A DNA stretch of 64,000 nt from Candidatus Saccharibacteria bacterium UBA5150 (GCA_002413795.1 DHXS01000009.1:7820-71819), one strand, 5' to 3'. Positions 1 to 64,000 are shown, counted from the first letter of the stretch. Notes: a model not told the origin generated them from the sequence alone. Made by a program: numbers and translations.

Positions 1-111
1 TACAACTACGGCGTTTTCCTGGCCCTGTTCGCCGGCGGCTTTATTGTCGGCCTGGTATTGGAACTGGCCGTCCACCTGGCCACCGCCTCGCGCCGCAAAG
101 GCTACGACTGA
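1..111 (+). CDS. 3' end of a membrane protein CDS (5' part lies outside the window)
   Basis: The frame is open from nt 1 (YNYGVFLALFAGGFIVGLVLELAVHLATASRRKGYD) and ends at TGA 109-111. It encodes a hydrophobic helix. Confidence 0.4.
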   Translation, partial: YNYGVFLALFAGGFIVGLVLELAVHLATASRRKGYD

Positions 112-3066
112 TTATTTATCGGGGGTTTCCGGGGCAACGCTAAAAGAGCCTTCATGATCTATGAAGATGGTGTCGTCACTGCCCGGTTCCAGGTCGGAAC
201 GGTGCTCGGTTTTAGCCGGCGGCCTAGCCGTAGGCCGGGCCTTTATGGTGTTAGGGCTGTCCAGCTGCTGGCGGAGCTCGTCGGCTATTTTATGAACTTC
301 GCCCTGCTCCAGCACATCGCTTGAGATGTTATTGCCGCTTGTGGACTGTGTTGACGAAGTCGGTGGCGTTGCAGTCGGTCGGAAGGCCTGAGAGGCAGCT
401 GACGGCCCGGCTGGCGGCGCTGCGGGCGGCTGGTCGGGCAAGGCCGTGCGGGTCTGGATGGCCGGCGCCGGCGCGGCCGGGGCTGAGCCGCCTTGACGGC
501 GTTTAGCCAGCCACTCGTCCAGGAATGAACCGCTGGCGGCAGGAGGCGCGGCCGGCGCCGGCGCGGTGGCTATAGCCGGCCGGGTACCGGCTGTTCCGCT
601 ATAGCCACCGCCGGTCATCGGCGTGATCTCACCCAAAGTCACCATCCGGGCATTAATTTCCCTCTCGATAATGGCCTTCGGCCGGCCGTATTTAGCCGCC
701 GACAGCTGTTTAAGGGCTTCCGACAACCGCGGATTGGGTGTGCCCAGCGGCGGCAGAGTGGCCATGCTGAAAGGCTGGGTCGGGATGCCGCCGATTAGGG
801 TGCGTACGATAGTGTTGTAGTTCGGTACTCTCAGCAAGTCATCGCTTTCGAAAGTCGGCTGGAAGTATTTGCCCAGGCTCTCGACGTCGTTCTGGCCGAT
901 CCTAAAGGACACGATGGTGCCCATATTACCGAAGACCGAGTCACGGACTTCCTGCGTCAGCTGGGTAGTGAACTGGTTGGCCACAATCAGGTTCAGGCGG
1001 TACTTGCGGGCCTCGGACATAATGGTGGCAAAGCTGTCGGTCGAGAAGTTCTGGAACTCGTCGACGTAAAGGCTGAAGTCCACCCGGTCGTCTTCCGGTA
1101 TATCGGAGCGGCTCATGGCGGCCGCCTGGAACTTCATCACAAAAACCATGCCCAACAGCTTGGAATTAAGCTCGCCGGTGCGCCCCTTGCTCAAATTGAC
1201 CAGCAGGATTTTCTTATTGTCCATAATATTGCGCAGGTCAAAAGCGCTCTTGGTCTGTCCGATTATGTTGCGCATCATTTCGTTACTCAGGAAAGCGCCG
1301 AACTTACTGACGAACCAACTGGTCACCTCACCGAACTCATTGGAGCGCTGGGAGGCCGGCATCTCCTTGTTCCAGAACTCCAGCACATTCATGTCTTTGA
1401 CATGTTGTAATTTCTGCTGTACAAACTTGGGGTCCCGGAATAACTTGGGAATATCTACGAAAGTACCCCCGTTAGGATCGGCCATAATAGTCAGCGCGGC
1501 ATTGCGGAACAAATGCTCGTAGCGCGGTCCCATGATGCCCTGGTGTTGTGGATCGTACAGCTTATACAGCATATTAAGGGCTTCCTGGATCAGGAAATCT
1601 TTCTGGTCCGGGTTGTTATATTCGAACAAATTAAGGCCCATGGGATAGTCCATGTCGGCTGGGCTGAAGTAGATAACATCCTCGGTGCGCTCTTTGGGTA
1701 CCATTGATAAAAGCTTCTCGGCGGTGTCGCCGTGCGGGTCTACAAAGGCAAAGCCGTTGCCGCTGAGCATGTCCTGCAGGGCCAGGTTTTCCAGAAAGGT
1801 CGACTTACCGGTACCGGTCTGTCCGACTACGTACATGTGCCGTTGGCGATCGGTCAGGCTGAGCCGGATCGGCTTCTTGGCCCCTCTAAACAGATTGTAG
1901 CCCAGCAGTAAGCCCTCCTCGGGCACGTTGCGCGGTCCGTCTACCTGCTTGGAGCTCTGGCGGGTCAGCTGGCTGGTCGGTATACTGCGCTCGTCCGGGA
2001 AATGGAACAGCGTGGCCAGCTCCACCGAGTTAAGGATGTTGCCGCCCTGGTGCTGAGGGAAAAAACGCATTATATAAGAGGTTATCAGCCCTTCTATATC
2101 CTTGGCCGGCGTATATTTGAAGCCGTTCTTACCGGGGGCGTCGTACAGGCTGAAGCTGGCCACGATATTACCAAGGATAGCCTGCGCCCGCTGGCTGATG
2201 TTGGAAGAGGCTATTACCCTTATAACCACCTCGTAACCGGGGTGGCGGGTCTTTTCGTCTATAGCGTCCAGGGTGGCCTGCTCCAGGTTGGATAACTCGG
2301 GCTTTTTGGAATCGCCGTCACTACTGCCCTGCGGCGGCTTATTAAAGGCCACTAACAGATCCCTGATTATACCGCTTAAGCCAAGCCCTTTATCGCCCCT
2401 GCGCTTGTTGCTGGCTATGTTGGCGGCGCTTTTGCGCCAGCCGGGATTGGCCGGCCGCATCATTATCTGAATGCCGGCGCCATCCTCTTTGCCCAGGGTC
2501 GACAGGGCGTTTAGAAGAGCCTGCATGCTGTCGCGCTTGAGGTCCTGGAAAGTCGCTATAGGATAGGCGAAGTGCTCTTTAAGAGTCAGCTCGCCGCCGA
2601 GAGTGCCGGAAACCTTGCCCACCGGGCTGAAGATGTTGTGTTCGGCTACTTCCTCCAGCCGGGCAGTGGGATAAGCGCTGTTAATGGCCTGCTTGACTAC
2701 CTCTAAAAGGGCAATCGGCACGGCCGCGTAGAAGTAAACGAACCCCTGGCTGCCGACAATTTCAAAGGCGAAGTGCCTCTGGCCGTAGAAGCTGCTCTTA
2801 AAGTTCTTCTGATAAGTACTGGCGATGATGTTATAGACGGTCTGGGCCTTGCTGATAGTCTCATCGGTAACGTCACGGGCATCGCGGCTGCCGACTTCGA
2901 TGTCATCGCTTGGCGGCGGCAAGTGGATGAACAGCGGCACCATCTTAAGGCCCCGTTCATAGTTTTTTTGTTCACGAAAAGTCCGCCGAGTCTGCAAAAA
3001 AACTATCGGTGCGGCCACTAATATCATCACAAAAATGATGGCCAGGATAGTAAGGAGTGCTGTCAT
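112..3066 (-). CDS. Type IV secretion coupling-protein-like ATPase (TraD/TraG/VirD4 family) with an N-terminal TM helix and a Pro/Ala-rich tail
   Basis: 984-aa ORF. Motifs: Walker A GQTGTGKST, FAFVDPHGD, Walker B-like LYVDEFQNF. The N-terminus is hydrophobic and the C-terminal ~200 aa are A/P/S low complexity. Confidence 0.8.
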   Translation of the reverse strand: MTALLTILAIIFVMILVAAPIVFLQTRRTFREQKNYERGLKMVPLFIHLPPPSDDIEVGSRDARDVTDETISKAQTVYNIIASTYQKNFKSSFYGQRHFAFEIVGSQGFVYFYAAVPIALLEVVKQAINSAYPTARLEEVAEHNIFSPVGKVSGTLGGELTLKEHFAYPIATFQDLKRDSMQALLNALSTLGKEDGAGIQIMMRPANPGWRKSAANIASNKRRGDKGLGLSGIIRDLLVAFNKPPQGSSDGDSKKPELSNLEQATLDAIDEKTRHPGYEVVIRVIASSNISQRAQAILGNIVASFSLYDAPGKNGFKYTPAKDIEGLITSYIMRFFPQHQGGNILNSVELATLFHFPDERSIPTSQLTRQSSKQVDGPRNVPEEGLLLGYNLFRGAKKPIRLSLTDRQRHMYVVGQTGTGKSTFLENLALQDMLSGNGFAFVDPHGDTAEKLLSMVPKERTEDVIYFSPADMDYPMGLNLFEYNNPDQKDFLIQEALNMLYKLYDPQHQGIMGPRYEHLFRNAALTIMADPNGGTFVDIPKLFRDPKFVQQKLQHVKDMNVLEFWNKEMPASQRSNEFGEVTSWFVSKFGAFLSNEMMRNIIGQTKSAFDLRNIMDNKKILLVNLSKGRTGELNSKLLGMVFVMKFQAAAMSRSDIPEDDRVDFSLYVDEFQNFSTDSFATIMSEARKYRLNLIVANQFTTQLTQEVRDSVFGNMGTIVSFRIGQNDVESLGKYFQPTFESDDLLRVPNYNTIVRTLIGGIPTQPFSMATLPPLGTPNPRLSEALKQLSAAKYGRPKAIIEREINARMVTLGEITPMTGGGYSGTAGTRPAIATAPAPAAPPAASGSFLDEWLAKRRQGGSAPAAPAPAIQTRTALPDQPPAAPPAGPSAASQAFRPTATPPTSSTQSTSGNNISSDVLEQGEVHKIADELRQQLDSPNTIKARPTARPPAKTEHRSDLEPGSDDTIFIDHEGSFSVAPETPDK

Positions 3067-3071
3067 TTGGT

Positions 3072-3503
3072 CTACTTATTAAGTTTAATGGCCTTGTTGT
3101 AGCGCTGTTGCATATAATCAGCCTTGACCACTGTTAACTCCTCGCTTTGCTTGTAAGGATCCTCGCGGGTGTTGTCGACAATCCTCTTCGCTTTGTTAAC
3201 CCACTCTTTTTCAATAAGATCACCATCATCCGCCAGGGGTGAATCAGCTGCCGGCGTTGTGCCGGACACACCGCTTTGGGGCAGCGCGGCGGTCGGCGCC
3301 GGCGGCACCGGTATGGTCAGGGGTGGCACCGCTGCGCCCGGCCGGGCTGGCGCAGGTGCCTTTTCAGCAGTAGCGGCCTGAGACTGCTCAACAACCGAAC
3401 CGTCTTCTTCGACCGTTAGATCAATTGACGGTGCCCGTTCTTGAACCGCAGGCGGCAACTGATTTCCACTGGCTTCGTTGTTTGGCGGGTTCATACTACC
3501 CAT
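3072..3503 (-). CDS. Hypothetical protein with an A/P-rich N-half and a charged C-terminus
   Basis: 143-aa ORF lying 5 nt upstream of the coupling-ATPase start, which suggests an operon. No motif recognised. Confidence 0.55.
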   Translation of the reverse strand: MGSMNPPNNEASGNQLPPAVQERAPSIDLTVEEDGSVVEQSQAATAEKAPAPARPGAAVPPLTIPVPPAPTAALPQSGVSGTTPAADSPLADDGDLIEKEWVNKAKRIVDNTREDPYKQSEELTVVKADYMQQRYNKAIKLNK

Positions 3504-3511
3504 TATACAAC

Positions 3512-3886
3512 TTAGCTACTTAAATTGCGCTGGCTGGTTTTAAGATAAGCGCTATAAAAATAACCTAAGATTGACAGGGGCAATAAGACCGTCAGGTCGC
3601 GCCGATTGAGCTCGCCGATCGACTGCAGAGCTATTAAGCCGGCCGTGATAAGCGTCAGGTAGACCGCCAGCGAGCGCTGGCGTTTTATAGTTACCCCGTA
3701 TAACCTGCCCAGCCTCAGCAAACCGCGAACTAGCTGGTAGAGAGTCAGGCTAAGCAAGCCGAAACCGATGATCACCACGAATGAAGGCACCTTGCTAACA
3801 TCGGTGGTACAGAATAATAAAACGTCCGCCAGGAGTAGGCAGACGGTTTGGCGGATAGATTGATTAGAGGTTATTTTCATGATCAA
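3512..3886 (-). CDS. Small integral membrane protein
   Basis: 124-aa ORF with several hydrophobic helices. It sits 8 nt from the next gene on the same strand. Confidence 0.55.
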   Translation of the reverse strand: MIMKITSNQSIRQTVCLLLADVLLFCTTDVSKVPSFVVIIGFGLLSLTLYQLVRGLLRLGRLYGVTIKRQRSLAVYLTLITAGLIALQSIGELNRRDLTVLLPLSILGYFYSAYLKTSQRNLSS

Positions 3887-4186
3887 AATGGTGCCGGGGC
3901 GACAAATCCGCTCATAATTATTAGACTATTGGAGCGCTTGCCGCCCAACGGCGAGACTGACCGCTCTATCGGCTTTTAGGGCCAAACAGAGCGCCATACG
4001 GATTAACTCCGTTGTAAGTCTGCCCCCGCGAGGGCTACGTGAGGCTAAATTGTACGAACCTTTTTGTTTTTGGACTTACAGATTTATGCTAGCATGACGG
4101 GCTCAAAATGTCAATCTGCTTATGCTTCCCGGACGCGGCCTCAAAAGTTATGCACAGGTTTATGAAAAAATTAAGCATAATTGTTA

Positions 4187-4215
4187 TTGACGGCCTTAAT
4201 TCGATTCTATAAGAT
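4187..4215 (+). promoter_or_regulatory. Sigma70-like promoter candidate
   Basis: TTGACG (4187-4192), a 17-nt spacer, then TAAGAT (4210-4215). Confidence 0.4.
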
Positions 4216-4220
4216 AACAA

Positions 4221-4390
4221 TAGCACTTGAACAAATTAAGTGCTCAAAAACAAAAAGACCCCTGGAGACAACAATTTCTCGCAAGTTGTTGTCTCCACCA
4301 AAAAAGAACAAACCCCAAAACCTTAAAAGCCAAACAAAAACATTAAATAATCGTTAAAACACCTTGTCTTTCCCGGGACAAGGTGTTTTA
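4221..4390 (+). ncRNA. Candidate small RNA or structured comM leader (class unknown)
   Basis: Three perfect hairpins: 4222-4244 (7 bp), 4264-4296 (11 bp) and 4356-4389 (13 bp, 3' arm ending in TTTT). They are separated by G-free C/A-rich linkers. There is no ORF. Confidence 0.3.
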
Positions 4391-4440
4391 CTTTGTCTTG
4401 AAAAGAGCGCGGTGGGCCGCAAATGGAGGTTTAAAGGCCT

Positions 4441-5976
4441 ATGGGTGCCAGCGTGCAGAGTATTATCAGTAACGGCAGTGACGGAACTATAGTTGATATC
4501 GAATGTCACCTCTCAAATAACCTACCAAACATCATAATTGTTGGTTTTGCTAACAAGGCTGTCGATGAAGCCCGCGAACGTATCAGGGGTGCATTCGCAA
4601 CTAGCCTAATAATGCTACCTCGCAAAAGGGTCATTATTAACCTGGCGCCGGCCGACATCCCCAAAGCCGACAGCGGCTTCGATCTGGCCATCGCCGTAGC
4701 CATCTTACTGGCCAACGGCCAGCTGAGCGGCTTGCCCAGGGGTAAACAGGCTTTTATCGGCGAATTAGGCTTAGATGGCACTACTAGAGCTGTTCGTGGC
4801 ATCATAGGTAAACTGCTGACCGGACGAGCCAACGGCATCAGAACCTTCTATATCCCGGCGACCAATCTGCCGCAAGCCCAATTAGTCCCTAAAGTTACTC
4901 TAGTACCTGTTAAGAACCTCCAGCAACTGTATGGCCACTTAACCCATTTGCTGCCAATCAAACCTGTTAAAACCGGTTCGGGCCGCTACCGCTTGCCTGC
5001 CACCAAAGCTCCTACGGTGAATGTGCACCTGAGCGAGGTGGTTGGCCAGGAGCAAGCCAAGCGAGCCCTCGAAATCGCCGCGGCCGGCGGCCACAATGTC
5101 TTTTTCGGTGGACCTCCGGGCACCGGCAAAAGCATGCTAGCCAAAGCCCTGGCCTCCATTTTGCCGCCCCTTAACGGAGAAGAGATTTTAGAAGTTACTC
5201 ATCTGCACAGCTTGGCCGGCCGCGATTACGAGCATATCGTCACCGAGCGCCCCTTTCGATCACCGCATCACAGCGCCAGCCACGCAGCAGTGTTAGGTGG
5301 CGGCAACAAGCTGCGGCCGGGTGAAATCAGCCTAGCCCACCGCGGGGTACTGTTTTTCGACGAATTACCGGAGTTCAGCCGCGAAACCCTCGAGGCCTTG
5401 CGCCAACCGCTTGAAGATCGCGTTATCAGCATTGCCCGAGTCAAAGAGACAGCCGAATACCCGGCCAATTTCATGCTGGTAGCCACAGCTAACCCCTGTC
5501 CTTGCGGCTATTATGGCACCGACAAGGGCTGTCGCTGCCTGCCATCGGCAATGTTGCGCTATCGTGGCAAGTTATCTGGCCCCATTCTGGACCGCATCGA
5601 TCTCTATACCAGTGTTCATAAAATCGAGCACGACAAACTCCTGGTACAGGCGCTCGACCTCAAGGCCGAAGAAAAGGTAAGGCAGCGGGTTATCCGGGCC
5701 CGCAAACAGCAAGCCAAGCGCTTCAGGCATTCCGGTAAGCTTAACGCCGACATGACTAACGGTGATATCAGGCAGCTTAGTCGTATCAATCCCGAGGCCG
5801 GCGTTCTTCTCAACCGGGCCGCAGTTAAGAGGGGCTTGTCAGCCCGTGGTTATATGAGAACTATAAAAGTTGCCCGTACCATCGCCGACCTCGAAGCCTC
5901 ATTAATAATTACTGTGGCGCACATCAGCGAAGCCCTGGGTTACTGTTCGACTCAAAATTTCTTCTCCAAGCCATGA
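4441..5976 (+). CDS. comM: YifB/ComM family Mg-chelatase-like AAA+ ATPase
   Basis: 511 aa. The N-terminal Lon-like domain, Walker A GGPPGTGKSML and the CPCGYYG..CRC zinc motif are typical of ComM. GGAGG lies upstream. Confidence 0.9.
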   Translation: MGASVQSIISNGSDGTIVDIECHLSNNLPNIIIVGFANKAVDEARERIRGAFATSLIMLPRKRVIINLAPADIPKADSGFDLAIAVAILLANGQLSGLPRGKQAFIGELGLDGTTRAVRGIIGKLLTGRANGIRTFYIPATNLPQAQLVPKVTLVPVKNLQQLYGHLTHLLPIKPVKTGSGRYRLPATKAPTVNVHLSEVVGQEQAKRALEIAAAGGHNVFFGGPPGTGKSMLAKALASILPPLNGEEILEVTHLHSLAGRDYEHIVTERPFRSPHHSASHAAVLGGGNKLRPGEISLAHRGVLFFDELPEFSRETLEALRQPLEDRVISIARVKETAEYPANFMLVATANPCPCGYYGTDKGCRCLPSAMLRYRGKLSGPILDRIDLYTSVHKIEHDKLLVQALDLKAEEKVRQRVIRARKQQAKRFRHSGKLNADMTNGDIRQLSRINPEAGVLLNRAAVKRGLSARGYMRTIKVARTIADLEASLIITVAHISEALGYCSTQNFFSKP

Positions 5977-6057
5977 GACTATCAACAATAAAATTTGAAG
6001 GTACCTACATAAAACGTACATATTATGTAGGTGTTAAGGGTATGGTATGGGGTAATC

Positions 6058-6270
6058 ATGTATGGAATATGTATGGACAGCAAAACTATTAATCTAACAA
6101 TCCCTGCCAATCTTCTTGCCGAACTAGATGAGGCGGCCAAAGCAAACTACACCTCGCGAAGCGACTATATACGTGAGTCCGTAGTGCTGCGTCTCAAAAA
6201 GCAGCATGTCGTCGATAATTCCACCGAGAATGAACCTTCCCCGGCTGGCGGTTCATTGTTTGACCTCTGA
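6058..6270 (+). CDS. Ribbon-helix-helix (CopG/MetJ-like) DNA-binding protein
   Basis: The sequence INLTIPANLLAELDEAAKANYTSRSDYIRESVVLRL fits the RHH pattern. The start is uncertain (6031 GTG, 6058 ATG or 6073 ATG); GGGG precedes 6058. Confidence 0.6.
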   Translation: MYGICMDSKTINLTIPANLLAELDEAAKANYTSRSDYIRESVVLRLKKQHVVDNSTENEPSPAGGSLFDL

Positions 6271-6331
6271 GGTGTCATCTGTTAGAATGGCTTTACGTCA
6301 AAACTAATAATGTTTAACGGGAGATCAGGTC

Positions 6332-6871
6332 ATAGCCAAATACACCCGCCTGAATGATCAAATTCGGGCACCCAAGCTGCGTGTTATAGATGAAAACGGC
6401 AAGCAGCTCGGCATCTTGAGCAAGCAGGAAGCCTTGGCCATGGCCCAGGAACGCGACCTAGATCTGGTGGAGATTTCGCCGGATGCCGATCCGCCGGTTT
6501 GCAAAATCGTCGATTGGGGCAAGTACAATTACCAGCGTACCAAGCAGCTTCAAAAGAACCGCAAAACCGCCAAAACGCTCGATATGAAACAGATGCGTTT
6601 CGGACTCAAGATCGGCGCCCACGACCTGGCTATCAAGATGGGCAAGGTCACCAAGTTCCTGGAGATTGGCCATAAAGTTAAAATCACCATCGTTTACCGG
6701 GGACGCGAGCAAGCCCACAAGGAAATCGGCTTTAACATCGCTCAAAAGGTAATCGAGAGCTTCGGTGATACAATAATAGTCGACCAGCAGCCGCAATTAG
6801 CCGGCCGCCAACTCAATTTCGTCATAAGACACAGTGGAAGGAAACAAGATGCCAAAACTGAAAACCCATAG
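6332..6871 (+). CDS. infC: Translation initiation factor IF-3, probable non-AUG (ATA) start
   Basis: The ORF-track fragment starts at TTG 6416. Conserved IF-3 N-terminal sequence (RLNDQIRAPKLRVIDENGKQLGI) continues in frame upstream to stop TAA 6308-6310. GGGAGA (6318-6323) precedes ATA 6332. Confidence 0.8.
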   Translation: MAKYTRLNDQIRAPKLRVIDENGKQLGILSKQEALAMAQERDLDLVEISPDADPPVCKIVDWGKYNYQRTKQLQKNRKTAKTLDMKQMRFGLKIGAHDLAIKMGKVTKFLEIGHKVKITIVYRGREQAHKEIGFNIAQKVIESFGDTIIVDQQPQLAGRQLNFVIRHSGRKQDAKTENP

Positions 6872-7043
6872 CGGTACCAAAGACCGCGTTAGAGTCAGCA
6901 AGAACGGTAAGGTCCGGGTCGGCAGTGCCAACCTGAACCACTTTTTGGGCAAGAAAAGCGGCAGCCGTAAGCGCGCTCTGCGCGGCCTGACCACGCGAAA
7001 AGGCAAAATGGCCAAGAACATTAAGAAGAATCTGGGAGTTTAA
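6849..7043 (+). CDS. rpmI: 50S ribosomal protein L35
   Basis: MPKLKTHSGTKDRVRVSKNGKV is the classic L35 N-terminus. GGAAGGA lies upstream. The gene overlaps the infC 3' end. Confidence 0.9.
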   Translation: MPKLKTHSGTKDRVRVSKNGKVRVGSANLNHFLGKKSGSRKRALRGLTTRKGKMAKNIKKNLGV

Positions 7044-7046
7044 CAG

Positions 7047-7391
7047 ATGCGAGTCAAACGCGGCGTCACCGGGCACGCCAAGCACAAGAAGATCCGGAAA
7101 GCCACCAAGGGCTTCAGCCACCCCAACCGGGTCAGTGTTAAGCGCGGCAAGCAAGCCGTTACCAAGTCACTTCAGCACGCCACCCGCGACCGCAAGAACC
7201 GCAAGCGCACCTTCCGTGAACTGTGGAACGCCCGCATCAATGCCGCCGCCCGCTTAAACGGCACTACCTATAGCAAGCTGATCGCCGGCCTCAAAAAGGC
7301 CAATATCACCCTGGACCGCAAAGTCCTGGCCGAACTGGCCGTCAACGAACCAAAGGCCTTCACGGCCGTCGTCAAGGCCGCCCTAAAATAA
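7047..7391 (+). CDS. rplT: 50S ribosomal protein L20
   Basis: [18 protein letters not shown].. is the L20 signature. The gene follows rpmI in the infC-rpmI-rplT order. Confidence 0.95.
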
Positions 7392-7394
7392 AAA

Positions 7395-7413
7395 GCCCCT
7401 CACGGGGCTTTTT
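7395..7413 (+). terminator. Intrinsic terminator, probably bidirectional (rplT / rnpB)
   Basis: GCCCC-tcac-GGGGC followed by TTTTT. An A-run on the other side gives a U-tract on the minus strand too. Confidence 0.7.
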
Positions 7414-7418
7414 AAGCG

Positions 7419-7785
7419 GCCAGATTATCTGTAAGCCGGGTTCTGTCGAGCCTGGTCATCTATCTAGGCGGCGCATTACTGCGCAACTCGAGCGGTTTTT
7501 GTGATGGGTCCTTAGCGGGACGCTTTAGGCTTTAGGCCTCAAAGTATCCATCTCCTTGCAGCAGGCAGGGTTTACCTCTTTCCGGCGTCACCGCCGGAAA
7601 CTGCGGGCTTTTACCCCGCTCGTTTCACCCTTACCCATGCACCTTTGTTGATAAAGGTGCTGGGCGGTTTCGTTTCTGTGGCACTTTCCCTGGGGTTGCC
7701 CCCGGTCGCCGTTAGCGACTGCCATTTCCCTTTGCTGCCCGGACTTTCCTCGTGCCGGAGCACGCGACCAGTCAATAATCTGACC
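7419..7785 (-). ncRNA. rnpB: RNase P RNA, bacterial type A
   Basis: The reverse complement contains GAGGAAAGTCCGGGC (7741-7751 region), GCCACAGAAA, GGGTAAGGGTGAAA and ACAGAACCCGGCTTA. A 5'/3' P1 pairing is possible (GGTCAGATTAT / ATAATCTGGCC). Confidence 0.9.
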
Positions 7786-7809
7786 ACTGTTGATTATAGC
7801 ACTTATGGC

Positions 7810-8511
7810 TTAATCTGTCACGTCGGTTTGCTCGGGCACAATGCCCAGCTGTTGGTCCAGCGCGCGGTTGACGGCGGCGTCGGCCAGCTTGTTGAACTCG
7901 CGCGGCACATGGCTAAAGCTGATCTTTTCAAACTTTTCAGCCATTTGCCGGATAGCGTCGTGGATCGGCCAAAGGTCGCGGTTCTTAACTTTAAAGATGC
8001 CTTTCATCTGGTTAACCACCAGCAAGCTGTCCAGGTAGACCTGTACCTCGCGGACGCCCATCTTGAGACATTCTTCGAGGGCCAGTTTCAAGGCCGTGTA
8101 TTCGGCCTGGTTGTTGGTGGTAACGCCCAGGTAAACACCCTTGTCGACCAGTATGGTATCTTCCAGGTCGAGCACCACGAAGCCGCTGGCGCTAGGGCCG
8201 GGGTTGCCGCGCGAGCCGCCGTCGGCAAAGACTTTAACCTTTTCGGGATGCGGCTCAACATCGGCCGCGGCTGGCCGGCCGGCCACCAGCTCGTCAATGG
8301 CCTCGGCCATTTCATAGTCTTTATCGGTGATCTTCTTGCCGCCTTCGTGGGTGATCAGCCAGATCTGCACCACGCTCCACTCGTTTTCCCAGCGCGGGTG
8401 GTGCTGGGCCTCTTCGGCCAGCTCGGCCACCTTGGTCATAAAAGCCCACGCTTCTTTGAAATTTTCGAAGTTAAATTGCTTATAAAGCCCGTGTTTGGTT
8501 TCTTTCCACAT
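7810..8511 (-). CDS. Fusion protein: N-terminal PCD/DCoH-like domain plus C-terminal RNase HI
   Basis: The N-terminal sequence EEAQHHPRWENEWSVVQIWLITHEGG matches the pterin-4a-carbinolamine dehydratase motif. The C-terminal sequence FADGGSRGNPGPSA..AEYTALKLALEE..DSLLVVNQM..NKLADAA shows the RNase H DEDD pattern. Confidence 0.8.
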   Translation of the reverse strand: MWKETKHGLYKQFNFENFKEAWAFMTKVAELAEEAQHHPRWENEWSVVQIWLITHEGGKKITDKDYEMAEAIDELVAGRPAAADVEPHPEKVKVFADGGSRGNPGPSASGFVVLDLEDTILVDKGVYLGVTTNNQAEYTALKLALEECLKMGVREVQVYLDSLLVVNQMKGIFKVKNRDLWPIHDAIRQMAEKFEKISFSHVPREFNKLADAAVNRALDQQLGIVPEQTDVTD

Positions 8512-8672
8512 GCTCTCTATCTTAACATGGTCGGCCTTCAGACCTTACGCTTGAACTTAATCACATTATAATAGCTACTCGCAAGTACAAGCGATTCAAC
8601 AATCAGCTTCGTGATCTGCTGGAAATGCCCGAACGTGATAAGCCGGAGCAACCAGTAATGTTATAATTATAG

Positions 8673-8903
8673 GTGTTATTACAAGGGGTTGCAGCATTGA
8701 GTAATAAAAATAACCATTCCGAACTCACTAGGCTTCTGCTAAAAGCTAAGAAGCAGATTGAGGCTGGCGAAAATACTAGCAAGCGCAGTCAAACCGAGCT
8801 GACGAACGTGAAGCTCGACGAACATACGATTATCGGCAAGGATGGTATTCCGGTCAAAGAAACCGACCAGTCATCTGAAGATAAGACCATCGTTGCTGAA
8901 TAA
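8673..8903 (+). CDS. Hypothetical small protein (island)
   Basis: 76-aa ORF with a GTG start. An alternative TTG start near 8698 follows AAGGGG. No motif recognised. Confidence 0.35.
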   Translation: MLLQGVAALSNKNNHSELTRLLLKAKKQIEAGENTSKRSQTELTNVKLDEHTIIGKDGIPVKETDQSSEDKTIVAE

Positions 8904-8941
8904 CTATAAGCCAGACATAGCTTGAACTATAGAAAGAGACT

Positions 8942-9928
8942 ATGGCACAGCATCATTTTGTACCTCAGACGTACCTTAGAGGATTCGCCACAGACGACGA
9001 CAGTGAGCGTGTTTACTTTTATGATCGACGGATTGCCAACAAGGGTGTTACAAAGCGTCTGATTCAGGACGTGTGCAGCCAGAACAACCTGTATCGTCTA
9101 CTCATGGACGATGGTAAATATAAAGACGACTTGGAGCAAGATTTTGCCACAATAGCCGAACCGACATTTAAGGAAATAGTAGTTAAGCTCCTGGACTGTG
9201 AGCCACTATCACCAGAAGAAAAGAGTGAGTTTGCAGCATATATTAGTCTACAGATAATTAGAACTCCTGCTTCAAGGGAAATGTATAACGCTATGTCTAC
9301 AGAAATCATGAACAGAGCCGCAAACAAACAGTGGGAGAAATTGCTTGATGACCAGGAAAGACAAAGAGTTATGAGTGAGGTGAAAGAAGAAACAGGCTTT
9401 GATACCGGTGTACTGACGAAGGAGGATATTCAAGGCATTATTGATGGCACGAAGTTTAAGACTACGTGGACAATTCCGAAGGAGAACTGGCTCAAGCATA
9501 CGATGGAAACTATGGGTATGATTTTCAGAGCCTTTGAGAGAATGCACTGGCGAGTGTATTTCGCTGCTCCTGGCACGGCTTTCATTACGTCTGATAATCC
9601 AGTATCAGTGCTTGTACCAAAGCCCGATGGATTTTATGTTGGTTCAGGCTTTCTGAACAGAGGTTCGATACGCTTCTTTCCGCTTGCGAAAAACGCCTGT
9701 TTAACGATTACTGATAACGAACCGTCTGGCTTCAGCTTTGCTGATGCTAACAAGCGTCGAGTTCAGCAGATAAATAATGTTACCGCATTGTCGCACCATA
9801 AGATTATAATTAGTCATAGCCCACAGCTACTTGCTCGATGGGTGAAGCGGATTCCTGACGGCTTCAGTCTTACCGAAGCGGTTAAGGATTACCAAGCCCA
9901 AGACATACTCATGGGTAAGTACGATTGA
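8942..9928 (+). CDS. DUF4238-family protein
   Basis: The N-terminus MAQHHFVPQTYLRGF matches the characteristic H-(F/Y)-V-P-Q-x-Y-L-R-x-F start of DUF4238. 328 aa. Confidence 0.7.
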   Translation: MAQHHFVPQTYLRGFATDDDSERVYFYDRRIANKGVTKRLIQDVCSQNNLYRLLMDDGKYKDDLEQDFATIAEPTFKEIVVKLLDCEPLSPEEKSEFAAYISLQIIRTPASREMYNAMSTEIMNRAANKQWEKLLDDQERQRVMSEVKEETGFDTGVLTKEDIQGIIDGTKFKTTWTIPKENWLKHTMETMGMIFRAFERMHWRVYFAAPGTAFITSDNPVSVLVPKPDGFYVGSGFLNRGSIRFFPLAKNACLTITDNEPSGFSFADANKRRVQQINNVTALSHHKIIISHSPQLLARWVKRIPDGFSLTEAVKDYQAQDILMGKYD

Positions 9929-10074
9929 ACAGGTGTTCAGGAAATGTATAGGGTTTTGCTAGTCAATCCCCTAATGATTTAGATTTAAGCAAGTCTGTAA
10001 AGGGTCTAGCGAGGGTAAACGAGGGCGATGGAGATAAGAATAAGGGGTGGAGTGCAAACTGGGGTGGACTACTG

Positions 10075-10584
10075 ATGAAAAGTTCTAGCATAATGCTTGT
10101 CACTGAAGTGCCGGAGATTGATCTGTTTGAGTGCCTGAAATACGACCAAATGCGGAACTTAGGTCAGCTACGAACGTACTTACCGCATCCGTATAAAGGT
10201 TACGTATACATACAGCTTTGCCGGTCAAGAGTACGCTACGGTTGGCGTATCTGGTTTCAAGCTCCCTGCTGTCAACGGCGAACGACCAAGCTGTACATTT
10301 ACGGCACTCGCATTGCTTGCCGACAATGCCTAGACCTGAAATACCCAAGCCAGTACCGAAAAGATGCATTTGGTAGGTCAGGTATGACCCACCGCAAGCT
10401 AGTTCGCTTACAGAAACAAAAACGCCGATTAGGATATGGCGACTACCCGACACGATTCGGGGTTCAGTATAAAAAGCTCATGAACGAGAGTGAGATACAG
10501 ACCATTGAGACGTTTAGCCTTTTACAGCAGAAGCGTATGAAGTTGGATTTCGAACTGGCACGTACCGAACTTGCCGACGGTTAG
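10075..10584 (+). CDS. Hypothetical protein with a putative CxxC..CxxC zinc ribbon
   Basis: 169 aa with PCCQRRTTKLYIYGTRIACRQCLDLKY. Basic and low-GC. Confidence 0.5.
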   Translation: MKSSSIMLVTEVPEIDLFECLKYDQMRNLGQLRTYLPHPYKGYVYIQLCRSRVRYGWRIWFQAPCCQRRTTKLYIYGTRIACRQCLDLKYPSQYRKDAFGRSGMTHRKLVRLQKQKRRLGYGDYPTRFGVQYKKLMNESEIQTIETFSLLQQKRMKLDFELARTELADG

Positions 10585-10699
10585 TTTATTACGTGTTCAC
10601 GAAGCTGTTAAACGTCTCCAGAGGCTTAAACCACTATTCATACCTCTGCACTGATAAAACGCAGTACAGAGAAAATATAGAGTGATAACGAAAAAACAG

Positions 10700-11695
10700 C
10701 TAGGCATTCTTCTTGTGTTTCTTGCCTCGCTTTTTAGCAGGGTCTAATTTGAAGCTGAATGAGCTTTCGCTAACAGTATCAGGTTGAAACGGACTGTCAT
10801 TATTTTTGATAATCTTCAGCAGGTCAAGTTGATCGAATAGCTTCATTTCGTACTCGCCATTACTGTATCGCCAGTTACCGATACCGACGATTTGTTCGAG
10901 CATTGGCGTAAGTATATGAACGAACGCCCATTTCTGTTCCCAGCGAGTGAAAGTGTAGTTTCGTTGCAGTTGCTTGTAGCCAGCGTGGTCTTTATCGCTA
11001 ACGTAGCTCAGAAACACTAGAGCGTCGTCTTTATCGACTTTCATGATCTCACCGAGGCTGAAACCGAACTCGTCGCTGAACATTGCCAGCCCATGCTTGT
11101 AGCTGTTATAGGCATAGCTTTTGAGTAAATCACGCCCGAAGTAATCGAGGAAGACTGATAGATTATCTAGGCTCTTGTCCCAGACCTTTTTTGGCACAGT
11201 CTTTGGCTTATCAGTACGGCTGTAGAAAATCAAGCTCAGGCCAGTCTTGTGATCCACCGTGAAGTATTCCTGTTTGGTAAATGATTCGACGTCGGCCTTA
11301 AACTCCGAAAAGTTGTTGTTAATCGTTAGTTCGACCCAGGGGCAGTCTTTCGCTCGAACGTGAGCGAACATTATGCGGAATAGAGTCTCGATAGCATGAA
11401 AGTACGTTGTGGCGATCTCAGCCTTGAGGTTCTGTTCCAGTTTGTCTGATAGCAATTTAGCATCTTGCTCATCGTCGATTTTGACTCGTAATCGCTTAAA
11501 CGATACGCCCTGCTTGAGAATGTCTGTTGTAGATTTAGGATTGCCAAGCAATGCTAGAAGGTAAAAGCACTTCTGCAAAAAGTATTGAGTGTCGAATGAA
11601 ACGTAAAACTGCTTATTCAGTTTTGCGATTTCGGCAGATACTTTAGGGTCTTGCTTTGTCATTGCTTCAGTTGGCATTTGGTATGATTTTACCAT
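10700..11695 (-). CDS. Hypothetical protein (island cargo, unknown family)
   Basis: 331-aa ORF with a Lys-rich C-terminus, divergent from the 11739 gene. No recognisable motif. Confidence 0.6.
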   Translation of the reverse strand: MVKSYQMPTEAMTKQDPKVSAEIAKLNKQFYVSFDTQYFLQKCFYLLALLGNPKSTTDILKQGVSFKRLRVKIDDEQDAKLLSDKLEQNLKAEIATTYFHAIETLFRIMFAHVRAKDCPWVELTINNNFSEFKADVESFTKQEYFTVDHKTGLSLIFYSRTDKPKTVPKKVWDKSLDNLSVFLDYFGRDLLKSYAYNSYKHGLAMFSDEFGFSLGEIMKVDKDDALVFLSYVSDKDHAGYKQLQRNYTFTRWEQKWAFVHILTPMLEQIVGIGNWRYSNGEYEMKLFDQLDLLKIIKNNDSPFQPDTVSESSFSFKLDPAKKRGKKHKKNA

Positions 11696-11738
11696 TTTTG
11701 ACTTGCCAAAATAAACGACTTATGCTATGATAGCAAAC

Positions 11739-12818
11739 ATGACAGAACAACTACGCCCACAAGAAACCCAAGTATCACCAGAGCAAGTATTACAAGCTGG
11801 TTCTGAGTTCCTACAGCACTTCGGTGTTGAAGTAAGTCCTACTGAGCAACCAGACCAATTTATGGAAGCTATGAAGCAGTTAGACCCTCGTTATGAAGGT
11901 GGTCGTGAGTTGGTTCGCTATGAACTAGCTGAAGACCAGCGTGAATGGCCCGAAGAAACTAAGCAAGTAATTATGAACGGTGCTGAAAGCATGGGAATGC
12001 TGAAGCCCGAAACCCCTCTAGTTGGTGATATTGATGTTGTTATCGCTCTTGGTGGAGCTAACCAGCAAAACCACGAACGCCCTCGTTATGCACTTGAGGC
12101 TATGAAAAAGGGCGAAGCCACATTTAAGCAGTTAGTAATTGCTGGCTCAAGCCGTAAATTAAAAGAAGGCGAACAAAAGAATACTGCAAATTATGCTCCT
12201 GGTGCTGAAACTGAGTTTGACCTTTGTGTCGCTGGCGCAGCCATGCTTGCAAAGGAATATCCAGGTGTTCCAATTAGCGTATTGTTCGTAGATGATGAAA
12301 AAGCTGGCACACCTGACGTTATTGAGGGTGTCTTAGCAGCCGAACAAGCTAACGGTACTCTACAGCCAAACAGTCGTGTTGCTGCGATAACTACTCAAAT
12401 CTACCAAGAATCAACAGAACTTGACCTTGCACGTGTATCAAACAAGTTTGGTATTGCTGAGACTCAAACTGCTGGCATTCCTTCACCTGCTAAAACCATT
12501 GAGGGTCGTACCCCTGCTACTTATAAGAGCGAGATTATACGAACTCTTAAAGCTGCTGCCAATGGAGCAGTAGCTGAAAAAGTTGCAAAAGTTGCTCATG
12601 CTGAAAAAGTCGGTCAAATTGCTACAGCTACGGCGGCTAATCGTGCAGAACAGATAAAAATTGCCAATGCAAATAACGCTAATAACTCAGATATGCTACT
12701 TGATGAGAACGGAGTAGACCAGTGGGGATTTACTCTTGAGGATCATGAAGCTGGAAGATATCGTAGTGGTGGTCTTGTCTACAATGGCTGGAATGACCCA
12801 GGAATGTACGACGAGTAG
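11739..12818 (+). CDS. Hypothetical protein, weak DUF218/YdcF-ElyC-like core
   Basis: The stretch DVVIALGGANQQN..RPRYALEAMKKG..LVIAGSS..AETEFDLCVAGAAMLAKEYPGVP resembles the DUF218 pattern. The track start at 11727 lies inside the -10 element (CTTATGCTATGAT), so ATG 11739 is preferred. Confidence 0.55.
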   Translation: MTEQLRPQETQVSPEQVLQAGSEFLQHFGVEVSPTEQPDQFMEAMKQLDPRYEGGRELVRYELAEDQREWPEETKQVIMNGAESMGMLKPETPLVGDIDVVIALGGANQQNHERPRYALEAMKKGEATFKQLVIAGSSRKLKEGEQKNTANYAPGAETEFDLCVAGAAMLAKEYPGVPISVLFVDDEKAGTPDVIEGVLAAEQANGTLQPNSRVAAITTQIYQESTELDLARVSNKFGIAETQTAGIPSPAKTIEGRTPATYKSEIIRTLKAAANGAVAEKVAKVAHAEKVGQIATATAANRAEQIKIANANNANNSDMLLDENGVDQWGFTLEDHEAGRYRSGGLVYNGWNDPGMYDE

Positions 12819-12909
12819 ATATCCCACAGTGTCCTGTTAGTAAGATGTGTAATATAGTACTGTTTTAACCGATTATTAGTGCTAGTTAAGATGCAAGGAG
12901 ATATAAGTT

Positions 12910-13182
12910 ATGAGCGGAGAAGGCCAACCAAGATTTGATATTGAAGCTGAACGAGCAAGGTATGAAGCTGTGCCAGAGTTTCAAGAACTACAGGCACAAG
13001 TTCCTGACGCTTTAGAAATGGTTACTTCAACTCGTGGTGAAGAAGGTTTACGAGGTCAAGAACTTGCTGATTATTGGGACAATATAGGCAAAGATTCGGG
13101 TGGTTTTTATGATGACATTAGAGAGAATGGCTGCTCAAGCTGTGGCTCTCACACACCTGGCTGTTGCGACGGTTGCGCATAA
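12910..13182 (+). CDS. Small acidic protein with a C-terminal Cys cluster
   Basis: 90 aa. AGGAGA lies upstream. It ends in NGCSSCGSHTPGCCDGCA (6 Cys in the last 16 residues). Confidence 0.5.
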   Translation: MSGEGQPRFDIEAERARYEAVPEFQELQAQVPDALEMVTSTRGEEGLRGQELADYWDNIGKDSGGFYDDIRENGCSSCGSHTPGCCDGCA

Positions 13183-13214
13183 GCTAGTTACATCATCAAT
13201 AAACTAGGCTTATA

Positions 13215-14075
13215 ATGTCTGAAGTGTCTAAAACGCCAGAAAACTCTTACAACCAATTCTTTGAAGAAGCCCTATATCAACCTGTGCCTGACATGGGTGA
13301 ACTACGAGAGCGTAAAAAGGGGTATAACGAGCTGTCTATTGATACGATTAACCCCTTGTTCACTGAGCCTGTCGTTGATATTGCCGACTATGACATCGCT
13401 GGGCAAGCCTACTATTCACGATCTAACGCCACAACAGAAGAGACTGTACTTGGTGTGCCGACTAGCTTATATCTTCGCAAGTCAATAGCTGAGACGTTGG
13501 CTAAGATAAACGCCTCTTTGCAAAATCCTGCTGTTGCGAAGTTCTTTGATGGAGAGGTTGAGCTTTACGTTGAGGATGCTCTGCGACCTGTATCACTGCA
13601 AACACGTCTCCACGATGAGCTTATACCAACACTCCTGCATAAAAATCACCCCGAAATGAGCGATGACGAGATTGCCGATCGTATCAAGGATATTATCGCC
13701 GTACCTTCAACTGACCTGAAAAAGCCTTCACCGCACTCGACTGGCGGTGCTTTGGATATAATCTTGAGGTACAGACAGCCCTTGCCTGGCTATGTTGACG
13801 GAGTTAGTATATCCGTTGGACACGTTGACGGTGAAACCAGTACGAGGATAAATCCTGATTACTTTGAGCAACATGAGCCACAATCTGATGAAGACAAGCT
13901 GGCTCAACGCAACCGCCGTGCTTATTATGCGATTATGACTGGTGCTGCATTTGGTACTGAGACAGGTTTAGTAAATAACCCGACCGAGTGGTGGCATTGG
14001 GGTAGAGGCGACCAGCTTTCCGCAAAGGTACACGGCGATTATACAGCTTACTACTCTCTAGTAGAACCGTCCTGA
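13215..14075 (+). CDS. VanX/DdpX-type D-alanyl-D-alanine dipeptidase (peptidase M15D)
   Basis: SPHSTGGALD matches SxHxxGxAxD, and EWWHW is also present. 286 aa. Confidence 0.8.
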   Translation: MSEVSKTPENSYNQFFEEALYQPVPDMGELRERKKGYNELSIDTINPLFTEPVVDIADYDIAGQAYYSRSNATTEETVLGVPTSLYLRKSIAETLAKINASLQNPAVAKFFDGEVELYVEDALRPVSLQTRLHDELIPTLLHKNHPEMSDDEIADRIKDIIAVPSTDLKKPSPHSTGGALDIILRYRQPLPGYVDGVSISVGHVDGETSTRINPDYFEQHEPQSDEDKLAQRNRRAYYAIMTGAAFGTETGLVNNPTEWWHWGRGDQLSAKVHGDYTAYYSLVEPS

Positions 14076-14263
14076 CCTACCGTCCAGCTTTATCACTAGT
14101 GTACTTGTACTTGTTATCAGGTAGAGCTGGCAAGAAAACGGAATCAAAAGCAGTAGAAGCCTGATACGCACATTTTATTAACCGCTAAAATTAGTTCAGC
14201 TTGCCGATCATATTGTAGTTAGTTATTGTGGTAAAAAACTTTTGTTTACCCATGTTAAAAACA

Positions 14264-14291
14264 TTGACATCAGTGTGGTCAAAGTTACAAT
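14264..14291 (+). promoter_or_regulatory. Near-consensus sigma70 promoter
   Basis: TTGACA (14264-14269), a 16-nt spacer, TACAAT (14286-14291). AGGAGG (14315-14320) precedes GTG 14326. Confidence 0.5.
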
Positions 14292-14325
14292 AATACATAC
14301 ACACACTAAATAGCAGGAGGCAACC

Positions 14326-15282
14326 GTGCAGCAAAAAATGTTAAAAAATGAGGTAAAGGCTCTAGTGCCATTTTCACCGTCATTGTTAAAGTCAGCAATT
14401 CAGAAGTCAGTACGGAGAGGCGACGTAGACAAGGCAGTCAGGACAGCCAAGAGTCTTATCCAATTAAACGAAGTCGATGCGTTGCGTAGGCTCATGATAA
14501 TCCCAGTGGAAGACTGTATATTGCCACCGGATTACGATAAATACGCAGCCATGCTTACTAAGGTTAGCGCAAAAGGCAGCCAGCCATTGACTGAAGATGA
14601 AAAGACTTCGGCACTTTCAATAATTGGAGACGTAGCCTGGTGTGAATGGCGTGACCTGGATGTTGGCAATCTGGATGATGAGGGCAAAGATTACGCTATG
14701 CAACCAGTTCAAGGCAATAAAGAGAACGATCTGGTAAACGCCCTGCTCTACAGGGCTAGAGCTGGTGGCTCTCGGTGGGATGTGCCAATGTTAAATCAGA
14801 TGGCTAGAGTGTGGAACAAACGGTTCGCTGAAAAGAGTTGGGATATTGAAAAAATGAAGTCGTATTTTACTGGCAAAGTCATCAACTGGAACGATGTTCC
14901 TTACGCAACCGTAGACGACATCATGCTTGAAGCGGTAGATTTTCACTGCAGTGGCATACTGTACACTCTTTTGAAGATAGATTGGATAAAAGACCTATTG
15001 AGAAAAGAGATACCGTTTAATAAAAGGAATTGGTTAGGCTCTGATATGAGCTACGTTAATCTGTTAGAACAGATAATGTGGACTACCAGATCGAGCATCA
15101 ATTACAAGAAAAATATATGGGAAACTCAGGTTGGCAAAGACCAGCCGGTTAGTTGGCTGTGGGCTGATAACGTACCGGAAGCAATGTGGCCGGTGTATGA
15201 GCATATAACAGAGGCGATACGTGAAGAAACAGATAACATCAGTCGATGGATTATTCGCACACAAGGTGAAAAGGTGTTATGA
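14326..15282 (+). CDS. Hypothetical protein; the N-terminus weakly resembles the MgsA/RarA C-terminal helical domain
   Basis: 318 aa. SLLKSAIQKSVRRGDVDKAVRTAKSLI..ALRRLMIIPVEDCILP resembles the RarA lid region. Its stop overlaps the integrase start (ATGA). Confidence 0.6.
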   Translation: MQQKMLKNEVKALVPFSPSLLKSAIQKSVRRGDVDKAVRTAKSLIQLNEVDALRRLMIIPVEDCILPPDYDKYAAMLTKVSAKGSQPLTEDEKTSALSIIGDVAWCEWRDLDVGNLDDEGKDYAMQPVQGNKENDLVNALLYRARAGGSRWDVPMLNQMARVWNKRFAEKSWDIEKMKSYFTGKVINWNDVPYATVDDIMLEAVDFHCSGILYTLLKIDWIKDLLRKEIPFNKRNWLGSDMSYVNLLEQIMWTTRSSINYKKNIWETQVGKDQPVSWLWADNVPEAMWPVYEHITEAIREETDNISRWIIRTQGEKVL

Positions 15283-16169
15283 CCACTGACTTAGTGTCGA
15301 TGCCAAAACGCAACGTAGATGACATCATCGGTGCGTTAGATGTCAGCCAGAACACCAGGGATGAATACAAGAACCGAATCAAGCCATTCCTGGCGTTCGT
15401 GCAAGCCGAAGGTTTGTCGCTGAACGTGCTACTGGAATACAAACGAACTCTGAGCGCTCGTGAGGATTATAGCGTGTCTACTCGCAACAAATACCTGGCA
15501 ACAGCTAGGGTGTTTATGAAAGAATGCTATTGCCTCGGCATTGTGGATCGTGATGTAACGTCAAATGTACGGAGCTTCAAGCAAGACCGGCAACATAAGG
15601 TCACCGGCCTGACTAATGAGGAGGTGTTGCTAATCTGTGTGTGGCTTCGTCAGAACCCTGAAAAGCTGCGTGAACGTGCATTACTCTGTCTACTGCTGTT
15701 CCAGGGGCTGAGACAGGCCGAAATCTGCAATATAAGGCTCAGGGACGTTGATCTGAAAGAAGGTACAATGTTTATACTCGGTAAGGGTCGGGATGACTAT
15801 GAACGAGTACATCTGCACCCGAACACCACTAGAGCGTTGAGACGCTTTTGCCGAAGCCTCAAGTTACAATCCGGTGATTACTTGTTCACTAGCAAACGAA
15901 GGCAAAGCAAAGCCGTGAAGCTCACTACCAGAGGTTTGCAAGGTATTGTTAAGGGGGTTTTTGAGGAATTAGGTATTGACCGAACCGTTCATGGTTGCCG
16001 TCATTTCCATGCCTCAAAGCTCATACAAGCTATGCCAGGCGAATTATCAGTGGTTGCCCGATTTACTAGGCATAGAAGCCTCGAAACTCTCAGAATATAC
16101 GATGATAACCGGCTAATGCTAAGGGACGTTGAACACTACCGGAGAGCCTTCAGTGATCTCAAAATATAG
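15279..16169 (+). CDS. Tyrosine recombinase / phage-type integrase
   Basis: The catalytic pattern is present: GLRQAE (R), HGCRHFHAS (HxxR), RHRSLETLRIYDD (H..Y). Confidence 0.85.
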   Translation: MTTDLVSMPKRNVDDIIGALDVSQNTRDEYKNRIKPFLAFVQAEGLSLNVLLEYKRTLSAREDYSVSTRNKYLATARVFMKECYCLGIVDRDVTSNVRSFKQDRQHKVTGLTNEEVLLICVWLRQNPEKLRERALLCLLLFQGLRQAEICNIRLRDVDLKEGTMFILGKGRDDYERVHLHPNTTRALRRFCRSLKLQSGDYLFTSKRRQSKAVKLTTRGLQGIVKGVFEELGIDRTVHGCRHFHASKLIQAMPGELSVVARFTRHRSLETLRIYDDNRLMLRDVEHYRRAFSDLKI

Positions 16170-16264
16170 CCACTTATTTCGCATAATACTCATTACACGA
16201 AATAACCTGAATCTTTTTACCAGCACTGTTTTACAGCTATAATTAAGGTAATTGGAGGCAACCA

Positions 16265-17971
16265 GTGGACGACGGCAACAAAGCTAAAGATTATATTATT
16301 CAGACTATTCGGGACATGATAGGTGAAGACCAGGATGAAATCGCCTTCTCGGAACTTAAATACGTGCTGTACGCTCGTAAATCTACAACCGGCAAGAATA
16401 AGAAGAACCGTGAACGCCAAGAACAGTCGATTCCTTCACAGATTAAAGCCTGTAAAGAAGCTGCTATGCGTGACCCAAAAATCCATATTGCAAAGATCAT
16501 CATCGAGAAACGCTCTGCCAAAGAGCCTGGCATCAGGAAAAAGTTCAACAAAATTATCGACCAGATTAAAGTTGGCACTTATGATGGCATAATTACGTAC
16601 GCCCCTGATCGTCTCGCCAGAAACATGAAGGAAGGAGGTGAAATTATAGATATGCTCGACCGGCGTGAGATTAAAGACCTCAGGTTCGCCACATACAGTT
16701 TCGAGAACACTCCGATGGGTAAGATGCTACTTGGCGTGTCATTCGTATTGTCTAAGCAGTATTCCGACCATCTGAGCGTTGTGGTAAAGCGTGGCAACAA
16801 AGATGCAATAGAGGTAGCCAACTTTATCGGTAAGTTTAAGCATGGGTACTACAAGAATAAGGATGGCCGGCTTTATCCTGACATGACTAACGGTAATTGG
16901 GAGCTTATAAAAAACGTGTTCGATATGCGTCTGAATGATAACGCAACAGGTACTGAGCTGGCTAAGTACCTGAACAGGAACGGTTATGAAATCCACCGAG
17001 CTGATGGGAGACATAAGTACATATTTACCGACAAACGTGTGTCAGAGATGCTGCGTGACCCATTTTACGCCGGTATTCTGGTTTACGGTTCTCAGATCAT
17101 AGATTTGCAGGAGGTTTACGATTTCACGCCCATAATTGAGCCTGACGATTTTCTGAAGATCAATAAGGCTGACAGTTTCCTAAACACTAACTTCCGATTG
17201 GCTCGGAAAGCTCTAACACCGGTGGGAGTTAGTGCTAACATGATGAACGGCATGATTATCTGTAACGACTGTAAAGAGCCGATGTCTGCCGGTATAATGA
17301 AGAAGTACCAGGGTTCTGGCGACAGTAAAAGGCTCATCGAACTTCGACTGTTGTACCGTTGCGATACAGAAGACTGCAGGTTCTTTAACAAGTCGTGCCG
17401 AGCCAAGTATGTTACTGACTTCATTTATGATTTTCTGGACAAGCACAAGTTTACCAGCAGAGAGGAATATGAGCATTACCTGGAAGATATGACCGAGGAA
17501 GTCGAGCGCAAGACAGCAGATATTACGCAGGAAATAAGATCGCTCATACGCCAGCGAACTGAAAAAGATAAAGATTACAAAAATACCAAAGCTCTGCTTA
17601 GAGAGGAGCCGGAGGAAGCTAAGCACTTTAAGGACGACTTGGATGAGCTGAAGGCAGACCTAAAGTCTATTAACGATGATATTGATACTAACGAGAAGCT
17701 GAAAGTCGAGCTGAGCGATACAAAGCTCAATTATGAGGAATATCTTGAACTTTTTGGAAAAGTGACCGATCTACTCAAGAAAACTTACTATATTGATGAC
17801 AAGGATGCGATTATCCGAAAGTTCTACTTGAACTTCACGGTTCAGGGCGAAATGCAGCCGAGCGGAAAGCAAGTAAAACAGTGGTCAGTAGTCGATTATG
17901 AGCTTGCTGAACCATTCGCTACATTCGTAAAAACCCATAATTCCCTGTCTGGTCGGGGTGACAGGACTTGA
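16265..17971 (+). CDS. Large serine recombinase
   Basis: YARKSTTGK and DRLARN match the resolvase domain. A recombinase domain, a Cys-rich zinc ribbon (CNDCKE..CDTEDC) and a coiled coil follow. The stop TGA 17969-17971 lies inside tRNA-Pro. Confidence 0.9.
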   Translation: MDDGNKAKDYIIQTIRDMIGEDQDEIAFSELKYVLYARKSTTGKNKKNRERQEQSIPSQIKACKEAAMRDPKIHIAKIIIEKRSAKEPGIRKKFNKIIDQIKVGTYDGIITYAPDRLARNMKEGGEIIDMLDRREIKDLRFATYSFENTPMGKMLLGVSFVLSKQYSDHLSVVVKRGNKDAIEVANFIGKFKHGYYKNKDGRLYPDMTNGNWELIKNVFDMRLNDNATGTELAKYLNRNGYEIHRADGRHKYIFTDKRVSEMLRDPFYAGILVYGSQIIDLQEVYDFTPIIEPDDFLKINKADSFLNTNFRLARKALTPVGVSANMMNGMIICNDCKEPMSAGIMKKYQGSGDSKRLIELRLLYRCDTEDCRFFNKSCRAKYVTDFIYDFLDKHKFTSREEYEHYLEDMTEEVERKTADITQEIRSLIRQRTEKDKDYKNTKALLREEPEEAKHFKDDLDELKADLKSINDDIDTNEKLKVELSDTKLNYEEYLELFGKVTDLLKKTYYIDDKDAIIRKFYLNFTVQGEMQPSGKQVKQWSVVDYELAEPFATFVKTHNSLSGRGDRT

Positions 17972-18025
17972 ACCTGCGACCTCACGGCCCCCAGCCGTAC
18001 GCGCTACCAACTGCGCCACACCCCG
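17950..18025 (-). tRNA. tRNA-Pro (anticodon GGG), CCA encoded
   Basis: The reverse complement folds as a cloverleaf: acceptor CGGGGTG/CACCCCG, anticodon loop CTGGGGG, T-loop TTCAAGT. 76 nt. Confidence 0.9.
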
Positions 18026-18046
18026 AAGTCTTGTGGCATGAATAGA

Positions 18047-18189
18047 GTCGGGCACCGGGTTTGATCACCTGAGGGATCCCAGGTGGGTGCCCGCACGTCC
18101 CGACCACGGTCGGCACAAATATTGGACTCCCTAATGATTAATATCAGATAATCATTCGCCCGGCGGGGGCTTATTAGGCCCTGCCCGAC
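18047..18189. ncRNA. Structured intergenic element, candidate ncRNA (class and strand unknown)
   Basis: Closing helix GTCGGGCA (18047-18054) / TGCCCGAC (18182-18189). Internal hairpins: 18066-18085 (6 bp), 18133-18156 (8 bp), 18158-18170 (4 bp) and 18087-18116. Confidence 0.35.
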
Positions 18190-18197
18190 CCTAGCCA

Positions 18198-18827
18198 TTA
18201 TACCAGCAGAAATTGCAGGATGGAGTTTTCGAGATTAATGATCGGTCCGGAGGCAAACTGGAAAATGAGCAGAATAAAAACCAGAATGGCCAGAAAGCCG
18301 GCGCCCTCGATCTGGCGCATCAGATCCTGGAGCGGTTCGGGCGCGAAAGCGTACAACAGCCGTGAGCCGTCAAGCGGCGGGAACGGGATCATATTAAAGA
18401 TAAAGAACCCGACATTGACCGCCGTAAAGATGCCGATAATGTTATTAACATCACTACTCAGCCCTGGGCCCCACAGGCGGAAAACGGCCGCCGCCAGGCA
18501 GGCCAGCGCCAGGTTGGTTAGCGGCCCGGCCACGCCCACCAGGGCGGCGCCGAACTCGTCGAACTTCAGGCGGTCCGGATTAAATGGCACCGGCTTGGCC
18601 GCGAAAATCGGCAGCGCGCCGGCCAGCAGTAGCACCATTGGCAGCAGTACGGTAGTAAACAGGTCAATGTGCTTGAGCGGGTTAAGAGTCAGGCGGCCGG
18701 CGTGGAAGGCCGTGTCATCGCCCAGCCAGTGCGCCACGTAGCCGTGCGTGGCCTCATGGATAGCCATGGAAATAATAATCGAAACCAGCACTATTACCAG
18801 GTCACCACCGGACAAATTGCTAAGCAT
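18198..18827 (-). CDS. Site-2 protease family (M50) membrane metalloprotease
   Basis: HEATHG contains an HExxH motif within a TM helix. The protein is polytopic and has PPLDGSRLL. Confidence 0.8.
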   Translation of the reverse strand: MLSNLSGGDLVIVLVSIIISMAIHEATHGYVAHWLGDDTAFHAGRLTLNPLKHIDLFTTVLLPMVLLLAGALPIFAAKPVPFNPDRLKFDEFGAALVGVAGPLTNLALACLAAAVFRLWGPGLSSDVNNIIGIFTAVNVGFFIFNMIPFPPLDGSRLLYAFAPEPLQDLMRQIEGAGFLAILVFILLIFQFASGPIINLENSILQFLLV

Positions 18828-18881
18828 AGCCCTTAGTATACCAGTTGACGTAAGAAGTTAAATTAGCTACAATTAACCCCT

Positions 18882-19085
18882 ATGCAAAAGTGTGATCTCA
18901 CCGGCAAGGGCAAGCAGTACGGCAGTAATGTCAGTTTCTCTCAGCGCCACACCAAAAAAGTCTGGAAGCCCAACCTCCAGGCTAAGACCGTCGTGGTCAA
19001 CGGCAAAAAAGTCCAGATGAAGCTCAGCACCCAGGCCATTCGCACTCTCAAGAAAAAGGGTCTGCTCGACCCTGCCGCCAAGTAG
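18882..19085 (+). CDS. rpmB: 50S ribosomal protein L28
   Basis: MQKCDLTGKGKQYGSNVSFSQRHTKKVWKPNLQ is the L28 signature. Confidence 0.9.
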   Translation: MQKCDLTGKGKQYGSNVSFSQRHTKKVWKPNLQAKTVVVNGKKVQMKLSTQAIRTLKKKGLLDPAAK

Positions 19086-19086
19086 C

Positions 19087-19710
19087 CTAAGACTTTTCTA
19101 AAATAATCAGTTGTGTAACATCGGCCAGTTCGGCCGGCTTAACCTTGAGCTTGCTGACCGTTTCTTTGGGCTCCATAGCCAGTTCCTTGAGGGCGTGGGC
19201 CAGATCCTGCTGGGGTACGGGGAACTTGAAGGCCTTGTCGTCATAATGCGTCGGGATAACCAGCTTGGGTTCGACCTTTTTTATAAGCGTTAGGGCGCCG
19301 ACCGGGTCTACGGTGTAGCCGTTGCCGCCGATGGGCACTATAAGGACATCGACCAAGCCGATGGCTTCCAGCTGAGCTTCGCTTAGCTCGGGATAAATAT
19401 GGCCGGTGATCAGCACGCTTTGCTCACCAACAATAAGTTTGAACATGGTGGCGCTCAGGCCGTCAGGCTCATCAACATGCGCCCTGGCCGGTATACCGAC
19501 TACCGAAACATCGGAGATCTCATATTCGCCGGGCCCGTCAAATACCAGGCGGGCTTTGTCGGCACCGCCGTGGGCACCCGTAAACAGGGCGGCGTCGTCG
19601 GGTTTGATAACGCCTTTGGCGCCCAGATCGGCAAGGTTATCGTCGATTACTATTCGGGAACCTTTATGCGTTACGCTAACACAGTTCGCGCCGTAGAACT
19701 GCAGGTCCAT
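19087..19710 (-). CDS. MBL-fold (Lactamase_B_2/3-like) hydrolase, metal motif not obvious
   Basis: The C-terminal sequence IVPIGGNGYTVDPVGALTLIKKVEPKLVIPTHY is typical of the family. No clear HxHxDH motif. Confidence 0.55.
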   Translation of the reverse strand: MDLQFYGANCVSVTHKGSRIVIDDNLADLGAKGVIKPDDAALFTGAHGGADKARLVFDGPGEYEISDVSVVGIPARAHVDEPDGLSATMFKLIVGEQSVLITGHIYPELSEAQLEAIGLVDVLIVPIGGNGYTVDPVGALTLIKKVEPKLVIPTHYDDKAFKFPVPQQDLAHALKELAMEPKETVSKLKVKPAELADVTQLIILEKS

Positions 19711-20358
19711 TTACTTCTCTTCCTTGGCTTCAGGCGCAGGCGTTTCGGCTTCTTCGGGTGTGTCTTTCTTGGTTTCGGTTAACAGGTTGTGCTCGTCTAC
19801 CAACACCTGCTTTTTGGCGCGGTTAATGCCGGTGATAAAGCGGTCGCGGACTTGCTGGCGGTACTTATAATCGGCCAGGCTCATGACCGTGTAGCGCAAT
19901 GACTTGCCTTCTTGGGCTTCCAGCTCATCGACGTATTTGCGGAGGGCGTTCTTATTAACCTCGCCAACAACCAGGAAATCGACGCCAGCCGTGTCATCAC
20001 GGGTAAATTGACCGGTGTAAATAGCCAGGTCAACGTGCCCGACGGCCCTTAGGCCGGTTTCCTCGCCGGCTTCGTCGGCTGCGGCCTGGCGGGCTTTTTT
20101 GATGCCCCCGCCAAAAATTTCTTGTAAGGGCTTATAGTATTCGTACTTCTGGTTGACTTCGTAATAAAGCTTGTTGTTGTTGTTGTCGGACGTGATGATG
20201 CCGATGGACAGCAAGTTGCTGAGCTCGCGGCGGACGGAATTTATCTGCTCGTCGATTTTGCGGGTGATCTCGCGGACATAAAAAGAGCGGTTTGGATTGC
20301 TGAAAAACAGCTGCAAAAGCTTGACCCGCGTTTTTGACCCAAAGAGTTGCTCAATCAT
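19711..20358 (-). CDS. Winged-helix (ArsR-like) transcriptional regulator with a C-terminal domain
   Basis: FGSKTRVKLLQLFFSNPNRSFYVREITRKIDEQINSVRRELSNL fits a wHTH. Confidence 0.6.
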   Translation of the reverse strand: MIEQLFGSKTRVKLLQLFFSNPNRSFYVREITRKIDEQINSVRRELSNLLSIGIITSDNNNNKLYYEVNQKYEYYKPLQEIFGGGIKKARQAAADEAGEETGLRAVGHVDLAIYTGQFTRDDTAGVDFLVVGEVNKNALRKYVDELEAQEGKSLRYTVMSLADYKYRQQVRDRFITGINRAKKQVLVDEHNLLTETKKDTPEEAETPAPEAKEEK

Positions 20359-20395
20359 GAATCAAGTGTAGCAAAGTTTGGGGCTATAGTGAACC

Positions 20396-21271
20396 TTAGT
20401 TATCCAAAAATGTTGTGACAGTCTCTACAACAGATAGCCAATTAACAGGGGTATTTATCCATTGAATACTTTTGTTTCGCCTAAACCAGGTGCGCTGGCG
20501 TTTGGCCAAATCAAGGCTGGCTTTGATGATCTTTTGACGGGCCTGGCCGGACGTTTCCGTGTCATTTAAGTGGCCTTGCCACTGCGCATAGCCGACGCCT
20601 TTAAGAGCCTCGCAGTCCCAGCCGTAACGCCCGGCCAGGCCCCGCACCTCAGCCTCCAAACCGGCCGCCAACATGGCATCCACCCGGGCGGCAATTCTCT
20701 GCTCCAGCTCCGGGCGTTCAACTTTTAAGCCCAGGATCAAAGTATTGGACCTCAGCTCCTGCCGGCTGGCCACGGCGCCATTAGTCTCGATTAGCCGGAT
20801 CAGGCGGCGCTTGTTGCGCTTATCAACGCCGCCCGGATCAATCCCCAGGCCATCAATCTTCTCCAGCAGCTCCTTAATACTCAACCGGTTCAGCTCTTCC
20901 CTGTCGCCGCGGTCGCCGGCCGGCAGAAAGCCAAAATCGTACAGCACGCCGTCTATATAAAGGCCGGTGCCGCCGACCATAATCGGCAATTTACCCCTGT
21001 CAGAGATGTCTTTAATAGCTTGATTAGCCAGTTTCTTAAAGACCGCTGCCGTGAAGTCTTCGCAGGGCCCAGCTACATCTAATAGATGGTGAGGTACCAA
21101 AGCTTGCTCCTCGGCGGTCGGCTTGGCCGTGCCGATATCAACCTCACGGCGCACCGTCCAGCTGTCGGCACAGATAATTTCACCGTTAAACTTCTGGGCC
21201 AGCTCCAACGCCAGCGCCGACTTCCCCGACGCCGTCTCCCCCACCACCACTACCAGCTTAGGCGGCACCAC
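20396..21271 (-). CDS. miaA: tRNA dimethylallyltransferase
   Basis: The P-loop GETASGKSALA and IPT-family layout are present (PHHLLDV, GGTGLY). Confidence 0.9.
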   Translation of the reverse strand: MVPPKLVVVVGETASGKSALALELAQKFNGEIICADSWTVRREVDIGTAKPTAEEQALVPHHLLDVAGPCEDFTAAVFKKLANQAIKDISDRGKLPIMVGGTGLYIDGVLYDFGFLPAGDRGDREELNRLSIKELLEKIDGLGIDPGGVDKRNKRRLIRLIETNGAVASRQELRSNTLILGLKVERPELEQRIAARVDAMLAAGLEAEVRGLAGRYGWDCEALKGVGYAQWQGHLNDTETSGQARQKIIKASLDLAKRQRTWFRRNKSIQWINTPVNWLSVVETVTTFLDN

Positions 21272-21612
21272 TACCTTACCTTCGTCTTTTGGACCAGGCC
21301 TTCAGGCAACCATAAGAGTTTATCAATATCGACCTTGTAATCTTCGGAAACGGCCACGCCCTCGGCCTCCAGCACCTGCTTGTGGCCTGCCCGGCCGCCG
21401 GGATAACCGCTGGCCAGACCGCCCTGCTTGTTAACCACCCTCTGCCATGGCAGAGCCGGGTCACCAAAGTGGGCAATGCCACCGACGATGCGGGCCGCCC
21501 GGGCGTTGCCGCACAGCCCTGCCAGCTGGCCGTAGGTCATCACCCGGCCGCGCGGAATCCGAGCCACCAAAGCCTCCACCCGCTGGCGAAAGTCGGCTTC
21601 AACCTCTCTCAT
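21271..21612 (-). CDS. Alkyltransferase-like (ATL) protein: MGMT DNA-binding domain without the acceptor Cys
   Basis: 113 aa. The motif LPWQRVV replaces the MGMT PCHRV (Cys to Trp). Confidence 0.75.
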   Translation of the reverse strand: MREVEADFRQRVEALVARIPRGRVMTYGQLAGLCGNARAARIVGGIAHFGDPALPWQRVVNKQGGLASGYPGGRAGHKQVLEAEGVAVSEDYKVDIDKLLWLPEGLVQKTKVR

Positions 21613-21616
21613 AAAT

Positions 21617-23461
21617 CTATAACGACGACTTTAAGACCCGGCTCCGGGCCTCGTTGACCACCGTTTTCAGGAACTGCTCAACCGGCACGGTCAGCGGCAC
21701 GTCCATCACTGCCATGTCCTTGCGGATGCGCGGCACCACTTCCCCGCCGGCAATTTCCTTCTCGCCAATCACGACAGTGTAGGGGACTTTTAGCAGTTCG
21801 GCGGCCCGGATCTTCTTGCCAACCGATTCGCTGGACTCATCTATCGTCAGCCTGAGCCCCTGGCCCCGAGCCTCGGCCGCCACCTTCCGGGCAAAGGCTA
21901 CGGTGGCCTTTTCCTGGTTAACGGTAATTAGCCGGATCTGTTCCGGCGCCAGCCAAACCGGGAACCGCCCGGCCGTATGCTCTATATAAACCGCCAGGAA
22001 CCGCTCCACCGACCCCAGCAAAGCACAATGAATCATAACCGGACGCTGTTCCTTGCCATCTTCAGCGATATACTTGAGCCCAAAACGTTCGGGCATTACA
22101 AAATCCAGCTGGACGGTCGCCACCTGATGCTCGCGGCCGATGGCGTCGGTTGCCATAAAGTCGATTTTGGGGCCGTAGAAGGCGGCCTCGCCGGCTTCCT
22201 CAAAGAAGTCCAGCTTATTGGCCACCACGGCGTTTTTAAGCTGCTGCTGGGCGCTTTTCCAAAGCCCGGGCTCGCCAAGATAGGCATCGGTTTCGTCTCT
22301 GTAGCTAAGCCGGACCCTCAGGGCCATGCCGATGGTGCTGTACAGCTCGTGCGCGGCCGTTAAGAGATTGTTGATCTCGCCTTCAATCTGGTCCTGCCGG
22401 CAAAAGACGTGACTGTCGTCCATGCTGATTGATCGGACCCTGCTTAATCCCCCCAGCTCACCGCTCTTTTCGTCCCTATAGACGGTAGCAGTTTCAAGAT
22501 ATCTTAGCGGCAGGTCGCGATAACTGCGCGGCTGGGACTCATATATCCGCGTATGGTGCGGGCAGTTCATCGGTTTCAGCACCAGCTCGTCGCTGGTCTC
22601 CTGACTCTTAACCAGGAACAGCTCGTCGCCAAACTTATCCCAGTGACCGGAGGCTTCATAAAGCGCCTTCTTGGTCATGTGTGGCGTCCAGACTTTTTGG
22701 AAACCATTGCGCTGACGTAACTGATTGGAAAAGTCAGTCAACCGGTCACGCAGAATGGTGCCACGGGGCGTGAACATCGGCAATCCCGAGCCCACCAGAT
22801 CCGAAAAGACAAACAGGTCCAGCTCCTGCCCCAGCCGGCGATGGTCGCGCTTTTTGGCTTCTTCGAGCATTGTCAGATGGTCTTTTAGCTCCTTATCACT
22901 GGCGAAAGCCACGCCGTAAAGCCGCTGCATCTGGGGATTCTTTTCACTGCCCCGCCAATAGGCGCCGGCCACCCGCATCAGCTTAAAGGCGCCGACCTTG
23001 CCGGTAGAAGCCACGTGCGGCCCCCGGCAGAGGTCCGTAAAGTCGCCGTTTTGGTAGAAAGAAACGTTGCTAACCTGCGCTTCGCCCTCGGCAATGGTGC
23101 CCAGCTCGGCGGCGTCCAGATCTTTGGCCACGGTGGTGCCGGCCCGCTTTAGGTCGTTCAAAAGCTCTTCTTTATAAGGTTGTTTGGCCTCGCGCGCCCA
23201 GGCAATGGCCTCGTCTATCGGCTTTTCCAGCCGCTCGAAGGGCTGGTCGGCCTCTATAATCTTACGCATTTCGGCCTCGATTTTGGCAAAATCCTCTACC
23301 GAAAGATTGGCCTCTCCCAGATCAATATCATAATAAAAGCCGTTACCTACGGCCGGGCCGACCCCGAACTTGGCCTCCGGCCACAACTTCTGGACCGCCG
23401 ACGCCATAACGTGCGCCAGGCTGTGCCTCATTGCTTGTAATTGATCTGTTTCCGCCGCCAT
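21617..23461 (-). CDS. thrS: Threonine--tRNA ligase, short form without the N-terminal TGS domain
   Basis: RHSLAHVMA is the editing-domain motif; class II core and anticodon-binding domain follow. The track start TTG 23494 lies upstream of the -10 element TGCTATACT (23472-23480), so ATG 23461 with GGGGA is preferred. Confidence 0.9.
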   Translation of the reverse strand: MAAETDQLQAMRHSLAHVMASAVQKLWPEAKFGVGPAVGNGFYYDIDLGEANLSVEDFAKIEAEMRKIIEADQPFERLEKPIDEAIAWAREAKQPYKEELLNDLKRAGTTVAKDLDAAELGTIAEGEAQVSNVSFYQNGDFTDLCRGPHVASTGKVGAFKLMRVAGAYWRGSEKNPQMQRLYGVAFASDKELKDHLTMLEEAKKRDHRRLGQELDLFVFSDLVGSGLPMFTPRGTILRDRLTDFSNQLRQRNGFQKVWTPHMTKKALYEASGHWDKFGDELFLVKSQETSDELVLKPMNCPHHTRIYESQPRSYRDLPLRYLETATVYRDEKSGELGGLSRVRSISMDDSHVFCRQDQIEGEINNLLTAAHELYSTIGMALRVRLSYRDETDAYLGEPGLWKSAQQQLKNAVVANKLDFFEEAGEAAFYGPKIDFMATDAIGREHQVATVQLDFVMPERFGLKYIAEDGKEQRPVMIHCALLGSVERFLAVYIEHTAGRFPVWLAPEQIRLITVNQEKATVAFARKVAAEARGQGLRLTIDESSESVGKKIRAAELLKVPYTVVIGEKEIAGGEVVPRIRKDMAVMDVPLTVPVEQFLKTVVNEARSRVLKSSL

Positions 23462-23471
23462 ATTCCCCGTT

Positions 23472-23480
23472 AGTATAGCA
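23472..23480 (-). promoter_or_regulatory. Extended -10 promoter element of thrS
   Basis: The reverse complement reads TGCTATACT, 10 nt upstream of ATG 23461. Confidence 0.4.
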
Positions 23481-23498
23481 TTTAACAGAGGCAAACTA

Positions 23499-23536
23499 AA
23501 AGGGTCAAGTGATCTCGCAATGTCACTTGACCCTTT
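23499..23536 (-). terminator. Strong hairpin / intrinsic terminator on the minus strand, just upstream of the thrS promoter
   Basis: A 14-bp perfect stem (AAAGGGTCAAGTGA / TCACTTGACCCTTT) with a 10-nt loop. The minus strand continues TTTTAGTTT. Confidence 0.5.
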
Positions 23537-23593
23537 GAAACACTCGTTTTGTCGAGGTAAAACAATCTCGGCAAAACCGCACCTGTGACGAAC

Positions 23594-23603
23594 ATCATAG
23601 CAA
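23594..23603 (-). promoter_or_regulatory. Orphan extended -10 element (rc TTGCTATGAT)
   Basis: It has the same motif class as other promoters in the window. It points toward the 23499-23536 terminator. Confidence 0.35.
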
Positions 23604-23752
23604 GGCTGGTACTATATGGCTAGCCTATTTATGCTGTAAAACCTACATTTATGCTGGGGAAAACTATTTTCAAATTAACGTCATGGCTGGCGTTAGCGAC
23701 ACATATTCTTGCTAATGAGCCCGAATTCCTGTAGTTTATATCTGTTACATAA

Positions 23753-23829
23753 GGGCGATTAGCTCATTTGGCTAGAGCGCCGCATTGACGTTGCGGAGGT
23801 GATAGGTTCGAATCCTATATCGCCCACCA
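23753..23829 (+). tRNA. tRNA-Val (anticodon GAC), CCA encoded
   Basis: Cloverleaf: acceptor GGGCGAT/ATCGCCC, anticodon loop TTGACGT, T-loop TTCGAAT. 77 nt. Confidence 0.9.
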
Positions 23830-23832
23830 GAC

Positions 23833-23861
23833 TTGACCGGCCGTCTTATTTTTGTTAGGAT
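23833..23861 (+). promoter_or_regulatory. Sigma70-like promoter candidate
   Basis: TTGACC (23833-23838), a 17-nt spacer, TAGGAT (23856-23861). Confidence 0.45.
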
Positions 23862-23867
23862 AGTCCG

Positions 23868-24058
23868 GTTAAACGAGGAAGTTTTGTTATTCGTAAAAGT
23901 AGTGCCCTAGACACATTTCATTTGTTCTACGAAGAGTTAATCTCTTCCAAACCGATCAACAATCGGATTCGCCGCCTCCGCTCCGCCTCTAAATAAGAGG
24001 CAAAAGCCGGCCCCGGACCGCGATCCACCCCGAGAAGCCAAGCTTTCTCGGGCTTTTT
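23868..24058 (+). ncRNA. Candidate ~190-nt structured RNA or attenuator leader upstream of nrdR (class unknown)
   Basis: It is bounded by the promoter above and the terminator at 24029-24058. It contains no ATG. Perfect hairpins occur at 23931-23947, 23952-23966 and 23985-24001. Confidence 0.35.
24029..24058 (+). terminator. Intrinsic terminator
   Basis: CCCGAGAA..TTCTCGGG stem followed by CTTTTT. Confidence 0.6.
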
Positions 24059-24142
24059 ATTTGGGTTGGAGGATCATCTTTTCCACGTTTGGAGGCTTAT
24101 TATCCACTGGCCTTTTAAACAGCTGTATGTCAATATGTTGTC

Positions 24143-24544
24143 ATGGTTTGTACATACTGTGGGGGTGAAACCAAGGTTACCAACTCCCGTCATCAGAAGA
24201 AAAGCAACCAGGTTTGGCGGCGGCGTCAGTGCCTAGCCTGCGGAGCTACCTTTAGCACCTCGGAGGCGGTTGACTACGAACTGGCCTGGCTGGTTAGCAA
24301 AGGCGGTAAGGCTCTGAGGCCCTTTTCGCGCGATAAACTGTTCCTTAGCCTCTATGACAGCTGTGCGCACCGTAAAACGGCCCTGAGCGACGCCAGGGGC
24401 CTTACAGAGACCGTTATTAGCAAGCTGACGGGTTATTTATCCAACGGCACCCTCCAAGCAGGCGATATTGCCCGGGCGGCTCAGGTGGCCCTAAACCGTT
24501 TCGACAAAGCGGCCAGCGTCCACTACCGGGCCCGGCACCCCTAA
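24143..24544 (+). CDS. nrdR: NrdR-like transcriptional repressor (zinc ribbon plus ATP-cone)
   Basis: CTYCGGETKVTNSR...RRRQCLACGATFST is the NrdR zinc ribbon, followed by PFSRDKLFLSL. At 133 aa it is somewhat short. Confidence 0.75.
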   Translation: MVCTYCGGETKVTNSRHQKKSNQVWRRRQCLACGATFSTSEAVDYELAWLVSKGGKALRPFSRDKLFLSLYDSCAHRKTALSDARGLTETVISKLTGYLSNGTLQAGDIARAAQVALNRFDKAASVHYRARHP

Positions 24545-24550
24545 GTAAAG

Positions 24551-26182
24551 CTACTTGCCGGGGTCGGCCTGGGTAGTAATTGTTTTGCCGCCGGTGGTGC
24601 GGACGGCCTTTTCGGTAACATCAAAGCGGCTGAGGTAGCGCTTGAACATCAGACGGCTTTGCGAGTTCAGGGCCGCCAGTGAGCCGAAGGCAATACTGGT
24701 TACCGGCAGGAAGATCCACTGGGTCAGCATAAAGATGGAACGGTGCCGCTTGTGGCGGGCCGGCCGCGGCGGCAGGGTTACCAGGCAGACATACAGCGAC
24801 ACCAGCAGGCCGGCAATGCCGATGCGCTGGACGCGGCTGACCACCAGCGGCAGTTCGTTGGCCGCCAGATTTTGCGGGTGTAACAGGGGCGGAATGAAGG
24901 CCGCGAAGTAAACCAGCAAGGTGCCGGTAGCCCAGGTAACGTGGCCTTCCAGGGTGCGGAAGAACTTAGCCAGCACGTCGGCCTTGGGAGCCTTATTCTT
25001 GTGCCAGAAGCCCTTATCGGCGATGTAGGCAATGTCCGAGGCACCGTAGGTCCAGCGCCTCAGCTGGACGAACTGGGCCTTGATGGTCCGCCAGTAGCCG
25101 TCGGCCAGCACGGCGTCCTGGTAAATCGGGATGCTAAAGGGGTAAACCCGGTAATCGCCGTCGTACTTGAAGTAGCTGCGCCAGAACTGGTGGCCGTCTT
25201 CCACCACTGTTCGGGTGCTCCAAAAGTCCATTTCTATCAGGGCCTGCATGGGCTGGGCGTGGGCCGAAAAGTTGCGCGACAGGTGCGGGCGCTGGGTGTT
25301 GACGATATAGAAAAGATTGTTGCCGGTGGCGATAACCCGCATCATGGTCGGGGCGTCCCAAATGTTGTTGGTGTACATGGCCAGCGGCTGGTAGGAAGCC
25401 CGCAGCGGCTTGGGCACCACGCAGTACAGGTAGCTCAGGGCGGCGAAATAACTTCGGTCGGGGCGGTTGTCGGAGTCCAGGCTGGTGACCAGCACGGTGG
25501 TCGGGTCAATCTTGGCTTTTTTGAGATATTTATGCAGAGCCCGCCCGGCGCAGGTTATATTGGAGCCCTTGCCTACAATCTCGCCCGGCACGTCGGCGGG
25601 GTGCTTAACGGCCATGGCGTGGCCGAACTCCCCCTTATATAATTCCAGCAGTTCCAGCACCCGCTCTTCGGTACCCTTGCCGGCCCGACCTTCGTAGGCC
25701 AGCACCAGGATCATCCTTTTGGGATCATAGTCGGCGCCCAGAATGGCCTGGATAGTCGGCTCCAGCACTTCGCGGCTCTCGTTAACGGTAGCCACAATAA
25801 CGGCATGGGTCAGCTTGCCAGGCGTGAATTGGTGCTCGCGCAAGTGCAGCCGCGACAGGTTTTTATAGTGCCACTTGGGCCGTTCGATCTTTTTACCGAC
25901 CGGTTTGCCAGCCTCCAGGTCGGCGCCCAGACTGTTCCAGTCCAGCTTCATGTGGTGCTTCATGGTGCGGTAGCCGGCAATGGCCCGGCTGGAGTAAGCC
26001 AGCGACCGGACAAAGAAAATTAACAGATAGAAAAGCACGAAAAAAACCGCCGCCTTGACGCTGATAAAAGTTAGGATCAGCGGTAAAAGTATCAGGCCAT
26101 AGCTGAGCGCGCCGGGCAGAATTTCAAAAAAACGATAGTGACCCTTGCGGTCTTTTTCGAAAGGAATCTCCAGATCCGTCAT
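24551..26182 (-). CDS. Membrane GT2 processive glycosyltransferase (cellulose/chitin-synthase-like)
   Basis: SLDSDN and the QLRRW (QxxRW) motif are present, flanked by TM helices. 543 aa. Confidence 0.8.
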   Translation of the reverse strand: MTDLEIPFEKDRKGHYRFFEILPGALSYGLILLPLILTFISVKAAVFFVLFYLLIFFVRSLAYSSRAIAGYRTMKHHMKLDWNSLGADLEAGKPVGKKIERPKWHYKNLSRLHLREHQFTPGKLTHAVIVATVNESREVLEPTIQAILGADYDPKRMILVLAYEGRAGKGTEERVLELLELYKGEFGHAMAVKHPADVPGEIVGKGSNITCAGRALHKYLKKAKIDPTTVLVTSLDSDNRPDRSYFAALSYLYCVVPKPLRASYQPLAMYTNNIWDAPTMMRVIATGNNLFYIVNTQRPHLSRNFSAHAQPMQALIEMDFWSTRTVVEDGHQFWRSYFKYDGDYRVYPFSIPIYQDAVLADGYWRTIKAQFVQLRRWTYGASDIAYIADKGFWHKNKAPKADVLAKFFRTLEGHVTWATGTLLVYFAAFIPPLLHPQNLAANELPLVVSRVQRIGIAGLLVSLYVCLVTLPPRPARHKRHRSIFMLTQWIFLPVTSIAFGSLAALNSQSRLMFKRYLSRFDVTEKAVRTTGGKTITTQADPGK

Positions 26183-26185
26183 GGC

Positions 26186-26551
26186 CTAGCGCAATACGAG
26201 CAACGAGTTAGCAACAATGATGCTCAGCACCAGCAACAAAGTACCGAGGCTCAGTATGGCAATCGTAACCTGCCGGTGAATACGATAGGTGCGGAAGCTG
26301 AGCATGACGTGAGTGGCCAGAACCAGCAGCATAAAGGCCACGAAGCTCAACAGGTTGACCACGCCGCCGTTGGTAAACTTGTTGACGGCATCGGTGTTGG
26401 AACAGTCACGGCATTGCACGATATAAGTACTGCTATGGCCGCTGCTCAAGCTGGCCAGCACGAAAATGCTGCCGGCAATGGCCAGGAAGGCGTTAATGCT
26501 GAGCAGTAAAAGCACCAGGTGATCGTGAAAATACTTCTTTGAGGCGGCCAT
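26186..26551 (-). CDS. Small membrane protein
   Basis: 121 aa with 3-4 hydrophobic helices. It lies 3 nt upstream of the GT2 gene. Confidence 0.55.
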   Translation of the reverse strand: MAASKKYFHDHLVLLLLSINAFLAIAGSIFVLASLSSGHSSTYIVQCRDCSNTDAVNKFTNGGVVNLLSFVAFMLLVLATHVMLSFRTYRIHRQVTIAILSLGTLLLVLSIIVANSLLVLR

Positions 26552-26575
26552 AAGTTAGGGTAATTGTACCATTCC

Positions 26576-26650
26576 TGGTGCGGGTAGAGAGAATCGAACT
26601 CTCCTCTTAACCTTGGGAAGGTTACATATTAGCCACTATACGATACCCGC
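26576..26650 (-). tRNA. tRNA-Gly (anticodon CCC), CCA encoded
   Basis: Reverse complement GCGGGTA..TAACC-TTCCCAA-GGTTA..TTCGATT..TACCCGCACCA. 75 nt. Confidence 0.9.
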
Positions 26651-26651
26651 C

Positions 26652-26728
26652 TGGAGCCACCTAACGGATTCGAACCGTTGACCTCCGCTTTACGAAAGCG
26701 GCGCTCTAGCCAACTGAGCTAAGGTGGC
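26652..26728 (-). tRNA. tRNA-Thr (anticodon CGT), CCA encoded
   Basis: Reverse complement GCCACCT..CCGCT-TTCGTAA-AGCGG..TTCGAAT..AGGTGGCTCCA. 77 nt. Confidence 0.9.
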
Positions 26729-26760
26729 CCATGGCAAACCACCGAAGTATTATAGCAGTC

Positions 26761-27303
26761 CTAGTTGGCCATCATGGAGATCAGGGTCTGGCTGAAAGCC
26801 GGTACGTCGTCGGGCTTGCGGCTGGTAATAATGTTGCCGTCGACTACCACTTCTTCGTCGACCCACTCGGCACCGGCATCGCGCAGGTCATCCTGAATCG
26901 TAAAGAAACTCGTCAGTCGGCGGCTTTTGGCCAGACCGGCGCTGACCAGCACCCACGGCGCGTGGCAGATCATGGCCAGCGGTTTCTTCTGGGAAGTCAT
27001 ACTTCGTACCCATTGCCGGGCTTTATATTCCATGCGTAACTGGTCGACGTTGATGGCGCCGCCGGGCAGGACCAGCGCGTCATAATCGTCTATATCGGCT
27101 TCTTCCAGCGTTTTATCTATCGGGAACCGCCGGCTTTTATCTATATGGTTCATGGACTGGACCTGCCCGTCCTTCGGCCCGGAAGCAATCACTTCGACAG
27201 TGGCGCCGACTTCTCTCAGAGCATCGATCGGCCCCGTAAATTCGGCCTCCTCAAAATAATTATCTACCAGCACGGCCACTTTCTTGCCCGTTAAATCAGC
27301 CAA
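26761..27303 (-). CDS. DJ-1/PfpI family protein
   Basis: The nucleophile-elbow motif AMICHAPWVL and the PfpI layout are present. 180 aa. Confidence 0.85.
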   Translation of the reverse strand: MADLTGKKVAVLVDNYFEEAEFTGPIDALREVGATVEVIASGPKDGQVQSMNHIDKSRRFPIDKTLEEADIDDYDALVLPGGAINVDQLRMEYKARQWVRSMTSQKKPLAMICHAPWVLVSAGLAKSRRLTSFFTIQDDLRDAGAEWVDEEVVVDGNIITSRKPDDVPAFSQTLISMMAN

Positions 27304-27368
27304 TTTTCATCCCTTCGCTTATTTAACCTCAGCATGACGCACCGGCTTCCCCGCCGTCAGTAAGATAT

Positions 27369-28583
27369 TTAGCTCTGGGCGGCGGCAACAAGCTGCCTCA
27401 TTTGAGGGATGGTCAGCGCCCGCTTGTGGAATTCGTCTAGGCCTTGCTTGCGCTTCTCGGGATCGCTGACCTTGAAAAGAGGAGCCATGAGCTCGTAAGA
27501 GAATTGGTAGGTGGGTATAACTGCCCGGGCTTCTGGCAGATCGCGACTTTGTAGAATAATGGTTCTAATGCGCTCCGGTTCTTCTCGCAATAGAAGGTCT
27601 TGAGCCTCTTTAATAACCTGCTTTTCAGGCACGCCGCTGTTAATATCAATGGTTGCGTTATGGATTACCGCTGTGAATGTCTTCGCTGAAGTACGCTCCA
27701 GCTCAAAATTATTTCTCTCTTCCTCGCTTTGAGCCAGATCGGGCAGTTTATCTTCACTCGGGCCGGCTCCCCCCTCCAGTTGCACGGTTTCAGGCGATGC
27801 CATGCCGGTCAGATTAGCAGCCGGGCTCATCCTGCGACTTGCCACTGATTCTGCCCGTTCGTCGAAGTGGTCGTAGTGTTCGCCTTCATGTAAGCACCAT
27901 TGCAAAATTCTTGCCCGTGTATAGCGCCGCGAGGGATTAATGTTGGCAGTTACCTGCATATTGCCATAGTTGTCGCTGAATATATAACCAGACCAGAACA
28001 CTTTAGGAAGATTAACAGGTTTAATATCAATGTGTGGGGTTATAAGCCGAGAATGGGGCCGCAGGGCGGTTCTTGCCAAGGGCATTGCCAGCTTAAAAGC
28101 CTCTTTAATCTTCGCGGGATCCGTCAGCAGATGCTCTTCATGGTATTTCTTTACGCCCTCTTCGTCATAGCGAAGGCCAAACAACCCGAAGCGGTTATCG
28201 AGGGTGGTTAACAAAAGATCGATTTCTTTGCCGGGTACTTTTTCCGGAATGAACCCGGCGGTTGCCAGCATATATTCATCATATGGAACATTTACTCCCT
28301 GTAGCTCCAGGCTTAGAATGCTATCGGCTATCAATTGCTGTTCTATAACATCGTGGTCTGGTTCGTCAGCCGGCAGCCTTTCTTTTAGGGAATGGTACTT
28401 GCGGTCAATCTCGAGGAAACTGGAAAATTCGGTCGGGCGGAACATGCCCGAGCGGTTAATATCAACTACCAGCTGCCCGTTATGTATGTTAGGGTTAGCC
28501 TCTCGATTTTCAAGCACATACTCGTCGAAACCCTGGCGAGCACCTATAACTTCGTGCGAAAACGGTGTTCCTCTCTGTTGCAT
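27369..28583 (-). CDS. Hypothetical protein with an HExxH motif (putative zinc metallopeptidase)
   Basis: CLHEGEHY is present. The track start GTG 28601 lies inside the extended -10 element TGTTATATT (28592-28600), so ATG 28583 is preferred. Confidence 0.55.
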   Translation of the reverse strand: MQQRGTPFSHEVIGARQGFDEYVLENREANPNIHNGQLVVDINRSGMFRPTEFSSFLEIDRKYHSLKERLPADEPDHDVIEQQLIADSILSLELQGVNVPYDEYMLATAGFIPEKVPGKEIDLLLTTLDNRFGLFGLRYDEEGVKKYHEEHLLTDPAKIKEAFKLAMPLARTALRPHSRLITPHIDIKPVNLPKVFWSGYIFSDNYGNMQVTANINPSRRYTRARILQWCLHEGEHYDHFDERAESVASRRMSPAANLTGMASPETVQLEGGAGPSEDKLPDLAQSEEERNNFELERTSAKTFTAVIHNATIDINSGVPEKQVIKEAQDLLLREEPERIRTIILQSRDLPEARAVIPTYQFSYELMAPLFKVSDPEKRKQGLDEFHKRALTIPQMRQLVAAAQS

Positions 28584-28670
28584 AGAAGCACAATATAACA
28601 CAAAGCCGCTGTTTTGTCTATGGTGAGCCGGGGAGGCGTATAATAATTGGTATTAACCTAGGAGGATCGT

Positions 28671-28856
28671 ATGGCAGAACCGGAAAACAATTCACCAGCA
28701 CCCCAAAAACCCGAAAAAGGCTACGGCAAGCGCCCGGTCTGGCAATGGGTAGTCATTTACCTGATCGTGGCCATAATCGTCTACGGGCTTATTTACCTGC
28801 TCTTCATCCGCAAAACCGGCGGTAGTTCGGGCTCCGGCTCCGGCGGCCTCTACTAA
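28671..28856 (+). CDS. Small single-pass membrane protein
   Basis: 61 aa. AGGAGG lies upstream. One TM helix, then a Gly/Ser tail. Confidence 0.5.
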   Translation: MAEPENNSPAPQKPEKGYGKRPVWQWVVIYLIVAIIVYGLIYLLFIRKTGGSSGSGSGGLY

Positions 28857-28871
28857 ATCTGAAGCTCGCTT

Positions 28872-29243
28872 CTAGCTGTGCTCGGAACGAGACCTTTTGA
28901 TAAGCTGGCGGCCCCAATTACGTGCCTGAGCCGGCTGAGGTACTTTTTTAGGTTGCTTCTCACGGACTGAAACTTCCGTACCGATCTGCTGGAAAGCAAC
29001 TTTAATCTTACGCGTCTCGCTGTCTAATCTAGGTCCGTCGATATGCTCGTAGCCGTAGGTTATGGTTCCGCCGTTTTTATCCTCACGGTCACCCACTTGA
29101 CTGACACCATCCAGATCTTTAACTACCGTTTGAGCTTCCTCATATGACATGGGGTTTAGTTCTATAGAGCCGTGGCCTTTACCGCCAAGATGGGTTTCTA
29201 TTGTTAGTTTTGGTTGTATTTCTGATTCTGACATGAGGGGCAT
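28872..29243 (-). CDS. Hypothetical protein
   Basis: 123-aa ORF with no motif recognised. Confidence 0.45.
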   Translation of the reverse strand: MPLMSESEIQPKLTIETHLGGKGHGSIELNPMSYEEAQTVVKDLDGVSQVGDREDKNGGTITYGYEHIDGPRLDSETRKIKVAFQQIGTEVSVREKQPKKVPQPAQARNWGRQLIKRSRSEHS

Positions 29244-29424
29244 ATTCAGTATTGTTAATTAAGGTTAAGTATACACTTATGGACGGCATGTGTCAAGTAT
29301 TAACGGGTCATGCCCAGCGAGATATTGGGCCGGTTTAGCCAAATTTGTGAAGATTATTACTGCTGAGCGCGTCGGTCAGCAGTACTGTTAGTATTCCATT
29401 ATTAACATTAATCAGGGGGTGCCT

Positions 29425-29787
29425 ATGCCTGTAAGATTTGAAAGCTTGTTTGCAAGCGAATTAGTTAGAGAAAGCGCCGGAAGAATGCAACCTCCTGTCA
29501 TGCAACCTGAGGATGTAGTCGAGTAGCGCGATGGCCAGGAACGCCGAGCCAAGTCACGTAGAGGAATAGACATAGTCTTTGGGCAGTTTGGGCTGCATCC
29601 GGAGGGCGATGAAGCAGAAAAACGGCGACAGATAGATCTTTTTCTAGTTCTAGGCTCTACTGGCCTTGGCGTCATGCTGCCGGAAGAGGAAGAAAACCGC
29701 TTAGGTCAGGTTGACCGGCGGGCTACGCCAGACCGCAGAGGCGACGACCTGCCCCCTGAGTATGCCGGCATGGTCCCGCTTCTTTAA
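29425..29787 (+). pseudogene. Reading frame of ~120 codons interrupted by one in-frame TAG (29524-29526)
   Basis: AGGGGG lies 5 nt before ATG 29425. The frame stays open after the TAG until TAA 29785-29787. Codons were checked by hand. Confidence 0.3.
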
Positions 29788-29798
29788 TAATTTCATCT

Positions 29799-29875
29799 TG
29801 GCGGGCCCGACCGGATTCGAACCGGCGATCTCCTCCGTGACAGGGAGGCGTGATAGGCCTCTTCACTACGAGCCC
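29799..29875 (-). tRNA. tRNA-Asp (anticodon GTC), CCA encoded
   Basis: Reverse complement GGGCTCG..CCTCC-CTGTCAC-GGAGG..TTCGAAT..CGGGCCCGCCA. 77 nt. Confidence 0.9.
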
Positions 29876-29928
29876 ATACCTATAACAGGGGTAATCATAG
29901 CAAGTTTAAGGTTAAAGAGCAACCGAGG

Positions 29929-31083
29929 CTAGACTGTGATGTAGCGGTGAACGGGGTGTTTGGCCTGGAACGGCGCCACGTATTCGGTGATGGGCTTCAG
30001 GTTGAACTGGATGTGGGCGGCGTGGACGCTGTTGCCGGTGGCATCGATAACTTTGACGATATCCAGGCTGTAGCCGGTGTTGACTACCCCGGAGACTTGG
30101 CCGGGCTTGAGTTTGAAAATGGCGGCTGTCAGGTCGGGCGGAATTTCGCGGGTGCTGGGCGTTATAGGAGCCGGGTATTGCCCGCCGTTGGCTTTGGTAG
30201 CCGGGTCGTCCGATAATTGGGTGGCCAGAGCCGCGAAATCGGCGCCGGCTTTGACCTGGGCCAGGGCTGATTGGGCCCGCTTTTGGGCGGCCGTGTCGAG
30301 CTTGGCGGCGACGGCCTGCTGCAGCATCTGCTGTTTGAGCTCGCGCCGGAAATCGGCTTCGCTCCAGCCCCAGAATTCGCTCAGCACCTCTTTAAAAACG
30401 CGGTCATTATTGCCTAGCCGGTTTTGGCCGCGTACCAGTTTTACCTCGTCGCCGACGGCCCGGTCGCCAACGCTTACCTGATTTTTGGTAGCCAGCTGTT
30501 TAACGTAAGCGTCCTGGATAACCTGGGCCATGGCCTGTTGTTTAAGGCGTTTTAGTTGTTCCCTGCCGTCTTTGGTTCCAAAATCGGTTTGCTGCTGGGT
30601 GTGGTAGTAGTGCATGTTGCGGCGCAGTTCAAACAGATAAGCCTCGTAACGTATCCAGCCGCCGTCGGTTTTGGCGACCGGGAACGGCACGATGCGCGTT
30701 ACGTCGTAGGCAAAGGTCGAGGTGCTCTGGAATTTATACAGCGCCAGCCCGGTGACGGCGAAAAAGCCCAGGATCACCAGCAGTAGTAATAGCAGTGAAA
30801 TGCGCACCACGCTGTGCTTGGAGTGCTGGAGGGGATAAATATATTTGCGGGCGCTGGACAGCACTTCTTCGCGGTGTTCGCCGACGGTTTCATTGGTGAT
30901 CCGCGGCACCGTGCTTAGAGCCTCGGCCATCTTTTCTTCGGTCGGTTTGGCGCGCTCAAAAGGCCGCTGGACGGCCTTATGCAGTTTAAGCTTCTTGAGT
31001 TTCTTGGGCTTGGGTATCTTCATTGTCCTTGCTTTGGTTCCTGGCTGAGCCGGCCGGATACTGATTGGTAGTGATTTCTTCAT
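29929..31083 (-). CDS. Membrane-anchored parvulin-type peptidyl-prolyl isomerase (PrsA/SurA-like)
   Basis: One TM helix; FAALATQLSDDPATKANGGQY..GQVSGVVNTGYSLDIVKV matches a PpiC domain. The start is uncertain (31083, 31023 or 30927). Confidence 0.7.
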   Translation of the reverse strand: MKKSLPISIRPAQPGTKARTMKIPKPKKLKKLKLHKAVQRPFERAKPTEEKMAEALSTVPRITNETVGEHREEVLSSARKYIYPLQHSKHSVVRISLLLLLLVILGFFAVTGLALYKFQSTSTFAYDVTRIVPFPVAKTDGGWIRYEAYLFELRRNMHYYHTQQQTDFGTKDGREQLKRLKQQAMAQVIQDAYVKQLATKNQVSVGDRAVGDEVKLVRGQNRLGNNDRVFKEVLSEFWGWSEADFRRELKQQMLQQAVAAKLDTAAQKRAQSALAQVKAGADFAALATQLSDDPATKANGGQYPAPITPSTREIPPDLTAAIFKLKPGQVSGVVNTGYSLDIVKVIDATGNSVHAAHIQFNLKPITEYVAPFQAKHPVHRYITV

Positions 31084-31579
31084 CGCGCAGAATGCCGAGG
31101 ATTCTCTTCTGGATCTGCGCCGGATGGTGCAGGTCGTGAAGGATCAGGTCTCCCACGTAGGTCTGCATCTTTATTGTACCAAATCCCAGCAGTGTTTCCT
31201 GTAGGCCGGCGACTTCATAATTAATGGCCTGAATCTGGGCCAGCCCTATGTCGGCCACCGCCCGGTGGAATAATCGCTTTTGGGTAATTTGGATGAAGCG
31301 CTGGTCGGTAACGATAAAGACGCTGAAGTACCAGCTGATCCAGCTGGGCAATAGCACCAGGGCGCCGAGCACGAAGCCGGCCGCCAGGCCGCCGAAGAAA
31401 ACGCCAAAGCCCAGGTCTGGCTTGACGGCCGCCGGCAGGACGCCTAACAGAGGTCCAAGCATGGCCAGAATCAGGCCGTTGCGCATAACTATCGGGTGGC
31501 GTCGGAACACGAACAGCACATTTTCGTCGTCGAGCTGGTCTTCAAAATATTTATCGGCTTTTTGTTTAGCTTCCGCCAT
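30986..31579 (-). CDS. Membrane bPH (YdbS/YdbT-like, DUF304) domain protein
   Basis: DENVLFVFRRHPIV followed by two TM helices and a PH-like region. Confidence 0.65.
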   Translation of the reverse strand: MAEAKQKADKYFEDQLDDENVLFVFRRHPIVMRNGLILAMLGPLLGVLPAAVKPDLGFGVFFGGLAAGFVLGALVLLPSWISWYFSVFIVTDQRFIQITQKRLFHRAVADIGLAQIQAINYEVAGLQETLLGFGTIKMQTYVGDLILHDLHHPAQIQKRILGILRDEEITTNQYPAGSARNQSKDNEDTQAQETQEA

Positions 31580-31597
31580 ACGCTCATTTTACCATTG

Positions 31598-31672
31598 TGG
31601 CGCCCCCAGAAGGATTCGAACCTCCAGCTTCTCCTTAGGACGGAGCTATTTTATCCATTGAACTATGGGGGC
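31598..31672 (-). tRNA. tRNA-Arg (anticodon CCT), CCA encoded
   Basis: Reverse complement GCCCCCA..CTCC-GTCCTAA-GGAG..TTCGAAT..TGGGGGCGCCA. 75 nt. Confidence 0.85.
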
Positions 31673-31712
31673 GTAATAAGTATTGTACTTTAACTTCGAT
31701 ATAAAAAATTCA

Positions 31713-31769
31713 CTGCCCATGCATAAAACATACATAAGTAATGCATGATATGTATGTTTTATGGGGCAG
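31713..31769 (-). terminator. Long hairpin terminator downstream of ndk
   Basis: A 15-bp perfect stem (CATAAAACATACATA / TATGTATGTTTTATG) plus an outer CTGCCC/GGGCAG pairing. The minus strand then reads GTGAATTTTTTAT. Confidence 0.55.
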
Positions 31770-31822
31770 TTATGTATGGCTTATGTAGGTAGTCAGGAAT
31801 TTGATGTGCACAAAGCGCTGCT

Positions 31823-32287
31823 TTATGTGCGTTCTGAGTCTTCGTATATATGGACGTATTCGGACTTGTCGTAGCTGAATAATTCTTCTTCTTTGAAGAA
31901 GCTGGCGACCTCGGCTTGGCCGGTGGCGGCCGAGTCGGAAGCGTGTATCAGGTTGCGGCCGGCGCCGATGGCCAGGTCTCCCCTGATAGAACCGGGATCG
32001 GCCTGGCGCGGATTCGTAGCCCCGACCAGGTTGCGGACCGATTCCACGCACTCAAAACCTTCCCAGGCCATCAGCACAACCGGCGAACTCTTCATAAATT
32101 GTTCAAGCCCGGCGTAGAAGTCTTTGTCGACATGCTCGGCGTAGTGACTGCGCAGCATGGCCTCGTCCAGGCTGGCCATTTTCATGCCTACCAGCTTAAG
32201 GCCCTTTTGTTCGAGTCGGGAGATAATTTCGCCGATGAGGCCGCGCTGGACGGCGTCGGGTTTGGCGATAATCAGGGTTCTTTCCAT
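31823..32287 (-). CDS. ndk: Nucleoside-diphosphate kinase
   Basis: MERTLIIAKPDAVQRGLIGEIISR..NLIHASDS. The longer track ORF is an upstream extension. Confidence 0.9.
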   Translation of the reverse strand: MERTLIIAKPDAVQRGLIGEIISRLEQKGLKLVGMKMASLDEAMLRSHYAEHVDKDFYAGLEQFMKSSPVVLMAWEGFECVESVRNLVGATNPRQADPGSIRGDLAIGAGRNLIHASDSAATGQAEVASFFKEEELFSYDKSEYVHIYEDSERT

Positions 32288-32324
32288 TAGCGAAATTATA
32301 ACAGAGACAGGCGCGGCTTCCAAT

Positions 32325-33251
32325 ATGTCGTACAATGTACTTATGCTATTCGCTAAAGCCAAAACCGACTTCCTGGAATATCTGGAAATCGAGCAGAACC
32401 GCTCGCAGAAAACCATCCAGAATTATGACCATTACCTGACCCGGCTGATCGATTTTGCCGGTGATATCAAGGTGAGCGAGATTGACCCGGAGTTGATCCG
32501 CAAGTGGCGGCTGTGGCTGAACCGCCTGGGCACCAACACCTCGGACGAGCTGGGTAAGACAACTCAGAACTACCACCTGATCGCCCTGCGCAGTTTCCTT
32601 AAATATTGTGCGAAGCGCGATATCCCCGCCCTGACGGCCGATAAGATCGAGTTGGCCCGCACCAAACGCAAACAGGTAACTTTCCTGAACGAAGATGAAT
32701 TAGCCCGCATTTTTGAACAGCCGGATACCGCCAGCTTGGCCGGTTTGCGCGACCGGGCCATTCTTGAACTACTATTCAGCTCGGGCCTGCGCGTCAGCGA
32801 GCTGGTCGGGCTGGACCGCGACCATATTAACCTGAAGCGCCGCGAATTCATGGTCCGCGGCAAAGGCCAGAAAGACCGGCCGATCTTCATCAGCGCCCAG
32901 GCGGCCGACTGGATCGAACAATATCTGGGTAGGCGGCAGGACAAGGCGCGGCCTTTGTTTATTCGCTACAGCGGCACCAAGGCGGTTGATACGTCGGGCA
33001 ACTTCCAGCGGCTGACGGCCCGCAGTATCCAGCGGCTGGTAGCCCGCTATGCCCTGCTGGCCGGTATTACCAAGCATGTCAGCCCGCACACCATGCGGCA
33101 CTCCTTTGCTACCGATCTGTTAATGAACGGCGCCGATCTGCGCTCGGTGCAGGCCATGCTGGGCCACAGCAACATCGCTACCACCCAAATTTATACGCAT
33201 GTTACCGACCCGCACCTGCGGGCCATCCACGAAAAGTTTCACCGCAAGTAG
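32325..33251 (+). CDS. Tyrosine recombinase XerC/XerD family
   Basis: FLEYLEIEQNRSQKTIQNY in the N-domain; GLRVSE, HTMRHSFAT and GHSNIATTQIYTH as catalytic residues. An alternative start at ATG 32343 lies 6 nt after TACAAT. Confidence 0.85.
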   Translation: MSYNVLMLFAKAKTDFLEYLEIEQNRSQKTIQNYDHYLTRLIDFAGDIKVSEIDPELIRKWRLWLNRLGTNTSDELGKTTQNYHLIALRSFLKYCAKRDIPALTADKIELARTKRKQVTFLNEDELARIFEQPDTASLAGLRDRAILELLFSSGLRVSELVGLDRDHINLKRREFMVRGKGQKDRPIFISAQAADWIEQYLGRRQDKARPLFIRYSGTKAVDTSGNFQRLTARSIQRLVARYALLAGITKHVSPHTMRHSFATDLLMNGADLRSVQAMLGHSNIATTQIYTHVTDPHLRAIHEKFHRK

Positions 33252-34379
33252 TTATTGGCCCGGGCAGGCGTCAGCCGTTGAACCCGGGAAAACCTGGATC
33301 TGTTTGCAGATGTTCTGGCCGGCTTCCAGGCTGTAATCGGGGTGCAGGTAGCCGTCGCGGACCGGCAGGCGCACCTGAATACGCCTTAAAACGTCCTGCG
33401 ACTTGCCGGTTGAATCGATTAAGGTTTGGGCGTGCTTAATGGCCAGCTGGTCGGCCGCTACGGTTGAAGCATGGCCGCCGCTATCCCTGAAAACGCTGAT
33501 CGACACCTTGGAATCGTGATAAATCGACCGTAGATCCACTAATATGCTTGTGGTGTTCAGCCCGGTAATGTTCACCGCGCAATTGAGCGGTTTGCGGTCG
33601 GCCTTACAGCTGCCGGCCAGAATCGGGCCGTTGCTGTCGTTGCTTAAATAAGCTTTGTAGTTATAGGTGACGGGATCCGACGAGCTGTTGATCGGGTATA
33701 CGAAGGCTTGCATGGCAAATTTGCTGGTCAGGCCAACAGCGCCAGAGGTGGAATCCAGCGAGGTTACGCTGAACCGGAGCACGCCCGTAGCGCTGGTCCA
33801 GTCTGCCAGCGGCGGCAATTTAGTGGGGTTGGCGGTGTAGTCGCTGTTATCGGCAAAGGTAGAGCCACCATCGCGGGCTTGCCAGTTGATCTGGATGGTA
33901 CCGATAGGAGTGTCAGCCAGAGTGGACGGGTCGCCACCGGTGATGGTGGTGACTTTGGACTGGTCGTTATTGACCGAGCCGTACTCCACAGTCGGCGGAT
34001 TCGGATTAATCAACAGGCAGCTGAAAGTAGTATCAGAGTTGCCTACCTGATTACTCTTAAGAAAAGCCGCGCCGATCCTTTGATCGGCAGGCAAGGCATT
34101 GATGTCACCGTCGCTCAGCACCCCGCAGTCCTTTTTTTCGGACGTGAAGCCGGCCGTAATAGCCTTGGTAGCCGTATTAACACCTGATTCGGCGGCGTAA
34201 TAAGCCTGCTGGCTCAGTTGTTTGTCCAGAGCCTGGCGCTGGTTGTCGCGCATCAGCTGGGCAAAACCGACCGTAATCAGGCTGAGCACCACTAATAAAA
34301 CAATGGCGATAATAATCGCCGCGAAGCCCTGCTGGTTGCCAGCCATTTGACGTCTCTTAACCATGAGCTTATTGTACAT
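33252..34379 (-). CDS. PilX-like pilus assembly / minor pilin-associated protein
   Basis: The N-terminus GFAAIIIAIVLLVVLSLITVGFAQLMRDNQRQA..AYYAAESG resembles the PilX_N pattern. Confidence 0.6.
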   Translation of the reverse strand: MYNKLMVKRRQMAGNQQGFAAIIIAIVLLVVLSLITVGFAQLMRDNQRQALDKQLSQQAYYAAESGVNTATKAITAGFTSEKKDCGVLSDGDINALPADQRIGAAFLKSNQVGNSDTTFSCLLINPNPPTVEYGSVNNDQSKVTTITGGDPSTLADTPIGTIQINWQARDGGSTFADNSDYTANPTKLPPLADWTSATGVLRFSVTSLDSTSGAVGLTSKFAMQAFVYPINSSSDPVTYNYKAYLSNDSNGPILAGSCKADRKPLNCAVNITGLNTTSILVDLRSIYHDSKVSISVFRDSGGHASTVAADQLAIKHAQTLIDSTGKSQDVLRRIQVRLPVRDGYLHPDYSLEAGQNICKQIQVFPGSTADACPGQ

Positions 34380-35110
34380 TAATTTAGCCGCCTTGTAGCC
34401 GAGGTGGATATTTCGGACACGGCGCAGTATTGGGTGCCCCGGTCACCGCTGCAGGTGGAATGACCGGGTTGAGCGCCGCTGTCGCCCTGGGTATTAACCA
34501 GATCGTCATCGCCATAAGCCATCCAAACGTCAATATTATAGATACCGCTGGCGGCCGGTGTCTGTTCAACCTTGAATCTTGTCAGGCGGACGTTGTGCGG
34601 CACCATTTCATAACCATCCCCGGAGGACTGAGAATCATTGGGCGCGCCGGGATCTAACAACTTGAGCGGCGGGCACTTATCGGTGGTTTTCATGGTATCA
34701 CGCCATAAAACGTGGTAAGACTCGTGATAAGTGTCGTCATTACGGGGGCTATCGCTTAACTTATGGCCCAGAATATAGCTGTAGCGCACTTTGCCTATAC
34801 AGTACGAATAAACCGGTACCTCGCCGGGGGTTACTTGGGTGTAACAGGTTGTTTTGGGCGATGGCGTGCCACAGCCGCCGGCCGGTGCCTGGCCGCTAAA
34901 CTCTAATGTCCCGGTTAAATCGGCCGTTACGCTGCGGGTGGCGTCCTGAATTTTGCTGGCATTAACACCCTTACTGTATAAATTGCCGATCTGAATCAAA
35001 ATAACACTGCTCATAACCAGCAAAACCGACAGCACCGACAGGGCTATCATTAGCTCAACGATCGTAAAGCCGGCTTGTTGGCTGTTTTTGTTAGTTTTGT
35101 GGTCCCACAT
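34379..35110 (-). CDS. Prepilin-type minor pilin
   Basis: QQAG/FTIVELMIALSVL is a class III signal with Glu at +5. The probable start is M17 of the track ORF. Confidence 0.7.
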   Translation of the reverse strand: MWDHKTNKNSQQAGFTIVELMIALSVLSVLLVMSSVILIQIGNLYSKGVNASKIQDATRSVTADLTGTLEFSGQAPAGGCGTPSPKTTCYTQVTPGEVPVYSYCIGKVRYSYILGHKLSDSPRNDDTYHESYHVLWRDTMKTTDKCPPLKLLDPGAPNDSQSSGDGYEMVPHNVRLTRFKVEQTPAASGIYNIDVWMAYGDDDLVNTQGDSGAQPGHSTCSGDRGTQYCAVSEISTSATRRLN

Positions 35111-35219
35111 AAGCGTTAGCATTCCCATCCTACTGTATAGTATCGGCCAGCTGATCACAAGAGTTACGACCCGTGTTATCGCTTGTGGTTAACCGAGATA
35201 CCGTGATACATTAGAGCGG

Positions 35220-35708
35220 ATGGCACGCAGAGGTAAACTACCTTCCCTGAAGAGGCTTAAAGAAGATCGGATGTACCGGCCGGTCTATATCGTTCTGGGC
35301 GTTATCATTATTGTTGTTTTAGTGGTTATGATTTACCCCGCTAAGAACAATTCGCCCTCCAAAAAGCTGCCCGATCAGGCTGAACTGCGCCGGCTGGCCA
35401 GTATCCCGCCCAAAGACAGCCCTACCGTCGTGGTCAGACACCTGAAAGACTACACCAACAAAGAGGTCACGCTGCGCGGCCGCTTCATCAGCATTCAAGG
35501 GATTGACCAGTACTACATTGTCGGCCTCGATAAGACCACCGCCTCTACCCTGGCCGTGGATTTTAGCAAATCCGGGCTGGACCCGACCAAATACGTTACG
35601 GTGTTGTCAAACACCGGTACCAGCGGCTCTAAAGGTCCCTACACCGTCAAAGGCCTGGTAAAAGTTACCGACAACGTGCCGGTGCTGGTCGTGGAGTCGG
35701 TCAAATAA
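35220..35708 (+). CDS. Membrane-anchored hypothetical protein, paralog A
   Basis: 162 aa with one TM helix. The C-terminal domain is ~30% identical by eye to the next ORF. Confidence 0.6.
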   Translation: MARRGKLPSLKRLKEDRMYRPVYIVLGVIIIVVLVVMIYPAKNNSPSKKLPDQAELRRLASIPPKDSPTVVVRHLKDYTNKEVTLRGRFISIQGIDQYYIVGLDKTTASTLAVDFSKSGLDPTKYVTVLSNTGTSGSKGPYTVKGLVKVTDNVPVLVVESVK

Positions 35709-36163
35709 TGATCAGCCGCCGCCTGGTGGTAGCTCTTATAGTGTTCATCGTGCTGGCCGTTGGTGCTTTCGCGGCGCTCAGCCTGACTCCTAAGTCTAAG
35801 CCGGCTGGCTCAACAAAAAGCACATCGAATACCATTAAATATCCTGCCCCTGTTAGTCCAACGGCCATTCTTAAGAACCACCTGCCTGAAAATATTGGCA
35901 AAAACATAGCCGTTAAGGGGTACGTTGTGTCACCGAAAGGTTCTCACAAATACTATGTTATAGACCCCGAGGATAAGCCCTCCGGCGCCCTACTGCTTGA
36001 TTTCAGTACATCGGACCTCAACCCGGATAAATACGCCAGCGTAATAGAAGCTACTTCCTCTCCCAAAAACTCCGTCTTAGCAGCCAAAGGTAAGCGCACG
36101 CTTCAAGGTGTGCTGCAATCAGAAACTAACAGCCCGGCCCTTCTGGTCAGATCTATATACTAG
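35708..36163 (+). CDS. Membrane-anchored hypothetical protein, paralog B
   Basis: 151 aa; its start overlaps the previous stop. It shares YY(I/V).., LDFS.S.L.P.KY and LVV.S(V/I) with paralog A. Confidence 0.6.
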   Translation: MISRRLVVALIVFIVLAVGAFAALSLTPKSKPAGSTKSTSNTIKYPAPVSPTAILKNHLPENIGKNIAVKGYVVSPKGSHKYYVIDPEDKPSGALLLDFSTSDLNPDKYASVIEATSSPKNSVLAAKGKRTLQGVLQSETNSPALLVRSIY

Positions 36164-37350
36164 TGCCGCAACCATGAGTCGGGGAACTCGGCTGGTCCGG
36201 ACGCGCCGGTGTAAACAAATGAGCCGAAGGGATAGAAACCGTTGTAGTAAGAGTACATGAGCCGGACCGGTTCGGTCTGGCCGGCTTGATGGTTGACCCT
36301 GGTAACTATTCTTAGAGTTTGCCAGCCATTGAAGCCAAAGTTGAGCTGGGCCGATGTATTGGTGCGAGTATCGATAATCTTATTACCGTTCAAAAATACT
36401 AGAGTTTGATTTCTGGGACTGGCATCAACCAGGTAAAGGGTCCAGCCTAAGTAGCTCCAGCCGGCACCATGAATCCAACACTGATAGTCGAGTGCGCAGT
36501 CGGCCATGTACACCTGGCCGTTCCATTCAACATAGGCATAGTCCGTAGTCGCGGCGTTCAGACCAACTCGTCTGGTAAGGGTGCTGGTGAAGTCGGGGTA
36601 CGAGCTTTCGCCGTTACCGATGTTTAAACCGATGTTTTTGTCGATAACCTGCATCTTGAAATCGGCCGTGCCATTTAGCGGATCGGGATCCCTTGCGGTT
36701 CCATGGTAGTAATTACCAATTAGGCCGGAGGGACAGTTGGGCGTACTGGTGGAGGGACAGGTGGTTACGTTCGGTGGTGGAGCGGCGGGCGCAATACCGC
36801 CGCCGGCATCAGAATTACCACCTGTAGGCTGGCCGTTGGCGATGGTGATATTGTTGTTGGTCGGGGAAACAGTGTAGAGACGGTAGTTCAGCGACTCCTG
36901 CTGAGCACCTAAGGTGCCTAAACCGGGCCAGCGCATCTTAACGGTGAAAAGGCCGCTGCCATCATAGGTAATGCTCTGGTAATACAGGCCGTTAACGACA
37001 CAAGCGCCGTAATTCGCGGCCGTCAGTTCATTCAAGTTTTCCTGGGACGCCGGTTTAAAACCGCTTAGGGTCACTAGATTGTGGGAGGAATCGAAGCAGA
37101 AGGCACTGGTAGTTTGCAGCACGCCGGCATTGGAGGCCGCGACGGCTGTCCTGACCTGCTCTATCTGGGAAGCCATCAGACTCAGGGCCTGGGAGTGCTC
37201 CTCGGCGGCCTGCGAGGTCTGCAGGCCCCTGTTAGCCGTGGCATAGGCTATGCTTAGGCCCAGGCCCAGCACCGCCAGTACGATCAGCACTTCAATAATG
37301 GTGTCGCCGGCCGATTTACGGGCGGGACTTTTGCGAAACAGATTGATCAT
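36160..37350 (-). CDS. Prepilin-type minor pilin with a C-terminal PA14/GLEYA-like lectin domain
   Basis: SAG/DTIIEVLIVLAV is the prepilin signal. GLIGNYYHG..YAYVEWNGQVY..LVFLNGNKIID matches the PA14 pattern. Confidence 0.7.
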   Translation of the reverse strand: MINLFRKSPARKSAGDTIIEVLIVLAVLGLGLSIAYATANRGLQTSQAAEEHSQALSLMASQIEQVRTAVAASNAGVLQTTSAFCFDSSHNLVTLSGFKPASQENLNELTAANYGACVVNGLYYQSITYDGSGLFTVKMRWPGLGTLGAQQESLNYRLYTVSPTNNNITIANGQPTGGNSDAGGGIAPAAPPPNVTTCPSTSTPNCPSGLIGNYYHGTARDPDPLNGTADFKMQVIDKNIGLNIGNGESSYPDFTSTLTRRVGLNAATTDYAYVEWNGQVYMADCALDYQCWIHGAGWSYLGWTLYLVDASPRNQTLVFLNGNKIIDTRTNTSAQLNFGFNGWQTLRIVTRVNHQAGQTEPVRLMYSYYNGFYPFGSFVYTGASGPAEFPDSWLRH

Positions 37351-38171
37351 GGCGTCCCCTTACAGCGGTCATCAATCGCGGTGCCAACTTTTATGCGGGC
37401 CACTAAGCGCTGGCCGTTAATGCCGCCTATTGTGACGCTGCCCGGCTGCTCGGTATTGGAATTCACGCAAATGGCTATATTGGGCTGATTAACCACATCG
37501 CCGTCGCTTATGCCGGGAATGACAGTATTGGCAAAGTCGGTTTGGGAACGCGATGAGGCACTGTTTTTAGGGACCACGAAGACAGTCGTTTGCGAGCCGG
37601 AATCCAGGGTGGCGCCGCCGCCGGTGCCGAAGCTACCGAAGAATCCTATGGCTCCCACAACGTCGGTACCGCTGTATAGCTTACTGACCGTTAAGCTCCA
37701 TTGGGCGTGTTTATTGTCCGTTAAACTGGTAGCCGCCACTGGTTTGGCCTCGGTGAAACTGCTGGATAATACGTTGGTGTTGGTATCGCTGGCGTAGCGC
37801 CGCCCGACTACCGTGTAAACGTTATAGCCGCTGCCGCTGTCGCCGGCAATGTCGAACTGCACCACTTTGCCCAGGAATATGCAGGCCTTGTTGGTCCCCT
37901 GCGTTGTGCCGTTGACCACCGCTGTCTGCGGGCTACCGCTGGCGCCGATGGTGCAAGACAGGCTATTAGTACTCGGGAAAAAGCCGTTGGCCACCTGGTT
38001 GGCAACGTTCTGCAATTGGGTAGCCAAGTCGTTCATGCCCTGCTTAAATTCAGCGTTGGATTGTTTGCCGGAAATAAAGATAGCCGCCAAGGTAAACATA
38101 AAACCCGAAACGGCCAAGAAAATCATGACTTCAATAATAGTGTAACCCCGAGAGTTTCGGCGGGCGCGCAT
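37347..38171 (-). CDS. Prepilin-type minor pilin
   Basis: RG/YTIIEVMIFLAV. ATG 38171 lies 6 nt after the -10 element TATACT. The track TTG 38177 abuts the -10. Confidence 0.7.
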   Translation of the reverse strand: MRARRNSRGYTIIEVMIFLAVSGFMFTLAAIFISGKQSNAEFKQGMNDLATQLQNVANQVANGFFPSTNSLSCTIGASGSPQTAVVNGTTQGTNKACIFLGKVVQFDIAGDSGSGYNVYTVVGRRYASDTNTNVLSSSFTEAKPVAATSLTDNKHAQWSLTVSKLYSGTDVVGAIGFFGSFGTGGGATLDSGSQTTVFVVPKNSASSRSQTDFANTVIPGISDGDVVNQPNIAICVNSNTEQPGSVTIGGINGQRLVARIKVGTAIDDRCKGTP

Positions 38172-38177
38172 GCTCAA

Positions 38178-38191
38178 AGTATAGCATAAGC
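38178..38191 (-). promoter_or_regulatory. Extended -10 promoter (rc GCTTATGCTATACT), leaderless configuration
   Basis: The motif is shared with 46548-46561 and 57400-57413. Confidence 0.45.
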
Positions 38192-38200
38192 ACTACCCTG

Positions 38201-39034
38201 TTAGAGCACCGGTGGCAAGAATGTTCGACGGTACCATAACAGGATGGTGTGACCGAACAGCTGTACAACAATTGCGCCCACGATCAGGAATGGCCCGAAA
38301 GGAATGGTGCTGTTGCGCTGCAGTTTTCTGGCGAGCAGTAGCGGCAGGCTGGCCAGACTGCCCAATAGGGCGGCACTGAAGATCATCAGCAGACTGCGGG
38401 CCGGCGTGGCGGCTATTAAGCCAAGCAGCCAGCCCAATTTAACGTCGCCGCCGCCAATCCACTTGCCGGCCGAAACCTGAAACAAAACGTAAAAGACTCC
38501 GCCGCCCACGGCCACCGCCAGTACGGTATTGAGCACTTCTCTGCCCGGATGGACCGCCGTAGCCGCCGCTACGCCGGCAAAAACCAGCGCCACGAGCGTC
38601 AGAGGATACAGCAGTCTGTCGGGCAGTAACAGCCAGCGTAAATCATACACAATCAAGGCCATAAAGCCGGTCAGTAAGGCCAGCCACAGCCCGAAAAGCA
38701 CTGTTTGGCTGCCCTGCACCGGCACTGGCCACCAGAAGTACGAAAGTACAAATAACAGGGCTGTAGCCGCTTCTACCAACGGATATTGACGTGATATCGG
38801 TTTATGGCAGTAGCGGCACTTGCCGCGCAGACTCAGCCAGCTGAACAGCGGCACCAAATCCCTAACGGCCAGCGCGTGCCTGCAGTGAGGGCACATGGAG
38901 CGGCCTTTCAGAATGGAAAGCTCCTGCCCGGTCTTTTTAGACTTTGCCTGCTCGTGGACCCTGTATACCACAGCATTCACAAAACTCCCCAGGGCCAGCC
39001 CCAACACCGCCAGAACAATATAAATCATTAGCAA
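38201..39034 (-). CDS. pilD: Prepilin peptidase (A24 family)
   Basis: CPHCRHAL..LRGKCRYCHKPIS zinc motif; polytopic; GGGDVKL. Confidence 0.85.
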   Translation of the reverse strand: MLMIYIVLAVLGLALGSFVNAVVYRVHEQAKSKKTGQELSILKGRSMCPHCRHALAVRDLVPLFSWLSLRGKCRYCHKPISRQYPLVEAATALLFVLSYFWWPVPVQGSQTVLFGLWLALLTGFMALIVYDLRWLLLPDRLLYPLTLVALVFAGVAAATAVHPGREVLNTVLAVAVGGGVFYVLFQVSAGKWIGGGDVKLGWLLGLIAATPARSLLMIFSAALLGSLASLPLLLARKLQRNSTIPFGPFLIVGAIVVQLFGHTILLWYRRTFLPPVL

Positions 39035-39046
39035 TATGGTAGCACA

Positions 39047-39073
39047 ACAAGAAAACAGGCCCCGAAGGGCCTG
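39047..39073 (-). terminator. Intrinsic terminator/attenuator between pilA and pilD
   Basis: The minus strand reads CAGGCCC-ttcg-GGGCCTG followed by TTTTCTTGTT. Confidence 0.55.
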
Positions 39074-39096
39074 CTCAAAGCTTATGGAAGACTAGC

Positions 39097-39600
39097 TTAC
39101 GTATCCAGACACTTGGCCTGGCTTGCCCCTGCTGTTTCAATAGCGTAAACGACTGAGGTTGCTCGACCGGATACCACAATAGTATATTGGGTTCCATTAT
39201 TAGCCGGAGCACCACACTTGGTGCCAAAGGTCACCGTTAATTCTCCAGCATTAGGAGTAACGCTAGTAGCGGTCTTGTCGGCGCCAAAGTTTACGGTAGT
39301 GCTTGCCTGTACCTTGGCAGTAGCGGCAGTACCGTTAGCGTCCTTCAAAGTGACTGCGCTCCCGGCTTGGCTAGAACCATTCTTCGTAGGGAGACCGCCA
39401 TCATTATTAGAGGCAAACTCGGACACGCCCCCGGCGATGGCTGCGGCGTCGTTCTTAATGGCCGTGTTGCGGCCGTTGCGCTGTAAGGCCGGTACGGCCA
39501 GTAAGACAACTAAAATAATTAAACCAGCGATGGCCAGCACGATCATCACTTCGATGATGGTAAAGCCTTCGTTCCTGGATTTTCGTACTCGATTAAGCAT
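39097..39600 (-). CDS. pilA: Major type IV pilin
   Basis: NEG/FTIIEVMIVLAIAGLI. 167 aa. AAAGGGGG serves as the RBS, and the gene has its own terminator. Confidence 0.8.
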   Translation of the reverse strand: MLNRVRKSRNEGFTIIEVMIVLAIAGLIILVVLLAVPALQRNGRNTAIKNDAAAIAGGVSEFASNNDGGLPTKNGSSQAGSAVTLKDANGTAATAKVQASTTVNFGADKTATSVTPNAGELTVTFGTKCGAPANNGTQYTIVVSGRATSVVYAIETAGASQAKCLDT

Positions 39601-39710
39601 TGCAAATGCCCCCTTTGCGTGCCTTTATTATGTGCTTATGCTTTGATCATATCTGGCAATTGGCCTAAATGCAAGCTGACTCGACCGTTTATCCACATCT
39701 TGCGTACCCC

Positions 39711-40940
39711 TTAGCCGCCGCCGGGATTGGTAAAGCCGGATTGGTTCACCAGGCCGTAAATTGGCAATAAAATGGCGGCCACGATAATCAGGGCTATGAT
39801 GCCCATAATCACCATCATGACCGGTTCGATGATGGTGCTGACGTTCTTAATCTCGTTGTCGACCTCTTTTTCGTAGTAGTCGGCTACCTTGGCCAGCATG
39901 GTTTCCATGGCGCCGGACTGCTCGCCGATGTGGAGCATGTTGGGGACCAGTTCCAGGAAATTCGGGTCTTTGCCGATGGCGTCGGATAAGGCCGTGCCGC
40001 CCTTCACTTTTTCGATGGCGTTCTTTAGAGATTTTTCGATGTGGACGTTGTCGACGGCTTCGCCGGTAATTTCCAGCACCTGAATCAGCGGTACGCCGCT
40101 GGCCACCAAGGTGGTGCCGGTGCGGGCAAAGCGGGCCATGTACATTTTCATAAATAGATTGCCGATCGGCCAAGCGCGCATTTTCACTTTATCGATTATA
40201 CTGCGACCGCCAAGGGTGCGAGCCCAGCGGCTGCCAAAGAAGATGGCCAAGCCGAGCAAAATCAGTACCGCCCACCAGCGGTGGGTTATAAAGTGCGAAA
40301 TGGCTAGCAAAAAGCGGGTTACGAACGGCAGTTGGGCGCCCGGCAGGCCGGCATAAATGTTCTGGACCTGCGGCAGGACCTTAACAATCATGAATGTCAC
40401 CACGGCTATCATGACCAGCAGGACGATTAGGGGGTAAATCATAGCGCCGCGGACCTTGCTGATAATGTCGGCGTCTTTTTCCTGCTGGTTGGCCAGGCGT
40501 TCCAGCCCGCTGTCGAGCGTACCGGAAGTCTCGCTGGCGGCTACCAGGCTGACGTAGACCCGGTTAAAGACCCGCGGGTGCTTTTCGAGGGCCACGCTGA
40601 AGGCTTTGCCGCCTTCGACATCGGCAATAACCTGGTTGATAACTACTTTTAGCGGCTTATTGGGCGTCTGCTGGGAAACACTGCGCAGGCTCTGCACCAG
40701 GGGCAGACCGGCGTTTATAAGCGTCGACAGCTGACGGCTGAACAGGACCTTATCTTTGGTCCTAATACGCCTTTTGAAGATTCGGCCACCGGCACTGTCC
40801 TTGGTGGGAACAATCGAAATCGGCGTCAGGCCTTCGTCGTGTATCAGCTTGGCGGCGGCCTGCTCGTTATCAGCCTGAACCTGCGCCTTAACCTTCTCGC
40901 CGGTGGCCGAGTTGCGAGCTTCGTAATTAAAGGTCAGCAT
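39711..40940 (-). CDS. pilC: Type IV pilus platform protein (GspF/PilC family)
   Basis: Duplicated T2SSF domains. 409 aa. Confidence 0.9.
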   Translation of the reverse strand: MLTFNYEARNSATGEKVKAQVQADNEQAAAKLIHDEGLTPISIVPTKDSAGGRIFKRRIRTKDKVLFSRQLSTLINAGLPLVQSLRSVSQQTPNKPLKVVINQVIADVEGGKAFSVALEKHPRVFNRVYVSLVAASETSGTLDSGLERLANQQEKDADIISKVRGAMIYPLIVLLVMIAVVTFMIVKVLPQVQNIYAGLPGAQLPFVTRFLLAISHFITHRWWAVLILLGLAIFFGSRWARTLGGRSIIDKVKMRAWPIGNLFMKMYMARFARTGTTLVASGVPLIQVLEITGEAVDNVHIEKSLKNAIEKVKGGTALSDAIGKDPNFLELVPNMLHIGEQSGAMETMLAKVADYYEKEVDNEIKNVSTIIEPVMMVIMGIIALIIVAAILLPIYGLVNQSGFTNPGGG

Positions 40941-40947
40941 GGGGGTG

Positions 40948-42024
40948 TTAGCTCCTCATCAGCCTGTCCAGCTCATCGATATCAACCGCGTAATTGCGGG
41001 CTTCGTCGTAGGTAATGGTGCCGGCGTGAATCAGGCTGACCAATTGCTTATCCATCGATTGCATGCCGAATTCGGTGCCGGTTTGGATAACGGCTTCCAG
41101 CTGGTGGCTCTTGCCTTCGCGGATGATGTTGCGCACCGCCGGGGTGGCCACCAGGATTTCGGCCGCCGCGATGCGGCCGCCGCCAATCGACGGTATCAGG
41201 CGCTGGGAAACGATAGCCATTAAAATATTGGACAGCTGAGCCCGGATTTGGGGCTGCTGGTGCGGCGGGAAGACGTCAATCATGCGGTCAATGCTCTGCG
41301 AGGCGCTGTTGGTATGCAGAGTGGCCAGCACCAGGTGGCCGGTTTCGGCGATGGTAATGGCGCTGGCGATGGTTTCCAGGTCGCGCATCTCGCCGATCAG
41401 CACAACGTCGGGGTCTTCGCGCAGGGCACTGCGCAGGGCGGCGCTGAACGAATAGGTATCGTAGTGGACTTCCCTCTGTACGATCACCGATTTTTGAGAT
41501 TTGTGGGTGAATTCGATCGGATCTTCGATGGTAATGATGTGCGAGGCCCGTTCCTGGTTGATTTTATGGATCATGGCCGACAGCGAAGTCGATTTGCCGG
41601 AGCCGGTCGGGCCGGTCACCAGCACCAGGCCGCGCGGGAACTCGGTGAATTTATTGACGATTTGCGGCAGACCGAGCTGTTCAATGCTCAGGATCTCGTT
41701 GGGAATCAGGCGCATGGCGGCGGCCAGATTGCCGCGCTCGTGGAAAGCGTTAACGCGGAAGCGGCCCAGGTCGCCATAAGCGAAGCTAAAGTCGAATTCC
41801 TTGTCTTTTAATAGGATTTGCTTCTGGTCTTCGTCCAGAATGGAAAAGACCAGCACTTCGACGGCTTCTTCATTAAGCGGATCGGCGCCGGTTACAGGGG
41901 TCAGAGCGCCGTCGACACGCAGCATCGGCGGCAAGCCTACCTGCAGGTGCAGGTCGGAAGCCTTCTTTTTAATAACTTCGTCGAGTAGGACCTCGATTCT
42001 TGGTTGCGCTGCTGCCATATCCAC
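40948..42024 (-). CDS. pilT: Twitching-motility retraction ATPase
   Basis: GPTGSGKSTS, the PilT-type AIRNIIREGK motif, and a size of 358 aa. Confidence 0.9.
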   Translation of the reverse strand: MDMAAAQPRIEVLLDEVIKKKASDLHLQVGLPPMLRVDGALTPVTGADPLNEEAVEVLVFSILDEDQKQILLKDKEFDFSFAYGDLGRFRVNAFHERGNLAAAMRLIPNEILSIEQLGLPQIVNKFTEFPRGLVLVTGPTGSGKSTSLSAMIHKINQERASHIITIEDPIEFTHKSQKSVIVQREVHYDTYSFSAALRSALREDPDVVLIGEMRDLETIASAITIAETGHLVLATLHTNSASQSIDRMIDVFPPHQQPQIRAQLSNILMAIVSQRLIPSIGGGRIAAAEILVATPAVRNIIREGKSHQLEAVIQTGTEFGMQSMDKQLVSLIHAGTITYDEARNYAVDIDELDRLMRS

Positions 42025-42036
42025 CCTTTCTAGTCT

Positions 42037-43854
42037 TTACAGGTTGTCATCGGCCGCTACCCGGTTAATTTCATCCAGCGTAGTCAGCCCGGCCAGAGCT
42101 TTCAGGTAACCGTCCTGCCGCATAGTCACCATGCCTTCTGCCTGAGCGGCGTGCTCGATTTCCGTGCTGGTAGACTGCTTCATGATCAGGCCCTGAATGG
42201 CCTCCGACACGTTAAAGGCCTCAAATAAGCCCACTCGACCCTTGTAGCCGCCTGGCGTGTCGGGGGTATCCGTACCCTTGCTTAAAGTATAAGCGGTTTG
42301 GCTCTTTAAGGGCAAGCTTTTATAGCCCAGATTGGGAGCCAGGCTAGCCGCTTGTTCGGCGGTATCCGGCAGGAGAGACCCGAGCGTGGCCTGGATGGCG
42401 GCCGTTTCGGCGGCCGTCGATTGATAGGTTTGGCGGCCTTCGGGGGCAATGCGCCGCACCAGCCGCTGGCCGATGACGGTACGGACGGTACTGGCAATCA
42501 GGAACGGTTCGACGCCCATATCTAAAAGGCGCGGCAGAATGCCGGCGGCGCTGTTGGTGTGCAGGGTGCTGAACACCAGGTGGCCGGTCAGGGCGGCCTG
42601 GACGGCCAATTGGGCGGTTTCTTTGTCGCGAATCTCGCCGACCATCACCACGTCGGGGTCCTGGCGCAGAATACTGCGCAGGCCCGAGGCAAAGGTCAGG
42701 CCGACCTCCGGGTTGACCTGAATCTGGTTAATGCCGTCCATTTTGTACTCTACCGGGTCTTCCAGGGTGACGATGTTAACGGCGTCGTTTTTGACCTCCT
42801 GGAGCATTGAGTACATCGAAGTCGACTTACCCGAGCCGGTCGGGCCGCTGGTCAGAATCATGCCGTTGGTCTGCTTGAGGCCCTCACGGATAACGTTGAG
42901 CGGCCGGCCGTTGTAGCCCATGTCTTCCAGTTTCAGCGAGGTCCCGGTTTTATCGAGCAAACGGATGACCACCTGCTCGCCCCAGACAATCGGCGCGATG
43001 GCAATACGCAGGTCGATGCTCTTATTATTACCAGCCAGAAAAGTAAACTGGCCGTCCTGCGGGGTGCGGTGTTCGTCGATTTTCAGGTTGGATAAAATTT
43101 TAATGCGCGAGATCAGCGCCGCTTCGGTGTTTTTGGGCAAACGCATGACTTCGCGCAGGACGCCGTCGACGCGGCAGCGTACCTTAACCTCTTTTTCCAT
43201 CGGCTCGATGTGAACGTCGCTGGCGCGGTTTTGGGCGGCGAATTCCAGGATGGCCGACAGGGCTTTGCTGATCGGCGAATCTTCGACCAGATCTTTAATG
43301 CTAATGACTTTGTTCTTGTTGCCTTTAACGGCCGCGGCCGTGCCCTCGGGCTCCTTGCCGGTAGCATCCAGGTGAGATTGCAGGGTGTCGTCAATTTGGG
43401 TGTCCAGGCGGGTACTGTATTGGCGTAATACCTGGCGGATGCCGGCCTCGCTGGCGGCATACACTTTTAGAGGCTTGGCGATGCGGTTGCTCAAAAAATC
43501 GACGGCCTGGACGTTATCGGCGTCCAGCATGGCTACCACCAGCCGGTGCTGCATTTGCCCCAGCGGCACGGCCATGTAGCGCTCGGCGATGTCCTGCGGC
43601 AGTAATTTAAGGATTTTGGGGTCGATTCGGGCCTGCGTCAGGTTAACGTAAGGCACTTTAGTAATGCCGGCGTGGGCTTTGGTCAGCTGTTCATCGGTAA
43701 TGTAGCTGTTCTTAACCATGTAACTAAGCAGGGGTTCACTGGCCTTGTCGGCTTCGGTCTTGGCCTGGGCCAGCTTGTCGGCCGTCACCATGCCGGCTTC
43801 CAACAAGGCAGCCTCTACTTGCTGCTGACTGCTGGCCGATAAAACAACACTCAT
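42037..43854 (-). CDS. pilB: Type IV pilus assembly ATPase (GspE/PilB)
   Basis: N-terminal GSPII-like domain, SGPTGSGKSTS. 605 aa. Confidence 0.9.
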   Translation of the reverse strand: MSVVLSASSQQQVEAALLEAGMVTADKLAQAKTEADKASEPLLSYMVKNSYITDEQLTKAHAGITKVPYVNLTQARIDPKILKLLPQDIAERYMAVPLGQMQHRLVVAMLDADNVQAVDFLSNRIAKPLKVYAASEAGIRQVLRQYSTRLDTQIDDTLQSHLDATGKEPEGTAAAVKGNKNKVISIKDLVEDSPISKALSAILEFAAQNRASDVHIEPMEKEVKVRCRVDGVLREVMRLPKNTEAALISRIKILSNLKIDEHRTPQDGQFTFLAGNNKSIDLRIAIAPIVWGEQVVIRLLDKTGTSLKLEDMGYNGRPLNVIREGLKQTNGMILTSGPTGSGKSTSMYSMLQEVKNDAVNIVTLEDPVEYKMDGINQIQVNPEVGLTFASGLRSILRQDPDVVMVGEIRDKETAQLAVQAALTGHLVFSTLHTNSAAGILPRLLDMGVEPFLIASTVRTVIGQRLVRRIAPEGRQTYQSTAAETAAIQATLGSLLPDTAEQAASLAPNLGYKSLPLKSQTAYTLSKGTDTPDTPGGYKGRVGLFEAFNVSEAIQGLIMKQSTSTEIEHAAQAEGMVTMRQDGYLKALAGLTTLDEINRVAADDNL

Positions 43855-43869
43855 GGCCGCGAGGTCCTT

Positions 43870-44121
43870 TTATGGCGCACTGGCACTAAAGGGATCAGGG
43901 TTGGGATTCTGACCGATAGTAATCTGCTTGGTGGGGTCGAAAGCCTTGTTGTTGAAGTAAGCGGGATTAGGCGTTGGGAAATCGGCGGTGATCGGCTGGA
44001 CGACTTCGGCCTGTTGTTGGCGGGTCTTGGGCGAGCCAAATAACAGATTGGAAGCCACCAGCGAGATTACGGCGCTTAGAAAAACGACTGCGGCCAGTAA
44101 GGCTAGATCTTTTTGCTTCAT
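43870..44121 (-). CDS. Small membrane-anchored pilus-locus protein
   Basis: 83 aa with one TM helix and a Pro/Asn-rich tail. It overlaps the upstream gene. Confidence 0.45.
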   Translation of the reverse strand: MKQKDLALLAAVVFLSAVISLVASNLLFGSPKTRQQQAEVVQPITADFPTPNPAYFNNKAFDPTKQITIGQNPNPDPFSASAP

Positions 44122-44795
44122 TTGACCACCTTCTTGGTAATATTAAGGCTTTTAGCGGGCTGGTAATAGGTATGTGCCTTGACGGTCAAGGTCAGGTTAT
44201 TGGCGCCGCCGGCCAGATTGATGGAATCGATCTGGATCGGGCGGATAGACTGCTGAAGAGCCGAGATTAGTTGCTGAACGGATAAATAGTTGGCGTTGCC
44301 GACGCTAAACGAGAACGGCATGGGCACCGGCTGGGGTGACGGGCTGGAGCTGTTGCCCTGCTGGGTCAGCTGGTCGTCAATACCGGTAATGTCAGTAACG
44401 TGCAGGTTGCGGTCGATCAGGATTTTTTCCAGGCTGGAGGTCAGCGCCGGGAAGTCGTAAGCGCTCGGCAAGGCATCCAGCACGATCTTGGTATTATGAC
44501 CGTCGTTATCGCCCTTGCCGTTGCTGCTGCCGCCAATTACGTTGGTAGACTTGCTGTCAAATGCCTGATACGAATCAGCCAGACTGCTAAAGGCTTTGAC
44601 GTTCTTCTGCAATTGGCTGTGGGCCTTTTCTTTAGCGGTGGTAACTTTGGCCTGGTAGCGGGTTTGGACCCATACCGAGTGGGCGGCGAACAGACAGAAG
44701 ATCGTTATGAACGAGGCCGCGGCCACAATGCCGACCACCTGGGCGTTGGCCTTGCCGATGGCGCCCCATTTATCGGAGATTTGTTTATTGGCCAT
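44118..44795 (-). CDS. PilO-like pilus assembly protein
   Basis: TM helix plus coiled coil, in the position after pilN. Confidence 0.55.
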   Translation of the reverse strand: MANKQISDKWGAIGKANAQVVGIVAAASFITIFCLFAAHSVWVQTRYQAKVTTAKEKAHSQLQKNVKAFSSLADSYQAFDSKSTNVIGGSSNGKGDNDGHNTKIVLDALPSAYDFPALTSSLEKILIDRNLHVTDITGIDDQLTQQGNSSSPSPQPVPMPFSFSVGNANYLSVQQLISALQQSIRPIQIDSINLAGGANNLTLTVKAHTYYQPAKSLNITKKVVK

Positions 44796-45495
44796 TGGTT
44801 GCTCCCTTGCTGGTTGGCGGCGCGGCCTGGAACAAATCGGTCGGTTGGGTGGCTTCGGAACGGGTGGTCACCTGGGTAGGTACATCCAGTTTAACTTTTT
44901 GGGTGATGTCGAAAATTGTCTTGTCATAAGACAAAGTAATGGTATAGGAAGCCGCCTGTGAGGGATTCTTGGTGTCGTTATTCAAAGCAAAACTACCCAG
45001 CACAATATTGTTAAAGGCCGCCGCGGCCTTGCTATTGGTGTCGGTGGTATATTTGGTGAACTTCAGTGTATCGACATACTTGTTGACGTTACTCAGGGCA
45101 TCGGCCGTGCCGGTAATGGTGACGGTCTGCTGGGTAAAATCAATATCGAAAGTGCTGATGGCGACCTGGGTCGGGGTAACCTGGTTCAGGTAATCAAACA
45201 GCTGTGAGGCGGCCGGCTTGGCGTCGTGCAGGGCGGTCAGGCTTTCCAGCTGGTTCTGGACGGTCAGAATTTTGGTAATCTGCGGCTCTTTCTGCAGTTT
45301 TTGGCTGTCGGTGGCAATATCGCGGCTCAAATCGGACAAATGTTTCTTTTGCAGGCCACTGACGCTCAATAATAAGAGTAAAAGCACCAGTGAGGCGGTG
45401 CCGACTATAAGGGCGATGCTGACCGCCAGGCGCCGGGCGCGCTGGGCCTTAATGTATTCCAGTTTGACGTCGGGAAGCAGGTTAAGCTGGATCAT
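44785..45495 (-). CDS. pilN: PilN-like pilus assembly protein
   Basis: MIQLNLLPDVK is the INLLP motif, followed by a TM helix. Confidence 0.75.
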   Translation of the reverse strand: MIQLNLLPDVKLEYIKAQRARRLAVSIALIVGTASLVLLLLLLSVSGLQKKHLSDLSRDIATDSQKLQKEPQITKILTVQNQLESLTALHDAKPAASQLFDYLNQVTPTQVAISTFDIDFTQQTVTITGTADALSNVNKYVDTLKFTKYTTDTNSKAAAAFNNIVLGSFALNNDTKNPSQAASYTITLSYDKTIFDITQKVKLDVPTQVTTRSEATQPTDLFQAAPPTSKGATNGQ

Positions 45496-46535
45496 GACGC
45501 ACTCCTCTGGGCCAGCCCGGCGGCCACGCCGAACTGGTTAGATACCGCCGCCAGCTCGTTCTGGCGCTCCAGGCTGAAGCCGACGTTGCGCCAGGCATTG
45601 CCAATCTCAACGCTCATACCGAACTTATTAGCCACGTACAGGGGGAATTCGGGCAGAACCGAGGCGCCGCCGCTGACAATAATGTGCTCCAGCTTGCTAC
45701 TGCTGTAGCGGGTCTGGAAGAACTTAATAGACTTTTCAATTTCGGCCGTTAACAGGTCGATTGTCGAGTTAATCGACTGGAAGACCTGCCCTTCCAGCTT
45801 GTCTTTGCTTAGGCCAAATTTAAAGACGAATTGCTCGGCCTGCTTGGCATCGATGTTAAGGTTTTGGGTGGCGGCCCGCACAATCGCTTCCACGCCGGTC
45901 GGAATACTGCGGGTTAGGCTGGGTACGCCGTTGCGCAAAATCACCAGGTCGGTCGACAAGCGACCCATATCGAGTATTAGTTGCGGTTCGGCATCCGGCG
46001 CGGCCAGGGCGCGGGCCATAGCCAGATTGTCCGGCTCAAAAGCAATAACGTTCAGCCCGATCGACTCCAGCAGGTCCAGCCGGCCCTCGATGAACTTGTT
46101 GGGAACAGAGGTCAGCAGGACTTCCTGTTTGGTCTTATCAACTTCCGAATCGCCGATCAGCGCCCAGTCAATCTTGGATTCGGCCAGCGGCGTCGGAATC
46201 AGCGAATCGGCCTGGTAACGGATAGCCTGGTCGAGTTCGGAGTTGGGCAGGCGGTCGGCATCGGCCACCGTCGTGAAAACCCGGCTGGAGGGAATGCCCA
46301 CGGCCACGTTCTTGGTGCCAACCTTGGCCTGGGCCACCAGCTGAGCGATTAACTTGGCCAGTTTCTGCTGGTCACCCTTGGCTTCGCTGAGCGATAAGTT
46401 GCCTTCCAGCGGCACGTAAGCGTACTTCAGCAAGGCCTTCGGCACGGTGTTACCACGCAGTTCGACCAGCCGCACGGCGGTTGAACCGATATCGAGGCCG
46501 AAAAAGTCGGCGTGGCCGGCGTCAAAAATGCTCAT
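45492..46535 (-). CDS. pilM: PilM, actin-like pilus assembly ATPase
   Basis: FGLDIGSTAVRLVEL..SGGAS shows the actin fold. 347 aa. Confidence 0.85.
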   Translation of the reverse strand: MSIFDAGHADFFGLDIGSTAVRLVELRGNTVPKALLKYAYVPLEGNLSLSEAKGDQQKLAKLIAQLVAQAKVGTKNVAVGIPSSRVFTTVADADRLPNSELDQAIRYQADSLIPTPLAESKIDWALIGDSEVDKTKQEVLLTSVPNKFIEGRLDLLESIGLNVIAFEPDNLAMARALAAPDAEPQLILDMGRLSTDLVILRNGVPSLTRSIPTGVEAIVRAATQNLNIDAKQAEQFVFKFGLSKDKLEGQVFQSINSTIDLLTAEIEKSIKFFQTRYSSSKLEHIIVSGGASVLPEFPLYVANKFGMSVEIGNAWRNVGFSLERQNELAAVSNQFGVAAGLAQRSAS

Positions 46536-46547
46536 AATCTAGCTCCG

Positions 46548-46561
46548 ATTATAGCATAAGC
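46548..46561 (-). promoter_or_regulatory. Extended -10 promoter of the pilM operon (rc GCTTATGCTATAAT)
   Basis: A perfect TGnTATAAT element 12 nt upstream of the pilM ATG. Confidence 0.5.
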
Positions 46562-46634
46562 GTGATCTGTTATGGTTATGGCCCACCCCATAGTTGCTGT
46601 TTATTTCCTGCTTACTTTTTACCCTTTAAGCTTA

Positions 46635-49600
46635 TCATAAGACCGGGGATAAGCTAGTGATCGAGTCGTAGACGCCGGCCGTCGGGCCGGAGTTCTTATT
46701 TATGGCCGGCTGGGCCAGGTAAATCGCCGGATTAAAGTTAAAGATTTCGCCGGCGCAGTCACCCAGGCTGGTCGTGGTGCTCAGCCCTGCGCCCTCGGTG
46801 CCCTTACTGCAGTCACGGTTGCCCGGAGTCTGGACGTTTTCACCATCCACACTGAACCTTAGCGAGCCGAAGGTACGGTCCAGGTGGACTTTATTGGCTA
46901 TGAAGGCCCCGTTCACCAGTAGCTGGCGGTGACAGGTGCTGTATTTACTGCCGTTATCGAAGCGGCCATTGGCCGAGGCACACGAATCAATATTGCCGCC
47001 ACTGCCGCTAGACGGCTGGGCTACCAGAATGGCATCCAGCCGGCTGACCGCCGGGTCAATGTAGATGTTGCCGCCCTTGGCAATAATGTACACCGAAGGT
47101 ATATCACCGGTTTTAGTCCACGAGCTGTTCTGGAAAACAATGTCGGAGGTTATGTAGGCATTGCCCTTCACGTAAATGGCAATCGCCTTGCCGTCGGCAA
47201 TCAGGCCGCCGTTAATCTTCTGGGACGTGCTGGCCGGCGGCTGGTAATAGGAGGCTTTGTCCAAAGAACTCACGTTAATATCGGCCCCGGACGTGTTTGG
47301 TGTAGCCAGGCTGGCCGGTTTGGTGGCAAAGTAATCCGATATGCAGTGCGTGCCGCCCAGCAGGCCGCCATTATTGGGGGCCGGCAGGCTACTGCCGCTA
47401 ATCCCCTTGGTATTGGAGAACGTTAGCCCTATCGGCGCCAGCGCAAATGGATTGGGATCGGTCGGTTTCTGGGTCCGCAGGTTGGCACTGCTAAAGCCCA
47501 GAATCTGGTTAATCGACAAGGCCCCAAACTGCGTGCCGGAGCCCCGCTTCTTACCATCATAGGTATAGGTGTAAATACTGCCATCGCTGGTACAGGTGCT
47601 ATCCGCGAAACTGCCTCCCGCCGACACATCACTGCCAAAGGCATGGGTGTACGGCTCGTTGACAATGTTCGACGAACAAACTTCCGGCGCGCCGTAGCTG
47701 CCACTCTGTGAGACGTGCACGATGCGACCGTCATAATTATCAACCAGTCCGGTCAGCCAAGATGCCGTCAGATCCATACATATACGGTCGCCTATTCTAA
47801 GCGGCGGAACGCTAACACTTGCCGAATCGGTAGCTTGCGTGCTGGTATTGCCGGATGCCGGTAAAGCAGGTGGAATAACCGTCCCGCCGCCGGATGACTT
47901 GCTATAAAGCGAAACTGCCGAGCCATCTACGCTACGCACAAGGTAGTTGGCCGCCCAATCCATCTCGCGCTGAATAGGCACCCGTACCGGTGCGTTCGGA
48001 TCGGGCGGCGTCCACGGCAAATATCCAGGCTTAGGCGACTCCAGACCATAATTAATGGCTAGGGTGCTGGAGAAATTAACGGTATTGGGATCCTCATTAC
48101 TAGGACTCAACAGGACGTTATTGCCATGCGTACCGCCGGTATCCATATTAAAATTGCGGTTGTAGCACGGGGACAGGTCCTTGGGATGATATATGAACGG
48201 CAAGCCCTGGTTGGGAGTAATGCCGGTAAGGCTCCATGAACCGCCCGTAACATTACCTTCGGCATCGTAAGTGGCGTTATATACCGCATCCCAGCGATAG
48301 TAATATTCGGTGTAGTAGATGGACATGTGGTGCATGTCGTACGGATACTGCTCTATGAAGTCCGTATAGTCCGCCGAAAATGGATTAGGATGCTGCCCTT
48401 TCGGACTCCATTTATCAGACGTTTGCCCAAATTGATCGTAAAAGGCATCTATCTCGTAATTACCGTTTGGTATATAAGCAGTCGCGGTTTGTCCATCGCT
48501 TGGATTGCCCGGCAAGCCGCCTTGTACACCGCTATCGGGTAGATTGAATGCATAGTTGGGATCGGGCATGCTGGGACAACCGATTCCCTGACAACCTGGT
48601 TGCCCTGGTGTGCACGATCCACCACAGGGTATGGTGCCTACATCTCCCGAATCTTGATAGGGGGGCCAAGTAGCCGGATTACTAGGATCACCGCCATTAT
48701 GATAATGCCGCTCTATTACCCAATGCAGGTCGCCCTTGGCATTATAGTTCCAGGTTTTACTGACGCCTTGTCCTAAATGGTATTTATATGCAATGAAGCC
48801 ATTAGCATCGGCGATTGACACATAAGTATTGGTGCTATAGGTTTTCCCGTTAACTGTGTGTGTGCGATCATCGGTGACTGTCATTTGATAACAACCTGGG
48901 GTAGGTCCACCGCAACTTGCTTTCGCAGTATATGGTGGTCCCGTACTCGTTGGAGGTTGCCATTGACCGTTATCATCTTGTAATATCAAATAATAATTTT
49001 TGCCACTTATGCCGTTTGGTATAGTGCCAGAGGCATAGCCAGCCTTGTTAGTGGAACTGTCAACGTCTGTACTGAAGCCGTTGCGAGATGAATTTTGATG
49101 AACAATTTTAAATCGCGTCGGTAAACCAGGATCGTCAGCATCGGATCCGGCGACAATGTAATCAATTTGACCCCCATTGCATTGGAGATTGATACTACCT
49201 TGCGGGTTGCTATTTTTCACCGTGAAGCACTGGGGTTTTGACTGCTTTACGACGTGCGAAGCAACGACATTTTCCTCGTGAGGGTTCCAGCCATTAGGAT
49301 CGTAGTCTGGGAAGTATTTAATATTGCGCGTAAACCTTACTGACACATTCAGCCTGGCACAAAAACCCCCTTCCACTGACTTAGGTAAGTTCAAGTCAAA
49401 AGAATAACCATTGGAGCTATTTGTAGCATTTTCCCAATAAACCATCTGGCCCTGTTTAAGGCAGTCCTCTACTCCATTGACATGGTCGTTTGGATTGTAT
49501 GCTATCGGGCTTGAATTGTCTCCGTTTTTTATTTTCGAATCATCATAACTGGACCCAGTACCGATATCTCTATAGTTATAGACTGTGCCGAAGGTTTTGT

Positions 49601-50087
49601 TTCCGTCTCCTGGGCAAGTAGAGGCATGCCCATGATCTGAGCCCCCTGGCTCATTTATATGCTGAATATTGTTAAAGTTTTGCGGCTCTTGACTGCCATT
49701 AGGCGAGCCCAAAAGTTGGGGTTCACCGTCTATGGTAACCCATACTAGTACTTCTGTATTCTGTCGATTATTATTTTTAGGCCCACCAGTAGTCGAATTA
49801 TATCCTCCTGTAAAATGTATAGTGCTACCAATATTACGAATAGTCTGGCCATATGCGGTTCCGTACTTACCACTATCTTGATCTTGACCAACTAAGTTAA
49901 TATTATCTGTGTATGCGGGATCGGATCCGCACAAAAAACTGTAAGGGAAGTTGTCAACGTCATTTGGCTTTGAGCCTCCCTGACAAACAGACCCAAACCC
50001 ACGAGTTGCGTATGTAGTGCTATGGCTTAAAGAAAAAAGGCCAAGGAGCGCAAGTAAACCAACCACCACCAAATATATTTTTTTCAT
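46635..50087 (-). CDS. Large secreted protein of unknown function, upstream of the pilus operon
   Basis: 1150-aa ORF with signal peptide MKKIYLVVVGLLALLGLFSLSHSTTYA. Rich in G/N/P/Y/S. No prepilin motif. Confidence 0.8.
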   Translation of the reverse strand: MKKIYLVVVGLLALLGLFSLSHSTTYATRGFGSVCQGGSKPNDVDNFPYSFLCGSDPAYTDNINLVGQDQDSGKYGTAYGQTIRNIGSTIHFTGGYNSTTGGPKNNNRQNTEVLVWVTIDGEPQLLGSPNGSQEPQNFNNIQHINEPGGSDHGHASTCPGDGNKTFGTVYNYRDIGTGSSYDDSKIKNGDNSSPIAYNPNDHVNGVEDCLKQGQMVYWENATNSSNGYSFDLNLPKSVEGGFCARLNVSVRFTRNIKYFPDYDPNGWNPHEENVVASHVVKQSKPQCFTVKNSNPQGSINLQCNGGQIDYIVAGSDADDPGLPTRFKIVHQNSSRNGFSTDVDSSTNKAGYASGTIPNGISGKNYYLILQDDNGQWQPPTSTGPPYTAKASCGGPTPGCYQMTVTDDRTHTVNGKTYSTNTYVSIADANGFIAYKYHLGQGVSKTWNYNAKGDLHWVIERHYHNGGDPSNPATWPPYQDSGDVGTIPCGGSCTPGQPGCQGIGCPSMPDPNYAFNLPDSGVQGGLPGNPSDGQTATAYIPNGNYEIDAFYDQFGQTSDKWSPKGQHPNPFSADYTDFIEQYPYDMHHMSIYYTEYYYRWDAVYNATYDAEGNVTGGSWSLTGITPNQGLPFIYHPKDLSPCYNRNFNMDTGGTHGNNVLLSPSNEDPNTVNFSSTLAINYGLESPKPGYLPWTPPDPNAPVRVPIQREMDWAANYLVRSVDGSAVSLYSKSSGGGTVIPPALPASGNTSTQATDSASVSVPPLRIGDRICMDLTASWLTGLVDNYDGRIVHVSQSGSYGAPEVCSSNIVNEPYTHAFGSDVSAGGSFADSTCTSDGSIYTYTYDGKKRGSGTQFGALSINQILGFSSANLRTQKPTDPNPFALAPIGLTFSNTKGISGSSLPAPNNGGLLGGTHCISDYFATKPASLATPNTSGADINVSSLDKASYYQPPASTSQKINGGLIADGKAIAIYVKGNAYITSDIVFQNSSWTKTGDIPSVYIIAKGGNIYIDPAVSRLDAILVAQPSSGSGGNIDSCASANGRFDNGSKYSTCHRQLLVNGAFIANKVHLDRTFGSLRFSVDGENVQTPGNRDCSKGTEGAGLSTTTSLGDCAGEIFNFNPAIYLAQPAINKNSGPTAGVYDSITSLSPVL

Positions 50088-50170
50088 AAAACAATGTCGT
50101 TTATGCTTTTAAGCATACACAACTGTTGGTATAGGTGTAAATAGTAATAGGGGCTTGCTTTACTTCTGGC

Positions 50171-50797
50171 TTATACGGGTTTGGCGTATACAGCAAACTC
50201 TGTTGCTGCTTTAGGAGCGGTAATGTCCATATTATCTCGATAATGTCCTGCGGTTCGAGTATGGCTCGTAGGCTTAGGGAAATAGAAATGATGATCGTTC
50301 GTAATCTTCATTATTGCGCATAATTTAGCACGCTTAAGATGATAACTATAATCGACAAGGCTAGGTGCGTATTCTGTTACATCAATAGCTATACCGTGGC
50401 TTCCCTTGCGTTTGTAACCCGAGGTCTTACGATGCTTATAGCCAGGTATACCTAGGGAAGTTCCTAATACAATCGGACAGCTTCTGCTTAACTCTTTCTC
50501 TTTTTTTATTACATTCGGGTCAGTTGCAGTATGTTGGTTGTCGCTCGATAACTTACGGGGTGCTTCGGGGGACATAAATGAGCTGGCAGTGTGGCCAGGC
50601 ATGGCTTCTGCGGAAACAGTTGCGGCTTTAGCGATACCTAAAGTCGCTATAACGGCACCCCCGATAGCCAGAGCTTTATTCAAAGTTAAAAACCGACTCT
50701 GCTCTTCTGGAGCAGCTTCAATTGTGGATGCTGGGGCGTACTCTGGAGGGGTCATGGAACCCGCCTCGTTTACATAATTACAAGGCAATAGTACCAC
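50171..50797 (-). CDS. Hypothetical secreted/membrane-anchored protein (low GC)
   Basis: 208-aa ORF with one hydrophobic segment. No motif recognised. Confidence 0.45.
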   Translation of the reverse strand: MVLLPCNYVNEAGSMTPPEYAPASTIEAAPEEQSRFLTLNKALAIGGAVIATLGIAKAATVSAEAMPGHTASSFMSPEAPRKLSSDNQHTATDPNVIKKEKELSRSCPIVLGTSLGIPGYKHRKTSGYKRKGSHGIAIDVTEYAPSLVDYSYHLKRAKLCAIMKITNDHHFYFPKPTSHTRTAGHYRDNMDITAPKAATEFAVYAKPV

Positions 50798-50837
50798 GCA
50801 ATGTCAATAAAAGCAAGGTGCTTATGGAATTACTACG

Positions 50838-51209
50838 TTAAGCTGTAACCGGATCAAATAAACGAAGATTTGGTATCTTTTCAAAATCCTCAGTATTGTG
50901 TGTCCATAAGGTAAGGTCGTTAACCAGTGCTGTGGCGGCAATGATTGAGTCAGGCAGTTCGGCGTTCACCGTTCGTCGAATCTCAATGACTTTACCTGTA
51001 ATTGCATCGTCAAATAGATGATTCTTCATGGTGACAAATAAATCTTCAAAATACTGTGCATCGGTGTTGTCTATATCCTTATAGCCAAGCACCTCGGCAA
51101 TGACAATATTACAGGTATGCAGTCTTGCATCATGTAATTGGGCAGCAATTTTCTCGCCTAGCTCAGGATCACGAAGATAAATCAGTATATTACTATCCAG
51201 CAGGGTCAA
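50838..51209 (-). CDS. vapC: PIN-domain toxin
   Basis: MTLLDSNILIYL and acidic residues typical of PIN domains. 123 aa. Confidence 0.8.
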   Translation of the reverse strand: MTLLDSNILIYLRDPELGEKIAAQLHDARLHTCNIVIAEVLGYKDIDNTDAQYFEDLFVTMKNHLFDDAITGKVIEIRRTVNAELPDSIIAATALVNDLTLWTHNTEDFEKIPNLRLFDPVTA

Positions 51210-51460
51210 GGCTTTATTTCTTTCCGCGGGTCACTCCATAAGCGCTGTTTGCGTTGCCAGTCTACGGGATTGGCTATGCCCTTAATAGCTCCAGACTTTT
51301 TACCATAACTAACGAGAGCGGCTAGAGCCTGCCGTTGTTTATCAAGAGGCTCTTCTATAGTAACTTTGTCGCCCAGCTTGAGGTTATTATCATCAATGTA
51401 GCGCTTCGGTACACGAAGTGCGTATGAATTGCCTGTTTTGGTAACAATGCCTTGTGTCAT
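51206..51460 (-). CDS. vapB: AbrB/MazE (SpoVT-AbrB) type antitoxin
   Basis: GNSYALRVPKRYIDDNNLKLGDKVTIEE. It overlaps vapC by 4 nt. The track's N-terminal extension overlaps the neighbouring gene. Confidence 0.7.
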   Translation of the reverse strand: MTQGIVTKTGNSYALRVPKRYIDDNNLKLGDKVTIEEPLDKQRQALAALVSYGKKSGAIKGIANPVDWQRKQRLWSDPRKEIKP

Positions 51461-51522
51461 ACGTTCAATTGTACTTACACGTACTAACAAAGTCAAGCGC
51501 TTGTGGTTATCCTTGTGCATAT

Positions 51523-52827
51523 CTAAGCCATGCACTGCGGGTTGGTTTCGCTCATCCAGAGCGGCGGCACAAAAAATGGCACGCCGGGTTTGCCGTAGCG
51601 GTTTATCAGCGCGGTGTTCCATTCTTCGTTCACATTAGAGTCCAGCTGGTATAGTGACAGTCTTTTAATATTTGGATCGGCGCATACGTTACTAAGGACT
51701 GCTGTCAAAAGTCTTGCCCAGTTAGCGGCCGATATGATACCGGCCTGCATGCCGTACTCATCTATTAAAACGCCCGGCTTCTGGTTAGCCGTGGTGGCCA
51801 GCAGACCATTCTTATAGGCCGCCGTAATGAATGACTCGTAGGTCGCCAAAGAATCAATGCCGATTTCAGGAGCGGTCGGCGGCAATTGAAGATTTAGCGG
51901 CGGCAAGGGGCCGTCGCCCCAATCTTTAAAGCGTTTGTAGGGGTGAATGGCGATACCGTCTGCCGGTAGCGGAGTGCAGTGCGGGCCTTCTTTTGGCGGG
52001 CATTCCAGCACCTGTTGCTCAAAAACCAGCGGCGAGTCCGAAGAACTTAGTTCGCCCTGCACTACTTCGTCGTTCGGGTTGACTGCCTTAATGGCGTTGT
52101 AGGCGGCTATGTGCATGGCGCGTTCGGTTTGCGGCAGGCTTTTGCTCGGTAAAGCTTGCAGCCATTTATCTTCTACGTTATTCGGTTCATTGCATGAAGT
52201 AAGTTCGCTTACCAGCCCGTCATAACGCCGCGCTACCCGGCCCGCGAAACTGCCGTATTGGTCAGCCGATTCCCATTGGCGATGATTGCAGGCCAGTGTT
52301 ACTTCTACTTTGTAGCCACAATCCACGGCGGCCTTTATGGCCGTGGTGGAATTTGTTCGGAAAGCCGGGTCACTATATCGGTCAGGATAGATTATAAACC
52401 TCTGCCACTTGGCGCCAAGACCGCGGCCCAGCATCAGCAACGCCTCACGGCGGCCCTGGTTGTTTAAAACAATGCCGCCATCGTCCTCAACACCCAGCTC
52501 CAGGTGCGGTGCGGTAGTTTCGGTAGATGTGTCGCTGATATGGCTATTTACAATTTGCCGGGCTAGATAGTGATTATCCGAGCCCGATTGGTAATGCTTC
52601 AATTGATTCAGCCCGCTGGGAGTGACGCAAGAGGGCGGCAACGATGTGACTGCCTCGGGTTGAGGTAACAGACTGACAGCCGGCGGCAAAGCACCGGGTG
52701 CGGCCGGGGTTTCGGCGCTGGCTGTGCTGGGGTTTGGGCCCATTAAGGCGATCGTGGACAGGCCGGCTATTAGCAGTCGGCGAGCGGCGCTCGAACCGTG
52801 AGGGAGTTCCGGGCCATGTTCAATCAT
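51523..52827 (-). CDS. Secreted glycoside-hydrolase-like protein (TIM-barrel, GH5-like NEP motif)
   Basis: Signal-like N-terminus (RRLLIAGLSTIALMG..ASA). SCNEPNN and LIDEYG are candidate catalytic Glu motifs. This is a weak call. Confidence 0.5.
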   Translation of the reverse strand: MIEHGPELPHGSSAARRLLIAGLSTIALMGPNPSTASAETPAAPGALPPAVSLLPQPEAVTSLPPSCVTPSGLNQLKHYQSGSDNHYLARQIVNSHISDTSTETTAPHLELGVEDDGGIVLNNQGRREALLMLGRGLGAKWQRFIIYPDRYSDPAFRTNSTTAIKAAVDCGYKVEVTLACNHRQWESADQYGSFAGRVARRYDGLVSELTSCNEPNNVEDKWLQALPSKSLPQTERAMHIAAYNAIKAVNPNDEVVQGELSSSDSPLVFEQQVLECPPKEGPHCTPLPADGIAIHPYKRFKDWGDGPLPPLNLQLPPTAPEIGIDSLATYESFITAAYKNGLLATTANQKPGVLIDEYGMQAGIISAANWARLLTAVLSNVCADPNIKRLSLYQLDSNVNEEWNTALINRYGKPGVPFFVPPLWMSETNPQCMA

Positions 52828-52911
52828 GTTGTGGCTACTACCTGCCCACCGTTAACTTAGTCGTGAAAATACGACCTCATCATAGCATGCCGCGCCACAG
52901 TTACAAGCAGA

Positions 52912-54387
52912 TTATACGGGGACGGCGGCTTCGCCGTGGCTGGGGTCGGCTTTAACTTTTTGGTTCTTGATGACCAGCAGGCCGATTAGCGAGGCGGTGG
53001 CGGCAAAGCACGAGGCAATTAAGTAACCGTCGTGGAAGCCCTGGACGGTGGCGGCGGCGATCTGGTGGTGGGTCGGCGCAGCCTGCAGGTGCAGGTTAGC
53101 AATATATTTAGTGCTGGCCGAGACGGCAATTCCGGTCAGCACGGCCAGGCCGGTGGCGCCGCCGATTTGTTGGGCGGTGTTCAATATACCGGAAGCCAGG
53201 CCTGACTCGTGGTGCGGCACGCCCGAGGTAGCGGCGATGGTAACACTAACGAAAGTCGCGCCCATGCCCAGCGCCATGACCATCATGCCGGGCGCCACGT
53301 TGCCCCAAAAGGTACCGTCAACCGGGATGTGCGACAGCCAAAACAGGCCGCTGGAAACGATTAATGGCGCCACAACCAGAATGGGCTTGTAGCCGATCTT
53401 TTGGATTAGGCGCGGGATGTTGGTGGCCGTGATGCCGATGATGGCCGGAATAACCAGGAAGCTAAAGCCGGTCTTAACAGGTGTGAAACCCAGCACCTGC
53501 TGTAAGTAGAGCGTGGTGAAGAAAAAGACCGAAAACATGCCGGCCGTCATAAAAAACATCAGGCTATCGGCGCCCGACAGGTTGCGGATCTTGAAGATGT
53601 GCAGCGGCATCAGCGGATGCTTGGCGCGCTTTTCGTTGATTATGAAGCCGGCCAGAGCGGCGGCGCTGATAGCAAAGTAAAGCAGTGTGCTGTGGGCCGT
53701 CCAGCCGTGCGTGGGCGCCTTAACCAGGGCGTAAACCAGCATCATCAGGCCGCCCGTACCCAGCACAGCACCGGGTAGGTCAAGGTTATTGTGCTCGAGT
53801 GTCGATTCGTGGCGGTCCAGGATGCGCAGGGCCGTAATTATAACGAATATCCCGACCGGGAGGTTCACAAAGAAGTTCCAGCGCCAGTTTAGGTATTGAG
53901 TCAGAATGCCCCCGGCCAGCACGCCCACAGCCGCGCCGCCGGCCGCCACGGCGCCCCAAACACTCAGAGCCACGTTACGTTCGTGGCCTTCTTTATAAGT
54001 CACCAGGATGATCGACAACGCCGCCGGCGACATAAAGGCCCCGGCCAGACCTTGCATAGCCCGGAATAAAATAATCATGCCGCCGGACTGGCTGACCCCG
54101 CTGCCTAGTGAAGCGATGGTGAACAGCACTACCCCGCCCAGGAATATCTTACGCCGGCCGAACAGATCGGCCGCCCGGCCGCCCAGCAGTAAAAAGCCGC
54201 CAAATGCCAACGTATATATGGTCACGATCCACTGCAGGCTGGTCTGCGACATGCTAAAAGTCCGCTGGATTGAAGGCAAGGCCACGTTAACAATCGAAAT
54301 GTCGAGCACCACCATGAACTGCGCCAGGGCTACCAGGATTAAAATCAACCAGTGGTTGGTCTGTTTCTTCGCCATATTACTATACAT
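52912..54387 (-). CDS. MFS transporter, DHA2/EmrB-like (14 TMS)
   Basis: GGRAADLFGRRKIF is MFS motif A. 491 aa. Confidence 0.85.
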   Translation of the reverse strand: MYSNMAKKQTNHWLILILVALAQFMVVLDISIVNVALPSIQRTFSMSQTSLQWIVTIYTLAFGGFLLLGGRAADLFGRRKIFLGGVVLFTIASLGSGVSQSGGMIILFRAMQGLAGAFMSPAALSIILVTYKEGHERNVALSVWGAVAAGGAAVGVLAGGILTQYLNWRWNFFVNLPVGIFVIITALRILDRHESTLEHNNLDLPGAVLGTGGLMMLVYALVKAPTHGWTAHSTLLYFAISAAALAGFIINEKRAKHPLMPLHIFKIRNLSGADSLMFFMTAGMFSVFFFTTLYLQQVLGFTPVKTGFSFLVIPAIIGITATNIPRLIQKIGYKPILVVAPLIVSSGLFWLSHIPVDGTFWGNVAPGMMVMALGMGATFVSVTIAATSGVPHHESGLASGILNTAQQIGGATGLAVLTGIAVSASTKYIANLHLQAAPTHHQIAAATVQGFHDGYLIASCFAATASLIGLLVIKNQKVKADPSHGEAAVPV

Positions 54388-54442
54388 AGTAAAGTAAAGC
54401 CCCCTAGCCTGTCAAACCGGCAGTGTCTGCTCTGTTAATAAC

Positions 54443-54709
54443 CTATTTATACAGTTGGCTGTGCGTGCCGCAAGCCACGAACCAAGCCACCGCACCATTA
54501 TCAGTGAGTTCAAAATGAGCTCGCCAGTCACCGCCAAAGGCAATAGACCGATAGCCGTTCCATTCGCCCGTCAATTGGTGATTGTACAAGTCGGGGTGCT
54601 GGGGTTCCTCTTGAAATAGCTCCATGGCTGCCCGAAGTCGCTTTTTTTGGGCCGGCTTCAGCTTTGCCGCCTGTTTGACGAAGTCCTTATGAAGCTTGAT
54701 GATTATCAT
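54443..54709 (-). CDS. RelE/YafQ-family toxin
   Basis: 88 aa with LTGEWNGYRSIAFGGDWRAHFE..GTHSQLY. Confidence 0.75.
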   Translation of the reverse strand: MIIIKLHKDFVKQAAKLKPAQKKRLRAAMELFQEEPQHPDLYNHQLTGEWNGYRSIAFGGDWRAHFELTDNGAVAWFVACGTHSQLYK

Positions 54710-54981
54710 ATGGTCTTGAAGAAGTCTTCTAGTTCGGCCTTGTTTTTGACTGTTGTGTAGTTACGACCTGCTTTGCGATCGGCGCGGGCCTTGCGCATAA
54801 TCTTTTCGAGGTAAGGCGTAGGTTCAAGTGTGGGTGATAGCACCACACGACCCTCCCGCACAGCCTGTTTTAGAATGACCGTTACAAAGGCACTAACAGA
54901 TAAGCCAACGGAGCTAGCAAAGTCCGCTATCTCTTTTTTGGTTTTATCGTCGGTTCTGATACTTAATAATGCGTTGCTCAT
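54706..54981 (-). CDS. DinJ/RelB-family antitoxin
   Basis: SIRTDDKTKKEIADFASSVGLSVSAFVTVILKQ. It overlaps the toxin by 4 nt. Its -10 element is TTGCTATACAAT (54991-55002). Confidence 0.75.
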   Translation of the reverse strand: MSNALLSIRTDDKTKKEIADFASSVGLSVSAFVTVILKQAVREGRVVLSPTLEPTPYLEKIMRKARADRKAGRNYTTVKNKAELEDFFKTI

Positions 54982-55064
54982 AATGTTTACATTGTATAGC
55001 AAACGTAATCACCTTGTCAATGCACCACCATGAATTGCGCCGAACCCCAATCTGCTATGATTGA

Positions 55065-55661
55065 TTGGTGATACGAGCTATTTTCTTTGATTTTTACGGT
55101 GTCTGGACCCCGGATTTATTTTCGGAGTATCTGGCCGAAGCCGAGCGGCACGGCCCGGAAGCCGTAACCGAATTGCGAGCTGTTGTTGAGCAGTATTTTC
55201 GTGGCCAGGCCGGGCCCCAGGAAGTAGCCCAGGCCTTCCGCTATAGATTGGGCCGCCCCGACATCGACAGTCGCCAATTCACCCTGCGCGAACAGGACAT
55301 CTACCCGGCGATTGTTGAATTCATGCGCGGCCTGCACGGCCACTTCTTGAAAGTAGGTGTGCTGGCTAACCTGGGCCCCCAGGAATACAAAATGCTCTCC
55401 AGCTTCAATCAGCACGACCAGGTGTTCGAGGCCATTGCCGGCCCCCTGCCTTTTAAGCTGGACGCGCCCCTGCTCAGTCAGGACGTCTTCGCGCAAGCGC
55501 TGCAAGCTATAGGCGAACCGCCCCCCTCCTGTCTGGTAGTATCGGGCAGTAACGAATATCTGAGCTTTGCCCAAGGCCTGGGCATGACCACCCTGGCTTA
55601 CGAAGGCTTCCCTAAATTACAGCAGTACCTGAACGATCTGTTAGCCAGCGAAGCGGCTTAA
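55065..55661 (+). CDS. HAD-superfamily-like protein with a degenerate motif I
   Basis: IFFDFYGV stands in for the canonical DxDGT/V, so the second Asp is replaced by Tyr. TTG start. Confidence 0.55.
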   Translation: MVIRAIFFDFYGVWTPDLFSEYLAEAERHGPEAVTELRAVVEQYFRGQAGPQEVAQAFRYRLGRPDIDSRQFTLREQDIYPAIVEFMRGLHGHFLKVGVLANLGPQEYKMLSSFNQHDQVFEAIAGPLPFKLDAPLLSQDVFAQALQAIGEPPPSCLVVSGSNEYLSFAQGLGMTTLAYEGFPKLQQYLNDLLASEAA

Positions 55662-55665
55662 CGGC

Positions 55666-57345
55666 CTAGGCCGTGTGGTCTTTGTCCTGTTTGATCTTGA
55701 GCGGGTCGGTCTGAGGATGTTCAACCGCCTGGACGATGTTCTTGACCGGATCCTCGATCATTGCCCCGGCGCCACTAGCCCAGCCCGAGGGCTTAGCCTC
55801 GGGCTTGACTGTTGGGGCGTCAGCCGATGTGCCGTAGCTCGAATGAGTCGGGAAGTTGAATTGCGCGGCAGACGCTATAGGGCCGGAATCGTGGAAACCA
55901 CTTCTGGCCGGAGTGTCACCGCCGGGGTTGCCGGCATGGTGAGCAGGTTGTCGGTGAGGATTAGGGCCGGAATCGTGGGGGTGACTTTGCGCGGGTTGGT
56001 CGCCGCCGGGGTTGCCGAGTGTGTGAGCAGGTTGTCGGTGAGGATTAGGGCCGGAGTCGTGGGGAGTGCCGCCTGTGGGGCGAGGGTCGGGCCGCCAGAC
56101 TTTCGGAGCGCTGTGGTGTCCGCCAACCTTGGGGCCTGAATCATGGGGAGTACCGCCCGTGGGGCGATGGTCAGGATGAGGACCGGCATTGGCAGCAGGA
56201 CCAGGTCCGGAATCGTGGCGAGTGCCGCCAGTGGGGCGATGGTCGGGATGAGGGCCGGCATTAGCTTTAGGACCGACGCCGGAATCGTGGGGAGTACCTA
56301 CCGCAGCGGGACGATGATCAGGCTGGGCGCCAGCATTACCCTTAGGGCCAACGCCGGAATCGTGGGGATGACTGACCGCGGGGGTGTCGCCTCCGGGGTT
56401 GCCGAGTGTGTGAGCGGGTTGTCGGTGAGCAATAGGGCCGGAATCGTGAAAAGCGGTGGTGCTGCCACTCGAACCGGTGCCGTTAGAATTGGCTGAGCCG
56501 CCGCCACTGTTAGAGCCACCCAGGTTTATCTTTTCGCCGGGATGGATCAAATTGGGATTCTTAATCTGGGGGTTGAGGGCTTCCAGCTGTGACAGCGACA
56601 TGCCATGCGCCTGGGCTATGGCATACATACTGTCGCCAGAGGCTACCGTGTGAGCCGAGCCGCTGGAAGGTGCAGATGACGGTGAAGATGCAGGTGAAGG
56701 TGCAACTCCAGCCGCGCCTGTCTGCCCGTGCTGTGGAGTACTGACACCAGCGCCCTGCCTTCCTTGATGAGAAGGCGCCGGAGCGACACCACCGGTGTTG
56801 GTTGGTCCCGCTTGGGAAGGTGCCGAGGGAGACACCACCGTTCCCGCACCCGGTACGGGGTTGGCAGTGCTTTCACCCAAGCCGGCTGTCGGGTCGAGAA
56901 AAATCGGTTTGCCGCCATTATCACCCGCGAATTTGGGCCGGTCAGGCTTGGCAACAAACACTTTTCTATCATCGGGATAGATATGCCAGTCGCCGGCGTC
57001 GCCGGCACTGCTGTAACCTTGTACGACCTTATATGCCGCGCCGGGAACATCGCTGGGGCTGGCGGCAACTGGCGCCGGAGCAACTGGCGCTGAAGCATCT
57101 GGGGTTGGAGGTGGAGCCGCGGCAATCGGCGTGTTCTGCATGACGTCCGGGGGAAGCATAGCTGTAGGCCCGGGACTGCCACTCTGCCCAGGGTCGGCTG
57201 AACCGCCGGCGCGTTCGGGCTTCGCCACGAACACCGTTTTACCATCATAAATATGGAAGTCGCCGGGCACGCCTGCGCTGTTGGTGCCGCTCTGCACTTC
57301 GTACTGCTGGCCGCTCCGATCGTTACCTGTGTTATTTATAGGCAT
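55666..57345 (-). CDS. LysM-domain protein with an N-terminal duplicated module and C-terminal HDSG tandem repeats
   Basis: LysM: HTVASGDSMYAIAQAHGMSLSQLEALNP..GEKINLG. The module (Y(E/K)V..G..SAG..GD(F/W)HIY..VFVAKP(E/D)R) occurs twice. HDSG(P/V)(G/N/I/K) occurs about nine times. Confidence 0.8.
   Translation of the reverse strand: MPINNTGNDRSGQQYEVQSGTNSAGVPGDFHIYDGKTVFVAKPERAGGSADPGQSGSPGPTAMLPPDVMQNTPIAAAPPPTPDASAPVAPAPVAASPSDVPGAAYKVVQGYSSAGDAGDWHIYPDDRKVFVAKPDRPKFAGDNGGKPIFLDPTAGLGESTANPVPGAGTVVSPSAPSQAGPTNTGGVAPAPSHQGRQGAGVSTPQHGQTGAAGVAPSPASSPSSAPSSGSAHTVASGDSMYAIAQAHGMSLSQLEALNPQIKNPNLIHPGEKINLGGSNSGGGSANSNGTGSSGSTTAFHDSGPIAHRQPAHTLGNPGGDTPAVSHPHDSGVGPKGNAGAQPDHRPAAVGTPHDSGVGPKANAGPHPDHRPTGGTRHDSGPGPAANAGPHPDHRPTGGTPHDSGPKVGGHHSAPKVWRPDPRPTGGTPHDSGPNPHRQPAHTLGNPGGDQPAQSHPHDSGPNPHRQPAHHAGNPGGDTPARSGFHDSGPIASAAQFNFPTHSSYGTSADAPTVKPEAKPSGWASGAGAMIEDPVKNIVQAVEHPQTDPLKIKQDKDHTA
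55881..56453. repeat. In-frame tandem coding repeats (HDSG units)
   Basis: CCGGAATCGTG or a close variant occurs at 55881, 55965, 56049, 56133, 56205, 56278, 56352 and 56437. Three ~57-bp near-identical copies occur at 55924-55980, 56008-56064 and 56395-56453. Confidence 0.8.
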
Positions 57346-57399
57346 TTCTAGTTTCCTTATTGTTTGTTTTAAGTTATTTGTTTTTTAACCTATGCGCGA

Positions 57400-57413
57400 A
57401 TGATAGCATAAGC
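57400..57413 (-). promoter_or_regulatory. Extended -10 promoter (rc GCTTATGCTATCAT)
   Basis: It lies ~55 nt upstream of the LysM gene start and shares the motif seen at the pilM and minor pilin genes. Confidence 0.4.
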
Positions 57414-57434
57414 GTCTTATAAAGTCAATCTGTT

Positions 57435-59342
57435 TTACAGCTGGCCGGCGACCTGCAGCTGGTAGACGTAGCGTTCCAGGCCGCCGAACTCCTCGACATC
57501 GGTCAGATGCCCGTCCTGCAGGACGTAGATTTTGTCCATCAGGCTGAGGAGCGGTACACGGTGTGTCACCAGCAGAACTGTTTTGTCCTGGATGAGCGAG
57601 CCGATCGAGTCATGGATCAGTTTTTCCGATTTGTCGTCAAGCGCCGAGGTCGGCTCGTCCATACAGATAATCGGGGCGTTCTTGAGCAAGGCGCGGGCGA
57701 TCGAAATCCGCTGGCGCTGGCCGCCGCTCAGGCTGGAGCCGCCTTCGCCGGCGATCGACTCCATGCCCATCGGCAGTTTGTCAACGAATTCGGTTATATT
57801 GGCGGCTTGAGATGCCCAGGCGATTTCCTGCTGGGTCATCGCCCGACTGATGTCGCCGTCCTGCATATTTTCATAGATGGAGGTCGCGAATAGCTGGGGG
57901 GACTGGCTTATCCAGGCGATGTTGCGGCGCAGGTCTTGAAGGCTGACGGTCTGGATGTCGTGATCATCGACTAAAATCCGGCCGGCTGTTGGCTCGATAT
58001 AGAGGTCTAACAGGCGCAGCAGCGTGCTCTTGCCCGCCCCGCTCGGCCCGACGATACCGATTTTTTGGCCCGGTTCGATTGTTAGGCTGACCTGGTCGAG
58101 CACGTTAGTGCCCCGGTAAGCGTACGAAACGTTTTGAAACTTTATCCTGCCTTGCACCTGCGGTAAGGCCTTGCCTTCGCGCAGACGCTCAACCCCCTCA
58201 TGGTCGCTCAAAACCTCATAGACCCGTTTAACGTTCACCAGTTTTTGGCGGCGGATCGTAATTTGCGAGGTAATATCCTGGATCGGACCTATAAGATAGC
58301 CCATGTAGGTCATGAAGATCAGCAATTTACCCAGCGAAAATTGACCGTTAAGCGCCGCGGTGCCGCCAAAGTATATAACCATCGAGGTGCCGAGGATTAC
58401 CACCAGACTGTCACTGAACTGGAAAAGCTTGCCCCATAGCAGGCCTTTGCGGGAAATGACATAGGTCTGCTGCCAAAGGTCTTTTAGTTTTTGAACCTGG
58501 CGTTCCTGCAGGGTAAAGGCTTGGACGGCTTCAGTGTTATCGATCGACTCGGCGATTAAAGACGCCGTCTGACTGAATAATTTGACTAGCGCCTGGCCCA
58601 GCCGGCCCAGAATAGGCCCGAAGACGGCAACTGAAAATATCAGGAAAGGAATCACCACCAGCGTGATAATGGTCAGCTTGGCGTTGAGCGTCAGCATAAT
58701 TGCCGTCACGCCAATAATTAATATGACCGAGCCGATAATCTCGGATGTCGAATTGAGCACCAGGTCGGATAAGCTATTGGTGACGTCATTTTGCCGATAA
58801 ATATAGTCGCCCTTGGGCAGGCGCCCTTCGTGATAAAGAGGCAGATGCAGAATGTGCCGAAAAGATTCTTCTTTTATGGAACGGTTCAGCCGATAGCCTA
58901 TCTTCAGCAGTAATAAGTCTTTAAGAACGCCGAAGGCCTGCCCCAGCAAAAAAATCAGCAGGGTCAGCAGAGACACGATCAGGATGAGTGTCGGTGTATG
59001 CGTATAAGCCCGGAGCAGCCCCGGCGCCGGTATGATCCCAAAAACCGAGTCAGCCAGTATTTTAAGAGGCCAGGGCTGGAGCAGGGCTATGGCCGAGGCA
59101 ATGGTGTTGAGGATGACCATCAGGATGATGGCCGGTTTGGCCTGTAGGTAATATTTCTTCAGCCACGCCGTGAAGTCGGTGGTTTTTTGGCGGCGGCCAT
59201 TCTCCAGCATCCAGGCATCGACGGCCTCTTTGACCAACTGTACCGGCCAGCCGGCCCGGTTCAGGCTGTAGGTAATAAAATCGACCGGGACACCCTTGGC
59301 TACCCCTTCTTCAATCGCTTTTTTCAGTCTCTCGTCTTGCAT
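57435..59342 (-). CDS. ABC exporter, fused permease/ATPase (MsbA-like) with an N-terminal extension
   Basis: GPSGAGKST, LSGGQRQR and ICMDEPTSALD, with a six-TM domain. 635 aa. Confidence 0.85.
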   Translation of the reverse strand: MQDERLKKAIEEGVAKGVPVDFITYSLNRAGWPVQLVKEAVDAWMLENGRRQKTTDFTAWLKKYYLQAKPAIILMVILNTIASAIALLQPWPLKILADSVFGIIPAPGLLRAYTHTPTLILIVSLLTLLIFLLGQAFGVLKDLLLLKIGYRLNRSIKEESFRHILHLPLYHEGRLPKGDYIYRQNDVTNSLSDLVLNSTSEIIGSVILIIGVTAIMLTLNAKLTIITLVVIPFLIFSVAVFGPILGRLGQALVKLFSQTASLIAESIDNTEAVQAFTLQERQVQKLKDLWQQTYVISRKGLLWGKLFQFSDSLVVILGTSMVIYFGGTAALNGQFSLGKLLIFMTYMGYLIGPIQDITSQITIRRQKLVNVKRVYEVLSDHEGVERLREGKALPQVQGRIKFQNVSYAYRGTNVLDQVSLTIEPGQKIGIVGPSGAGKSTLLRLLDLYIEPTAGRILVDDHDIQTVSLQDLRRNIAWISQSPQLFATSIYENMQDGDISRAMTQQEIAWASQAANITEFVDKLPMGMESIAGEGGSSLSGGQRQRISIARALLKNAPIICMDEPTSALDDKSEKLIHDSIGSLIQDKTVLLVTHRVPLLSLMDKIYVLQDGHLTDVEEFGGLERYVYQLQVAGQL

Positions 59343-59393
59343 AAGCTTTTTCTAAGCATAACAGATAGGGTTCGCTATGATAAGGTAAAAGGT

Positions 59394-60473
59394 ATGTTAT
59401 CCATCGCTATCGCCGGTCTGCCCAATGTTGGCAAGTCTACCCTGTTTAATGCCCTGACCGGCAGTAATATTCTGGCGGCCAACTACCCGTTTGCCACCAT
59501 CGAGCCCAATACCGGCGTGGTGCCGGTGCCCGATGAACGGCTGAGCAAGCTGGCCGAGTTATATAAGACCAATAAAATCATTCCCGCTACCGTGACTTTC
59601 TTGGATATCGCCGGGCTGGTGGCCGGCGCCAGCGAGGGCGAGGGGCTGGGCAACCAGTTCCTGAGCCATATCCGGACTACCAACGCCATCGTCCAGGTGG
59701 TGCGGGCCTTTGACGACCCGAACGTAATGCATGTCGACGAAGCCCACGATCCGCGCAAAGACATAGATGTCATAAACACCGAGCTGGTGCTGGCCGACCT
59801 GCAAACCCTGTCAAAACGCCTGCCGCAGTTCGCCAAAGAGGCCCGCGCCAACCCCAAATTGCAGCCCGTTTTAGACGTTTACGAGCAAGTGAACAAGCTT
59901 TTGAACGATGGCCAGCCGCTCTGGAATTACCCTGATATCGACCGTGAAATTATTGCCGACCTGCAATTGCTGACCGTTAAGCCGGTCATCTATTTATTCA
60001 ACCTCGATGAGGCCGGCCTGGCCGACCAAAAGCGCCAACGCGAGCTGGCCGATTTGGTGTCGCCTGCCCGGGCGCTGTTCGTCTGCGCCAAGCTGGAAAG
60101 CGAGCTCAAAGACCTCGATGAGGCCGACGCCGCCGAGCTATTGGCCAGCTACGGCCAGGCCGAATCCGGGTTACTGCAATTGATCCATGCCGCCTACGAC
60201 AGCCTGGGCCTGCAAAGCTACCTGACGGCCGGGCAAAAAGAGGTCCGCGCCTGGACCGTAACCCAAGGCGCCACGGCCCCGCAGGCCGCCGGTGTCATCC
60301 ACGGCGACTTCGAACACGGCTTCATCGCCGCCGAAATAGTTAATTACGACGACTTGCTTGCCGCCGGTTCGCTGGCGGCCGCCCGCAGTGCCGGCAAAGT
60401 CCGCACCGAAGGTAAAAACTACATTATGCAGTCCAACGACGTCGTCGAATTCCGTTTTAACGTTAACAAGTAG
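59394..60473 (+). CDS. ychF: Redox-regulated ATPase YchF
   Basis: MLSIAIAGLPNVGKSTLFNALT and the C-terminal TGS region. The track's N-terminal extension is antisense to the ABC gene. Confidence 0.9.
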   Translation: MLSIAIAGLPNVGKSTLFNALTGSNILAANYPFATIEPNTGVVPVPDERLSKLAELYKTNKIIPATVTFLDIAGLVAGASEGEGLGNQFLSHIRTTNAIVQVVRAFDDPNVMHVDEAHDPRKDIDVINTELVLADLQTLSKRLPQFAKEARANPKLQPVLDVYEQVNKLLNDGQPLWNYPDIDREIIADLQLLTVKPVIYLFNLDEAGLADQKRQRELADLVSPARALFVCAKLESELKDLDEADAAELLASYGQAESGLLQLIHAAYDSLGLQSYLTAGQKEVRAWTVTQGATAPQAAGVIHGDFEHGFIAAEIVNYDDLLAAGSLAAARSAGKVRTEGKNYIMQSNDVVEFRFNVNK

Positions 60474-61451
60474 CTAGATTTCGGCAGTCGGGGCCGATAT
60501 TTTCGGCAGGTTCGGATCGGCGACGCGCGGAACGTGCGGGTGGAACGACGGCCGGTTGAATTTACGGTGGCGCAACAGCGTCGGCAGTTTGGAATAGGCT
60601 ACTTTTAGCGGATTGACCTCTAATGAGTGGTCGCTAACGGCCAGAGTGACCATCGGGGTCGGCTGTGGTTTACCGAAAATCTCTTGCATGCCCTCGCTGT
60701 ATATCTCATTCATTTGCGGGCTGGCGGCGCTGGCGGGCGGCAAAGCGGGCGGCAAAGCAGGTGCTACCGGCTGTTGCCAGGCCGTCTGGAGTTGCGCCGG
60801 TTGTAGCGAAGGATGGCTGACGCCGGTTTGGGCCTGGTGCTGGGCTAAAAGGCTCTGGGCAAACAGGTAATCCGACAGTTCGGGGCTGGGCCTTACCGGT
60901 TCGGGCAACGGCGTAGCCGGCTGAATACCGGCCTGCTGGGCCTGCTGTATTTGCTGGACCTGCAATTGGTACTGGCTTTGGGAGATTAAGTAGGTCTGCA
61001 ACTGCTCCTTGATTTTCTCGAGGTGCTGGTTCTGGTCTTCCTGGTGGCTGGTCTGCTTCTTCTTAGCTTCAGCCATGCAGTGCTGGACGTGGCTTATAAC
61101 CTTGCGCAGTCTCTGCTGGTTATAACTGCGCACTACCAGGTTCCTGTTGCCGGTCGCGATACTGATCTGCGCTCCCAACAAACGGTGACTGTAGTCTATT
61201 TCGTTAATCATGTCGAAGCGCAGGTCTTCGACCGTCAGATAGTTCAGCGGTTTCTTATCAACCAATAAAACGCGGACATCTGTCGCCACTAAAAGGGCAA
61301 ATCCGCCCTCGTAAATACCGTTAACGACCTCGTAAATTTCTTCGCCGGGAATAATGATGTTATGGAGTTCGGCCACTTCACGCCGGCCCCAGCCGTTCGG
61401 TTTAAAACCAAGTTTCTTCAACTGTTTATTAACGGATTGCTCAGTAACCAT
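60474..61451 (-). CDS. PH-like (YokE/bPH) domain protein with a Gln/Pro-rich C-terminus
   Basis: GWGRREVAELHNIIIPGEEIYEVVNGIYEGGFALLVATDVRVLLVD. GGGAGG lies 6 nt before ATG 61451. Confidence 0.6.
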   Translation of the reverse strand: MVTEQSVNKQLKKLGFKPNGWGRREVAELHNIIIPGEEIYEVVNGIYEGGFALLVATDVRVLLVDKKPLNYLTVEDLRFDMINEIDYSHRLLGAQISIATGNRNLVVRSYNQQRLRKVISHVQHCMAEAKKKQTSHQEDQNQHLEKIKEQLQTYLISQSQYQLQVQQIQQAQQAGIQPATPLPEPVRPSPELSDYLFAQSLLAQHQAQTGVSHPSLQPAQLQTAWQQPVAPALPPALPPASAASPQMNEIYSEGMQEIFGKPQPTPMVTLAVSDHSLEVNPLKVAYSKLPTLLRHRKFNRPSFHPHVPRVADPNLPKISAPTAEI

Positions 61452-61543
61452 AGCGGACCTCCCGTAGCTACATACATAGTACCCCGCGCCGAAAAAACAA
61501 GTCGTGAAAATGTTCACCTCGCAAATGCGATTTTGATCACAAA

Positions 61544-61572
61544 TTGACATCAAGGCCCAACTCTATCATAAT
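61544..61572 (+). promoter_or_regulatory. Canonical sigma70 promoter driving a leaderless crp-family mRNA
   Basis: TTGACA (61544-61549), a 17-nt spacer, CATAAT (61567-61572), 7 nt, then ATG 61580. Confidence 0.6.
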
Positions 61573-61579
61573 AAACCCT

Positions 61580-62233
61580 ATGTTAGCGACGCTGAAGCAG
61601 ACGGCGGAACTGGTGGAATTTTTCAGACTTCACGGTGTTAAGCAGACCTTCAGAAAAGGCGATTTCATCATTCGTCCGGGTGACGCCCCCCACGGGGTGT
61701 TTTTTATATACGAGGGACTGGTCAAGGCCTACGATATCACCAAATACAACGAAGAAAACCTGCTGATAATCCGCAAGCAGGACGAAATTTTCCCGCTCAT
61801 TTGGGCCATGACCGGCAAAGAGCACCATATCATTTACCAGACACTAGCGCCGACCACCACCTACCGCCTGAGCCGCGAGGCTTTCCTGGATTTTATCAAG
61901 ACCAGCCCCGAAGCCCTGGCGCCACTGCTCGACATGACCATGGAAATGTACCGCCTGCACGGCGAACGCATCCTGACGCTGGAGTACCGCTCGGTGCGGG
62001 AACGCATCATCTCTTTCCTGCTGACCATGTGCCAGCGTTTCGGCGTCCAAACCGAAGACGGCATGCTGATCGAGGTGCCCTTGCGCCACCAGGACATCGC
62101 CAGTTCGGTCAACGCCACCCGCGAGACTACCAGCCGCGAATTATCGGCCCTGGAGCGCAAAGGCCTGCTCAGAAACAAGCAATCTTTAATCTTACTAAAA
62201 GATTTGGACGCCCTGCACAAGCACCTCACCTAA
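61580..62233 (+). CDS. Crp/Fnr family transcriptional regulator
   Basis: cNMP-binding-like beta-roll plus a C-terminal HTH (ETTSRELSALERKGLL). The track start TTG 61544 is the -35 box. Confidence 0.8.
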   Translation: MLATLKQTAELVEFFRLHGVKQTFRKGDFIIRPGDAPHGVFFIYEGLVKAYDITKYNEENLLIIRKQDEIFPLIWAMTGKEHHIIYQTLAPTTTYRLSREAFLDFIKTSPEALAPLLDMTMEMYRLHGERILTLEYRSVRERIISFLLTMCQRFGVQTEDGMLIEVPLRHQDIASSVNATRETTSRELSALERKGLLRNKQSLILLKDLDALHKHLT

Positions 62234-62244
62234 GCTGGCTTGGC

Positions 62245-62964
62245 TTATGCTTTTCTTAACAGGTAGAAGCGCTCCAGGTTGCCCTTGGCGCCGGCCACCG
62301 CCGAATCAGCCTTATCAACCACTACGAACCGCTTTATTGCCCAGCTTTCAAAGTCTTTAAGGATCTGGCGCCGCATTTTATCGTTCTTGATAACGCCTTT
62401 ATGCTTCAGCCCGGCCTGCTCCGCCTCGAATTGCGGCTTTACCATGGCCACGATCTCGGTCCGCTCCGACACCAGATCGGCCACGTGCGGCAATATGTCG
62501 CGCAGACTTATAAAGGACACGTCTATAACGACTACGTCCGGCTGGCTGCTCAGCGCGTTAAGGTCGCGGATATCGGTTTGCTCGTGCAATTCGATGCCGG
62601 AGTTATTTCGTAAGCTGGGATGCAGCTGGTCGGTACCGGCTTCAACGGCTATCACTTTGCCGGCGCCATGCTGTAGGGCGTAATCCGTGAAGCCGCCGGT
62701 GCTACTGCCGACATCCAGAACCGTTTTGTCTTTAAAATCGAGCTTTAGGGCTTCGGCCACGCTGGCCAGCTTCAGCGCCGCCCGGCTGACGTACCGCTCC
62801 TCGGCCGTCACCTCAATTTTGTCACTTTTGTTTACCGGATAACCGGGTTTACTGATAATTTTGCCCTCAACTTTTACCTCGCCGAGCTTAATATAGCTCT
62901 CGGCCTGGCTGCGCGTGCTCACCAACCCCAGTTCTACAAGCCTTTGATCGAGTCTGGATTTCAT
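62245..62964 (-). CDS. tlyA: TlyA family rRNA 2'-O-methyltransferase
   Basis: S4 domain (RLDQRLVELGLVSTRSQAESYIKLGEVKV) plus FtsJ-like VLDVGSSTGGFTD. Confidence 0.85.
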   Translation of the reverse strand: MKSRLDQRLVELGLVSTRSQAESYIKLGEVKVEGKIISKPGYPVNKSDKIEVTAEERYVSRAALKLASVAEALKLDFKDKTVLDVGSSTGGFTDYALQHGAGKVIAVEAGTDQLHPSLRNNSGIELHEQTDIRDLNALSSQPDVVVIDVSFISLRDILPHVADLVSERTEIVAMVKPQFEAEQAGLKHKGVIKNDKMRRQILKDFESWAIKRFVVVDKADSAVAGAKGNLERFYLLRKA

Positions 62965-63085
62965 TTTCTAAGTCTAGCACGAACTTTTACACATGTTGTG
63001 GATGCATCAACGCCAGTTTGCGTATGTTCCCTGTAAGTACCTGCTTAAAGTGGTGTATAACGTGTGTATATGATACGTTAAGTGC

Positions 63086-63460
63086 ATGACTTTAAGCAAT
63101 GGCCGAAACGGACAAAGTGGTGAGGGAAGTGGGCAAGATAGTCAGGCTGGCGAACACGGCAAGGCCAAAGCCAGGCCGATCAAAAAACGCCGCAGATACG
63201 GGGCCAAAATGACACGGGTCAGTTTAAGCCTCCCTCAAGGCCTGCTGGACATGGCTGATAAAGCGGCCGAGCAGGATTTTACTACCCGCAGTGACATAGT
63301 TCGAATGTCGGTCCTCTGGTATCTGCGGCCGCAAGGGCGGGATCTTGATCAAACGGACCCAGATTACATCTTCAAAACCCTCCAGCACCGCAAGGCCCGC
63401 GTAGGCATTAAGCAAATAATCGAGAACATTGATAAATTCGACGACGTTTACGACGTCTAG
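63086..63460 (+). CDS. Ribbon-helix-helix (CopG-like) protein, paralog of 6058-6270
   Basis: VSLSLPQGLLDMADKAAEQDFTTRSDIVRMSVLWYL. An alternative start at ATG 63209 follows GGGG. Confidence 0.6.
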   Translation: MTLSNGRNGQSGEGSGQDSQAGEHGKAKARPIKKRRRYGAKMTRVSLSLPQGLLDMADKAAEQDFTTRSDIVRMSVLWYLRPQGRDLDQTDPDYIFKTLQHRKARVGIKQIIENIDKFDDVYDV

Positions 63461-64000
63461 TCTTTGACGCGTTCGCGGTAGGCGCCGGTGGTGGTATCGA
63501 CCGATATAACGTCGCCCTGCTTTATAAAGGCGGGCACTTTAATGGTCAGGCCGGTTTCGAGCGTGGCGTCTTTGGTAATCGACGAGCTGGTGTCGCCTTT
63601 AACGGCATCTTCGGTGTAAGTTACCAGCAGTGGCACGTTCTTGGGCAGCTCGACGCTGATCGGCCGGCCGTTAAACAGCTGCAGCTGGACGCGGTCGCCT
63701 TCTTTTAGGTAGCCGGCACCGTCACCGACCAGGTCGGCCGCAATCTCGAACTGGTTAAAGCTGTCTTCGTTCATAAAGAAAAAATTACTGCCGTCGTTAT
63801 ACAGATATTGGGCGGCCTGGCCGGTAACATCGGCGCTGTCCAGCTGTTCGTTGCCCTTAAACGTCTTCTCCAGCACCTTGCCGCTGAGCAGGCTTTTGAT
63901 GCGGACGTTAACGATCGAGCCGCCGCGGCCCATAACCTTCTGCTTGTAGTCAACCACCTTAAAAGGCTCCCCTTCCCACTGGAAGAGAGTACCTTTCTTA
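63457..64000 (-). CDS. efp: Elongation factor P (5' end outside the window)
   Basis: KVPAFIKQGDVISVDTTTGAYRERV is the EF-P C-terminus. The frame stays open past track start 63957 to the window edge (..KKGTLFQWEGEPFKVVDYK). Confidence 0.85.
   Translation of the reverse strand, partial: KKGTLFQWEGEPFKVVDYKQKVMGRGGSIVNVRIKSLLSGKVLEKTFKGNEQLDSADVTGQAAQYLYNDGSNFFFMNEDSFNQFEIAADLVGDGAGYLKEGDRVQLQLFNGRPISVELPKNVPLLVTYTEDAVKGDTSSSITKDATLETGLTIKVPAFIKQGDVISVDTTTGAYRERVKD

What the first reader, a model, noticed from the sequence alone, without database searches (positions are those of the whole stretch)
8528..17971. A ~9.4-kb low-GC integrative island at tRNA-Pro(GGG) carries two unrelated recombinases and non-housekeeping cargo
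Seen: hand-counted 60-nt lines give ~63-65% GC in the flanks (8221, 18301) but ~40-47% inside the block (9061, 10801). The drop begins right after the start of the RNase H fusion gene (8511) and ends at tRNA-Pro (17950-18025, minus strand). A tyrosine recombinase (15279-16169) and a large serine recombinase (16265-17971) lie against the tRNA. Eight further ORFs have no housekeeping signature. TGGTCGG, which is the tRNA 3' end read on the plus strand, occurs at 17950-17956 and again at 8528-8534. At the second site it is followed by a degenerate look-alike (CAGACCTT..CTTGAAC versus CAGGACTTGAAC), which may be a decayed att repeat. There are no capsid, terminase or conjugation genes. Inference: this is a compact integrative element or genomic island rather than a prophage. 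Mobile elements in small-genome episymbiont-like bacteria are poorly catalogued, and the cargo is mostly unknown.
Basis: partly seen in the sequence, partly recalled or inferred. Interest (0 to 1): 0.75.

Follow-up and report, generated by a model that had tools for sequence, protein, structure and literature searches.

The report
Serine-integrase island in tRNA-Pro, split integrase gene
A 9.4-kb mobile island sits in the last bases of a proline tRNA gene of a soil Saccharibacteria genome; it was most likely inserted by a large serine integrase whose recombination site appears to lie inside its own gene, so insertion detaches the enzyme's C-terminal tail, a layout not found in the literature searched for this enzyme class.

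Summary
Window 8528-17956 is a 9.4-kb block of 44% GC in a 54% GC Saccharimonadales genome (tetranucleotide z about 20), bounded by TGGTCGG at both ends, one copy being the 3' end of tRNA-Pro(GGG). Removing it restores the empty site seen in relatives, and a related island shares homology starting exactly at 8528.

The integrase is the large serine recombinase (LSR), not the tyrosine recombinase. At least seven other islands at this tRNA carry LSR homologues whose reading frame runs into the antisense tRNA, as do at least 97 of the 120 closest homologues. More distant members sit on tRNA-Met and tRNA-Val.

It lies 5 bp further from the core on the island arm than on the tRNA arm, the published attP/attB rule.

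The recombination core lies inside the LSR gene, about 43 codons before the stop, so integration moves the tail to the far end (8535-8666). This is solid for the family. For the window it rests on position, reading frame and motif, not on tail homology.

No excised form was found. Cargo: DUF4238 defence candidate, VanX-like peptidase, a recurrent Xer-like recombinase, and unknowns.

The parts
8512..8527 (-). Displaced host flank: promoter-like TGTTAAGATAGAGAGC immediately upstream of the Pterin_4a-RNase H fusion gene (7810-8511). In empty-site relatives it directly follows the tRNA 3' end.
   Evidence: L075 reads ...CCCCGACCA|TGCTAAGATATAGAGC|ATG and the window reads CCGACCA|TGTTAAGATAGAGAGC|ATG
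8528..8534 (+). Far-end copy of the att core TGGTCGG, which is the displaced last 7 nt (CCGACCA) of tRNA-Pro. This is the left island boundary.
   Evidence: homology with L104/L105/L106 begins exactly at 8528
8535..8666 (+). Detached 'tail exon' of the LSR: 43 codons plus a stop, in frame after the core-encoded Gly-Arg. It would be fused to the LSR body in the circular form, giving a 607-aa protein.
   Evidence: It is 98% conserved at protein level in L104, with 3 of 4 substitutions synonymous. Its homology to other tails is NOT significant.
8551..8556 (+). TTGAAC motif of the P' arm. GAAC lies at +20 to +23 after GGTCG and is invariant in all 11 family junctions compared (10 independent; L104 duplicates the window).
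   Evidence: interpretation from PMC3783163
8697..8903 (+). Small acidic ORF (68 aa) immediately downstream of the tail, co-conserved with it in L104. It is a speculative candidate for a directionality factor or regulator.
8942..9928 (+). DUF4238 protein (anti-phage defence candidate)
   Evidence: Pfam 2e-39; PADLOC DUF4238-Pers 2e-13
10075..10584 (+). 169-aa Cys-rich basic protein of unknown function, shared with L083 and L104
   Evidence: dN/dS 0.16
10700..11695 (-). 331-aa protein of unknown function, absent from sister island L083
11727..12818 (+). 363-aa member of a Patescibacteria-restricted family. It has a Rossmann-like core with a weak YdcF/DUF218-like structural match.
12910..13182 (+). 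90-aa protein with a Cys-rich C-terminus (CSSCGSHTPGCCDGCA), under strong purifying selection
   Evidence: dN/dS 0.05
13215..14075 (+). VanX-like D-Ala-D-Ala dipeptidase (Peptidase_M15)
14326..15282 (+). 318-aa protein overlapping the YR start codon by 4 nt, with a weak RarA/MgsA C-terminal-like motif
   Evidence: dN/dS 0.18
15279..16169 (+). Xer-like tyrosine recombinase. It is not the integrase for this site, and it recurs beside LSRs of this family.
16265..17956 (+). LSR body (Resolvase + Recombinase + zinc ribbon with coiled coil). As integrated, the ORF continues to 17971 across antisense tRNA sequence (…SGR|GDRT*).
17950..17956 (+). Near-end copy of the att core TGGTCGG, which is the tRNA 3' terminal CCGACCA. 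This is the right island boundary.
17950..18025 (-). tRNA-Pro(GGG), intact. It carries the attB B arm with TTGAAC (T-loop, antisense) at 17968-17973, 5 bp closer to the core than in the P' arm.

Best explanation
Window 8528-17956 is an integrative genomic island (9,422 bp of inserted DNA) in a Saccharimonadales chromosome. It was inserted by its own large serine recombinase through attP x attB recombination.

Sites. attB is the 3' end of tRNA-Pro(GGG) plus the downstream promoter region of the RNase H fusion gene. The crossover lies within the terminal ...CGACCA-3' (TGGTCG on the + strand). The tRNA is regenerated, and only a 7-nt copy of its end is displaced 9.4 kb away.

Split gene. attP lies inside the 3' part of the LSR gene. 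The Gly-Arg codons GGT-CGN are the core, and they sit in a flexible linker between the folded enzyme and a C-terminal helix of roughly 30 residues. Integration therefore splits the gene. The body (16265-17956) stays beside the tRNA and terminates on antisense tRNA sequence. The 43-codon tail (8535-8666) ends up at the opposite end. Excision would rebuild a 607-aa protein.

Recognition. The zinc-ribbon domain probably reads the GAAC motif. This motif is the tRNA T-loop in attB, and it is placed 5 bp further out in attP.

Shown: the insertion, its exact ends, the LSR-tRNA association, the motif geometry, and the split layout in the family.

Inferred: that the window's own 8535-8666 segment is the tail (about 0.7), that the truncated enzyme is still active, and that the element still moves.

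The cargo is accessory: a DUF4238 defence candidate, a cell-wall-type trio, and unknowns. The Xer-like tyrosine recombinase is an associated module of unknown role; resolving multimers of the circular form is my guess.
For: Insertion. The order S2P-like gene, tRNA-Pro, RNase H gene is conserved in 53-60 of 80 relatives, with an interval from 0.1 to 7 kb, against 9.7 kb here. In L075, L074, L065 and L060 the tRNA end abuts the RNase H promoter. Deleting 8535-17956 recreates that site with 2 mismatches in the 16-nt spacer.

Boundaries and composition. L104 homology starts exactly at 8528. Compositional z = 20.5.

Transfer. Sister island L083 lies at the same tRNA in a host whose flanks are 66-76% identical in nucleotides, while the recombinase module is 83.5% identical. 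Recombination-module dS is 0.65-1.0, against 1.07 for L28 and 2.8 to saturated for the other flank genes.

LSR as integrase. LSR homologues or their 3' remnants abut the tRNA 3' end in L022, L046, L048, L067, L071, L036 and L057, always on the 3' side whichever way the tRNA points; L044's contig ends before the tRNA. At least 97 of the 120 closest homologues end in antisense tRNA-Pro translation. More distant members overlap tRNA-Met and tRNA-Val.

att geometry. TGGTCG is invariant in the nine reconstructed attP sites. GAAC lies at +20-23 in all 11 P' arms compared and at +15-18 in the tRNA arm. This matches the 5-bp shift of the zinc-ribbon motif between attP and attB (PMC3783163).

Split gene. 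Six unsplit homologues carry tails of 42-50 aa after the Gly-Arg. The three examined at DNA level have TGGTCG at those codons. Far-end in-frame tails occur in L044 (E = 1e-6 against unsplit tails), L048, L067, L071, L022 and L046. The AlphaFold model puts Gly558-Arg559 in a linker with pLDDT below 50, before a separate helix. Foldseek's top hits are large serine integrases, E = 1e-18.
Against: The window's own tail is not detected by either tail profile. Its pairwise similarity to known tails is only suggestive (shuffle p = 0.04-0.07, rank 3-4 of 1493 segments).

No circular-junction sequence was found in viral or JGI metagenome contigs, and no 607-aa protein exists in the protein collection, so current mobility is unproven.

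The unsplit homologues sit in contigs that look chromosomal or belong to larger elements, not in obvious small circles.

Dyad symmetry of the reconstructed attP is weak (best 0.35 against 0.25 random), so the crossover dinucleotide cannot be named. The P-arm (G/A)TTC motif could simply be a conserved Phe codon.

The window's B' arm (RNase H promoter) shows no matching motif.
Confidence: 0.8

Rival explanations
1. A classical tRNA island: the tyrosine recombinase (15279-16169) is the integrase, and the LSR is cargo or serves another function such as inversion or resolution.
For: A Phage_integrase-family gene is present near the tRNA end. tRNA genes are the classic targets of tyrosine integrases, and serine integrases were stated not to be known to target tRNA genes (PMC4383910).
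Against: Only 7 nt are duplicated, which is far shorter than the tRNA fragments typical of tyrosine-integrase islands. None of the 80 related loci has a YR homologue, yet seven or more have LSRs or LSR remnants at the same tRNA end. The LSR ORF crosses the junction in frame across the whole family. The GAAC spacing follows the LSR attP/attB rule. The YR is Xer-like rather than phage-Int-like.
Confidence: 0.04
2. LSR-mediated island, but without a functional split gene in this element. The open frame at 8535-8666 is just the P' arm of attP plus incidental open sequence, and the window LSR's natural C-terminus lies at or near the core.
For: The window tail is not significantly similar to any other tail by profile or by shuffle test. 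A 43-codon open frame has roughly an 8% chance in DNA of this composition (my estimate). The GAAC motif alone would be conserved as a DNA site whether or not it is translated.
Against: Unsplit relatives always continue 42-50 codons past the core. All seven other islands examined have an in-frame ORF of 41-55 codons after the far-end core. The window tail length (43) falls in that range, and it has Glu at tail position 7 like all the others. In L104 the tail is 98% identical in protein, with 3 of 4 nucleotide changes synonymous. P0321's unsplit tail (DNDIFLELFNHL...) resembles the window's (PSDLTLELNHII...) by eye.
Confidence: 0.2
3. A fossil island: integrated by the LSR in the past but now fixed and immobile. 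The GC contrast simply reflects its foreign origin.
For: No circular junction or empty-site sequence of this species was recovered. The same island is 100% identical in two samples. The hotspot in relatives is full of decayed remnants.
Against: All ORFs are intact and under purifying selection, including both recombinases (dN/dS 0.06-0.07). Both att arms keep the invariant core and GAAC. The GC is not ameliorated. A related left end occurs in a different flank (L104).
Confidence: 0.3
4. A degraded prophage or phage satellite.
For: PHROGs integrase families match both recombinases, and DUF4238 matches a phage-derived family.
Against: No capsid, terminase, portal, tail, lysis, replication or packaging family matches any of the 10 ORFs. 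There are no relatives in IMG/VR. The size is 9.4 kb.
Confidence: 0.04

Closest known systems
Phage and mobile-element large serine integrases (PhiC31, Bxb1, A118/LI, SPbeta)
   Same: It has Resolvase + Recombinase + zinc ribbon/coiled-coil architecture. attP and attB share only a short core. The same distal motif sits about 5 bp closer to the centre in attB than in attP.
   Different: The target is the 3'-CCA end of a tRNA gene, whereas those integrases target protein-coding or intergenic sites. attP lies inside the integrase's own coding sequence. Sequence similarity to solved LSRs is limited to the catalytic domain. The family appears centred on Patescibacteria.
SSV-family 'suicidal' tyrosine integrases of archaeal viruses and plasmids (PMC7253208)
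   Same: attP lies within the integrase ORF, integration into a tRNA gene partitions the integrase gene, and target tRNAs switch across the family.
   Different: It belongs to an unrelated enzyme class (serine, not tyrosine) and occurs in bacteria, not archaea. Only a ~43-aa C-terminal helix beyond a flexible linker is detached, so the enzyme body stays intact and is probably not inactivated.
Islander-type tRNA genomic islands
   Same: The island lies between an intact tRNA gene and a displaced copy of its 3' end, the integrase gene is at the tRNA-proximal end, and the cargo is accessory.
   Different: The displaced fragment is only 7 nt, and the enzyme is a serine recombinase. [quoted passage not shown]
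Tycheposons of Prochlorococcus (bioRxiv 10.1101/2020.12.28.424599)
   Same: They are small cargo-carrying islands accreting at a few tRNA genes in a streamlined genome. A minority (27 of 937) carry an LSR.
   Different: They are overwhelmingly tyrosine-recombinase elements with replication modules. No intragenic attP is described in the text I read.
Mycobacteriophage integration-dependent immunity (attP inside the repressor gene; from my own knowledge, Broussard et al. 2013, not checked here)
   Same: Integration changes the C-terminus of a phage protein because attP is intragenic.
   Different: There the affected gene is the repressor and the integrase is a tyrosine recombinase. Here it is the integrase itself.

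Membership tests
Large serine recombinase (serine integrase) | N-terminal resolvase catalytic domain with the catalytic Ser | tested here: met
   PF00239, 5e-18, residues 34-180; motif YARKST; PDB match 3g13
Large serine recombinase (serine integrase) | Recombinase domain followed by a zinc ribbon with an inserted coiled coil | tested here: met
   PF07508, 2e-10. The Cys pairs CNDC...CDTEDC are visible in the sequence. The AlphaFold model of the 46%-identical relative P0003 shows RD, ZD and a long coiled coil. Foldseek's top hits are full-length serine integrases, E = 1e-18.
Large serine recombinase (serine integrase) | attP and attB share only a short core, with the ZD motif shifted about 5 bp toward the centre in attB | tested here: met
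   The core is TGGTCG(G). GAAC lies at +20-23 in the P' arm and at +15-18 in the tRNA B arm, which matches the rule from PMC3783163. This was seen on one arm pair only. The other arms are inconclusive.
Large serine recombinase (serine integrase) | Catalyses attP x attB recombination with a 2-bp staggered cut | not testable with these tools
   This needs a recombination assay. The dyad symmetry is too weak to name the dinucleotide.
tRNA-targeting genomic island (Islander definition) | An intact tDNA plus a displaced tDNA fragment flanking an integrase-bearing island | tested here: met
   tRNA-Pro at 17950-18025 and a 7-nt fragment at 8528-8534; the fragment is unusually short.
tRNA-targeting genomic island (Islander definition) | The integrase is of the tyrosine recombinase family | tested here: not met
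   A YR is present, but the evidence points to the LSR as the integrase.
SSV-type split ('suicidal') integrase | attP lies inside the integrase ORF, so the gene is partitioned on integration | tested here: met
   Family level. For the window it is inferred from frame, position and motif, not from tail homology.
SSV-type split ('suicidal') integrase | Tyrosine recombinase of the SSV family; integration yields two inactive pseudogenes | tested here: not met
   The enzyme is a serine recombinase. The body keeps all folded domains, and only a post-linker helix is removed.
Prophage | Capsid, terminase, portal or tail genes | tested here: not met
   None found in the Pfam, PHROGs or NCBIfam scans of all 10 ORFs.
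ICE / IME | Relaxase, coupling protein or type IV secretion genes | tested here: not met
   No such Pfam or NCBIfam family was matched. An oriT was not searched for.

The most novel reading that the evidence does not exclude
A large LSR family (847 representative clusters at E <= 1e-30), apparently Patescibacteria-centred, integrates at the 3'-CCA end of tRNA genes. It uses the T-loop as its zinc-ribbon-domain motif and carries attP within its own coding sequence. Integration and excision would then toggle the enzyme between a full-length form and a tail-less form. On this reading the detachable C-terminal helix is a built-in state sensor or directionality control, acting for example on the coiled coil or on a partner such as the small acidic ORF or the Xer-like recombinase. 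Because the tRNA-Pro target is 100% identical across many Saccharimonadales genera, the system would be a natural broad-range integration tool for uncultivated or hard-to-engineer CPR bacteria.
Probability: 0.3. Interest if true: 0.8.

Novelty: new variant of a known kind. Interest (0 to 1): 0.62.

Why it matters
Textbook practice, and tools such as Islander, treat tRNA-gene integration as the province of tyrosine integrases. The large LSR survey I read (PMC10083194) does not mention tRNA at all.

Here a very large LSR family is dedicated to tRNA 3' ends. Its att sites can be read straight from genomes. The T-loop serves as the attB motif, with the expected 5-bp attP/attB offset.

The intragenic attP is a bacterial, serine-recombinase counterpart of the archaeal 'suicidal' SSV integrases. 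It raises a testable question: does swapping the C-terminal tail control directionality?

On the practical side, LSRs need no host factors, and this attB is invariant across many Saccharibacteria genera (23 loci with an identical 76-nt tRNA). The pair could therefore serve as a genetic tool for CPR bacteria.

It also shows that this tRNA-Pro locus is a recurrent accretion hotspot for accessory genes in small episymbiont genomes.

Tried and rejected
1. Exact search for the predicted circular junction (CCCTGTCTGGTCGGCCTTCAGACC) in IMG/VR and JGI metagenome contigs found nothing. The reconstructed 607-aa protein is not in the 15-billion-protein collection.
2. The search for related loci with the LSR returned only distant resolvase-domain hits in metagenome contigs and nothing in viral contigs.
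3. Two tail profiles, built from P0003/P0035/P0115 (with or without L044) and from P0057/P0060/L048/L067, both failed to detect the window tail. A shuffle test was only borderline.
4. A profile of unsplit LSRs searched against 1.84 billion representatives found no hit extending through the tail. It yielded only 1-3 further unsplit forms.
5. The extended 'decayed repeat' as a nucleotide alignment is not better than shuffles. Generic repeat finding gave only chance-level repeats, including a 9-nt inverted repeat flanking o14326-YR that I dismissed as expected by chance.
6. A dyad-symmetry scan of the reconstructed attP was too weak to name the crossover dinucleotide.
7. The structure search for o11727 gave only a weak YdcF-like match. 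The SRP54 hits were rejected because their rmsd is 13-14 A.
8. PDB sequence searches for o11727 and o10700 found nothing. For o14326 there was only a weak RarA-C-like motif.
9. L104's different left flank (a 304-aa ORF) matches nothing, so I could not tell whether it is a second integration site or a tandem neighbour.
10. The promoter/terminator scan at the left end was uninformative.

Full report
**1. The observation**

The block is real. GC in 500-nt windows falls from 0.57 to 0.43 at about 8500 and rises from 0.45 to 0.55 at about 18000. Overall the island is 44.3% GC and the rest of the window is 54.3%. Its tetranucleotide distance from the rest is 0.394, against 0.110 +/- 0.014 for 46 host windows of equal size (z = 20.5). 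GC3 is 0.26-0.54 inside and 0.64-0.79 in flanking genes.

ARAGORN and Rfam place tRNA-Pro(GGG) at 17950-18025 on the minus strand. TGGTCGG occurs at 8528 and at 17950. However, it also occurs 13 times on the + strand of the window, and the extended look-alike scores no better than shuffles. Sequence inspection alone therefore could not settle the ends.

**2. Host and empty sites**

The flanking Pterin_4a-RNase H fusion gene (7810-8511) retrieved 80 Saccharimonadales (Saccharibacteria/TM7) loci, at most 81% identical in protein. The following gene order is conserved in 53-60 of them:
- miaA-like gene
- g19711
- metallo-beta-lactamase-fold gene
- M50 (S2P-like) peptidase gene
- tRNA-Pro(GGG)
- RNase H fusion gene
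- L20
- IF3

The interval between the peptidase and the RNase H gene ranges from 0.1 kb to 7 kb, and the window's 9.7 kb is the largest.

In L075, L074, L065 and L060 the tRNA 3' end CCGACCA runs directly into a conserved TGnTAAGAT...ATG motif upstream of the RNase H gene. The window has CCGACCA|TGTTAAGATAGAGAGC|ATG at 8534-8509, with no tRNA attached. Deleting 8535-17956 in silico gives ...GTCACCCCGACCATGTTAAGATAGAGAGCATG, against L075's ...GTCACCCCGACCATGCTAAGATATAGAGCATG. So the 7-mer at 8528-8534 is the displaced end of the tRNA, and the inserted DNA is 9,422 bp.

**3. Independent boundary and horizontal transfer**

A search with the 45-aa peptide encoded just after the left core found one protein (P0126), present in three contigs. 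Their homology with the window starts exactly at 8528 and runs for 403 nt at 94.5% identity. The other flank is unrelated, and the cargo further in differs.

The LSR's closest relative (P0002, 90% identical) lies in a sister island, L083. That island has the same layout and sits at the same tRNA in a different soil Saccharimonadales genome. The recombinase module is 83.5% identical in nucleotides, whereas the host flanks are 66-76% identical. The module's dS is 0.65-1.0, against 1.07 for L28 and 2.8 to saturated for the other host genes. All island genes have dN/dS of 0.05-0.18. The islands therefore share a more recent ancestor than their hosts do, and their genes are functional.

**4. Which recombinase did it**

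Six other loci have LSR homologues (31-44% identical) in the same interval: L022, L044, L046 (remnant), L048, L067 and L071. L036 and L057 have LSR 3' remnants. The island is always on the 3' side of the tRNA, whichever way the tRNA points, and the LSR reading frame runs into the antisense tRNA wherever the contig reaches it. None of the 80 loci has a homologue of the tyrosine recombinase.

Of the 120 closest LSR homologues in the protein collection, at least 97 end in GRGDRT*, GRGERTRTFDLTVPNRAR... or similar, which is the antisense translation of tRNA-Pro. More distant members overlap tRNA-Met(CAT) by 38 nt and tRNA-Val(GAC) by 22 nt in the same convergent geometry. The family is large: 2033 hits at E <= 1e-10 among the scored candidates, and 847 clusters at E <= 1e-30 in the representative library. 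Where a source names the organism, it is a Patescibacteria group.

**5. att-site anatomy**

I aligned the near junctions, the far junctions and three unsplit genes. TGGTCG is invariant in the nine reconstructed attP sites. On the island (P') side, GAAC lies at exactly +20 to +23 after GGTCG in all 11 junctions compared (10 independent, since L104 duplicates the window), within otherwise divergent sequence. On the tRNA (B) side the same TTGAAC, the antisense T-loop, lies at +13 to +18, which is 5 bp closer.

Invariant synonymous positions (GGT for Gly, GAA for Glu) show that the constraint acts on the DNA.

Overall dyad symmetry is weak, so I do not name the crossover dinucleotide.

**6. The split gene**

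In the integrated state the LSR ORF ends ...NSLSGR|GDRT*. The last residues are tRNA-encoded, and they differ in L083 because its tRNA differs. Reading across the predicted circular junction, the frame stays open for 43 more codons (8535-8663, stop 8664-8666), giving a 607-aa protein.

Six of the 120 homologues are 589-614 aa long and diverge from the tRNA-type ending exactly after Gly-Arg, into tails of 42-50 aa. The three I could read as DNA have TGGTCG at those codons and no tRNA nearby.

A profile of three such tails finds a far-end segment in L044 (E = 1e-6). That segment is preceded in frame by TGGTCG and lies on the LSR strand next to the RNase H gene. L048, L067, L071, L022 and L046 each have a far-end GGTCG followed in frame by 41-55 codons. 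L048 and L067 resemble the unsplit tails of P0057 and P0060, and L022 resembles L071.

An AlphaFold model of the unsplit relative P0003 (mean pLDDT 85) shows this order of elements:
- catalytic domain
- αE helix
- recombinase domain
- zinc ribbon with a long coiled coil
- a post-coiled-coil unit
- a low-confidence linker (556-566) containing Gly558-Arg559
- a separate helix at 566-596

Foldseek's best matches are full-length serine integrases on att DNA (E = 1e-18). The split therefore removes a helix beyond a flexible linker and does not cut a domain.

Caveat: the window's own tail is not recovered by either tail profile, and it is only borderline in a shuffle test. Four things support it:
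- its position and reading frame
- its length
- the invariant GAAC and the Glu at tail position 7
- 98% protein conservation in L104, with 3 of 4 substitutions synonymous

I put the split-gene reading for this particular element at about 0.7, and the LSR-mediated integration at above 0.9.

**7. Activity**

I found no excised form. Intact ORFs, strong purifying selection and intact att arms argue against an old fossil. Mobility today remains an inference.

**8. Cargo and the second recombinase**

The cargo is as follows:
- DUF4238 (Pfam 2e-39; PADLOC 'DUF4238-Pers' 2e-13).
- A trio shared with L083. It consists of o11727, the 90-aa Cys-rich protein (dN/dS 0.05), and a VanX-like M15 dipeptidase. 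o11727 belongs to a Patescibacteria-restricted family, has a model with pLDDT 92.8, and gives only a weak YdcF-like match.
- o10075, o10700 and o8673, which have no matches.
- o14326, which overlaps the YR start and has a weak RarA-C-like motif.

The YR is Xer-like. It is 91% identical in L083, and 50% identical to a YR sitting two genes upstream of a ~40%-related LSR in L108. The YR-LSR pairing therefore recurs. Its role is unknown.

A small acidic ORF follows the tail in several islands. These ORFs are mutually similar in L044, L099 and L103, but the window's is not similar to them. I flag it only as a candidate directionality factor.

**9. The hotspot**

The interval in relatives holds PIN/MazE/Phd toxin-antitoxin genes, RND transporters, transposases, an L,D-transpeptidase, patatin, LSRs and, in some lineages, queA. 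Extra tRNA fragments and second tail remnants indicate tandem accretion and decay.

**10. Literature**

- The LSR survey of Durrant et al. never mentions tRNA.
- Tycheposons include a minority of LSR elements at tRNA-linked islands.
- The closest analogue for an intragenic attP is the archaeal SSV-family tyrosine integrase (PMC7253208).

Nine full-text searches found no description of LSRs with an intragenic attP at tRNA genes, or of such islands in CPR bacteria. That library is incomplete, so the novelty claim is provisional.

**Verdict**

The finding is correct as an island call, and it turned out more interesting than stated. It is a new variant of known kinds: an LSR integrase with tRNA targeting and an SSV-like split gene.

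Noticed in passing
L001-L080 (interval between the S2P-like gene and the RNase H gene); window 17950-18025: The tRNA-Pro(GGG) gene points toward the RNase H gene in 31 related loci and away from it in 32. It flips even among the closest relatives (L001 against L002). L076 (flipped) still has ...GACCA|TGGTAAGAT next to the RNase H promoter, which hints that the inversion breakpoint coincides with the LSR crossover site.
   Followed up: partly
L048:5400, L044:3795, L067:9866-9994, L060/L079/L055: Extra tRNA-Pro fragments are present: 19-21 nt of the 3' end lie 170-190 nt outside the current island's tail core, and there are copies of the 5' half (positions 1-37). L067 also has a second tail-like remnant. 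Together these suggest tandem accretion and decay of islands at this hotspot, possibly involving a second kind of integrase.
   Followed up: partly
window 46635-51622: A second low-GC patch (0.42-0.47 at about 48.5-51.5 kb) covers part of a 1150-aa ORF with no Pfam match, a 208-aa unknown ORF, and a PIN/MazE-like toxin-antitoxin pair (50838-51209 and 51206-51622, minus strand). It may be another acquired segment.
   Followed up: partly
window 12910-13182: A 90-aa ORF ending in CSSCGSHTPGCCDGCA is 90% conserved with L083, with dN/dS 0.05. It sits between a YdcF-like protein and a VanX-like peptidase. It could be a metal-binding protein or a modified-peptide precursor. No family matched.
   Followed up: partly
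window 7416-7783 (minus) and 18067-18149 (minus): RNase P RNA (Rfam RF00010, 242 bits) lies immediately downstream of the RNase H fusion gene, so the 308-aa ORF at 7645-8571 (+) is spurious. A sub-threshold 6S-like hit (25 bits, E = 0.075) lies just upstream of tRNA-Pro, in a region conserved with L083.
   Followed up: no
L099, L100, L101, L102, L103, L084: The unsplit LSR genes sit in contigs with ClpB, TatC, sortase, Fic, a second 648-aa serine recombinase and HTH_17/MerR-like genes, with no tRNA nearby. It is unclear whether these are plasmids, larger composite elements, or chromosomal sites where the LSR is carried passively.
   Followed up: partly
L104:1-1123 (also L105, L106): A near-identical left end of the island (core, tail and small ORF) abuts a completely different flank encoding a 304-aa protein with no homologues in any fetched locus and no Pfam match. 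This is either a second integration site or a neighbouring island.
   Followed up: partly
window 7810-8511: The flanking host gene is a fusion of pterin-4a-carbinolamine dehydratase (Pterin_4a) with RNase H (RVT_3). It is conserved across all 80 Saccharimonadales loci.
   Followed up: no

What the first reader, a model, noticed from the sequence alone, without database searches (positions are those of the whole stretch)
11719..14075. A mobile-element-borne cell-wall module: DUF218/YdcF-like protein, Cys-rich miniprotein and VanX-type D-Ala-D-Ala dipeptidase
Seen: three co-directional island genes. ORF 13215-14075 has the exact VanX/DdpX zinc-site pattern SxHxxGxAxD (SPHSTGGALD) plus EWWHW. ORF 11739-12818 has a DUF218-like core (VVIALGG..RPRYA..IAGSS..ETEF). 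A 90-aa acidic ORF lies between them. From established knowledge: VanX-family enzymes hydrolyse D-Ala-D-Ala, with roles in vancomycin-resistance logic or in use of cell-wall dipeptide. ElyC/YdcF DUF218 proteins are linked to envelope and peptidoglycan precursor metabolism. Inference: the island may carry a peptidoglycan-precursor remodelling or scavenging function. That would matter for an organism that depends on, or attacks, a host cell wall. No vanH/vanA partners are present.
Basis: partly seen in the sequence, partly recalled or inferred. Interest (0 to 1): 0.6.

Follow-up and report, generated by a model that had tools for sequence, protein, structure and literature searches.

The report
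Mobile VanX-like dipeptidase with YdcF-like partner
A small mobile island in a Saccharimonadia (candidate phyla radiation) genome carries an intact VanX-type D-Ala-D-Ala dipeptidase gene that is consistently coupled, and in one genus fused, to a divergent cytoplasmic relative of the cell-wall-linked DUF218/YdcF family, which points to an undescribed peptidoglycan-precursor module of unknown chemistry.

Summary
The three genes are real and lie on a low-GC island at tRNA-Pro(GGG) in a 696-kb Saccharimonadia genome.

**M15 peptidase (13215-14075).** It passes Pfam Peptidase_M15. The Zn ligands, the catalytic Glu and the Arg are invariant. Its AlphaFold model hits VanX first (E 1e-8). It is the most divergent of three M15 genes in the genome.

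**ORF1 (11739-12818).** It has no direct Pfam hit. Three indirect lines agree on a distant YdcF/DUF218 (Upr-like) relative of the Rv3785_N superfamily:
- 15 of 121 relatives hit DUF218 below threshold.
- hhalign gives P 5e-5.
- YdcF/DUF218 are the best fold matches in two libraries.

Only the Thr of the catalytic Thr-His-Arg-Glu tetrad reported for Upr enzymes aligns.

**Coupling.** ORF1-like genes sit directly upstream of the M15 gene in 13 independent loci and are fused to it in four genomes.

**Miniprotein (90 aa).** It is under strong purifying selection (pN/pS 0.06) and has an invariant Cys-rich tail. It accompanies only some pairs. Elsewhere it precedes possible, unproven ORF1-like proteins, in two loci with a VanY-type peptidase downstream, and once an unrelated protein plus an LdcA-type peptidase.

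**Best reading.** A cytoplasmic, mobile module acting on D-Ala-D-Ala-ending peptidoglycan precursors. The chemistry is inferred.

The parts
11698..11731 (+). Promoter-like site directly upstream of ORF1 (TTGCCA, 17-nt spacer, TATGAT with upstream TG). It would give a leaderless or nearly leaderless transcript if ATG 11739 is the start.
   Evidence: Consensus scan. This is a pattern match only.
11739..12818 (+). ORF1, 359 aa (363 aa if read from ATG 11727). A soluble acidic protein with an N-terminal helical domain, a YdcF/DUF218-like Rossmann-type core (Rv3785_N superfamily), a long helix and a small optional C-terminal beta tail.
   Evidence: AF2 model, pLDDT 92.3. (YdcF/DUF218 fold hits). 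(15 of 121 relatives weakly hit DUF218). (hhalign P 5e-5). (relatives carry PF27209 Rv3785_N). (no transmembrane segment).
12910..13182 (+). A 90-aa acidic miniprotein with the conserved C-terminal tail W..IG..GGFYD.IR..GCSSCGSHTPGCCDGCA. It is a probable metal-binding partner protein.
   Evidence: 17 clusters, with C75, C78, G, F66 and R71 invariant and C85, C86 and C89 at least 90% conserved; pN/pS 0.06 at pS about 0.6. There is no match in Pfam, NCBIfam, PHROGs, PADLOC or PDB sequences.
13215..14075 (+). A VanX-type Zn D-Ala-D-Ala dipeptidase-like M15 peptidase of a 'long' subfamily, 286 aa. Arg124, His174, Asp181, Glu258 and His261 are invariant.
   Evidence: PF01427, 33.6 bits against cut-off 27. 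(invariant columns). (AF2 model, pLDDT 92.9). (VanX 1r44: E 1e-8, TM 0.67 on the target). (hhalign to the genome's other M15 proteins).
8550..17971 (.). Low-GC integrative island that carries the module. It lies between the PCD-RNase H gene and tRNA-Pro(GGG). The left boundary is approximate.
   Evidence: GC profile. ORFs. No att direct repeat was found. The same tRNA-Pro site carries ORF1, with or without M15, in two other genomes.
15279..16169 (+). Tyrosine recombinase of the island.
   Evidence: PF00589, E 1e-22.
16265..17971 (+). Large serine recombinase of the island. Its 3' end overlaps the tRNA.
   Evidence: PF00239 and PF07508. Coordinates.
17950..18025 (-). tRNA-Pro(GGG), the integration hot spot.
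   Evidence: ARAGORN. The same tRNA flanks the module in L003 and L004.

Best explanation
The three genes form an accessory operon of Saccharimonadia that moves on small integrative elements. All three products are soluble and acidic, with no signal peptide or membrane segment, so they most likely act in the cytoplasm.

Shown:
- The last gene encodes an intact VanX-type zinc peptidase.
- The first gene encodes a divergent YdcF/DUF218-like protein of the Rv3785_N superfamily.
- The two are functionally linked. They are adjacent, often translationally coupled, and fused into one polypeptide in one genus.

Inferred:
- The peptidase cleaves D-Ala-D-Ala, or the D-Ala-D-Ala end of a precursor.
- ORF1 uses the sugar-diphosphate/peptide-stem cavity described for DUF218 (Upr) enzymes to bind, or to hydrolyse by a modified mechanism, a cytoplasmic D-Ala-D-Ala-bearing precursor such as UDP-MurNAc-pentapeptide, lipid I/II or a recycled MurNAc-peptide.
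- Together the pair would lower or recycle the pool of D-Ala-D-Ala-ended peptidoglycan precursors.
- The Cys-rich miniprotein is an optional metal-binding partner or regulator of the ORF1-type protein.

The pay-off for a cell living on antibiotic-producing actinomycetes could be D-Ala salvage. It could also be tolerance to D-Ala-D-Ala-binding glycopeptides, with cross-linking taken over by the genome's two L,D-transpeptidases.
For: M15 peptidase:
- Pfam hit over threshold.
- Arg124, His174, Asp181, Glu258 and His261 are invariant in 31 homologues.
- VanX is the top structural match (E 1e-8) ahead of LdcB and VanY.
- The motifs align to the genome's canonical DdpX.

ORF1:
- Confident AF2 model.
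- YdcF 3ca8 matches with probability 1.00 and TM 0.44 on the target.
- A YdcF-family protein is the top hit in BFVD (TM 0.58), with two further DUF218 hits.
- DUF218 is the only Pfam family hit repeatedly by relatives: 15 of 121, with no other family above 2.
- hhalign against true DUF218 proteins of related genomes gives probability 67% and P 5e-5, in register over GG, Arg, SG, Glu and Thr.

Coupling:
- ORF1-like lies directly upstream of M15 in the window, L001, L004, L010-L013, L015-L017, L014/L116, L115 and L124. Gaps are 0-170 nt or the genes overlap.
- The two are fused in L018, G172, G189 and G227 as uninterrupted 644-705-aa frames.
- In 201 class-level genomes, 13 have ORF1-like, 10 have the long M15 and 7 have both (0.65 expected by chance). 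All 7 are adjacent or fused, across 5 genera.
- At least 30 ORF1 and M15 clusters share the same longest contig.

Theme:
- Distant miniproteins precede possible ORF1-like proteins. A VanY-type M15_4 peptidase follows in two loci (L105, L118) but not in a third (L120).
- In L106 a miniprotein precedes an unrelated 277-aa protein plus an S66 LdcA-type peptidase.
- All of these peptidases release D-Ala from peptide stems, by established knowledge of the families.

DUF218 biochemistry: C55-PP-MurNAc-peptide hydrolysis with the peptide stem held in the cavity (bioRxiv 10.64898/2026.10.14.759067).

Cytoplasmic location: no hydrophobic segment.

The genome has two YkuD L,D-transpeptidases.
Against: - No activity has been measured.
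- ORF1 gives no direct Pfam hit. Its profile does not reach any PDB sequence.
- In the hhalign register the catalytic His of Upr enzymes is Tyr226 and the Arg is Ser229. Upr-type hydrolysis is therefore doubtful. E. coli YdcF, the closest fold, has no known substrate.
- The long M15 subfamily is a stand-alone gene without a conserved neighbour in 66 alphaproteobacterial loci. It also occurs without ORF1 in three Saccharimonadia genomes.
- ORF1-like genes occur without M15 in six genomes.
- The genome already has a canonical DdpX next to Ddl, so the need for a further dipeptidase is unclear.
- The miniprotein is absent from most pairs.
Confidence: 0.45

Rival explanations
1. Conflict or abortive-infection module. 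On a trigger such as phage infection, the dipeptidase depletes D-Ala-D-Ala and stops wall synthesis. The ORF1-like protein would act as sensor or second effector, and the miniprotein as regulator or inhibitor.
For: - The module sits on mobile elements and at an integration hot spot.
- It lies next to a DUF4238 gene that matches the PADLOC candidate 'DUF4238-Pers'.
- In L010 it lies next to a reverse transcriptase.
- Its distribution is sporadic: 13 of 201 genomes.
- ORF1-like domains are fused to a STAND-like P-loop NTPase in the N-terminal effector position (P0276, 1404 aa), to AAA_33, to BTAD and to an alpha/beta hydrolase.
- One relative is followed by nothing but is preceded by a 967-aa TPR protein.
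Against: - None of the three proteins matches any PADLOC model.
- No relatives were found in IMG/VR viral contigs.
- Several loci are chromosomal and have a divergent TrmB-type regulator, which is typical of metabolic operons.
- The long M15 subfamily looks like a housekeeping gene in Alphaproteobacteria.
Confidence: 0.15
2. RiPP-like or peptide-cofactor pathway. The miniprotein would be a precursor whose invariant Cys/Ser/Thr-rich C-terminal core is modified by the ORF1-type enzyme and trimmed by the neighbouring peptidase.
For: - The miniprotein has a variable N-terminal part and an invariant 30-residue C-terminal core.
- It is under strong purifying selection.
- It is always found next to an uncharacterised 280-490-aa protein: ORF1 type A, or in three loci the possibly ORF1-like X336 family. 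A peptidase of one of three different families is usually also nearby.
Against: - Most ORF1-M15 pairs, and all the fusions, lack any miniprotein.
- No known RiPP maturase, radical-SAM enzyme, cyclodehydratase or exporter is nearby.
- D-Ala-specific peptidase families are not known as leader peptidases.
- A Cys5-His tail in a cytoplasmic acidic protein is more simply explained as a metal site.
Confidence: 0.08
3. Ordinary nutritional DdpX-like dipeptidase with unrelated hitch-hiking neighbours. The enzyme would simply feed on imported D-Ala-D-Ala, and ORF1 and the miniprotein would have independent functions.
For: - The M15 protein alone is sufficient for DdpX-type chemistry.
- The subfamily occurs alone in Alphaproteobacteria and in some Saccharimonadia.
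- No dipeptide transporter is needed if substrate comes from the cell's own turnover.
Against: - ORF1 and M15 are adjacent in 13 loci and fused in four genomes.
- Start and stop codons overlap or nearly abut in L004, L015, L017 and L124.
- No Ddp-type ABC transporter is in the island.
- The NCBIfam DdpX equivalog scores only 22.7 bits against a cut-off of 176.
Confidence: 0.12

Closest known systems
VanX (Enterococcus faecium, PDB 1R44) and E. coli DdpX, Peptidase_M15 PF01427
   Same: It has the same fold; VanX is the top Foldseek hit (E 1e-8, TM 0.67 on the target). It has the same SxHxxGxAxD and ExxH zinc and catalytic motifs and the same conserved Arg. It lacks a signal peptide, as VanX and DdpX do.
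   Different: It is about 85-110 residues longer, with an N-terminal extension and a helical insertion at 126-160. No PDB sequence is reached even with a profile. It fails the NCBIfam DdpX equivalog (22.7 bits against 176). There is no vanH/vanA and no ddp transporter context. Instead it is coupled or fused to a YdcF-like protein.
DUF218 / Upr-like family (UprA=SanA, UprB, UprC; cytoplasmic YdcF, PDB 3CA8)
   Same: It has a Rossmann-type core with the collinear motifs GG, Arg, S-G, Glu, Thr and V-T. YdcF/DUF218 are the best fold matches in PDB and BFVD. Like YdcF, it is cytoplasmic and lacks part of the periplasmic family's catalytic set (paper read).
   Different: It has no Pfam DUF218 hit. 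The catalytic His aligns with Tyr226 and the Arg with Ser229. It has an extra N-terminal helical domain, a long C-terminal helix and an optional beta tail. It has further invariant residues of its own: Arg143, Glu149 and the YAP.A motif.
Rv3785_N (PF27209), N-terminal domain of Mycobacterium tuberculosis Rv3785 in the arabinogalactan gene cluster
   Same: Proteins carrying PF27209 are the nearest annotated relatives of ORF1 (E 7e-11 to 8e-8, 28-37% identity). They align over the whole core and share Arg118, Glu149, Glu163 and Gly250. The cell-envelope gene context of Rv3785 is as described in PMC9318467.
   Different: The function of Rv3785 is unknown. ORF1 type A is a separate branch confined to Saccharimonadia/Patescibacteria MAGs. 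The model itself is not in the local Pfam copy, so membership could not be scored.
VanY / VanXY and cytoplasmic D,D-carboxypeptidase plus L,D-transpeptidase bypass of glycopeptide action
   Same: The logic matches: removal of D-Ala-D-Ala termini from cytoplasmic precursors. A sister module has a VanY-type M15_4 peptidase in place of the VanX-type one. The genome has two YkuD L,D-transpeptidases.
   Different: There is no evidence of pentapeptidase activity, no two-component VanRS regulator, and no D-Lac or D-Ser ligase in the island. Resistance is a hypothesis only.

Membership tests
Peptidase_M15 (VanX/DdpX, PF01427) | Pfam profile score above the gathering threshold | tested here: met
   33.6 bits against a cut-off of 27, E 4.3e-8. 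The genome-wide scan gives 31.6 bits.
Peptidase_M15 (VanX/DdpX, PF01427) | Zinc ligands His-Asp-His in SxHxxGxAxD and ExxH | tested here: met
   His174, Asp181 and His261 are invariant in 31 homologues. They align to SNHPKGLAVD and EWWHF of the genome's canonical DdpX.
Peptidase_M15 (VanX/DdpX, PF01427) | Catalytic Glu (ExxH) and transition-state Arg | tested here: met
   Glu258 and Arg124 (in ALRP) are invariant. The equivalence of Arg124 to VanX Arg71 rests on motif position (recalled knowledge) and not on a structural superposition.
Peptidase_M15 (VanX/DdpX, PF01427) | VanX fold | tested here: met
   AF2 model with pLDDT 92.9. Foldseek to 1r44_A gives E 1e-8, probability 1.00, TM 0.50 on the query and 0.67 on the target.
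Peptidase_M15 (VanX/DdpX, PF01427) | Hydrolysis of D-Ala-D-Ala, with dipeptide-only specificity | not testable with these tools
   This needs an enzyme assay.
E. coli DdpX orthologue group (NCBIfam NF007557) | Equivalog score above the cut-off | tested here: not met
   22.7 bits against a cut-off of 176.
DUF218 / Upr-like (PF02698) | Pfam profile score above the gathering threshold | tested here: not met
   ORF1 gives no hit at E <= 10. The genome's true DUF218 gene scores 91.8 bits.
DUF218 / Upr-like (PF02698) | Remote homology at profile level | tested here: inconclusive
   15 of 121 superfamily members hit DUF218 below threshold (best E 2e-4), and no other family exceeds 2 members. hhalign gives probability 67% and P 5.3e-5 over 112 columns. 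With the narrow profile the result is only probability 2% and P 0.023.
DUF218 / Upr-like (PF02698) | YdcF-type Rossmann-like fold | tested here: met
   PDB 3ca8_A: probability 1.00, TM 0.44 on the target, rmsd 5.5. In BFVD the top hit is a YdcF-family protein (TM 0.58, rmsd 4.3), with two further DUF218 proteins. The scores are modest and cover only the core.
DUF218 / Upr-like (PF02698) | Catalytic Thr-His-Arg-Glu tetrad (UprA T125, H149, R152, E182; bioRxiv 10.64898/2026.10.14.759067) | tested here: not met
   In the hhalign register the Thr is kept (Thr195), the His aligns with Tyr226 and the Arg with Ser229. The Glu position lies outside the aligned stretch.
DUF218 / Upr-like (PF02698) | Periplasmic or membrane-anchored location of the characterised Upr enzymes | tested here: not met
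   There is no signal peptide and no hydrophobic segment (maximum Kyte-Doolittle 19-residue mean 1.12). This resembles cytoplasmic YdcF.
Rv3785_N (PF27209) | Match to the Pfam model | not testable with these tools
   The model is absent from the local Pfam copy. Proteins that carry it (P0109-P0113) match ORF1 at E 7e-11 to 8e-8 and align across the core.
Van-type glycopeptide resistance cluster | vanH (D-lactate dehydrogenase) and vanA/B (D-Ala-D-Lac ligase) beside vanX | tested here: not met
   No such domains occur in any island ORF. The genome's only Ddl found here lies on another contig, next to the canonical DdpX.
RiPP biosynthetic cluster | Precursor peptide together with a recognised maturase | tested here: not met
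   There is a candidate precursor-like miniprotein, but no maturase family in the island or in related loci.
Integrative mobile element | Recombinase, tRNA-side insertion, deviant composition, and variable presence at the same site | tested here: met
   The same tRNA-Pro(GGG) site holds different insertions in L003 and L004. Related Ser-recombinase elements carry the module in L001, L016 and L010. att repeats were not found.

The most novel reading that the evidence does not exclude
ORF1-type proteins, and by extension YdcF and Rv3785, would be the cytoplasmic counterparts of the periplasmic Upr release factors. They would bind or cleave nucleotide- or lipid-linked MurNAc-pentapeptide from the inside. 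Together with a tethered VanX-like peptidase they would form a mobile 'precursor-dismantling' switch. That switch would either give glycopeptide tolerance to epibionts living on antibiotic-producing actinomycetes or arrest wall synthesis on demand. The Cys-rich miniprotein would be its metal- or redox-controlled governor.
Probability: 0.15. Interest if true: 0.75.

Novelty: new variant of a known kind. Interest (0 to 1): 0.5.

Why it matters
DUF218 has only just been given a biochemical function: release of C55-PP-linked glycans, including lipid II (October 2026 preprint). Its cytoplasmic members (YdcF, Rv3785-like) remain unexplained.

A conserved gene pair, confirmed by natural fusions, ties one such cytoplasmic branch to a D-Ala-D-Ala peptidase. 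This gives a concrete, testable substrate hypothesis: D-Ala-D-Ala-bearing peptidoglycan precursors.

It also shows that ultra-small Saccharimonadia, which depend on actinomycete hosts, exchange a cell-wall-precursor module on integrative elements. That bears on how they cope with host-made cell-wall antibiotics or salvage D-amino acids.

If the module is only a nutritional dipeptidase with neighbours, it is of minor interest.

Tried and rejected
- Direct family scans of ORF1 and the miniprotein against Pfam, NCBIfam, PHROGs and PADLOC gave nothing.
- PDB sequence searches with the single M15 protein and with profiles A1, A2 and A4 gave no meaningful hit.
- The whole-chain Foldseek search of ORF1 was dominated by weak SRP54/FtsY, PEP carboxylase and Csm6 hits with TM below 0.3 and rmsd above 12. 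I judge these to be generic Rossmann or helical matches.
- hhalign of the narrow ORF1 profile against DUF218 was not significant. It became suggestive only with the 121-member profile.
- The 277-aa protein beside the distant miniprotein in L106 is not related to ORF1. The 336-aa family (L105, L118, L120) is only a possible remote relative (P 0.002-0.004).
- No att direct repeat was found for the island.
- No conserved neighbour was found for the alphaproteobacterial long M15 genes.
- No relatives were found in IMG/VR viral contigs, and no ORF1 relative on PLSDB plasmids. One viral scan failed because alignment A3 lacked a conserved stretch.
- The metagenome scan for the miniprotein added one locus only.
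- I rejected a secreted, host-wall-attacking role because all three proteins lack export signals.
Full report
**Setting**

The window belongs to a 696-kb, 25-contig genome whose close protein relatives are almost all from Candidatus Saccharimonadales/Saccharimonadia MAGs. The region from about 8.55 to 17.97 kb has 44-47% GC, against about 55% in the flanks.

The island ends with a tyrosine recombinase (15279-16169) and a large serine recombinase (16265-17971). The 3' end of the serine recombinase overlaps tRNA-Pro(GGG) at 17950-18025. I found no att repeat.

Two other genomes carry different insertions at the same site, between the S2P/M50 protease with tRNA-Pro(GGG) and the PCD-RNase H fusion gene:
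- L004 has an rve transposase, ORF1 and M15.
- L003 has ORF1 alone.

This site is therefore a hot spot, and the module is mobile cargo.

**The observation**

The three co-directional ORFs are present.

Homologues of ORF1 start at MxEQ. A promoter-like TTGCCA-17-TATGAT ends at 11731. Residue numbers below follow the 363-aa reading from 11727; subtract 4 for the 11739 start.

None of the three proteins has a hydrophobic segment or signal peptide, and all are acidic. I take them to be cytoplasmic.

**The peptidase**

ORF 13215-14075 passes the Pfam gathering threshold for Peptidase_M15 (33.6 bits against 27). It fails the NCBIfam DdpX equivalog by a wide margin (22.7 bits against 176).

In an alignment of 31 homologues at 49-75% identity, these residues are invariant:
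- Arg124 (in ALRP)
- His174 and Asp181 (in SPHSTGGALD)
- Glu258 and His261 (in EWWHW)

The AF2 model is confident (pLDDT 92.9). Its best PDB match by far is VanX 1R44 (E 1e-8, TM 0.67 on the target), ahead of LdcB, VanY and VanXYg. Sequence searches never reach a PDB entry. It is therefore a divergent 'long' subfamily, with an N-terminal extension and a helical insertion.

The same genome has two further M15 genes:
- a canonical 173-aa DdpX directly next to Ddl (95 bits);
- a 229-aa form (53 bits) that is the island protein's nearest paralogue (hhalign probability 98%).

Full-length relatives at 30-36% identity are common in Alphaproteobacteria. There they have no conserved neighbour.

**ORF1**

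ORF1 has no direct family match. It has 113 relatives in the 90%-clustered database, nearly all unnamed proteins of Saccharimonadales or Patescibacteria MAGs. The most distant ones carry PF27209. That model is named Rv3785_N, after an uncharacterised protein in the mycobacterial arabinogalactan cluster (PMC9318467).

A profile search of 1.84 billion representatives finds 1857 members.

The AF2 model (pLDDT 92.3) shows four parts:
- an N-terminal helical domain;
- a five-stranded Rossmann-type core;
- a 54-residue helix;
- a small beta tail that many homologues lack.

Three independent lines connect the core to DUF218/YdcF:
- E. coli YdcF (3CA8) matches with probability 1.00 and the best TM and rmsd among sizeable alignments in the PDB. 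In BFVD the top hit is a YdcF-family protein (TM 0.58, rmsd 4.3), with two more DUF218 proteins in the list.
- When 121 superfamily members are scanned one by one, DUF218 is the only Pfam family hit repeatedly. It is hit by 15 members, best E 2e-4, all below threshold. No other family is hit by more than 2.
- hhalign of the 121-member profile against 13 bona fide DUF218 proteins from related genomes gives probability 67% and P 5e-5 over 112 columns.

This is remote homology, not family membership.

A preprint of October 2026 reports that DUF218 proteins (renamed Upr-like) hydrolyse the phosphoacetal bond of C55-PP-linked glycans, including lipid I and II. They use a Thr-His-Arg-Glu cluster, and the peptide stem sits in the cavity. 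It also reports that cytoplasmic YdcF lacks several of these residues and has no known substrate.

In the hhalign register ORF1 keeps the Thr (Thr195). It has the nearly invariant Tyr226 in place of the His and Ser229 in place of the Arg. Its own invariant set is Arg118, Arg143, Glu149, Glu163, the YAP.A motif and Glu269.

**The miniprotein**

The 90-aa ORF has 17 homologous clusters. The N-terminal two-thirds vary. The last 35 residues, W..IG..GGFYD.IR..GCSSCGSHTPGCCDGCA, are almost invariant, including five Cys.

Between three loci, pS is 0.55-0.62 while pN is 0.035-0.045, so pN/pS is about 0.06. It is therefore a real, constrained protein. It matches nothing known.

**Linkage**

ORF1-like genes lie directly upstream of the long M15 gene in the window, L001/L002, L004, L010, L011, L012, L013, L015, L016, L017, L014/L116, L115 and L124. 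Many have gaps of 0-12 nt or overlapping codons.

In L018 and in G172, G189 and G227 (one genus) the two are a single uninterrupted 644-705-aa frame. The ORF1-like domain is N-terminal and the M15 domain C-terminal.

Counts in an even sample of 201 class-level genomes:

| Gene content | Genomes |
|---|---|
| ORF1-like | 13 |
| Long M15 | 10 |
| Both | 7 (0.65 expected if independent) |
| Both, adjacent or fused | 7 (in 5 genera) |
| ORF1-like only | 6 |
| Long M15 only | 3 |

These genomes are related to one another, so the counts are not independent.

At least 30 ORF1 clusters share their longest contig with an M15 cluster.

The miniprotein accompanies only the window, L001/L002 and L016 among the loci in hand. 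More distant miniproteins sit in other arrangements:
- L105 and L118: upstream of a 315-344-aa family, then a VanY-type M15_4 peptidase.
- L120: the same family without a peptidase.
- L106: upstream of an unrelated 277-aa protein and an S66 LdcA-type carboxypeptidase.

The 315-344-aa family shows an ORF1-like motif order, including ..VTSSTY.., but only weak profile similarity (P 0.002-0.004).

There are two context classes:
- Mobile: a family of about 6-kb Ser-recombinase elements (L001, L016, L010), the window's island, and rve-flanked copies (L004, L013). L122 holds the long M15 alone between Ser-recombinase genes related to the window's.
- Chromosomal: loci with a divergent TrmB-type regulator (L014, L017, L105, L113-L115, L120).

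**Mechanism**

What is shown:
- an intact VanX-type enzyme;
- a YdcF-like partner;
- strong genomic coupling, including fusion;
- mobility;
- likely cytoplasmic location.

What is inferred:
- The pair works on one substrate stream.
- Given the only known chemistry of each fold, the most economical candidate is D-Ala-D-Ala or D-Ala-D-Ala-ended peptidoglycan precursors: UDP-MurNAc-pentapeptide, lipid I/II at the inner face, or recycled MurNAc-peptides.
- The swap of the neighbouring peptidase between three families (VanX-type, VanY-type, LdcA-type), all of which release D-Ala from stem peptides, fits that theme.

The outcome could be D-Ala salvage, or reduction of glycopeptide targets with cross-linking by the two YkuD enzymes. 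I cannot tell which. Because ORF1 lacks the Upr His and Arg, it may bind rather than cleave, or it may use Tyr226 and its own Arg/Glu set.

Rivals are a conflict or abortive module, a RiPP-like pathway centred on the miniprotein, and a plain nutritional dipeptidase with unrelated neighbours. They are weighed in their own sections.

**Novelty**

The peptidase is already annotated as an M15 or D-Ala-D-Ala dipeptidase in public MAGs. Its partner is 'hypothetical' everywhere.

The held literature contains no paper that mentions both Saccharibacteria and D-Ala-D-Ala dipeptidase. I found no description of the pair, the fusion or the miniprotein.

I rate it a new variant of known kinds. Interest is moderate because it offers a substrate hypothesis for the unexplained cytoplasmic branch of the DUF218/Upr superfamily.

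**Limits**

- No complex prediction was possible.
- The DUF218 link rests on sub-threshold statistics that agree with one another but are individually weak.

Noticed in passing
L006 (own genome, contig C15) 1480-2001 (-) and 2006-3172 (-): The genome's canonical 173-aa DdpX/VanX-type dipeptidase (95 bits) lies 4 nt downstream of a 388-aa D-Ala-D-Ala ligase-like gene. This ligase-dipeptidase pairing recalls vanA-vanX. I did not examine whether the ligase makes a dipeptide or a depsipeptide.
   Followed up: no
L007 (own genome, contig C5) 1447-2136 (-) and 2133-2942 (-): A third M15 gene (229 aa) is the nearest paralogue of the island enzyme. It overlaps the stop of a 269-aa gene whose motifs (FCGNATR, ACSSGT) look like a DapF-type epimerase or racemase.
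   Followed up: partly
L018 8816-10840 (+); L117 4753-6693 (-): Natural fusion proteins of 674 and 646 aa, with an ORF1-like domain followed by the long M15 domain. They are conserved in at least three genomes of one Saccharimonadia genus.
   Followed up: yes
L115 6297-6515 (+): A different 72-aa ORF with a Cys-rich C-terminus (..CEGSYCKFEGEGGWSICSYSCQDDVYD) lies upstream of an ORF1-like/M15 pair and beside a TrmB-type regulator. It is unrelated in sequence to the window's miniprotein.
   Followed up: no
P0276, P0388, P0387, P0363: ORF1-like domains occur fused to other modules: a STAND-like P-loop NTPase (1404 aa, with the domain N-terminal), AAA_33, a BTAD transcriptional-activator domain and an alpha/beta hydrolase. 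This suggests the domain is also used as a sensor or effector module elsewhere.
   Followed up: partly
window 8942-9928 (+): The island's DUF4238 protein matches the PADLOC candidate defence model DUF4238-Pers (E 2e-13).
   Followed up: partly
L010 10880-11728 (-): A 282-aa reverse transcriptase (RVT_1, E 8e-13) lies immediately downstream of the M15 gene in a Ser-recombinase element related to L001 and L016.
   Followed up: no
window 11739-14075 compared with P0001/P0117: The closest ORF1 relative is 94% identical and the closest miniprotein 90%. No M15 relative exceeds 75%, even on the same 2.6-kb contig that carries the 94% ORF1. The operon therefore looks mosaic.
   Followed up: no
L121 1500-1760 (+) and 2072-2779 (-): One distant miniprotein lies next to a Cu-oxidase_4 (YfiH/PgeF-family) gene on the opposite strand. 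The adjacency may be chance.
   Followed up: no
L113 and L114 (ORF1-like at 4230-5120 and 3998-5005, both -): Further ORF1-like paralogues, without M15, sit between a TrmB-type regulator and genes that look like carotenoid genes (phytoene synthase and desaturase). A second ORF1-like-looking gene lies about 2 kb away in L113.
   Followed up: no
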